Positions 1 through 64,000 of a DNA stretch of 64,000 bases are shown one piece after another (within the stretch, counting starts at the first letter, position 1; every line of letters starts with the position of its first letter). Under the pieces are notes generated by a model. The model was given only the letters and a program-made list of their open reading frames with translations. It was not told the DNA's origin and made no database searches. This DNA is from the human T2T-CHM13v2.0 reference genome, Homo sapiens. Location: NCBI RefSeq assembly GCF_009914755.1, contig NC_060928.1; one strand, given 5' to 3'. The position numbers and the translations under genes were made by a program.

Positions 1-252
1 AGCTGGGATTACAGGCGGCCGCCACCACGCCCGGCTAATTTTTTGTATTTTTAGTAGAGACAGGGTTTCACCGTGTTAGCCAGGATGGTCTCGATCTCCT
101 GACCTCATGATCCGCCTGCCTTGGCCTCCCAAAGTGCTGGGATTACAGGCGTGAGCCACCGTGCCCGGCTGCCATTTTGTTTTTTCTATAAACGTTTCCT
201 GTAGTAAATAATCTCATTTTCAATATGCTTTGTTTTCCATGTTCTTATTCTT

Positions 253-783
<531 letters not shown>

Positions 784-1118
784 TCCATGTTCTTACTCTT
801 AATTCATTTCCAAACTGTCCCCTGCACTTGTCTGATTGCCTGAATTCATTTTAAGGCATCTGGCTTTATGCCATTTTCATCTTGCAGAATACTCTCAAGG
901 AGCCCTCTAATCTGCAACACAGGCACATTTGTTCACTAAGCCAGCTGCTCAGGTATCTTGGAGATATTCTTAGCATCTCTTGAATTGTTTTACCTGTTTT
1001 TATGTTTTTCCATTTGGAAGTTGGTTTCTTGTTTAATTGGAGCACATCCTTCAGGAGCTTTCTAGTAAGGTTCATGGGAAATAAAGTTTTTGATACCTTT
1101 TGATACCTTTGTATCTGA

Positions 1119-1430
<312 letters not shown>

Positions 1431-1713
1431 CTGAAAATGTCTTTAGTCTATCCTGATATTTAATCAGAAGTTTTTCAGGGTCTGAAATTATAGTTTTGAA
1501 ACAATTTACTCTTACGTATTTTAACCTTTTAAATTGAGAAATATATAGTTATGATATCTACAATGTATTATGAAATACATTAACATAAACAAATGTTCTA
1601 TAAGCATGACATTTAGTCAGCTACACAAATTTGGTCAGGAACTCGTACCCAAGGTCAGCTGGCATTATAATGGATAAATTTAAGCTCCAAGTACTATTGT
1701 AATGCTTCAGTTA

Positions 1714-2008
1714 TTTTTATTTTTTTGAGATGGAGTCTAGCTCTGTCGCCCAGGCTGGAGTGCAGTGGCGTGATCTCTGCTAACTGCAGCCTCTGCCTCC
1801 TGGGTTCAAGCAATTCTCGCACCTCAGCCTCCCAAGTAGCTGGAATTACAGACGCATGCCACCACACATGGTCAACTTTTGTATTTTTTAGTAGAGACAG
1901 GGTTTCACCATGTTGGTCAGGCTGGTCTTGAACTCCTGACCTCAAGTGATCCACCTGCCTCAGCCTCCAAATTGCTGGAATTATAGCCGTGAGCCACCAC
2001 ACCTGGCC
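1714..2008 (-). mobile_element. Alu shared by both arms (counterpart 44667-44968)
   Basis: Alu consensus at the equivalent position in both arms. Confidence 0.85.
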
Positions 2009-3349
2009 AGTTATCTTAATCTTACACCAATCCAGAGAAAATTACACATCTCGTTAAATTACAATAATGAATTATAGTAGACATCAAAAATAGGATGACA
2101 TTGGTGAAATGTGCTATTAGAGATACATGGATTGACTGAAATATTTGAGGATCTGTAAATACAGTGGCTTCCTTGGACAAGAAAACAATCATAGTTTAAA
2201 GACAGAATCGTTCTTGTAAGTGATAAGAGTTTCATAAACGAAAAATATAATTGTGTATTTCCAGCATCCCTACTCTGCACTCCGCTTGCCAGTTTCTGGC
2301 TACTTAATATTCCACTACCAACCTTATGCCCCAAGAAATCATCACTATAATATTCTTTTCCCCATTTCCCCTACATAATCAGCCTTCTTCCTAATTGTTC
2401 TATCCCTTACTCATTGCCGAAACTAAGGCACTGAGATACTGAAAAGAGCATGCATTTGAAATCCCATACTAGGTTGGACAGTTTGTGGCAGTTATCAATA
2501 TATTGCCTCTAACTTTATCTTTTCAAAGAATCAGCTTTGGTTTTGTTGATTTTCTGTCTTGTTTCCAATTTCAATTTTATTGATTTCTGCTCTAATTTTT
2601 ATTTTTGTCCTTCTGCATGCTTTACATTGAAAAGCTTTACATTTGCTTTTGTTCTGTCTAGTTTCTTAAGGTAAAGGGTTAAGTTGCTGATTTTAGATCT
2701 TCTTTTCTAATATGTTATAAATTTAATGCTATAAATTTCCCTGTAAATACTGCTTTAGCTATGTTACACCAACATTGAAATATTGTATTTGTATTTGTAT
2801 TTGTATTTTGCTCCAAATATTTAATTTTCCTGAGACTTACTCTTTGACCTAAGGGGTATTTAGAAGGGTACTAATTTTCACATGTTTGTGGATTTCTCAG
2901 AGATTTTTCTACAATATCAACTTTAATTTTGTATTATTTCTATTCTTTAAATGTGTGAAGGTATGTTTCATAGCCTATGATGTGGTTTATCTTGGTGAGT
3001 GACTCAGAAACTTGAAAAGAAGGCTGATTTTGACTTCTCTGTTTTTTGTTTTTATTGGAGACAAGATCTTAACTAATGTTGCCCAGGTTGGATTCAAAAC
3101 TCCTGGCCCCAAGTGATCCGCCCACCTTGGACTTCAAAAGTGCTAGGATTAAGACAGGGTCTGGCTATATTGTCCAGGCTAGCATTCAATAGCTATTCAC
3201 AGGCACAATCATAGCCCACTGCATCCCCAAACTCCTGGGCTCAGGAGATCCTCCTGCCTCAGCCTCCAGGACAGCTGGGACCACAGGTGCACATCACCAT
3301 GCCTTGCTTCTCTGGGTTTCATCAAGCATGTTTTATGATTACATTTTAA

Positions 3350-4000
<651 letters not shown>

Positions 4001-4511
4001 TAGTGGTTCTCCCAGGGGTTTACAGTATACATTTTAAAAAAATTTGAGGCCTCCTTTAAATGAAATTATACTGTTTCCTTTTCAGTATAAGAACCTTGTA
4101 ATAGTGTATTCCCAATTCTCACTGATTCTTTGTGGTCTTGTATTCATACAATACTTTTACATATGCTGGAAAAACACTTATTATTGTTTTAAACAGCTAG
4201 TTATCTTTTAGAGCAATTACCTTTATTTTATGCACTTTATTTCTTTGTGTAAACACAAGTTTCTGATATCTATAATATTCCTTTGGCCTGAAGTACTTTA
4301 ACATTCCTCTTAGTGTCTGCTTGATGGCAACAAATTCCCTCCATTTTATTTTTCTAAGTATTTCTCCATTGCTTTTGAGAAATGTGCTAATCGGTTATAG
4401 AATTGTGAGTTGGCAAGATTTTTTTTATTTACAGAAGTAACTATTGTGTCCTGGATTTCACATTTTCTGATGAGAGGTCTGTTGTAATTCTTATCCTCCT
4501 TCCTTTGTCAG

Positions 4512-4860
4512 TGGTCATGCACTGCATAACAGTGTTTCAACCACTGACCACATACATGACAGTGGTCCCATAAGATTATAAACCTGCATTTTTATGGAAA
4601 TTTTCTGTGGTTACGTATACCTAGATACAAAAATAGTTGCCTTTGTGTTACAATTTCTATAGTATTCAGCACAGTAACTTGCTGTACAGGTTTACTAGCC
4701 TAGGAGCATTCGGCTGTACCATATAGCTTACAGGCATAATAAGCTACAAAATTACTATCTAGGTTTGTGTACACATACTCTATGATGTTCACAGAATGAT
4801 GAAATCATCCCATGATGTACTTCTCAGAACATATTCCCATAGTTAATGTATGCAAGGCAG
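4512..4860. mobile_element. Tigger3/MER7-like DNA transposon remnant (counterpart ~41465-41790)
   Basis: Starts gtcatgcactgcataac...gtggtcccataagattataa, typical of Tigger3 termini. Confidence 0.7.
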
Positions 4861-5192
4861 TAATGTAGTTTTTTACTTGGGCTGCCTTCAAAATTGTGTT
4901 TTTGATTTTAATTTTCAGCAGTTTGAATTTGATTGATATATTGATATGTTTGGAGATATGTTGTCATTTTTTTCTTGTTTTGGTTTGTGTGTTTTGATAG
5001 TCATCATGCTTGGTATGCTCTGGGCTTCTTGGTTCTGGAGTTTTAGTGTCTGTAACTAAATTCTTGGCCATGATTTTTTTGAATATCTCCTCGGTTTTTC
5101 TTTTTAAATTTTTATTTATTTTTGCCTTCATTTCCTAGTGATGAGATTTCTTCTTTCTGAGATTCCAAGTATCCATAAATGACACTGTTTGA

Positions 5193-5686
<494 letters not shown>

Positions 5687-5989
5687 TTTTCCATTTGATT
5701 TTATAGTTTCCAACTCTGATAAAATTATCTATCTGATCCTGCATGTTGTCTTTATTTTCCACTAAAGCCTTTAACATATCAATTACAATTATTTTCATTT
5801 TTTTGCATGAGAGTTCCTACATTTGTGTCATAGCTTAGTATGGTTCCGATGTTCATTTTGTCTCTTCAGAGTGTGGTTTATTTTCCTTTTACATTTTTTT
5901 TTGTATGCCTTGTTTTTTTTTGTTTTTGGTAAAAACCAGACATATATAGAAAAATACATACTAAGGTAAACATTTTTATACTTGTAGAT

Positions 5990-6755
<766 letters not shown>

Positions 6756-8170
6756 CAGAGATGAACTTGTTTCCCTTCTGCTAGGCCCGTAGTGAGGGTG
6801 TGTTTGTATTAATCGAGCCAGGAGTTAGGCAGAGTTTGAAGTTTGTTACTGCTATGGTTAGCCTTAGTGCATTAAAGGCTTCACACTCCCCTAGTGCTGT
6901 CTTTCATTTCTCAAACTGGATTCTACTGTTATTTTTACTCAACTCCTCTTAGTGTGGTTTTGGGAGTTGGGGAAGCCCATGTTTTCCAATATTCTGATTG
7001 AGCATGAGTCATGGGCAGGCACTCTGAACTCTGGTCTCAGGTATCTGTGGCCTTCACAAATGTTCTTCACCCTCCTCCAGATGTAATGCTGGGCCTAGCA
7101 CACATTCCCACATCTCACAGCACAAGGAAAATGACTGGCACATCTTCCAAGTCCCCTTTTTCAGGGAACTACCTGGTGATACGCTCACCAAAAGAAGGGA
7201 AGAAAACTAAGAAGGAAAACAAGGGACTCAGACAACAATAGACTTAAAACCTCTGGACATAAGACAGAAGATAAAAGATAATTCTTAGGGTAAGGGAAAC
7301 ATGAAAGGCCTCAGAGGACAGCTGTGCATCATATCACCAAATTTCAGTTCATGCTAAGATGACAGAGGGCTTCAGGAGATCGAGCACTACAAAGAAAATG
7401 AATATAATCAACAAATTACATGTCGAGTTTAGAGAGGAACTTTAGAGATTAGCAGATATGGGGCTGAAAGAGAAACAGAAAGTGCAGCAAGTAAGATATC
7501 AGGCAATTTTAATCACAATAAAACAAAATTTGTGTATCAAATTATAGCACCTAAGTGGCTCAGCTGTGAACAATTATATAGTCGTATGAACATATTAATC
7601 CAATTACATTACCATATTTGGATATTTGTGGGGAAAGAGAGTATGTGCCTGGGTGGTGCGAGAGACCTAAATTCTCAGTTTACCTAATAGAATTTTAATT
7701 TGAAATGTCTAATATTAGACATATTACAGTTATGGAGAAATAGCAAGGTCACTAGAATAAATCATGCCTCTGTTTAACAGGAATTTCACATAGGATGGCA
7801 TGACCCAGGAGATTTTCGTTTTTATAAAAGACTTTTGTTGCTGGACTGAACTAATAACTTTCTATATAATTTTTTTCTTTCGATATAATTTTTATAAAAT
7901 TCATAATGTGGAATTTTAATTCATAATGTGGAACGCATTGAATTAATGACTATACAAATAATACCATCTTTCATCTTAGAATATCAAAAATACTTTACAA
8001 TTTACTCCCATTACATCTTTGAAGAGTATGCATTTCTAATACTATTTTATTGACAGCTGCTAAAATAATGGAAGAAAAAAACCTTTCCTCCGCTTATAAG
8101 TGGTAAACACAGAATTCAGAATTGTGGAGCTCCTCTCCTAAATAAAAATACAAAATCATTTTCAAATAAT

Positions 8171-9480
8171 TCATCCTTCATAATCTATCACTGTACAGAT
8201 TATAAGAGGTTAGAAATCATACCCAGTGTGAAACACAGCCTAAGTAGTTTCATAAAAATATCACTTGAAGAAAAAATATGAGATCTGGCATTCAAGTTAT
8301 AAGATTAAACGTCACCCACTTCATTGTCCAGAAAAATCCTAATATTACTGGGTTTTACTTTTAATAGCAGAACGATTGACACTCTACCTACTGTAATGAC
8401 TTCAGCAAAGTTATTACATTTCTGTAGCTGAATACTAAAGCATGAATCCTATTGTGATAGTGTCTTTTTCCATCTCCTCAGAATACAATTCTAACAAACA
8501 ACACTGTTCTATCTATCCCGTTTGATTTTGTCTTCTTTCCCTTCCTCCTAGTAATACCAGTCTTAATCTTTTTGGATCATGAGTTTTTGTGGTATCTTTC
8601 CAAATCTCACTGTATTCTGTCTTCAGATATACAAGATTATGACATGCTGTTTCAGGATCTAGAGCGAAATCTATGTAAAATGAAGAATCTTTTGTCGACT
8701 ATAATGTTGTGGCAGAAGTCTAGAATCATCATTCCGTAGTTAAAATGCAAAAGCTCATGAAGGTTTTATCTTAAAACATGTTATTGATACATACACTTAT
8801 ATCAGTTACTGGTTGTCTATTTGAGTGAAGAGTTTGCTATCCCACTTATTAGAGCTTTTAATAAGAAAATATGGTCTGAAAGTTTTGTTTTCATCTAATG
8901 TGTGTATCATATCCTATCCTTTGTATTTTCGGGTTTCAGAACTGCATCTTATTCATTTTCCAAATAGAGTATAAAGTGCTCAAAATCAGAGTTTAATCTC
9001 TTCCTCTAATATTCAACTATCTTCGGTAGCATTCAACTATCTTCGGTAGCATTCATGTATTTTTAGTTAACATAACTATTAGTTTAGTTTTGGCTTATTT
9101 AAAACATTTTATACTTGCTTTTTCAGAGGTCAGACATCCCCTGTGAGCTTCTTCCTTGAAGCAGCCTGCTCTATAGGACAGGTGAGCCCAGCGGGAGCCA
9201 GCCCACTGCAGACCCAAACCCTCTAGTCCTTGTCACAAAAAGGGGCTGGGACCTGATGGTGATTATCTTCCTGCCTTTTCCTGGTGGTCCTTCTGAGTTG
9301 GAGTTGCTTGGTAATTTCAGTGGTGTGACAGCCGGAGTGTTGCTACTAAAATTCCTCCCTGGGCTGCATGAGCGGCTGACAGGGCACGGGGAGAAAACGA
9401 TTAGCTTCTCCCAGGATTGGTGAAGCCACCGCTGTTGGACAAGTATAGTCGTCGCTGGATCTCTGCAAAGAGACTGTCGA
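8171..9480 (-). pseudogene. Decayed TRIM60/61/75-family gene, left-arm paralog of the FAM218A locus
   Basis: Minus strand ~8280-8352 reads PSNIRIFLDNEVGDV*SYNLNARS, matching TRIM61 PSKIGIFLDYEMNEVSFYNLNDRS. Colinear with 36846-38143. Start ATG replaced by TCG. Confidence 0.85.
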
Positions 9481-9601
9481 AGCGGCTGCGGTTCAGCGTA
9501 AGGTCTGTTAGGGAGACCTGAAGCCCTGCGCCAGGAACGCAGTGCTCGCTTAGCCCACCCTGCAGGGATGGCTTTCCAGGCGCTGGGTCCAGTGAGAAAA
9601 G

Positions 9602-10265
9602 CGTGTCCGGAATTGGTTCCTTCCGGTGGGTTCTTGGTCTCGCTGACTTCAAGAATGAAGTCACGGACCTTCTTCGCGGTGAGTGTTATAGTTCTTAAAG
9701 ATGGTGTGTCCGGAGTGTGTTCCTTGCAATGTTCAGATGTGTCCGGAGTTTCTTCCTTCTGGTGGGTTCATGGTCTCGCTGACTTCAGGAGTGAAGCTGC
9801 AGACTTTCGCAGTGAGTGTTACAGCTCTTAAAGGTGGCACGTTCAGAGTTGTTTGTTCCTCCCGGTGGGTTCGTGGTCTTGCTGACTTCAAGAATGAAGC
9901 TGCAGATCCTTGTGGTGAGTGTTACAGCTCATAAAGGTAGTGCGGACCCAGAGTGAGCACAGCAAGATTTACTGTGAAGAGCGAAAGAACAAAGCTCCCA
10001 CAGTGTGGAAGGGGACCCGAGTGGTTGCCGCTACTGGCTAGGGTGGCCAGCTTTTATTCCCTTATTTGGCCCTGCCCACATCCTACTGACTGGTCCATTT
10101 TACAGAGCGCTGATTGGTCCGTTTACAAACCTTTAGCTAGACACAGAGTGCTGATTGGTGTGTTTTTACAGAGTGCTGATTGGTGTGTTTACAATCCTTC
10201 AGCTAGACAGAAAAGTTCTCCAAGTCCCGACTGGACCCAGGAAGTTCAGTTGGCTTCACCTCTCA
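9602..10265 (-). mobile_element. LTR12 (ERV9) solo LTR, left arm only
   Basis: Termini tgagaggtgaagc... and ...ccaattccggacac on minus strand, repeated gctgattgg (CCAAT) units, imperfect 4-bp TSD aaag/agag, empty site at ~36720. Confidence 0.92.
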
Positions 10266-11052
10266 AGAGCACAGCTGCCCTGCCACACGGCACATCCTTC
10301 CATCCACTGTGGTACCTGGCGCTGCCCCTGGTCTCCAACATCATCGACCTCCATGGTCTCACCCAGAAGTTGAAGTCCAGAGGCGGTGCCGGCCATGCAC
10401 AATCACTGCTCAGCTGCCCCGACTTCTGTACAGACTTGCTGGAGGTGTCGCCCAGCCACCTGCAGGAAGCACTGCAGGACACCTAGGCCTCCTGAGAACT
10501 TTGTATTCTGTGAGAAGTTTGCATTCTCAAGGAACCTCAGCTGTTTGGTTTGCTCTTCTGCCACCCACCTCTACCTGTGCCAGATTGAGGGCACTCCCTG
10601 CCCTACCCTAACAGAACAGGATTCCAGTTGCTGTTTTAATTTACTGAATGTTATTTGTAACTGGTGGGAGAAAAATGTGGTTATAATTCACACTGTAGAG
10701 CTTATTAAAAGTCACAGTAACACTATAATTGAAATATTGTATTTTAGGAAATAAATAATGAAATTATAAGATGAAATATAATGTACAGATGAAATATACA
10801 GATGAAATTGTACGATGTCTGGGAATTTGCTCCATTGGCAGGAGAAGCTGGTGGGGTTACAAAGATTGTTAATTCAAATAATAGAAATTGGTTTCTTTTT
10901 ATGCGTAGGTTCTTCATACTGTTCTCTCTACTCTTATGGATGTATGAAATACTCTACAATTTAAAAGCTTCCTTTTAACTTAGATCAACCAATTGAAGAC
11001 AAAGAACTAAATAAACAATGAAAAGAAAAGAAAACCAAAAAAACAAAATAGG

Positions 11053-11210
11053 GTTGGAGCTCCTATGAGAATCTAATACCATTGCTGATCTTACAGGAGG
11101 TGGAGCTCTGGTGGTAATGCTCACTCTCTAGGCTCACCTCCTGCTGTGTAGCCCAGCTCTTAACACGCCACCATCAGGTCCCAGTCTGCGGCCAGGGTTT
11201 GGGGACCCCT
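11053..11210. mobile_element. MER1-type DNA transposon fragment
   Basis: ctcctatgagaatctaat...ggggacccctg terminus. Confidence 0.7.
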
Positions 11211-11689
11211 GTACTAAGAAATCTTGCCAGGCTCTTTCTGCAAGAGCCTGTTGTAATATTGTCCGCCCCCTAAGAGGCTTATTTCTAGAGTCCTCGACTG
11301 TGTTTTCTGGATTCTCACACTCTCAGGCAGCTCTCCAACTGGGCAGTCTCATGCAGCAGACAGCCTCCCAGGAAAAAACTCACTGGCTCCTCCCTGCTCC
11401 TTCTGGAGGTGGTAGCTCTGTAGTTGTGGTAGAGAGAATGGGACTATGAGCAGCGTCAAAGCTCCTATTGTAGCCAGCTCACCCGGGAGGAATGTATCAG
11501 AACTTTGCTTTGGGGGAACATGGGCATGTAGTTTAAATAAGTCCCTGTGGTGAATCTGATATGTTGTCAGTCTCTGTGTGGGATATAAGAAATACATTTG
11601 GTCTTTGTTCCTTTTCCTTTTGTGGAGCCCCTCAAGTCCCTTGAAATGTCCCCATTTGTATTTTTGGTTTATTTTATTTATTTTTTAAT

Positions 11690-13786
<2,097 letters not shown>

Positions 13787-14199
13787 TAAGCCTGAAAAAA
13801 CCTAGTCAAATCTGTAGCAGCCAGTTATTTACCATTTCCTGATTGGATGGAGTAAGTCATGTCAATAACATTGGGAGAGATCATCCCATTAAAGCTGTCA
13901 TCAGTTCCCTCTGAGATGTCATACTTCTTTCAAAGTATAAGAACACACAAAATTGGGGTTGAACCCAGAAACGGTGAGATAATTACGCCTAGGTCTTGCA
14001 TCATGGGTTTCAAATCTTGAGTATCTATTTTAACTAATATTTAATCATATTATCTTTTCTCACTGGGGTCAGGAACATCCATGGATCCCATTTTGTAAAG
14101 CTAATTTGAAAATGCAGAAGACGTAATTTAATTTTGTATTTATTACTTATTGTATTTCTCTTTTCTCTTTAATATTTCATCCCAGTGTGTGTTCTCACC

Positions 14200-14712
14200 C
14201 TGGAAAATTTAGGGAAGCCAGTGATTCTCATAGTTAAGGTAAAGAATACCTCTTTTGCCTCCATTTTATGTTCAGTAACATCACTAAGGTAATAGAGGAT
14301 TCTTCATTTAAAATCAGAGGGATCCCTGGTAAACTAATTAGAGGGAAATAATAAAGTCTATAAAGGTTTTCCAATGATGCATTTCAACAGATGCTTAGGT
14401 TCAATCATCATCTAGGTTACAGAGACAGAAAAGTCAACCAGTACCTTTTAATCTTTTGTGTTGTTTAGATTCTTTTGGTAAATTTTGCATTTTCAACTTG
14501 AAATTGCAAATTAGGAAGCTTCCTCCAGTTTTTTTGTTTTGTTGTTTTGGTGCTTTTTTTTTTGTCCTCTCCTTGAATCTAGAATTTGGTGTTATTTTTC
14601 TTTCTCTTTCTTCCCCATCTCCCTGACTTTTCATGTCTATTGTTTTTTATTCTTTTTTTTTTTTTGGTAAACGTGCAATATACTTTAGGGGCTGTTCCTT
14701 TTCATGTTATTA
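14200..14712 (+). repeat. ~500-bp direct repeat, copy 1 (copy 2 at 16550-17042)
   Basis: Both start tggaaaatttagg...gtgattct and end ...ttcctttt(c/a)atgt(t/g)attatg. Confidence 0.9.
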
Positions 14713-15134
14713 TGTTTTGAAGTTTCTGACTCCAGAAAACCTTCTATTAGTACCATCACAGTTCTATGGGCACTGGAGGGTTACAGAGTTTAGGAACCCT
14801 GGTTGTAAGTTTGGTTGAAATTGACCACTTCGGTGAGCCACAGGGGTCACTGGTTTCTCCCCATAATTCTTTTTCTTTTTCTTTTTCTTTTCTTTCTTTC
14901 TCTTTTTTTTTTTTTTTTTTTTTTGAAACAAAGTCACATTATGTTGCCCAGGCTGTTGTCAAGCTCCTGAGCTCAAGCGATCATTACAGGTGTGAGATAC
15001 TGTTCCCAGCTATCTCCCTATAATTCTGAAGATCAGAATCTTTGTTGTAACAAAGGCCTAGACAGCAGCAGAAAGCAAAGATATTTCTAGGGTCCTAATT
15101 AGCCATCTGCTCTTATGAGTGTGAGCCTCAATAG

Positions 15135-16320
15135 CTATTGTTTAAATGTTTGTCTCCACAAACCTCTTGTATTATAAACAATCACCCATGTGATTCCACC
15201 GAGAGGTGGAACCTAATGAGAGGGGTTTAGGTCTCAAGGGCTCCCCCTCATGGATTCATGCCATGCTAAAAAAGAGCTTTCCAGGGTATATACACCCACT
15301 CTGCTCTCTTTTTCTTTTCTTTGAGATGGAGTCTTGCTCTGTCACCCAGGCTGGAGTGCAATGACACAATCTTGGCTCTGCCATCTCTGCCTCTGGAGTT
15401 CAAATGATCCTCCCACTTCAGCCTCCCGAGTAGGTGAGACTACAGCTGCATGCCATCATGCCCAGCTAAGTTTTGTACTTTTAGTCGAGATAGGGTTTTG
15501 CTGTAGCAGGACGAGCCACAGACAAAACCTCTCAGACACCGAGTTGTAGAAGGAAGGGCTTTATTCAGCTGGGAGCATCAGCAAGCTACTGCCTTAAAAT
15601 CCGAGCTCCCCAAATGCCCAATTTCTATCCCTTTTAAGGGCTCACCACACTAAAGATTTCACATGAAAGGGTCGTGATTGATTTGAGCAAGCAAGGCAGT
15701 ACGTGACAGGGGCTGCATGCACCGGTGGTCAGAGAGAACCAGAACAGGGCAGGGAGTTTCACAACGTTCTTCTATACAATGTCTGGAATCTATAAATAAC
15801 ATCAGTTTCTAAGTTATGAGTTGATTTTTAACTACTGGGTTTAGGCCAGGCAGGCCCAGGCCTGGTTTTGGGCCTGGCCTCGGGTTGCCTGTCTTTGGTT
15901 TTACTTCCTTGTTGTTTTTTCTTAAAACAGGTACTGAGTATAAAACAATATAAAACAATATGAGAGGGTCTCTCTCTTCCCTAATTGCCATTTTGGCCAA
16001 GCTGGTCTTCAACTCCTGGCCTCAAGTGATCTGCCTGCCTAGGCCTCCCAAAGTGCTGAGATTACAGGCATGAGCCACTGCACTCAGCAGCTCCACCTCT
16101 GCTCTTTAGCCATGTCAGGAACAGCGTTTCTCCCTCCAGAGGCTGCAGCATTGAAGGCACCATCTTGGAAGCAGAGACCAGGCACTCACCTGACACCAAA
16201 CCTGTCACTGCCTTGATCTTGAGCTTCCCAACTTCCAGAACGGTGAGAAATTAATTTCTCTTCTTTATAGATTACCAAATCTCAGGCATTCTCTCAAATC
16301 AGAACAAAATGGATTAACAT
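15135..16320 (+). mobile_element. MST/MLT-type MaLR LTR containing an Alu (15308-16090), which itself contains an LTR2
   Basis: MaLR motifs on both sides of the Alu; Alu halves on both sides of the LTR2. Confidence 0.7.
15502..15984 (-). mobile_element. LTR2-family (HERV-E/Harlequin) solo LTR
   Basis: agggaagagagagaccctctc...ggctcgtcctgctaca on minus strand, 4-bp TSD ttgc. Confidence 0.85.
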
Positions 16321-16549
16321 AAGTAATTGTAATTTTCAACTAATGCTCAATCTCCAAATAGTGACTTCTTGCTTCACACAAGTGACCACCAAATGAGCCC
16401 GTATATGGCACAGGATACAATTTTTCCCCTATGTGCTCTATAGAACAGGCACCAGTTTGGAGGTGAGACACACGAACAATTGGTCACAAATTAGAGTTCC
16501 CCCTGAACTTACATCAGTCACAGCTTATGTTAGAATCTAGAAACACACC

Positions 16550-17042
16550 ATGGAAAATTTAGGAAAGGCAGTGATTCTTATAGTTAAGATAAGGGATACC
16601 TCTTTTACCTTCATTTTATGATTAGTAATGTCACTAAGGTAATAGAGGGCTCTTCATTTAAAATCAGAGGGATCCCTGGTTACCTAATTGGAGGCAAAGG
16701 ATTAAGTCTGCGAAGGTTTTCCAATTGATGCATTTCAACAGATGTTGAAGTTCAGTCACCATCCAGGTTACAGAAACAGAAAAGTCAATTAGCACCTTTT
16801 AAGCTTTTGTGTTGTACAGATTCTTTTGGTGAATTTTGCATATTCAACTGGTAATTGCAAATTAGGAATTTCTGTTGCAGTTTTTGTTGTTGTTCCTCTC
16901 CTTGAATCTGTGATTTGGTTTTATTTTTCTTTTTATTCCCTGTCTCTCTGACGTTCATGTCCATTGTTTTTTATTCTTTTTTTTTTTTTTTGGAGACATT
17001 CAATACATTTTAGGGGTTATTCCTTTTAATGTGATTATGCTT
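16550..17042 (+). repeat. ~500-bp direct repeat, copy 2
   Basis: Colinear with 14200-14712; a single inverted copy sits at ~29995-30490. Confidence 0.9.
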
Positions 17043-17074
17043 TGACAATACATAATAATTTAACGTGATTATTG

Positions 17075-17200
17075 TCTAGGACAATACTGATTGTAACAGC
17101 TTGTGAAGAAGGTTCAATAGAGAAATAAGGCATAAACTTTTCTGTAAACTTATCAGTGGAATTATACACAGAGGATCTGTTTTTTAAATTATAAAAGACA
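17075..17200 (-). pseudogene. Isolated TRIM SPRY C-terminal fragment (counterpart ~29850-29970, + strand)
   Basis: FYNLKNRSSVYNSTDKFTEKFMPYFSIEPSSQAVTISIV resembles the end of the neighbouring TRIM pseudogene ([36 protein letters not shown]). Confidence 0.85.
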
Positions 17201-17978
17201 CAGCAATATGTCTGGACGGAGATGCACCACTCAAGGAGACAGTAAAAGGGACCTGAGTCCATGTTCCTATACTTAACTAACAAAATATTATCTAAATTAC
17301 TGACCTAGGTCAGAGAATTCTCTCAAAGAGTCTCAGCCAAACTCAGTAAAAGCAGCACAAAGCAGCTGAGCTGAAAGTGCAGGCTCATCATGTGGCACAG
17401 AGCCAGTGAGCAAAGCAAAGCTAGAACAGCAATTCCCTGAAGGTGGCAGCCAACATCTGGATAATCCTGCTCACAATGGCCTTTGAAGGGGTCAGTTTGC
17501 ATAGATAGTTTGCATTGAAGGGGTCAGTTTGCACCCTCCCTGACAACTGGTTCAGTGTTGAGACTGCTGATGCCACACAATCCAAGATTGTATGAAATGG
17601 ACTCCTACTCCTGTAATGAGGTTTATGAGGAGAGAAGGGTGTCTACAGAGTTGATGCAAAAGTGACTTGAGAAAGCAGGGAAAGGAGACTGGTTTGGGGT
17701 TGTGATGGTGGTCATGGGTGGGGCTGCTGAAAGGGTCCTGCACTACCAGAGGCTTGCTAGGTCTGAACCTCCCACCTACACCAACAGAGGGAGCACCCAG
17801 GCTTTCTCATCAGCTTGTCCAGGGAGGGCAGAAGGGAAGAGAGAAGAGTGAGTCCCCCAATAATATCAGCAGTCAAACATAAACATGGAATCAGAACTTT
17901 TATTACAAATGCCCTCCAAGAACACAGGAAGAAAATATAGCTACATACAAAGGGTGCTCTAAGTAGTTCATCATTGGT

Positions 17979-19651
<1,673 letters not shown>

Positions 19652-20696
19652 GGTGCAGGGAGGGATCTGTGTGGGGAGACTCCCTGCAGAAGGTGTGATT
19701 CTCCAGGAAGGAGGGAAAGTGAGAAGCTGGTGCCTCCTCAGCGTTCTGTCTCCTGCAAGCACTTCACAAGCTTGTGTCTGCTTCTTTCCCTTTGGCTCCA
19801 GAAGCAGCTCCAGGGGGAGGCAGGTCCCAGGGCACTGGCTGATCCCGTGACCCTGGATCCTCCTTTACTCAAATTCAAGCTACGCTCTTTTGTCGTGTTT
19901 CTCAGGAAGGGCCACAATTACAAGAGGTGATGGGAACTAATGACCATGTAAAATACTCCAGACTGTGAGACTTTCAACAGAACAGTAAGGCAGTTTCTTC
20001 AACTACAAAAGGAGAAAAAAGAATAAGATACTAAAGCACTGAAGAGCATGTATATCAATGAAAATAACTGCCTAATAATTTTCCTTACTTCTACATAAAC
20101 ACTTCTAAAAATAAAGTCCATTGAACTAGAAGAAATCTCATAAGTATTCACTAGTTATGATTTCTGATAATGATATTATGAGCTTAATATTTAAAAGAGG
20201 CTCTATATTTTAGACATTCATAGTGCAGTATTTACCCATAAGATTATATGTGATCCTGTGTTTGCTTCAAAGTATTGCAAAGTATAGGGATAAGGATATA
20301 AATCTGTAAGTGGATACACAGGGTTTGTTGTACTAATTTTGCTACTATTCTATACACTTTAGATGTTCTCAAGTAGAAAACATTATTGAAAAGGCTGACA
20401 GCCTGGACAACATGGTGACATGCTATCTCTATGAAAATAATGCAAAAAGTAGCCAGGCATAGTGGCACACACCTGTGGTCCAAGCTACTGGGGAGGCTCT
20501 GGTAGGAGGATCAATTGACCCTGTGAGGTTGAGGCAGAAATGAGCAGTTCGTGTGCCACTGGACTCTAGCCTAGGCAACAGAGCAAGATTCTGTCTAAAA
20601 TGAAATGAAATGAAATAAAAAGCTGAGCCTTATTGTCTCTGTGTCACTGTCTTCAAGCCAGACCCTCTTCTCTCTTACTCTCTTTTCTGAGCCTCA

Positions 20697-20852
<156 letters not shown>

Positions 20853-20947
20853 CTACTAAAAATACAAAAATTAGCTGGACATGGTGGTGGGCGCCTGTAA
20901 TCCCATCTACTTGGGAGGCTGAAGCAGGAGGATCGCTTGAACCCAGG

Positions 20948-23840
<2,893 letters not shown>

Positions 23841-26339
23841 AGTTATCAGAAGTGTTTTGATGGTGACACAAAAGGGTATACAGGATGCTATGGGAGGATG
23901 GAGAAGTGATAGAAGAGTCAACAACTTTGGATGAATTACCCATTCTAGGACTCACTTTCTTCTGCTTTGTATAGGAGGCAATTATCACTACTTCTCAGTT
24001 CTAATGCATAGGTTCCATTGAATGTTTAGGTGAAGTAGTGCATGAATCATGGTTAATAATGAAGTAATGCTAGCTGTTCTCTAGGAACAAACCAGAGGGC
24101 CAAGTATATTGTGGGAAACAACCTAGAAGACTGGATGCCCTACAGGTGGTTCAGAACATCCATTTCATTTATAGTACTTCCTGTAGAAGATTTTCCTTAA
24201 ATTTGGTAATCCATTTTAAAGTAGCCTGAAGTATATATAGTGATATAGGACAAAAACGAATGGCGGGCAGCTGTAGAATATGCAAGTAGCTTCTATTTGT
24301 AGGTTAACAAGGAGTGTTCTATACATAACCCCTACTCATATAAATGCCCGGCGGGGTGGGGGAGGGGTTGTATATGCCTAGACCATTTGGGAACATTTAC
24401 AAGAAGCCATTGAGAGCAATTATCATTTGGAAGGCAAATAGATGACAGCAAGGCACTGTGTAACTATTTTGCCAAGTAGGGTGTTCTCTCCTATACAGCA
24501 CACATATTTACTCTTTAAAATATTTCCATCAAATCCTTCTGCAGTGTATGTGTTTGTGCTCCTGACAAAAGAATATTCGTATTCTCTCCTTTTAGTAAAT
24601 GGAGTCCCATGAAGAGGAGGCCACGCCATCATTGCATTGCTTTTCTCTCTTTCCTCTGCACTGCAGCTTCCTGCCGCTGAGGAGGGTACCATATCCCTGT
24701 GTGCCAGGCTTTCCGTCAGAGTCCATAGACAGCTAGCACTCGAAGAATATGTGAGCAAATATCTGTCAGTGAATGGGATGACAGGCAGACACTGTGTATA
24801 TTAATACAAAGATCCTAACTCAGATGGGGTCTGACTTGGACATTGTCCCCATGCAGATAGTAGCTGAAACCATTTGCTATGGATGACATTGCCAAGGATC
24901 TCACAAACTGCCAGAGTCACCAGGGAGATTTCTTTTAACTATAACCCAGGTACCGCACAGGAAACGTCTGAATCATCCCACCTAGGGAAGCCTACTCTAC
25001 AGCTGCCCGGCACTGCCCAGACATAGCGCCTCCACTCTCCACACTCCTACAAAGCCCCCACCTACAGAATGAGCAGATAGCATATAAATGTCTCTGCCAG
25101 CAGTTTGTCTGCTATGTCTGAGCCTGTGGAGGCTGAAAATGCTGGAATGAGTTTGGGAATCCAGAAAACAAAGAGGCAAGGACCGACTCTGGAAGCACTT
25201 CCTTCAAGGGACAAAGAGAATTAAAACTGCCTGAGAAGGAAAAGGCCAACGTTAGCCAACAAATCCTACATCTGCCTGCCTGAGAAAAACAAGACGAAAA
25301 TATTTCCAATATTCAATTAACCCAGGACCAAATCACTGATTAAGTTAGAGGAGTTTCAATGGACTACTGAGAGACAAGGAAATCCAATCTTCCACTTTTA
25401 GTCTCCTCACGTTCTCCTCACTCACCACATCTCCCAGGCTGAAAATGCAATCAGAGAAGAAGGTGGGAAATGTTCATCAGAGCCGGTCGTTGGCCAGACG
25501 CTAATTGCATCCAGAGTCTGTCCAATAAGGGAACAGAAAGGAAACTCTCCACAGGCTTATAAGCTCTGAAGGCGCCAGATTCAGAACTCTCGGGTGGATG
25601 GAGAGGCTGTGCTGTGTTGCTGTTCTGACCTGGACCAAGACGGACACGACTGACCTGCAAGACAGGAGCAGCCATTCTTAGTTGGCAGTGGTGCTGAGAG
25701 AATCACCCCAACATCTGGAAATTTAAGGGCTGCTCCTGAATACTCACAGAGTCTGGACCCAAGTGGGGATTTGATATCAGGAAAGCGCCCCTCCGACCAC
25801 AGGTGCAGGTGAGCAGAGACTCGGGGAAGGAGCAGGCGCCGTGGGCCACGTTATGCGTTGGGGAAGACCTCGGAGGCTCAGGCTGCGCATGGAGCAATCC
25901 TGCGAGGACTTCTCCTCACAGTCCATGAGGACAAAAATGGGTGGAATAGGAGGCTACATTGGACACCCTGGACAAAATGGCGACACTCCGACACACCAGG
26001 GTGGAATAGGAGGCTATATTGAGGAAGTGCTTAGGAAATTCACTTTGCAGAGACCTAGCCAGTGGAGTAGATAAGGTAGGCGAGGTCAGAGGAGGATGCA
26101 ATAGTTGAGAGCGAGGGGGAAGGACCAGTTGTGCTTGTGGTCAGCGACCCCAAAATATTAGAACTTGAAACCATAATGCCTGGCCTTGCTCTTGCCACTA
26201 ATTTAGTTCGTCTGAACTTGGGAGATTTGTGTGGCCATAGAGGAGTCAGGCCTGGAAGCCAGATGGAGTTGGAGTAGAAAAAGAATGTGGGGGAGATTTG
26301 TGTGAAGTGTGAAGAAGAAAGAGGAGGACACAAGGGATT

Positions 26340-26640
<301 letters not shown>

Positions 26641-27740
26641 CACAAGGGATTTTAGAGTTTCTAGATATAGCAGAAGTGAAAGATGAGGTTCAAAAATGAG
26701 AGTAAGAGAGAAGCTGGTCTGGCTTGGGGACAATGACAGAGAGACAATAAGACTCAGCTTTTTGTTTTATTTTATTTTATTTTATTTCATTCTATTTTAG
26801 ACAGGATCATGCTCTGTTGTCAAGGCTAGAGTCCAGTGGCACACTAACCGCTCACTGCAGCCTCAACCTCACGGTCTCAATTGATCCTCCTACCAGAGCC
26901 TCCCTAGTAGCTTGGACTACAGGTGTGTGCCACTATGCCTGGCTAATTTTTTTTTTTTTCATAGACATGGAGTGTCGCCATTTTGTCCAGGCTATCAGCC
27001 TTTTCAATATCGTTTTCTACTGGAGAACATCTAAAGTATATAAAATAGTAGCAAAATTAGTGCAACAAACACTGTGTATCCACTTATAAATTTATATCCC
27101 AATCCCTATACTTTGCAATAGTTTGAAGCAAACCCAGGATCACATATAATCTTATGGGTAAATACTGTACTACGAGTGTCTGAAATATAGAGCCTCTTTC
27201 AAATATTAAGCTCATAATATCATTATCAGAAATCATAACTAGTGAATACTTACGAGATTGCCTCTATCTCAATGGACTTTATTTTTAGAAGTGTTTATAT
27301 AGAAATAAGGAAAATTATTAGGTAGTTATTTTCATTGATATACATGCTCTTCAGTGCTTTAGTATCTTATTCTTTTTTCTCCTTTTGAAGTTGAAGAAAA
27401 CTGCTTTATTGTTCTGTTGAAAGTCTCAGTTGGGAGTATTTTACATGGTCATTAGTTTCCATCACCTCTTGTAATTGTGGCCCTTGCTGAGAAAGACAAA
27501 GAAAGAGTCCAGCTTGAATTTGAGTAAAGGAGGATCTGGTGCCAAGGGGTCGGCAGGTGCCCTGTGACCTGCCTCCCCCTGGAGCTGCTTCTAGAGCCAA
27601 AGGGAAAGAAGCAGACACAGGCTTGTGAAGTGCTTGCAGGAGACAGAACGCTGAGGAGGCACCAGCTTCTCACTTTCCCTCCTTCCTGGAGAATCACACC
27701 TTCTGCAGGGAGTCTCCCCACACAGATCCCTCCCTGCACC

Positions 27741-29100
<1,360 letters not shown>

Positions 29101-30599
29101 GCTAATGATGAACTACTTAGAGCACCCTTTGTATGTGGCTATCTTTTCTTCCTGTGTTCTTAGAGGGCATTTGTAAATAAAGCTTCTTATTCTATGTGTA
29201 TGTTTGACTGCTGGTATTTTTGGGGGGACTCACTCTTCTCTCTTCCCTTCTGCCCACCCTGGGCAAGCTGATGAGAAAGCCTTGGGTGCTCCCTCTGTTG
29301 GTGCAGGTGGGAAGTTCAGACCTAGCAAGCCCCTGGTAGTGAAGGACCCTCTCAGTAGCCCCACCCATGACCACCATCACAACCCCAAACCTGTCTCCTT
29401 TCCCTGCTTTCTCAAGTCATTTTTGGACCAACTGTGTAGACACCCTGCTCTCCCCATAAACGTCATTACATGAGTAAGAATCCATTTCACACAATCTTGG
29501 AGGTGTGGCATTAGCATTAGCAGTCTCAACACTGAACCAAATTGTATGCAAACTGACCCCTACAATGGGCATTGTGAGCAGGATTATCCAGATGTTGGCT
29601 GCCACCTTCAGGGAATTGCTGTTTTAGCTTTGCTTTGCTCACTGGCTCTGTGCCCCATGACAAGCCTGAACTTTCAGCTCAGCTGCTTTGTGCTGCTTTT
29701 ATTGAGTTCGGCTGAGGCTCTTTGAGAGATTTCTCTGACCTAGGTCAGTAATTTAGATAATATTTTGGTATTTAAGAACAGGAATATGGACTCAGATCCC
29801 TTTTAATGTCTCCCTGAGTCATGCATCTCAGTCCAGACATATTGCTGTGTCTTTTATAATTTAAAAAACAAATTCTGTGTGTATACTTTCACTGATATGT
29901 TTACAGAAAAGTTATTTATCTATTGAAACTTCTTCACAAGCTGTTACAATCGGTATTGTCATGGACAATAATCACGTTAAATGATTATTATGTATTGTCA
30001 AAGCATAATCACATTAAAAGGAACAACCCATAAAGTGTATTGCATGTCTACAAAAAAAGAATAAAAAATAATGGACATGAAAGTCAGAGAAATCAGGAAT
30101 AAAGAGAAAGAAAGATAAAACCAAACTATAGATTCAAGGAGAGGATCAAAAAAAAAAAAAAAAAAACTGGAACAGAAGTTCCTAATTTGCAATTTCCAGT
30201 TGAATATGCAAAATTTATCAAAAGAATCTGCACAACACAGAAGATTTAATGGTGCTGGTTGACTTTTCCTTCTCTATAACTTGGATGGTGATTGAACCTC
30301 AGCATCTGTTGAAATGAATCAGTTGGAAAACTCATAGATGTAATCCTTTGCCTCTAATTAGTTAACCAGGGATCCCTCTGATTTTAAATGATGAAGCCTC
30401 TATTACCTTAGTGATGTTACTGAACATAAAATGGAGATAAAAGAGGTATCCCTTAACTATGAGAATCACTGGTTTCCCTAAATTTTCCATGATCAGAGCA
30501 CACACTGGGATGATATATCAAAGAGAAAAAAAGAGATAGGATAAGTAATAAATGCAATTACATTAAGTCTTCTGAATTTTCAAACTAGCTTTACAAAAT

Positions 30600-32000
30600 G
30601 GGATCCAAAGGATGTTCCTGACCCCAGTGAAAAAAAGATAATATGACTAAATATTAGCTAAAATAGGATACTCAAGAATTGAAACCCATGATACAAGACC
30701 TAGGAGTGATTATCTCACTGTTTCTGGGTTCAACCCCAATTTTGTGTGTTGTTACACTTTGAAACAAGTATGACATCTCAGAGTGAATTGATAACAGCTT
30801 TAATCGGATGATCTCTCCCAATGTTATTGACATGATTTACTCCATCCAATCAGCAAGTGGTAAATATCTGGCTACTAAAGATTTGGCTAGTTTTTTTCAG
30901 GCCTATTTCTACAGCTTCCTGGCCATGCTTTCCCTTTACCTCAAAGGAATTTTATGCATCTCTACCCACTAATCGTGGGCACCTCAGCAGTCTTGCCTTT
31001 GCACACAGACCTTGTAGGGAAGATTCCAACTTCATTCAACTTCTTCCAGAACAGCAGGTATGATTTACATGGATGACATTCTCCTCCATGGTGATCCGTT
31101 TGAAACACTCATTCAAGCCATGAAAATACTCACAAAAGAGTTTACACAAAGGGAATGGGTCATTTCCCCCATACAGTGCAAGCCTCTTATTCGATTAATT
31201 GCCTGAAAATTATTTGGTAAACTGAAAGCAACTCCATCTCTGACACTGTGGAGAAACAGCTATAAAACCTTTCAATGCCCACAATGTGAAAACAAGCCCA
31301 GTATCTTTAACACTTTTTGGATTCTGGAGGAAACAGACTCATCATTTATAAATTTTGCTTAAGGTCACTTATGCTGTTACTTCCAAATCCACCCATCTTT
31401 AATGGGGCCCCCTCCACGAAAGGCCTACAGACTCTAAATTGTAGTACATTAAGCTCTCACAGGCACTGAGCCTCTAACTCTTCATACTCAGTTGCTCAGC
31501 ATGCCTTGGATTCTAGAAGCAGCACCCTGCTAGTTCAGCACAGGTATAGGAGGAATCCTTGTTACATCATAGAGCCAGACGCAGGCCCTCTGCCATATTT
31601 CATCCACAGGAAGGGGTAGCCTGCCTACCTTGTCCTTAGTCCCTGCCACATGCCACTGGGTTTAGGAGATGGCTCCTCTCTTAGGTCCTTTGGCTACCTG
31701 AGAGACCTCCCCCTCACACCTCCGGGATCAAATGATAAACAGCAGTGGGGGTTTATACACTGTAAGGATGGCATAACCATTGCCATGCATGATGAGCTCA
31801 GTAGGGATTTACTACTTTTCATTTATTAATCAGGACATTCTTAACAAGCAAAAGGACTCCAAGGTCAGTCAATGGATGGAACTTCAGGCCATCTTCTCAG
31901 AATTGGAGCCCCTGACCAATGATCAGCCCAATATGCAGTTTTACTAACTATGGAGCCATAGCCTTGGAGTTACCTGCTTCAGAGTAAAGAATTCTTGCCT
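30600..32000 (+). mobile_element. Ancient ERV-L-like pol remnant (RT and RNase H)
   Basis: YMDDILL at 31066-31086, a DLA..FF.PIS..FPFT-like stretch upstream, RNase H-like SQWMELQAI ~31868. Partial inverted copy at 13720-14100. Confidence 0.7.
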
Positions 32001-33604
32001 CACAAATATCCAAAATCTAACTCAAGGTCACACATTTCTCTATATACACTAAGGCCACAATACGAAACCTCAACAGGATCTGGAACTCCTTTGGAGTTCC
32101 AGACATTACTGAGAGGGACCAAAGACTCATTTCACTTCCCAGAATATGCAATGCTGGGGTCCTGAAGAAGGCATTCAATGGAATTGTAACTTCCCTTACT
32201 AGATTAAGCTGTCAGCTTCATTAAGCACCATAAAGGCTTACTCAAACAAGTTCAAATTCAATGAAATGAAACATGGTGCATCTAATCAACAGTTAAACAT
32301 CAGGGTGTGGGGGAATCCTACAAAATAGTTCAAATCCATTTTTACAGTTTTTCACCCTTGATAACTTTTAATCGTCACTCCTCCATTTTTTTCTTTGGCC
32401 GCACATTTGGGCAACCTGCCAAGAAAGCCCAGGTGCTCCCTCCTTCAGGGCAGGAAAGAGATTCAAACCAGGCAACTTTCATTGTGAATGAGTGATCCCT
32501 CACCCTGCCCACACCTTAACCTGAAGAAAAACACCAAGCCCGTCTTCTTTCTCTGCTCTCACAGTCCATTTACAGACCACCTACAGGCCTGTGCTGCTCT
32601 CCTTCAACACCCCAGCATGTGAGAAACAAACCTGTTCCTATCCTTCTAGTGTGTGTGTGGGTGTGTGGCATAATCAGTCTTTATATCTGGACTAAATTTG
32701 ATGGGTGTTCAATTTTTCCCATGTGGGGTTGACACAACAATAATTAGGATGCTGTATGATCTCAGTTTAATTATTGGGATATTATGGAAAAGTCCCAACA
32801 TGCAGAAAGAGAGACATAATTGTACAATAGATCACCCCAACCCCCATAGATCCATTACACAATTTCAATAATTATTATGGTCAATTTTATTTTATCAAGA
32901 TCATGCTCTACCTTCCCCAAATCATTTTAATGCAGTATTCATACATCATATCATTTTATCTATATCTTAAAATAAATCACTAAAAGAACGATTTTAAAAG
33001 TGTAAGTGCAGTATAGGTATCACATTTAATATTTAAATATAGTTTCATTCCCTCTCTGGGTGGTCCACCCTCCCCGCACCTCAAGGTGTTCACAAATCTC
33101 AAAGCTCCTCATATTACTTTCTTCAAGAATTTGTATAAAGTTTATTTTCCAGGTCCCCCCACCATCCTACTGAAAGTTCTAATCACTTGGTCTTCTGTGA
33201 GTAGCCCTATCCTGAGGCTACCCTGGGGCCCCAACCCAACCCACCTCATTAGCATAAATCCAGTTGATCCAAAGGGGCTCATTATGAATAACAAAAGACT
33301 GGCTGGGAGCCATGGCTGTAATGCCAGCACTTTGGGAGGTCAAGAAAGGAGGATAAGGCCAGGAGTTCCAAACTAGCCTGGCCTACATAGTGAGACACCG
33401 TTTCTTCAAAAAGAATAATTTTTAAAAATTAGCTGGGCATGGTGATGTGTGCCTGCAGTCCTAGCTATTTGGAAGGTTGAGGCTGGAGGATTGCTTGAGC
33501 CCAGGAGTTCCAGGTTACAGTGAACCATGACTGCATCACTGCACAACAGGGTGACAGAGCAACATCCTGTGTCCAAAAAAAAGTGAAACAAAAAAACCCA
33601 GCAC

Positions 33605-33720
33605 TTGCCCTTATGCTCCACTCAGTGCATGATGTGTTACTTCCGCAGCTCCCACCCCATCACAACCATTCTGCAGGTCCCTACCCCTGTCCCCTTCACC
33701 AACCCAGGACCCTGCAGGAG
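33605..33720 (+). pseudogene. 5' fragment of the IER3 retrocopy in the right arm
   Basis: atgtgttacttccgcagctcccacccc...attctgcaggtccctacccctgtccccttcacc, ATG 33632; matches 13130-13205. Confidence 0.8.
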
Positions 33721-34638
33721 CAATCAGAGAACAAGAGAGAACTGCCCTCTGGGACCTGTCACTTCCCCCATGCTGACTGCATAAGGAAAAAAAAACTCCC
33801 TACAGGGTTTAAGACTGAATTCGTTCTGAGGTCACCATTTTGGTGAACAAGAAGTAGGGACTGTGTTGCGTCTTCTGACCTGGATCGACGAAGAAACAGC
33901 TCTGCAAGGATGGAAAAAGCTGACAATCCCCAGTGAACTGCTGACAAGTGAATACAGGTAGGCTCCGCACCCTACACTAACCCTCTACTGGGAGCAGAAT
34001 ATCTGAGTGAGGATTGCACCAGGAGGCACAGGTGAGCTACACTCAGTAAAGGGCGTGCAGCCTTTGGCTGGACCTAAGCTGGGGAAAGTAGCCACATAGG
34101 AAGGAACCTTGGGGAGTTCGTGCATTTTATTTTTTAACCATCAGTTTTGTATTATTAGAAAGATAAACATTCCAATATACATCTAAAATTATATATATTG
34201 ATTATAATTCAATATGTTCTTGTATTAATTAGCATATTTATATGTACATATTATACAGAAATACATATAATTACATACCTTACAAATGTAATTAAAATTT
34301 TATTATGGTATAGGAACATATACATACCCTACACATGGTTGGCAGCATGGCTATAATCCCAGCACTTTGGGAGGTCAAGGCAGGAAGATCGCTTGAGGTC
34401 AGGAGTTCCAGACCAGCCTGGGCAACCATCTCTACAAAAAATAAAATATAAATATGCTGTTTTATATTTACTTAAAATTTTATTGGCCCAGCACAGTGGC
34501 TCATGCCTGTAATCCCAGCACTTTGGGAGGCCAAGGCAGGCAGATCACAAGGTCAAGAGATCGAGACCATCTGGCCAACATGATGAAACCCTGTCTCTAC
34601 TAGAAATACAGAAGTTAGCTGGGCATGGTGGAGGGCAC

Positions 34639-34825
<187 letters not shown>

Positions 34826-35723
34826 CTATTTGGTTCACTCTTTACTCTGACATCGTATATGAGACAGTTCTTTTGTATGTTGTATGACAATCACAGATTT
34901 GGACTTCTCATAAGGGGCCTCATGCTGGTTTGCCCTAATTACATCTAATTATGTCTGAACTGTTCTGCATAATCAGCATATCTACCATTAAACAGTCAAC
35001 AGAAGAATCAGAAACACAAACCATTCTTGGAATATATTGAGTTCTGTGCCACACCAAATCCTATGTTTTAAAAAATTTTTTCCAGGCTGAGCTCAATGGC
35101 TCAAGACTGCAACCCGAGTAGTGTGGGAGGCCCAGGCAGGAAGATTGCTTGAGGTCAAGAGTTTGAGGCTACAGTGAGCTACGAACTTGCCACTGCAGTC
35201 CAGCCTGGGTGACTAAGAGAGATTCAGTCTCAAAAAAAAAAAAAAAAAAAAAACAAGTTTTCCAGAAGATATGTCTTTATTGGTGTTTATATTTACAGAA
35301 AACTTAAAGGGAAATTGAGGTTGATTTTCCTTGTCTTCATGTGACCACAAAAGGATGAAGAGAGGATATCAGGGACCAGCCCCAGATGACTCAGGTAATC
35401 TGAGACCAGGCCTGGGATCCACACACAAGACACACACACCCAGATGGAAGCACAATGCCTAGTCTCGCTCTTTCCTCAATCCCGATTTAAACTAATTTGG
35501 CAGTTTTATGAGATTAAAGAGGGTGTAGACAGGAAATTGGTAGAGGATGGAAAATCGATTAAGATTAGGGACAACTGTGAGGAGGAAGACAAAGGAGACA
35601 GAATCTGAGAGCCCTGAGGCGGACTGAAAACGGGGAGGCGGCTCAAAGAAAAGAGTAAGAGAAATGAGCTTTTCTGGAACGAGGCATTGATAACGCTGAA
35701 ACATGATTAGCCTTTTGAAATAA

Positions 35724-36089
<366 letters not shown>

Positions 36090-36499
36090 TGAAGAACGTA
36101 CACATAAAAAGAAACCAATTTCTATCATTTGAATTAACAATCTTTATAACCCCAGCAACTTCTCCTGCCAATGGAGTAAATTCCCAGACATCTTATAATT
36201 TCATCTGTATATTTCATCTTATAATTTCATTATTTATTCCCTAAAAGACAATATCTCAATTATCATAGTGTTACTGTAACTTTTAATAAGCTGTTCAGTG
36301 GGAATTATAACCATATTTTTCTCCAACCAGTTATAAATAAGATTCAATAAATTAAAACAGCAACTGGAATTCTCTTCTGTTAAGGCGGGGCAGGGAGAGC
36401 CCTCAGTCTGGCACAGGTAGGGTTGGGTGGCAGAAGAGCAAAGCAAACAGCTGAGGTTCCTTCAGAATGCAACTTTCTCACAGAACACAAGGCTCTCAA

Positions 36500-37020
36500 G
36501 GGGCTTCAGCACCCCAAGCACTGCAGCGTTTCTCCCAGGAGGCTGGGCGAGTCCGTAGCGGAAGTCGGAGCGGCAGAGCAGTGATTGGGTGCGGCCGGCA
36601 CCGTCTCTGGGCTTCGACTTCCGGGTGAGACCGTGAAGGTGTGGCGCGACGTTGGAGACCGGGGCAGCGCCATGTACCACAGTGGATGGAAGGATGCGCG
36701 GTGCGGCGGGGCAGCTGTCCTCTTCTCCCCGGACCCAGCGCCTGGAGAGCCAGCCCTGCAGGGTGGGCTGGGCGAGCCAAACTGCGTTCCTGGTGCAGGG
36801 CTTCGGGTCTCCCTAACAGACCTTATACGCTGACCGGCGGCCGCCATGGCAGTGTCTCTTTGCTCAGACATCCAGGGACGACCACATTCGTCCAACAGCG
36901 GTCGCTCCACCAATCCTGGGAGAAGCGAATCGTTTTCTCCGCGTGCCCTGTCAGCCGCTCATGGTGCCCAGAGAGGAATTTTAGTGGCAGCATTCCGGCT
37001 GTCACGCCACCGAAATTGCC
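36500..37020. promoter_or_regulatory. CpG island / FAM218A promoter region
   Basis: High CpG density, ETS-like cggaagt and cttccgg, inverted CCAAT (gattgg ~36583). Confidence 0.75.
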
Positions 37021-37159
37021 AGGCCACTCCAAGTCAGAAGGACCACCAGGAAAAGTCAGGAAGAGAACCACCATCAGGTCCCAGCCTCTTTTTGTGACAA
37101 GGACTAGAGGGTTTGGGTCTGCAGTGGGCTGGCTCCCGCTGGGCTCACCTGTCCTATAG
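36686..37159 (+). CDS. FAM218A: FAM218A 157-aa ORF (coding status doubtful)
   Basis: MEGCAVRRGSCPLLPGPSAW...GWLPLGSPVL; single exon, antisense within a TRIM61 intron; recognised from memory. Confidence 0.7.
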   Translation: MEGCAVRRGSCPLLPGPSAWRASPAGWAGRAKLRSWCRASGLPNRPYTLTGGRHGSVSLLRHPGTTTFVQQRSLHQSWEKRIVFSACPVSRSWCPERNFSGSIPAVTPPKLPGHSKSEGPPGKVRKRTTIRSQPLFVTRTRGFGSAVGWLPLGSPVL

Positions 37160-38143
37160 AGCAGGCTGCCTCAAGGAAGAAGCTCACAGGGGACATCTGA
37201 CATCTGAAACAGCAAGTGTAAAATGCTTTAAATAAGCCAAAACTAAACCAATCGTTATGTTAACTAAAAATACATGAATGCTACCGAAGATAGTCGAATA
37301 TTAGAGGAAGAGATTAAACTCTGATTTTGAGCACTTTGTGCTTTATTCGGAAAATGAATAAGATGCAGTTCTGAAAACCTGAAAATATAAAGAATAGGAT
37401 ATGATACGCACACTAGATGAAAACAAAACTTTCAGACCATATTTTCTTATTTAAAGCTCTAATAAGTGAGATAGCAGAGTAAACTATTCACTCAAATAAT
37501 TAGTAACTGATATAAGGGTATGTATCAATAACAGGTATTAAGACAAAAACTTTATGAGCTTTTCCATTTTAACAAGGGATGATGATTCTAGACTTCTGCC
37601 ACAACATTATGGTCGACAAAACATTCTTAATTCATTTTACATAGATCTGACTCTAGATTCTGAAACAGCAAGTCATAATCTTGTATCTCTAAAGATAGAA
37701 TACAGTGCGATTTGGAAAGACACCACAAAAACTCATGATCCAAAAAAGATTAAGGCTGTTATTACCAGGAGGAAGAGAAAGAGGACAAAATCAAACTGGA
37801 TAGATATAATAGAGTTGTTTGTTAGAATTGTCTTCCCAGGAGATGGAAAAAGACGCCATCACAATAGGATTCATGCTTTAGTTTTCAGCTATAGAAATGT
37901 AATAACTTTGCCAAAGTAATTACACTACATAGAGTGGCAATCGTTCTATTAAAAGTAAGACCCAGTAATGTTAGGATTTGTTCTGGACAATGAAGGGGAT
38001 GAGGTTTAATCTTATGACTTGAATGCCAGGTCTGAAATCTTTTCTTCAAGTGATATTTTTATGAAACTACTTAGGCTGTGTTTCACACTGGGTATGATTT
38101 CTAACCTCTTATAACCTGTACAGTAATAGATTATGAAGGATGA
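36846..38143 (+). pseudogene. Decayed TRIM60/61/75-family gene underlying FAM218A
   Basis: gccgccATGG at 36846; SWEK..CPVSRSWCPERNF; ATEIARPLQVRRTTRKSQEE; DLTLDSETASHNLV; terminal PLITCTVIDYEG*; AATAAA 38255. Confidence 0.88.
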
Positions 38144-39924
38144 ATTATTTGAAAGCTATTTTGTATTATTTAGGAGAGGAGCTCTTCAATTCTGAATTGT
38201 CTGCCACTTACAAGCAGAAGAAAGTTTTTTTCTTTCATTATTTTAGCAACTATCAATAAAACAGTATTAGAAATGCCTACTCTTCAGAGATGTAATGGGA
38301 ATAAATTGTAAAGTACTTTTGATATTCTAAGATGAAAGATGGTATTACACAGTCAATAATTCAATGCTTCCCACATTATGAATTTTATCAAAATTATGTA
38401 GAGAGCTATTAGTTCATTCCAGCAACAAAACAGGCTTATATAAAAACAAAAACCTCCTGGGTCATGCCATCCTACACCAAATTCCTGTTAAACAGAGGCA
38501 TGATTTATTCCAGTGACCTTGCTATTTCTTCATAACTGTAATATGTCTAATGTTAGACATTTTAAATTAACATTCTATTAGATAAACTGAGAATTTAGGT
38601 CTCTCGCACCACCCAGGCACATACTCTATCTTTCCCCACAAATATCCAAATATGGTAATATAATTGGATTAATACGTTCATATGACTATATAATTGTTCA
38701 CAGCTGAGCCACTTAGGTGCTATAATTATAATTTCTTTGATACACAAATTTTGTTTTATTGTGATTAAAATTGCCTGATTTCTTACTTGCTGCATTTTCT
38801 GTTTATCTCTTTCAGCCCCATATCTGCTCATCTCTAAAGTTCCTTTCTAAACTCGACATGTAATTTGTTGATTATATTCATTTTCTTTATAGTGCTCAAT
38901 CTCCTGAAGCCCTCTGTCATCTTAGCATGAACTGAAATTTGGTGATATGATGCACAGCTGTCCTCTGAGGCCTTTCATGTTTCCCTTACCCTAAGAATTA
39001 TCTTTTATCTTCTGTCTTATGTCCAGAGGTTTTAAGTCTATTGTTGTCTGAGTCCCTTGTTTTCCTTCTTAGTTTTCTTCCCTTCTTTTGGTGAGCGTAT
39101 CACCAGGTAGTTCCCTGAAAAAGGGGACTTGGAAGATGTGCCAGTCATTTTCCTTGTGCTGTGAGATGTGGGAATGTGTGCTAGGCCCAGCATTACATCT
39201 GGAGGAGGGTGAAGAACATTTGTGAAGGCCACACATGCCTGAGACCAAAGTTCAGAGTGCTTGCCCATGACTCATGCTCAATCAGAACATCAGAGAACAC
39301 AGGCTTCCCCAACTCCCAAAACCACACTAAGAGGAGTTGAGTAAAAATAACAGTAGAATCCAGTTTGAGAAATTAAAGAGACATATCACTAGGGGAGTGT
39401 GAAGTCTTTAATGTATTAATGGTAACGATAGCAATAACAAACTTCAAACTCTGCCTAACTCCTGGCTCGATTAATACAAACACACCCTCACTACGGGCCT
39501 AGCAGAAGGGAAACAAGTTCATCTCTGCTATTGGTTGAATTGTGTTCTCCCGAAAAAGTATGTTGAAGGGCTAACTCCAGTACTTCAGATGTGACCTTAT
39601 TTGGAAATTAGGTCTTTAGAAGGTAATTGGTCAAAATGAGGTCATTAGGGTGGGCCTTAATCCAGTATCACTGCAGTCCTTATAAAAAGATGAAATTTTG
39701 ACACAAAGATATGCACAGAGGAAGATTATATGAGGAAACACGGGGGAATGCCATTGGAGTGATGCATCTACTAGCCAAGGAATGCCAAAGATTGGCAGCA
39801 ACACAACAGAACCTGGAGGCATGGAAGAAATTCTATATCACAGCCCTCAGAACAAACCAATCCTGCCAACACTCATAATTTGGACCCAGCCTCCAGAACT
39901 GTGAGACAATAAATTTCCTGTTAT

Positions 39925-45391
<5,467 letters not shown>

Positions 45392-47494
45392 TTAATGTAT
45401 TTCATTACACATTGTAAATATCATAACAATGTATTTCCCAATTTAAAAGGTTAAAAATACATAAGAGTGAATTGTTTTAAAACTATAATTCCAGGCCCTG
45501 ATAAACTTCTGGTTAAATATCAGGATAGACTAAAGACATTTTCAGATACAAAGGTCTCAAAAACTTTATTTCCCATGAACCTTACTAGAAAGCTACTGAA
45601 GGATGTGCTCAAATTAAACAAGAAACCAAGTTCGAAATGGAAAAACATAAAGACAGGTAAAACAATGCAAGAGATGCCAAGAATATCCCCAAGATACCTG
45701 AGCCACTGGCTTAGTGAACAAATGTGCCTGTGTTGCAGATGAGAAGGCTCCTTGAGAGTATTCTGCAAGATGAAAATGGTATAAAGCCAGATGCCTTAAA
45801 ATGAATTCAGAAAACTAGACAACTGCAGGGGACAGTTTGGGAATGAATTAAGGAAAGAACATGGAATACAAAGCATACTGAAGGTCAGTATTAACTACAG
45901 GAAACTGTTATAGAAAAAGCAAAAAGGCAATCACTTGACAATACATGGCTCAGAAATGAATGGTATTGAAATAATCAAAATAAATGTGAGAAAATATTCT
46001 AAAACAAAAATGAGAAATTCTATTAGAAGAGGGCCACAAGGTGAAGGCTGTTCCAAATTCTTGTCTCCCAAAGTGGGACATCATAATACTTCAAACTGAA
46101 AAATCCAGAGGTATTATTGGAATGTGATTTAGTGACTATAAAAGTAAATACCAAAAGAGCTGAGGAGTTCAAAGTGACTGCCTCTAAAAAGCTGGCAAAA
46201 GTGGTTATAAAGCAATAGTTGTAATTCAAATAAATCTTGTGAACAATAACTCAAACATTAAACCTAGATTTTTAAAAATTGTACTTTGGGGCTGGGTGCA
46301 GTGGTTCATGTCTGTAATTCCAGCACTTTGGGAGGCCGGAGTGGGTGGATCACCTGAGGTCAGGAGATCCAGACCAGCCTGGCCAACATGATGAAACCCC
46401 ATCTCTACTAAAAATACAAAAATTAGCTGGGCATGGTGGCAGGCACCTGTAATCCCAGCTACTTTGGGTGGAGAGGGTGCGGTGCTGAGGCTCCAGAACT
46501 GCTTGGACCCAGGAGGCGGAGGTTGCAGTGAGACGAGATAATGCCATTGCACTACAGTGTGGGTGACAGAGCGAGACTCTATGTCAAAAATAAAAAAAAA
46601 ATAAAAAGAGAAAAATGATCTGTATTACACAGGAAGAGATACAGATGTCTTTACCTGCCCATGACATGACTATCTCTACGGAAACTCCAATGGAATCTAA
46701 ACAAGAGCTACTAAAAATGAGTTTAGCCAGCTATAGGCAATAAGATTAATATTCAAAAATTAGTTTTCTGTATACTAGTAATGAACAACTAGAATTGAAA
46801 TAATCAACATAAAAAATTAAATACTTAAGGACAAATCTGACAAAACATGTTAAATAACACGTACACTAAAAACTACAAATTTCAGAGACAATTACATAAA
46901 AATTCATTGAATAGATTCACTGTTATGTCTACTGACATGTTGTCAATTTTCTCCGTATTAATCTAAAAAGATACAACATAATCCCATCAAAAGCTCGTCT
47001 TTTTTGTTGACACAAGTTTTCCAAATGTCACCCATCTGTGATCTATTGAAAGATGTTAATTCCTGAATTAACAGAATAAACCTAAGGAGGAAAAGATGGA
47101 ACTAAGTTAAGATGGATTCTGAGACTAGAGATCAGTTCCCAAAGTGAAGTGAAGGACAGTAGCTGAACAGGACTAGAGGGTACTCTGTCCAGTGGGAACA
47201 GAACAGGTTATCTACCGGTTGTGTATGTACAGTATGTGTGTGTGTGGCAGAGGAGGATGTAAGAATGCCATCTCATTTTCTATAGGACTAAGGCAATACT
47301 AACAAAGGCACACACAATAAAAAATAAAGTAAGTTACTTAGAAATATGGAGGTAAACAGAGGAAAGGTGAAAGTGGCACTGGGCATGGTGGTTCATGCCT
47401 GTAACCCCAGTGCTTTGGGAGGCTAAGGCAGGAGAATTGCTTGAGGCCACAAGTTCAACACCACGCTGGGCAAAATAGAAAAATAAAAACTTTA

Positions 47495-47967
<473 letters not shown>

Positions 47968-48245
47968 GGCAATTACAAAAGTAATAGATTTTCTTACATA
48001 ATACATTTCTTCAGTAATATATGTTTCAAGTATTTTACTGTAGAATTTCTAAAGTACCTTGTCACTGACCCCATAATTTAATATAAAGTAGGTCCCATAA
48101 TCACATTTTTTGGAAGTTGCTGAAACTGAGATAAAAAAATATTGCTTTCTTATGGGAAAAACTGGACAAAATACAGAATAGCCAAAACTAGATTCACTGG
48201 CTCAGTTATGTCTACTAGGTGAAAGAAACTGAGTCTTCTAATAAT

Positions 48246-49661
48246 TCATTCAGAATCTGTTACTGTAGAAATTTTAAGAGGTTTTGAGTCAGTTCCAGTA
48301 TAAAAATAAGGCCAAAGTGCTCCTGTAAAATTATCATTAAAAGTATAGAGAAGAGATCTATCATTCAAATTATAAAAGGAAACTTCATTCATTTCATAGT
48401 CTAAAAAAATGCCAATCTTACTAGGAATTACTTGTGGCAGCAGAATAATTTCCCTGTGGCCCAATACAATATAATTATTCTGACTAGATCGCCAAATTCC
48501 CCATAATCCATCCTGTACTAAAATTGGTTGACTCTTCCTCCTTCTGGGAAGACAGTCATTACAGACACCAAGAATCCATTCAGGCTTGTCTTTCACTTCT
48601 ACTTCCCAGTACTGCCTGCCACAACTATATCCCTTAGAACCCAGAACAGCTGGGAGGAGATAAAATCTTCTTGGGTTATGAGGTACATTTTGTGTTGTAT
48701 TTCCATAGCGCACAGTTTTTCTATCTTCTGAGACTATAAGTTTACGATGTGCTGTTTCAGGATCTAGAATTACATCTACTTGAAATCGCTTGATAATTTT
48801 GTCTAGGCCAGAATATTGTGGAGGCAGATGGTAACCATATTTTTTTAATTTGAATAAAAACAGCTCAGGGAATTTTAAATTCTCATATCTGTGATAGATA
48901 TCCTTAACATTTGCCAGTAATTCCAGTTCTGACTTCACATATATGCTCTCTATCTCCTTTAGTAGATATTTTAATGAGGAGGTATAATCTGAAAATTTTG
49001 TTAGGCTTTCATTTAGTTGTGCTAAAATATCCATCTCTTCATCTTGTAATTGCCTAAGAACAGTCTCTTGCTCATTTTGGAGAAATAACCTAAGTTGCTC
49101 AAATTCAGACTTGACTTCTTCTGCCCTATGTTTTACCTTTTTCTTCAGTTCCAGTGATTTCCTGGTTTGCATAGTTATGACTTTTTCAATTAGTTCCACT
49201 CTCTCCTTCCACGGTGCATTGTATTCCTCCAGTTTTTTCCTATGATAGGAGGCAGCCTTCTTTATGGGCCAAACACAGTGATGCTGGTGATCAGTGGACA
49301 AACTGCACCTTGGACATAAAAGCTCTAGGTCTTTCTGACAGAAGAAAGTCAAAACCTGATTATGCTTCTTACACACATGCTTCTCTTCCTGCCTCTTCCT
49401 CTTCTTGCTTCTTATCTGGAGTTGCTTAGCAATTTCAGTCAAACTACCCAGCTGGGGATTGCTTATAAATTTCCTTTCTGGACAGCAAAAGTGGCAAAAG
49501 GGGCAGGGGAAACTATCATGTAGATCCTTCCAGGACATAATGATGCAGGAGAGACAGAAGTTATGCCCACAGCTGATGGTCACTGGGTCTTTCAAGTAGT
49601 CCAGACAGATGGGACAGCTAGCCTCTGCTCGGAGGTCAGCCAGGGCCGTAACAAATTCCAT
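48246..49661 (-). CDS. TRIM61: TRIM61: intact single-exon 471-aa RING/B-box/coiled-coil/PRY-SPRY ORF
   Basis: [22 protein letters not shown].. C3HC4 RING, B-box2, LDPETAH (PRY), YWEVEV and GIFLDYE (SPRY). Acceptor ttttcttactcatag|G at 49998. Confidence 0.93.
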   Translation of the reverse strand: MEFVTALADLRAEASCPICLDYLKDPVTISCGHNFCLSCIIMSWKDLHDSFPCPFCHFCCPERKFISNPQLGSLTEIAKQLQIRSKKRKRQEEKHVCKKHNQVLTFFCQKDLELLCPRCSLSTDHQHHCVWPIKKAASYHRKKLEEYNAPWKERVELIEKVITMQTRKSLELKKKVKHRAEEVKSEFEQLRLFLQNEQETVLRQLQDEEMDILAQLNESLTKFSDYTSSLKYLLKEIESIYVKSELELLANVKDIYHRYENLKFPELFLFKLKKYGYHLPPQYSGLDKIIKRFQVDVILDPETAHRKLIVSEDRKTVRYGNTTQNVPHNPRRFYLLPAVLGSKGYSCGRQYWEVEVKDKPEWILGVCNDCLPRRRKSQPILVQDGLWGIWRSSQNNYIVLGHREIILLPQVIPSKIGIFLDYEMNEVSFYNLNDRSLLYTFNDNFTGALWPYFYTGTDSKPLKISTVTDSE

Positions 49662-50557
49662 TGAGACTTGAACAAAGATGGTAGGTAAGGTAATTCTTTT
49701 ATTTTAGCAAGGCCTAGCTCTCTAGAGCTCAAGACCCAGTACACAGTGGATATACTCCCCAGACCTTGAAATCTGATCAACTATCAGTTTTACTGACTTG
49801 GCATGTTGATGGCAGCTTCTAGAAACTTGTTAAGCCCTCAGCTCCTTAGCTTCAGAGTCTACTGCCACGAACACTTCACAGCCTGCAGCCTATTGCATAT
49901 TAGAACTTAATAGCTGGGCTGCTGCTCTTCCCACTAAATGAAATAAAGTCAAGTTTTCTTCAAGAAAGCAGCCTCAGGTCCAAGATAGGGAATCCTTCCT
50001 ATGAGTAAGAAAAGACACCACGTTAAAATTCCATAATCACAAATGTATTAAACGTTCACACAAGAATCATCAATGAATGCTAAAATCATGGGGTGGAAGT
50101 TCTTGGAAAAACAAGATTCTCATATTGCAGAGATTCACGCCATACATTACTTATTAAAAAAAAAAAAACTAAAAAATATGGGACAAACTTATGTGCTTCC
50201 TGATAGGATGCTATGGCAAGTATACAACATTGCCTATATAATATTCTTTCCAAAAATATTGCCATTAGAGAAAATTAATTCAGATTGTGGAGCATTCTTA
50301 CAAGACAACTGGTATGCATTCTTCAAAAATGTCAATGTCAGGAAAAACAAGCATTAAAAAAAAAGGTTTCTACATTTAAGGAGAGGAAACAAACATGATA
50401 AATACAACGTGTGACCCCTGATTGAATCTGAGATCTTGAAATCAAAACAAAACAAAACAAAAAAATGCTGGGAACAGGCTGGGTGTGGTGGCTCACACCT
50501 ATAATCCCAGCATTTTGGGGGGCCAAGGCGCTCAGCTCCCTTGAGGCCGGGAGTTCA

Positions 50558-50752
<195 letters not shown>

Positions 50753-50838
50753 CTATCTCCCCCCTCAAAAAAAATGGGGAACAAATAAATATGAGATTCT
50801 TAGTATGGACTGTGTATCACATAATGTTGTACCAGTTA

Positions 50839-51438
<600 letters not shown>

Positions 51439-51974
51439 TTAAGCAAGTCAAATTCCTCCATCAAAGCTTGAAAGCCACCTAACCATCAATACAGTATTTT
51501 TTCCCCTTCACCTCCTTTCCCTAGACACTTTCTTAACTCTTCTTCTTCCTCTCACTTTCCTCATAACCCAACGACAGTGACAGTAATAGTATGTGCATGG
51601 TTTTGACATGTGAAACTGGCTCTGTCTTGGTGACCTAGCAAGTTCTTTTACTATACATTCTCTTTAGACTAGCAGAATAGGAAAATATGCAGTAGCCCTA
51701 GAAAGTCACCATTTATCCATTATTCCCAAACTTAAAGTTTTAATTCAGTGTCCTAGGACTGCACAAGCAAAAGCTATCACAGCAACATGCTACAGGAGGC
51801 AGTATTTCACAATGTAAGCACTAACATTATTGAGAGGACACCAGGTTTGAATCCTGGCTCAGCTATTGACTGTGTATCTTTAGAAAATCGATGTGTCTTT
51901 TTTTGAATCGCATTTCTTTGACCTGTAAAATGGGAAGTATAACAACCTCTTTTTCTTATAAGAATATCATGTAA

Positions 51975-52271
<297 letters not shown>

Positions 52272-53608
52272 TGAGTAGCTGGGCCTACAGGCGTGCGCCA
52301 CCACACCCGGCTAAGGTTTGTAACTTTAGTGGAGACAGGGTTTCGCCATGTTGTCCAGGCTGGTCTTGAACTCTGGACTCCAAGTGATCGGCCCACCTTG
52401 GCCTCCCAAAGTGCTGGGATTACAGGCATTAGCCACCGCACCTGACATGTCTATTGCTTCTTGATATCATTTAACTTGTCCCTCAGGCCTTCACTTTTTA
52501 AACAAATTAAATGTTGTTTCCCCTCATAACAATCTGTTTATAACTCCCCACAAGTCAGGACAAAGTTTTTCACCCTTAGCTCGCCATTCAGAACCCTTCG
52601 TATTTCATTATCTTCATCTGGCTACAGTCTCCTAAAGTACTTAACGAAAACAAACAAACAAACACAGGTATCATGCTTTCCCTCTTCTGCACAAACCACT
52701 TTCTGCTTAGATTACCCTACCCTCACTTCTTCCCTAGGACTAAGTTTTGGTCCTTCTAGAGACTCAGCCCAAGACACATGTTCTCAAGGATAATTTATTA
52801 TATGTCAGGCACTATGCTAAGGATCTTCCATATAGTCACAGGTTCAATTAAACCATCAGAACAACTCCGTAAGTTAGGAGCTATTATCCTCAATTAGAGC
52901 TATAAAAGCCTAGAGCTGTAAAAGCGGAGTCTACAAGAATTTGAACATGCTTATCCAACATTACGCTAATTGGCATAACCACTGGCATGATAATCACTAA
53001 GTTGTACTGCTCCTTCTTTACACTCGCACGGCATCCTATGCAGCCCTCTATATATCAAATCAACTTAGATTTTTCATATTTGATATGTTCAGTTGTTCAT
53101 ATTTAATAATGTATCCCAAATATTTTAAAAGGGAAAAATGGGCTTACTGATCCAACACTACAATGGAGAAAAGAGATAAAATACAAACTGAGAGCTAACA
53201 ATACCTAACAGAATTGGGTTTTCATCCAACTCTAACACTTAGCTAGCTACATGTACTTGGTCAAGTTAATTTCTCTGAGTTTCACTTTTCAGAAAGTAGG
53301 AAATAATACTGTCTCAGGTTTTAAGCATAAATGAATAAATTATCTAAGACACCTGTCACAGTCCTTGGCATTTAACCCATGTACAATAAAAAATATTGTA
53401 GGACTATCTCAGAAAATCTCTCAAGAGGTCATACAAATTTAGCTGAATCCACATACTTCTATTATAGCATATTATAGTTGATGTATTATATGTAATACAT
53501 ACATATATAGAGATAACCTATATTTACTTACATATAAAACACATTGGGCCAGGCGTGGTGGCTCACACCTGTAATCCCAGCACTTTGGGAGGCCAAGGCA
53601 GTGGATCA

Positions 53609-53854
<246 letters not shown>

Positions 53855-55028
53855 CTAAAAGCTGTTATGGCTTATAAGGTTGCTAGTCCTGAAATGATTA
53901 GTAAAGGCAGTAACTTCCAAGGGCTCACTGTAGTAGTGGTGTGCTTCAGAGAATTTTCCTATACTAATTTTGGAGTAAGACAGAAGTTTTAGAATTTTAA
54001 AATACATCCTTTATTTTAAATAGCCCTCCATATTGGCAAGTTCAGCATCCACTAACACAATTAACTTCAGATAGAATCGAAAATACAGTATTCCTGGGAT
54101 GCAGAACCTGCATCCACTGGTCTTGAGCATTCATGGATTTTGGTATCTTCGGGTGCCCTGGAACCAATGCCCTGTGTATATTGTATATCCAGGGATGAGA
54201 GTACATTTAACTTGTGAAAAATTCTAACACAACACTACAGAAAACATAGAATAATGGCCGGGAGTGGTGGCTTCAGGGCTGTAATCCCAGAACTTTGGGA
54301 GGCCAAGCTGGGTGGATCGCTTGAGCCCAAGAGTTCAAGACCAGCCTGAGCAACATGGCAAAATCCCATCTCTACAAAAGGAAAAGAAAGAAAAGAAATA
54401 AAAAGAATACTGTCTCTTACAAACCACTCTTCCCACCTGCCCACACTAAGCGTGGCTATGGTGACTCCCAATACTTGCTTAATACTTTCAAATGGGTACT
54501 GTTGAGCAGAACAAGAAAGTTAGAAAGTGCATGGGAATGGGAGTGAGGTTGCATAGGGTGCTCAGAGATTGGAAAAATTGAGCCTGAAAAAGTTTTAAGA
54601 ATCTTGCCCAGCCACGCACGGTGGCTCACACTTGTAATCCCAGCACTTTGGGAGGCCAAGGCAGGCAGATTACCTTAGGTCAAGTGTTCGAGACCAGCCT
54701 GGACAACATGGTGAAACCCTGTCTCTACTAAAAATGCAAAAATTAGCCGGGCATGGTGGCGCGCCTGTAGTCCCAGCTACTTGGGAAGCTAAGGCAGGAG
54801 AATGGCTCAAACCAGGGGGCAGAGGTTGCAGTGAGCTGAGATGGCGCCATTGCACTCCAGCCTGGGTGAAAAGAGGAAAACTCCATCTTAAAAAAAAAAA
54901 AAAGAATCTTGCCCAATGTCACATAGTTAGTAAACTGCAGAGCATCATTGCAAAAAATGGTAAAATCAGAAGAAAAAATGTACTTTTAAGAAAACATATA
55001 CAAAAAAGGACTCTAGCACAGTGCAAAG

Positions 55029-56041
55029 TGCAGGGAAAAGAAAGAGATCAGACTGTCACTGTGTGTCTATGCAGAAAGGGAAGACGTAAGAGACTCTATT
55101 TTGAAAAAGACCTGTACTTTAAACAATTGCTTTGCTGAGATGTTGTTAATTTGTAGCTTTGCCCCAGCCACTTTGACTCAACCTGGAGCTCACAAAAACA
55201 TGTGTTGTATAAAATCAAGGTTTAAGGGATCTAGGGCTGTGCAGGACGTGCCTTGTTAACAAAATGTTTACAAGCAGTATGCTTGGTAAAAGTCATCGCC
55301 ATTCTCTAGTCTCAATAAACCAGGGGCACAATGCACTGCGGAAAGCCACAGGGACCTCTGCCCTTGAAAGCGGGGTATTGTCCAAGGTTTCTCCCCATGT
55401 GATAGTCTGAAATATGGCCTCGTGGGATGAGAAAGACCTGACTGTCCCCAGCCTGACACCCGTAAAGGGTCTGTGCTGAGGTGAATTAGTAAAAGAGGAA
55501 AGCCTCTTGCAGTTGAGATGGAGGAAGGCCACGGTCTGCTGCCTGCCCCTGGGAACTGAATGTCTTGGTATAAAACCTGATTGTACCTTTGTTCAATTCT
55601 GAAATAGGAGAAAAACCGCCCTATGGTGGGAGGCGAGACATGTTTGCAGTAATGCTGACTTGTTATTCTTTACTCCGCTGAGATGTTTGGGTGGAGAGAA
55701 ACATAAATCTGGCTTACGTGCACGTCCAGTCATAGTACTTTCCCTTGAACTTAATTATGACATAGATTCTATTGCTCACATGTTTGTTGCTGACCTTCTC
55801 CTTATTATAACCCTGCTCTCCTACTACATTCCTTTTTGCTGAAATAATGAAAATAATAATCAATAAAAACTGAGGGAACTCAGAGGCCGGTGCCGGTGCA
55901 GGTCCTTGGTATGCTGAGCGCCGGTCCCCTGGGCCCACTGTTGTTTCTCTATACTTTGTCTCTGTCTTATTTCTTTTCTCAGTCTCTCGTCCCACCCGAC
56001 TAGAAATACCCACAGGTGTGGAGGGGCAGGCCACCCCTTCA
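55029..56041 (+). mobile_element. HERV-K (HML-2) LTR5A/B solo LTR
   Basis: tgcagggaaaagaaagagatcagactg...ggggcaggccaccccttca, TATA-like tataaaa ~55569, AATAAA ~55862. Confidence 0.92.
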
Positions 56042-57049
56042 TAAAGGACACAAGAGGACTCACTCCAGGTATCATTGTGCCCTCCTTTCCCCAAGCATAC
56101 ACCCAAAGCAGTCTTCTCTACTATTTAAAATCAGGACATTAAGTGAACAGAACAGCTCTGTAGGCACAGTCACCACCCTAGTTTAAACCACTTATGTCTC
56201 TCTCCTAGATACACAATGGTGCCTCCAATTTCTGAAGTCTGTAGCTAAACTGACCTTTTCAAATACAAACAGAATCCTTTCATATTTCAACTGAAAACAT
56301 TCCACTGGTCCTTTATTACTTTATGGAAGCAATTCTCAAATCTTACCTTGCATTATAATCACCTGGAGGTCTTGGTAAAAGATTGCCTGGGCCACATCCC
56401 CAGTTTCTGACTCAGTAGGGCTGGTTTTTTCCTAAGTTCCCAGATGATGCTGCTGGCCTGCGGACTGTACTTTGTGAACCTATGCTTTAAGGAAAACAAA
56501 GCAAAAAGATCCATTAAGATCTAGTCCAAGTTTTTTGCCTAGCTCCCATCATGTCACATATCACAGTTATGTGATTTTACAGCTACTCTGCAATTCTTTA
56601 CCTAACTGTAAAAACCCCTCACCAGGCAGCAAGCTTCTTGGTGGCAATACGTCTCTAGCTTGTTTGAGGAATAAATAAAACCTGTGGTAGATTCCAAGCT
56701 CTCAGTTTCAACCATCATCATACTGGCTGATTCTTAACATGCCTGCACCTAAAGCGCCTCATCTACAAAGTTGAAATGATAATTCGTACCTGTAAGACCC
56801 TTGTGAGGATTACAGGATGCTTACATAGGTCGAGGGTGCAGACGACGTAGGCTGGTGGGTTCTCAACTGGCAGCTACCACTTCGCTCCCTTAACTCCCCA
56901 ACCCCCACTCCCAAACACGTACATTAACTCTTTGAAGATAACATAGCCACTTCATAAACCCTAATTCAGATCATAACATTTAAAGCTTAATTGATACAGG
57001 CTCAACACCCCCATTCTAACTCTACAATCCTGAATTTTTCACAAGAGCT

Positions 57050-57450
57050 ACGCCAGACACTAAGGAGATCCAGTCGTGGGCAGGCAGCGACCCGGAGGTT
57101 TAGGCACAGAGAATGTTCAAGAAGCCCCTGTCCAGTTAAGCCTCCTGGCGAGGCCCTTCTGGGCCTTTCCTGCGGCCTTCCCAGCTCACCTGGAGCAGAC
57201 GGATCAGCAAATCCGGCCAAAGAATACTCAGGACCCACCGAGCCCCCGCGAGGAAGGACTCATACCCCAACCCCACCAAGTGGGCTGCTTCCTGCCTGGG
57301 GCTCAGCCTGCGCGGTGGTTGGCAGTTGCCCCGGAAGTGGGCGGGAAGGACCTGCGCATGCTCTGTGACCCTGGGTGCAGGGATTGTGTGAAGATTGAGA
57401 GCTGGGGGCGCCCTCTTCCGTGATCAGGGCCCCGTTGGCCCCAACTGGCA
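57050..57450 (-). promoter_or_regulatory. GC/CpG-rich probable TRIM61 promoter and first exon
   Basis: ccggaagt (57331) next to a GC box, tgcgcatgc (57353), minus-strand donor CAG|gtgagc at 57190/57189. Confidence 0.65.
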
Positions 57451-57996
57451 TTTAATTCCCCTGGCTGTCTTTTCGGATTCTTATCACTTTTTATGTATAT
57501 GAGTAAACTTGAGGGTCCAAGTAAGTCTGCAAGTTGGTTTTAAAAGCTTCACCAGCACAGCGTCCCCTCCCAGATGGTGAGGGAGTGGAGAGCTTTGCAG
57601 GGTCAACTGCTTCCCGTAGCCTGGGGTCGCAGGGTGGAGTCGTTGAGCACTCCCTATGCTTGAAAGAGGAATAGAAGCCCCTTTGGATTAGTTTGCATCT
57701 CAGTGGGTGAGTGGGTGGATCTCTCCCACCCTGTGGGATTGTGCCCTACCCTATGAACTCAGGTTTACCTGAGGAAGTGACATTTCAGGCGGAATTTGAG
57801 GGATGAAGAGGCATTCGTTGGATCAATTCCACGGTCAAAGTCTTCAAGGCTGGAAGAAGAGCCAATGTGGAGCCTCTCAACTTTAAAGAATTTAGTACAG
57901 GCCGGGCATAGTGGCTCACACCTGTAATCCAAGCACTTTCAGAGGCAGAGGTGGGAGGATCGCTTGAGGCCAGGAGTTCAGGACAAGCCTAGGTAA

Positions 57997-58568
<572 letters not shown>

Positions 58569-59768
58569 TAGCCAGGATGGTGTCGATTTCCTGACCTCGT
58601 GATCCGCCCGCCTCGGCCTCCCAAAGTGCTAGGAGTACAGGCGTGAGCCACCGCGCCCTGCCTAGAGATGATAATTTTTAAAAACTTGGTACAAAAGGAA
58701 CTGAAAGAGGTCATTTGGTTGGCACTACAACGTGGGAAATTGCAAGAAGTATAAAATATGGAAAATGGCTTTGTGAGGCTGATGAGATAGGCGAGAATGA
58801 ATGCTGCAAGGCCCTTTAGGCAAAATTGAGGATATTGGTTTTTATCAAATGCAAAGAAAAGCCAGTGAAGCATTTTAAACATGAAGTACTAAGATTTGAA
58901 TTGTGGAATAAAGACCCGTCGATGCCTTTAATATATCCTAGAAAGGGTGTATGGTGGACAGTTGAATAGAGGTGTGACCTAGACAAATCAACCGATAAAG
59001 CAAAGTCCTTGTTCGTAAACCTTTTGAAATTCCAGAGTCTCCTGAAAAAGAAAGGAAAAGAAATACCAGTGGCAGCAGCTTCCCCCATATTACTTTGCAG
59101 TGAGGTGAGTGCATGGTATTTATTTGTTATTTTCGCCCAGGCTGGAGTACAATGGCGCCATTTTGGCTCACTGCAAGCTCCGCCTCGCGGGTTCAGCCTC
59201 CCTGGTTCAAACAGTTCTCCTGCCTCAGCCTACAGAGTAGCTGGGATTACAGGCGCGTGCCACCCACGCCCGGCTAAGTTTTTGTGCTTTCAGTACAGAC
59301 GGGGGTTTCACTGTGTTGGCCCGGCTGATCTCAAACTCCTGGGCTTAAGCGATCCACCCGCCTCGGGCTCCCAAAATGCTGGGATTACTTAAAGGTGTGA
59401 GCCACTGCACCCACCCTGTATATTATGCTATTTAAACAAACTATGCAGCCAGCAGGGTGGTTTCTTTCCCTGTCACAGTACGTGGCATTAAAAATCACGC
59501 TTGTAATCCCAGCACTTTGGGAGGCCGAGGTGGGCGGATAACAAGGTCAGGAGTTCGAGACCAGCCTGACCAACATGGTGAAACCCCATCTCTACTAAAA
59601 ATACAAAAATTAGCCGGCGTGGTGGCGCCTGCCTGTAATCCCAGCTACTCAGGGGAGGAACTGCTTGAACCCGTGAGGCAGAAGTTGTAGTGGGCCGAGA
59701 TCGCGCCACTGCACTCCCGTCTGGGCGACAGAGGGAGACTTTGTCACCAAAAAAAAAATTATTTAAGA

Positions 59769-60620
<852 letters not shown>

Positions 60621-60806
60621 TAACTTAAGAGACCAGGCATGGTGGCTCAACGACTATAGTCCCAAAACTTTGAGAGGCCGAGGCAGGTGATTACTTGAGG
60701 TCTGAAGTTCGAGACCAGCCTGGCCAACATGGTGAAACTCTGTCTCTACTAAAAATACAAAAATTAGCTAGGCCTGGTGATGGGCGCCTGTAATACCAGC
60801 TATTCA

Positions 60807-60977
<171 letters not shown>

Positions 60978-61147
60978 TCAATATGGCACTGAATCCTGCA
61001 AGGCTGACTATACCTCATAGGATACAGCATAATTTAACTGGATGGGGCCCACCTGCTAGATGCTAATTAACCTAAAGAGATGTGATGTAATTACTCTTCT
61101 AGACCAGTTGCCCTAAGAATTTTGTTCTTCCCTACAACAAGAGTTCA

Positions 61148-61511
<364 letters not shown>

Positions 61512-62498
61512 TTATCAGTGATCTAGTTTTTCAGCTAAAGAATATTTTTCATGCCTGTTACATTCTAAGATGCTTTGTAGCTTTGCTCTATGTCTATTCC
61601 ATCTGGATTTAGCAGACTACTCTCCCTCTTCCTGTCCATAAAAATATGTAAAGGCCTGTAAGGACGCATAACAGACTTTTTACAGGTAGTTTGATATGTG
61701 TATGTATGTGTATATGTGTGTGCATACACATGTGTGTCTGTGTACTTCTGCAGGTTAGAGGAAGAAAATAAAGAGCAGTGGTGAAGACTTGACTTTAGAA
61801 CCAGGTTTCCAGGAGTTCATATCCATGCTCTGTCCTCCTCTATCTTGTGTAACCTTAGCAGTTATCTTTTTCTGCCTTTCTCATCTGGTTAAAAAAAGGA
61901 GGGATGGGGCAATAATAGTTCAACTTACTTTTTAGATTTGTGAAGACTAAATGAGTTTTCATGAGTTAAAGCACTTTGAACAGTGTCTGGTATGGTAAAT
62001 GTAGTGTAAAATACATATAAAACATATTTTGTTAACATAAATACATACTGATTATCTATAAACTAATCTGAAATTTTTTTTTCTGTTTCTATCTGAGGGC
62101 AGAAGTAAGATTATAGAGGGAGGTGGTCAGGCGCGGTGGCTCAAGCCTGTAATCCCAGCACTTTGGGATGCCGAGGTGGGTGGATCACCTGAGGCCAGGA
62201 GTTTGAGATCAGCCTGGACAACATGGCAAAACCCCATCTCTTCTAAAAATACAAAAATTAGCCAGGCGTGATGGTGGGTGCCTGTAATCCCAGCTACTTG
62301 GGAGGCTGAGTTTGGAGAATCACTTCAACCCGGGAGGCGGAGATTGCATTGAGCTGAGATTATGCCACTGCACTCTAGCCTGGGCAACAAGAGCAAAACT
62401 CTGTCTCAAAAAAAAAAAAAAATCCATCTGTTATTGTCTATTTCTCTCTTCTATTTTGTCAAATTTTGATTCATAAATTTTGATTTTTTTTTTTTTGA

Positions 62499-62714
<216 letters not shown>

Positions 62715-63381
62715 TGATCTTCCTGCCTCGGCCCCCTGCAAGTGCTGGGATTACAGGCGTGAGCCACCACACCCGACCAGATCATTTGTTATTAGGTGTG
62801 TAAATGTTTATAATTGTTACATCTTCTGTTTTGAATCTTGTATTAACATATAATTCCTTTCTTTGTCTCTTAGAATCTTTTTGATTTAATGTCTGTTTTG
62901 TCTGATACAAGTATGATGACCACTGCTCTCTTTTAGTTTCTGTTTGCATGGAATACCTTTTTCATTCATTCACTTTCAACCTGTTTGTGTCTAAAGGATA
63001 TTCACTTTGAATATCCTTTAGACTATATATATGTGGATCATTTTAGACTTAATTCTGCCATTCTGTCTTTGATTAAAAATTTAATTCATTTACATTTAAA
63101 ATAATAACTGATAAGAAGGGATTTACTTTTGTCATTTTGCTATTTGTTTTCTACATTCTGTATAGTATTTTTGTTTCATTATTTCCATGCAGAGCTGATG
63201 CTAAGATAAAAGCTAAAATGGACTGACATTAATGGCAGTTTATCTTCCAAGACTTTCCCTGGAATTTCCAAGCGTGAAAAAAGACTGCAGAGGCTGCGTG
63301 CGGTGGGTCATGCCTGTAATCCCAGCACTTTGGGAGGCTGAGGTGGGTGGATCAAAATATCAGGAGTTTGAGACCAGCCTA

Positions 63382-63639
<258 letters not shown>

Positions 63640-64000
63640 TTAGCGCAATTGCTGGCTAGGTAGGAAAAAAGATTCTTGATGTTTCCTACTTCTCTATCTT
63701 CCAACAATTCTTCCCTGTTGCTTATTTCAGTGTGTTCTTTTCTTCTATTAAACTGTACTCATGAGTTGTTATGCACTGAATATGTGTGTTTCACCAAAAT
63801 TCATATGTTTAAGCCTTAATTCTTAGGGCTTACATTCTTACATTCAAATTTTTTTTTTTTTCCTTTTGAGACAGTTTCATTCTTGTTGCCCAAGCCAGTG
63901 TGCAAAGGCGCGGTCCCGGCTCACTGCAACCTCCATCACCCAGGTTCAAGCAGTTCTCTGGCCTGAGCCTCCCGAGTAGCTGGGATTACATGGGATTACA

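What the first reader, a model, noticed from the sequence alone, without database searches (positions are those of the whole stretch)
36686..38143. FAM218A is built on the remains of a TRIM gene
Seen: colinear TRIM homology along the locus. FAM218A residues HQSWEKRIVFSACPVSRSWCPERNF (from 36908) match TRIM61 IMSWKDLHDSFPCPFCHFCCPERKF in frame. 37006-37065 reads ATEIARPLQVRRTTRKSQEE in another frame (TRIM61 LTEIAKQLQIRSKKRKRQEE). B-box, coiled-coil, PRY (DLTLDSETASH) and SPRY-end remnants follow, and a strong-Kozak ATG remains at 36846. Inference: the orphan ORF joins former 5' leader, one in-frame RING piece and frameshifted TRIM sequence. It is either a transcribed pseudogene or an ORF newly born from one.
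Basis: partly seen in the sequence, partly recalled or inferred. Interest (0 to 1): 0.8.

Follow-up and report, generated by a model that had tools for sequence, protein, structure and literature searches.

The report
FAM218A is a decayed TRIM gene
The human transcript FAM218A is the transcribed wreck of an ancient TRIM60/TRIM61-type gene, and its 157-codon "orphan" reading frame shows no sign of being a maintained protein, so this is an ordinary transcribed pseudogene with a tidy explanation for an orphan ORF.

Summary
From window 36905 to 38137 the locus aligns colinearly with TRIM61 residues 40-471. My frameshift-aware alignment scored 331, against 33-57 for 12 reversed or shuffled controls. 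It needs 10-12 frameshifts and 13-14 stops. The in-frame RING piece is significant alone: 0 of 110,362 background windows reach its score.

The ORF (36686-37159) has three parts:
- 73 codons with no detectable homology
- 34 codons read in the old TRIM frame
- 50 codons of linker and B-box read out of frame

Two details of the reading fail. The ATG at 36846 is real but derived, not a leftover start. The "former 5' leader" cannot be shown.

The copy was dead before an inverted duplication made FAM218BP: 12 of 14 stops are shared. In trees it is sister to TRIM60+TRIM61.

The ORF looks neutral:
- dN/dS against FAM218BP is 1.33
- human-macaque identity is 84%
- it matches no Pfam family
- mean pLDDT is 43.5

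What sets FAM218A apart from seven other family copies is a CpG island at its 5' end.

Verdict: a transcribed unprocessed pseudogene. TRIM ancestry was not found in the papers searched. Interest is modest.

The parts
36500..37100 (+). CpG island at the 5' end of FAM218A. It holds the annotated transcript start (36611) and most of the ORF.
   Evidence: GC is 0.56-0.66 and CpG observed/expected is 0.58-0.86 in 200-nt windows. There are 42 CpGs in 36495-37094, with o/e 0.72. Seven other family copies give 0.10-0.36 at the same position, and FAM218BP gives 0.30-0.54.
36611..38794 (+). FAM218A single-exon transcript, as given in the annotation supplied with the finding (NR_160935.1).
   Evidence: Coordinates come from the hub's gene table and were not tested here. 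An ATTAAA lies at 38764, 30 nt before the annotated end. No Rfam family matches 36000-39000.
36686..37159 (+). The 157-codon FAM218A ORF.
   Evidence: Listed. No Pfam match at E<=1. AlphaFold2 mean pLDDT is 43.5 and pTM 0.10, with no secondary structure. dN/dS against FAM218BP is 1.33. An ORF this long arises in 20 of 2000 dinucleotide shuffles of 36611-37250.
36686..36904 (+). ORF codons 1-73. No demonstrable homology to any TRIM sequence. Presumed to be the decayed leader plus the first half of the RING.
   Evidence: All tests are non-significant. Spacing from residue 41 puts the old start codon near 36788-36797. MAFFT aligns the family ATG to 36795-36799.
36846..36848 (+). ATG in a GCCGCCATGG context, opening an 83-codon ORF in a frame that is not a TRIM frame.
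   Evidence: Sequence; ORF. It is absent in FAM218BP. Leu replaces His at the overlapping codon in 3 monkey gene models, so the ATG is inferred to be derived.
36905..37005 (+). Second half of the RING finger plus linker, read by the FAM218A ORF in the original TRIM frame (TRIM60/TRIM75 residues 40-72).
   Evidence: Ungapped alignments to TRIM60 and TRIM75 start at 36905. Only C53 and C60 of the local cysteines survive; C56 is now S and C59 is now W.
37006..37185 (+). Linker and B-box remnant in a frame shifted by one base. The ORF reads 37007-37156 of it out of frame.
   Evidence: tblastn gives 44% identity over 70 residues. The B-box (TRIM61 93-133) maps to 37063-37158, with 32 of 41 residues aligned and 13 identical. 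Four of 10 B-box Cys/His are kept.
37188..37646 (+). Coiled-coil remnant.
   Evidence: TRIM61 134-296 maps to 37159-37646, with 155 of 163 residues aligned and 53 identical. It contains multiple stops and frameshifts.
37647..38092 (+). PRY and SPRY remnants.
   Evidence: PRY (297-345) maps to 37647-37770 with 19 identical residues. SPRY (350-456) maps to 37777-38092 with 38 identical residues. A blastn hit 37599-37730 to the TRIM61 CDS has 75% identity and E 3.9e-17. Generic Pfam PRY and SPRY models do not detect them.
38093..38143 (+). C-terminal tail and the old stop region.
   Evidence: TVIDYEG* aligns to TRIM61 TVTDSE*.
6655..10977 (-). FAM218BP, the inverted paralog. It is the only other copy found in the genome.
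   Evidence: blastn shows 83-89% identity. The genome DNA search found only this copy. It is split by a 668-bp insertion at 9602-10264. Twelve of 14 stops are shared with FAM218A.

Best explanation
FAM218A is a transcribed, unprocessed pseudogene. It is the relic of an old third member of the TRIM60/TRIM61 branch of the 4q32.3 TRIM cluster.

Shown:
- The whole single-exon TRIM coding body is still recognisable in order from window 36905 to 38137: second half of the RING, linker, B-box, coiled coil, PRY, SPRY and tail.
- It is broken by about a dozen frameshifts and about 13 stops.
- The gene was already dead when a roughly 19-kb inverted duplication produced FAM218BP.
- The 5' end of FAM218A, alone among the family copies examined, is a CpG island.
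- The 157-codon ORF lies inside this GC-rich, stop-poor stretch.
- The ORF is a patchwork of unrecognisable 5' sequence, 34 codons in the old TRIM frame and 50 codons of linker and B-box read out of frame.

Inferred:
- The island acts as a promoter for an unspliced 2.2-kb RNA ending after an ATTAAA signal.
- The ORF is a by-product of base composition and evolves neutrally.
- If anything is maintained here, it is the unmethylated promoter or regulatory island, not a protein.
For: Homology:
- tblastn E 4.6e-15.
- Four colinear blastn hits to the TRIM61 CDS.
- Frameshift-aware scores 331, 291 and 203 against controls of 33-57.
- The RING piece is unmatched in 110,362 background windows for TRIM61 and TRIM75.

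Decay:
- 10-12 frameshifts and 13-14 stops.
- 0 Pfam families on the three frames read with X at stops.
- RING and B-box zinc ligands are mostly lost.

Dead before the duplication:
- FAM218A and FAM218BP are 90.4% identical.
- 12 of 14 stops are shared.
- 7 of 10 frameshift sites have no A/BP indel within 15 nt.
- The duplication arms are 26428-45093 and 20951-1596.

Placement:
- FAM218A+BP is sister to TRIM60+TRIM61 in a reference-free DNA tree (UFBoot 88) and a codon tree (97).
- It holds the same position in 32-taxon protein trees whether frames were chosen with TRIM61 or TRIM75. SH-like support for the TRIM60+TRIM61 split is 0.995 and 1.0.

Neutral ORF:
- dN/dS is 1.33. Differences by codon position are 14, 18 and 11.
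- Human-macaque identity is 108/128.
- The probability of no new stop after 44 random substitutions is 0.18.
- Mean pLDDT is 43.5.
- An upstream ATG at 36672 in another frame precedes the ORF's ATG, which has T at position -3.

CpG island.

[quoted passage not shown] The annotation supplied with the finding lists it as lncRNA.
Against: - The ORF is longer than expected. Only 20 of 2000 shuffles reach 157 codons.
- The same frame, start and stop are open in FAM218BP.
- Gene models for the ORF exist in five monkey species.
- PMC6101605 says databases carried "protein evidence" from interaction screens.
- I had no RNA, ribosome-profiling, peptide or human-variation data, so transcription and non-translation rest on annotation and inference.
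- The monkey proteins are gene models that may hide frameshifts in small introns.
- The tree position sits on a very long branch: 0.40 substitutions per site in DNA and 0.83-0.90 in protein.
- The first 40 codons and the leader cannot be aligned, so the 5' limit of the relic is not fixed.
Confidence: 0.8

Rival explanations
1. The ORF is translated into a primate-restricted, disordered small protein born from the pseudogene. It re-uses 34 RING-derived codons and reads the rest in new frames.
For: - The ORF length is in the top 1% of shuffles (20/2000).
- Frame, start and stop are kept in FAM218BP.
- Gene models from macaque, colobus, two snub-nosed monkeys and capuchin share the start MEGC.
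- Interaction-screen "protein evidence" is mentioned in PMC6101605.
Against: - dN/dS is 1.33, and substitutions are not concentrated at third positions.
- Identity to macaque is only 84%, about what neutral DNA would give. That expectation rests on recalled genome-wide divergence figures.
- Indels and locally shifted segments occur in FAM218BP and capuchin.
- Retention of an open frame has a neutral probability of about 0.18.
- The first AUG of the annotated RNA is 36672, in another frame, and the ORF's AUG has a weak -3 T.
- There is no Pfam match and no predicted fold.
- The supplied annotation calls it lncRNA.
Confidence: 0.1
2. The RNA or the DNA element has a non-coding function. The island would be a promoter or enhancer acting on neighbouring TRIM genes, or the RNA would act as a regulatory lncRNA. 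The pseudogene body would be only a passenger.
For: - The CpG island is retained only in FAM218A (o/e 0.72). Seven other family copies give 0.10-0.36 and FAM218BP gives 0.30-0.54.
- This pattern is expected if the island stays unmethylated in the germline.
- The supplied annotation lists enhancer elements at 36361-36410 and 36711-36870.
- The locus lies inside the long TRIM61 transcription unit, on the opposite strand (hub table).
Against: - No functional data are available here.
- The body downstream of the island diverges from FAM218BP at 9.6%, with no conserved block noticed.
- No Rfam family matches.
- FAM218A RNA and TRIM61 mRNA are both in TRIM sense orientation, so they are not complementary.
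Confidence: 0.25
3. It is a processed retrocopy of a TRIM61 or TRIM60 mRNA rather than a relic of tandem gene duplication.
For: - The family's coding sequence is a single exon, so absence of introns says nothing either way.
- TRIM61-type proteins give the best alignment scores. The top score among 120 mammalian proteins is 362, for a rhinoceros TRIM61-type protein.
Against: - It lies inside the 4q32.3 cluster among seven or more related copies.
- In four trees it branches outside both TRIM60 and TRIM61.
- No match to the upstream TRIM61 leader was found.
- I did not look for a poly(A) tract or target-site duplications.
Confidence: 0.05
4. The similarity to TRIM genes is a chance or compositional artefact.
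For: - Generic Pfam RING, B-box, PRY and SPRY models find nothing.
- The part upstream of 36905 is not significant.
Against: - Colinear protein and DNA matches run across 1.2 kb with E-values of 1e-15 to 1e-17.
- The score is 331 against a control maximum of 57.
- The same result is obtained independently in FAM218BP, with scores 357, 346 and 282.
Confidence: 0.01

Closest known systems
TRIM61 and TRIM60 (RING, B-box2, coiled coil, PRY/SPRY; 4q32.3 cluster). TRIM61 is window 49661-48246 on the minus strand; TRIM60 is L002:1501-2916.
   Same: - Same domain order and the same single-exon coding layout in the same cluster.
- Colinear alignment from residue 40 to the last residue: 157-160 of 415 aligned residues are identical to TRIM61 and 140 of 398 to TRIM60.
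- In trees it is the sister of the TRIM60+TRIM61 clade.
   Different: - No intact frame: 10-12 frameshifts and 13-14 stops.
- The zinc ligands are mostly gone.
- Pfam domains are undetectable.
- The first 40 codons are unrecognisable.
- The 5' end is a CpG island, unlike TRIM61 (o/e 0.10) or TRIM60 (0.36).
- It is not a copy of either gene but an older branch.
FAM218BP (window 6655-10977, minus strand)
   Same: - Inverted paralog at 90.4% identity.
- Shares 12 of 14 stops and most frameshifts.
- Has the same ORF frame, start and stop.
   Different: - It is split 35-40 nt after the ORF start by a 668-bp repeat insertion.
- Its CpG content is partly decayed.
- It lacks the ATGs at the positions matching 36672 and 36846.
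Transcribed pseudogenes that were catalogued as orphan protein-coding genes (the class discussed in PMC6101605; passages read)
   Same: - An orphan ORF with no family.
- Weak conservation.
- "Protein evidence" only from interaction screens.
- Later reclassified as non-coding.
   Different: Here the parent family can be named and the ORF dissected codon by codon. The passage read in PMC6101605 does not name a parent family; the other 24 papers returned by the FAM218A and C4orf39 searches were seen as listings only, apart from passages of 3.
LOC391711 and LOC391710, the neighbouring TRIM pseudogene pair in the same inverted duplication
   Same: Same cluster and same duplication event. Both are TRIM60-family relics.
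   Different: They are much younger wrecks. LOC391711 has 3 frameshifts and 0 stops over residues 1-453. They belong to a different branch of the family. They have no CpG island.

Membership tests
TRIM60/61/75 subfamily of tripartite-motif genes (by descent) | Colinear sequence homology across RING, B-box, coiled coil and PRY/SPRY | tested here: met
   From residue 40 to 471. Scores are 331, 291 and 203 against controls of 33-57. Domain map. DNA hits. Residues 1-39 are not alignable.
TRIM60/61/75 subfamily of tripartite-motif genes (by descent) | Location in the 4q32.3 cluster with the single-exon coding layout | tested here: met
   It lies between LOC391711 and TRIM61 in the window, and the homology is uninterrupted by introns.
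Functional TRIM E3 ligase | Intact open reading frame through all domains | tested here: not met
   10-12 frameshifts and 13-14 stops.
Functional TRIM E3 ligase | C3HC4 RING and B-box zinc ligands present | tested here: not met
   C56 is now S and C59 is now W. The first six RING ligands lie in the unalignable part. Four of 10 B-box Cys/His are kept. No Pfam RING or B-box hit.
Transcribed unprocessed pseudogene | Homology to a parent family, with disabling lesions that are inherited rather than recent | tested here: met
   12 of 14 stops and 7 of 10 frameshift sites are shared with the paralog FAM218BP.
Transcribed unprocessed pseudogene | Evidence of transcription | not testable with these tools
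   This rests on the supplied RefSeq row (NR_160935.1, BestRefSeq). The CpG island and the ATTAAA at 38764 are consistent with it.
Transcribed unprocessed pseudogene | Not a retrocopy: no poly(A) remnant, lies in the parental cluster | tested here: inconclusive
   The cluster location and tree position argue for tandem origin. I did not look for a poly(A) tract or target-site duplications.
Protein-coding gene, including a young gene born from a pseudogene | Purifying selection on the ORF | tested here: not met
   dN/dS is 1.33 against FAM218BP; the other two frames give 0.82 and 0.72. Identity to the macaque gene model is 84%. There is only one paralog comparison, and no primate DNA was available.
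Protein-coding gene, including a young gene born from a pseudogene | Translation or peptide evidence | not testable with these tools
   No ribosome-profiling or proteomic data are held here. In the one passage read from the listed papers that bears on protein evidence, PMC6101605 says it came only from interaction screens.
Protein-coding gene, including a young gene born from a pseudogene | Recognisable domain or predicted fold | tested here: not met
   0 Pfam families at E<=1. Mean pLDDT is 43.5 and pTM 0.10 from a 7-row alignment. That is weak evidence, because the alignment is shallow.

The most novel reading that the evidence does not exclude
A 157-codon frame assembled from pseudogene debris may have been kept open since before the simian radiation, and may be translated into a disordered, fast-evolving primate protein. 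It consists of unrecognisable 5' sequence, 34 codons still in the old RING frame and 50 codons of B-box sequence in a new frame. It is open in both arms of the inverted duplication and modelled in five monkey species. If translated, it would be a dated example of a coding sequence born from a dead gene under a newly acquired CpG-island promoter.
Probability: 0.08. Interest if true: 0.65.

Novelty: new member of a known kind. Interest (0 to 1): 0.3.

Why it matters
It gives a concrete origin to an "orphan" human gene symbol that has moved between coding and non-coding status. The ORF's family-less sequence is explained because most of it is TRIM sequence read in the wrong frame or decayed beyond recognition. 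That supports treating FAM218A and FAM218BP as TRIM pseudogenes in annotation. It also argues for caution about protein-level claims for FAM218A in interaction and expression screens, and in association studies at 4q32.3.

The result adds an older, previously unplaced branch to the history of the TRIM60/61/75 cluster. The one feature that deserves a second thought is how a dead gene's 5' end came to carry, and keep, a CpG island that none of its relatives has.

Tried and rejected
1. Placing the ancestral start codon and leader.
- MAFFT alignments of family 5' ends put the family ATG at 36795-36799.
- An nhmmer profile of four family 5' ends gave E 0.27-0.65.
- Local DNA alignments were matched by 31-289 of 300 shuffles.
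- Frameshift-aware alignment of residues 1-40 was matched by 42-281 of 400 shuffles.
- The placement is therefore left open.
- A 9/9 match of ATGGCAGTG at 36846 to the TRIM75 start was seen, but 45 of 300 shuffles matched it. I rejected it as evidence because of the FAM218BP and monkey data.

2. Generic domain detection. Pfam found 0 relevant families on the three frames read with X at stops. One BRICHOS hit at E 0.17 is taken as noise.

3. Looking for an intact ortholog.
- 120 mammalian TRIM60/61/75-family proteins (the best 120 of 1486 hits) were each aligned to the locus. Scores were 127-362, against 331 for human TRIM61.
- None stands out, so no intact ortholog was identified.
- The list is biased toward TRIM61-like proteins, and synteny in other mammals could not be examined.

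4. Known RNA families: none in 36000-39000.

5. Other copies in the genome: only FAM218BP, plus a 58-nt match on chromosome 15.

7. An IQ-TREE protein run with bootstraps did not return. I used FastTree instead. The unsupported tree left by the interrupted run had the same topology.

8. The TRIM61-guided codon alignment inflated the A-to-BP distance to 0.196, against 0.088-0.096 by direct alignment. Branch lengths are therefore not used for dating.
Full report
**What is there**

The window is human chr4:168268001-168332000, as stated in the supplied annotation and confirmed. The ORF 36686..37159 on the plus strand (157 aa) is the FAM218A ORF. TRIM61 is encoded intact at 49661-48246 on the minus strand. 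It is 471 aa and carries Pfam RING 16-56, B-box 93-133, PRY 297-345 and SPRY 350-456.

**Check of the observation**

tblastn of TRIM61 against the locus gives two hits:
- TRIM61 75-144 against 37009-37185, 44% identity over 70 residues.
- TRIM61 160-462 against 37245-38111, 25% identity over 326 residues with stops read through.

The summed E-value is 2.75e-16 on the 3.5-kb region and 4.6e-15 on the whole window.

At the DNA level, four colinear blastn hits link 37009-38153 to the TRIM61 CDS at 69-76% identity, best E 3.9e-17.

A protein-to-DNA aligner that I wrote, which allows frameshifts, aligns TRIM61 residues 26-471 to 36821-38137.
- Score 331, with 160 of 415 residues identical, 12 frameshifts and 13 stops.
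- A faster version of the same algorithm gives the same score by a slightly different path: 157 of 415 identical, 10 frameshifts and 14 stops.
- TRIM60 and TRIM75, taken from the same genome as L002 and L005, score 291 and 203.
- Three reversed and nine shuffled proteins score 33-57.

The aligned tail ends at 38137, and a TGA follows at 38141-38143.

- Ungapped scores are 41, 31 and 45 against TRIM61, TRIM60 and TRIM75.
- Of 110,362 background windows, 0, 2 and 0 reach these scores.
- The TRIM60 and TRIM75 alignments begin there without gaps, at 36905.

Generic Pfam models see nothing in any of the three frames. The homology is visible only with family sequences.

**Anatomy of the ORF**

Frames along the relic are listed.
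- The ORF frame coincides with the TRIM frame from 36905 to 37005. These are codons 74-107, 34 codons.
- A one-base shift at 37006 means codons 108-157 read the linker and B-box out of frame.
- Codons 1-73 (36686-36904) match nothing.

Tests on the part upstream of 36905 all failed:
- A four-gene nhmmer profile gave E 0.27-0.65.
- Local DNA alignments were matched by 31-289 of 300 shuffles.
- Residues 1-40 of three TRIMs were matched by 42-281 of 400 shuffles.

The leader and the first half of the RING are therefore either decayed beyond recognition or replaced. Counting back 40 codons from residue 41 gives about 36788. MAFFT puts the family ATG at 36795-36799.

The ATG at 36846 has a perfect GCCGCCATGG context. 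However:
- FAM218BP has no ATG there.
- Macaque, colobus and capuchin gene models carry Leu where human has His (CAT).
- Leu requires a T at the position of the A of the human ATG.

The ATG is therefore most simply a recent change on the human or ape lineage. This is an inference from predicted proteins, not from DNA.

**History**

The only other copy in the genome is FAM218BP. It lies in the left arm of an inverted duplication whose arms are 26428-45093 and 20951-1596, at 83-91% identity. The same duplication pairs LOC391711 with LOC391710.

- FAM218A and FAM218BP are 90.4% identical over 1445 aligned bases.
- 12 of 14 stops in the TRIM reading are shared.
- 7 of 10 frameshift sites have no A/BP indel nearby.
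- The gene was therefore dead before the duplication.

Monkey gene models sort by paralog.
- Macaque and colobus are closer to human FAM218A: 108/128 and 95/117, against 91/127 and 79/115 to FAM218BP.
- Two snub-nosed monkey models are closer to human FAM218BP: 97/128 and 93/126, against 87/128 and 85/126.
- The duplication therefore predates the split of apes and Old World monkeys.
- The 9.6% divergence is of the order of human to New World monkey divergence. That figure is recalled, not computed.

Trees give a consistent placement.
- Reference-free DNA tree: FAM218A+BP is sister to TRIM60+TRIM61 (UFBoot 88), with a stem of 0.40 substitutions per site.
- Codon tree guided by TRIM61: the same position, support 97.
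- Protein trees of 32 taxa have TRIM61-, TRIM60- and TRIM75-type proteins from many mammalian orders and two TRIM39-like outgroups.
- They give the same position whether the pseudogene frames were chosen with TRIM61 or with TRIM75. SH-like support for the TRIM60+TRIM61 split is 0.995 and 1.0; for the next split it is 0.93 and 0.85.

Both the TRIM60 and TRIM61 clades contain carnivores, ungulates, bats, rodents and primates. The FAM218A lineage therefore appears older than that radiation. This rests on a very long branch.

None of 120 mammalian family proteins aligns markedly better than human TRIM61. Scores run from 127 to 362, and the best is a rhinoceros TRIM61-type protein. No intact ortholog was identified. 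That list is the top 120 of 1486 hits ranked by similarity to TRIM61, so it is biased.

**Is the ORF a gene?**

Evidence for:
- An ATG ORF of at least 157 codons occurs in only 20 of 2000 dinucleotide shuffles of 36611-37250.
- The frame, start and stop are open in FAM218BP, apart from the insertion and a short locally shifted stretch.
- Five monkey gene models exist.

Evidence against:
- dN/dS between FAM218A and FAM218BP in the ORF frame is 1.33. Differences by codon position are 14, 18 and 11. The other two frames give 0.82 and 0.72.
- The chance of avoiding a new stop over the observed 44 substitutions is about 0.18 under neutrality.
- Identity to macaque is 84%.
- There is no Pfam family.
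- AlphaFold2 on the 7-row alignment gives mean pLDDT 43.5 and pTM 0.10, with no secondary structure.
- Three ATGs in three frames lie within 23 nt: 36672, 36686 and 36694. The first of them is not the ORF's.

**What distinguishes the locus**

Window 36500-37100 is a CpG island.
- It has 42 CpGs in 600 nt, with o/e 0.72 and GC 0.62.
- The same position in TRIM61, TRIM60, TRIM75, TRIM60P14, LOC391711, LOC391710 and LOC391713 has o/e 0.10-0.36.
- FAM218BP is intermediate at 0.30-0.54.

The annotated transcript starts inside the island at 36611. It ends 30 nt after an ATTAAA at 38764. I infer that an unmethylated island drives an unspliced RNA across the relic, and that the stop-poor GC-rich sequence yields the ORF.

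**Literature**

- Searches for FAM218A found 19 papers and for C4orf39 found 6.
- FAM218A together with TRIM found 8 papers.
- TRIM61, TRIM60, TRIM75 and pseudogene together found 1 paper.
- I read passages only of PMC6101605, PMC3609646, PMC9430305, PMC6021240 and PMC2533329. The rest I saw only as listings.
- None of the passages derives FAM218A from a TRIM gene.
- Pseudogene databases and GENCODE could not be consulted and may already flag it.
- Supplements were not opened.

**Verdict**

The locus is a transcribed TRIM pseudogene: a new, well-explained member of a known kind, of modest interest.

Noticed in passing
window 1596-20951 (left arm) and 26428-45093 (right arm): A roughly 19-kb inverted duplication with a 5.5-kb spacer and 83-91% identity. 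It pairs FAM218BP with FAM218A and LOC391710 with LOC391711.
   Followed up: partly
window 27741-29088 (+): LOC391711 is a nearly intact TRIM. It has 3 frameshifts and no stop over TRIM61 residues 1-453 at 45% identity, so it is a much younger loss than FAM218A. A chromosome 10 copy (L009) groups with its twin LOC391710 (support 72).
   Followed up: no
L004/L006 (just left of the window) and L003/L008 (chromosome 2): Two very recent TRIM61 copies. TRIM60P14 is 96% identical at protein level, with 1 frameshift and 1 stop. A chromosome 2 copy matches at 426 of 469 residues, with 2 frameshifts and 2 stops.
   Followed up: no
window 9602-10264: A 668-bp insertion splits FAM218BP 35-40 nt after the ORF start. 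It contains internal repeats of about 135 bp (9603-9835 against 9739-9938, 71% identity). From memory it resembles an LTR12-type solo LTR; that was not tested.
   Followed up: partly
window 36672-36696: Three ATGs in three different frames lie within 23 nt at the 5' end of the transcript. They open ORFs of 53, 157 and 40 codons. The ATG at 36672 is AGG in FAM218BP.
   Followed up: partly
window 36506-36871 (-): A 121-codon antisense ORF lies in the same CpG island. It shows how readily long ORFs arise in this stop-poor sequence.
   Followed up: no
protein P0050: A protein filed as a Plasmodium vivax hypothetical protein is 83% identical to human TRIM61 over 72% of its length. It is probably host primate DNA in that parasite assembly.
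   Followed up: no
proteins P0026 and P0112: Marmoset and owl-monkey proteins named "Tripartite motif-containing protein 5" by UniRef are 84% and 59% identical to TRIM61. They look misnamed.
   Followed up: no
window 36969-36971: Human reads W (SRSWCPERNF). Macaque, colobus, capuchin and human FAM218BP read C at this position, matching the CC of TRIM61 FCCPERKF. The monkey copies therefore resemble the RING slightly more than the human one does.
   Followed up: no
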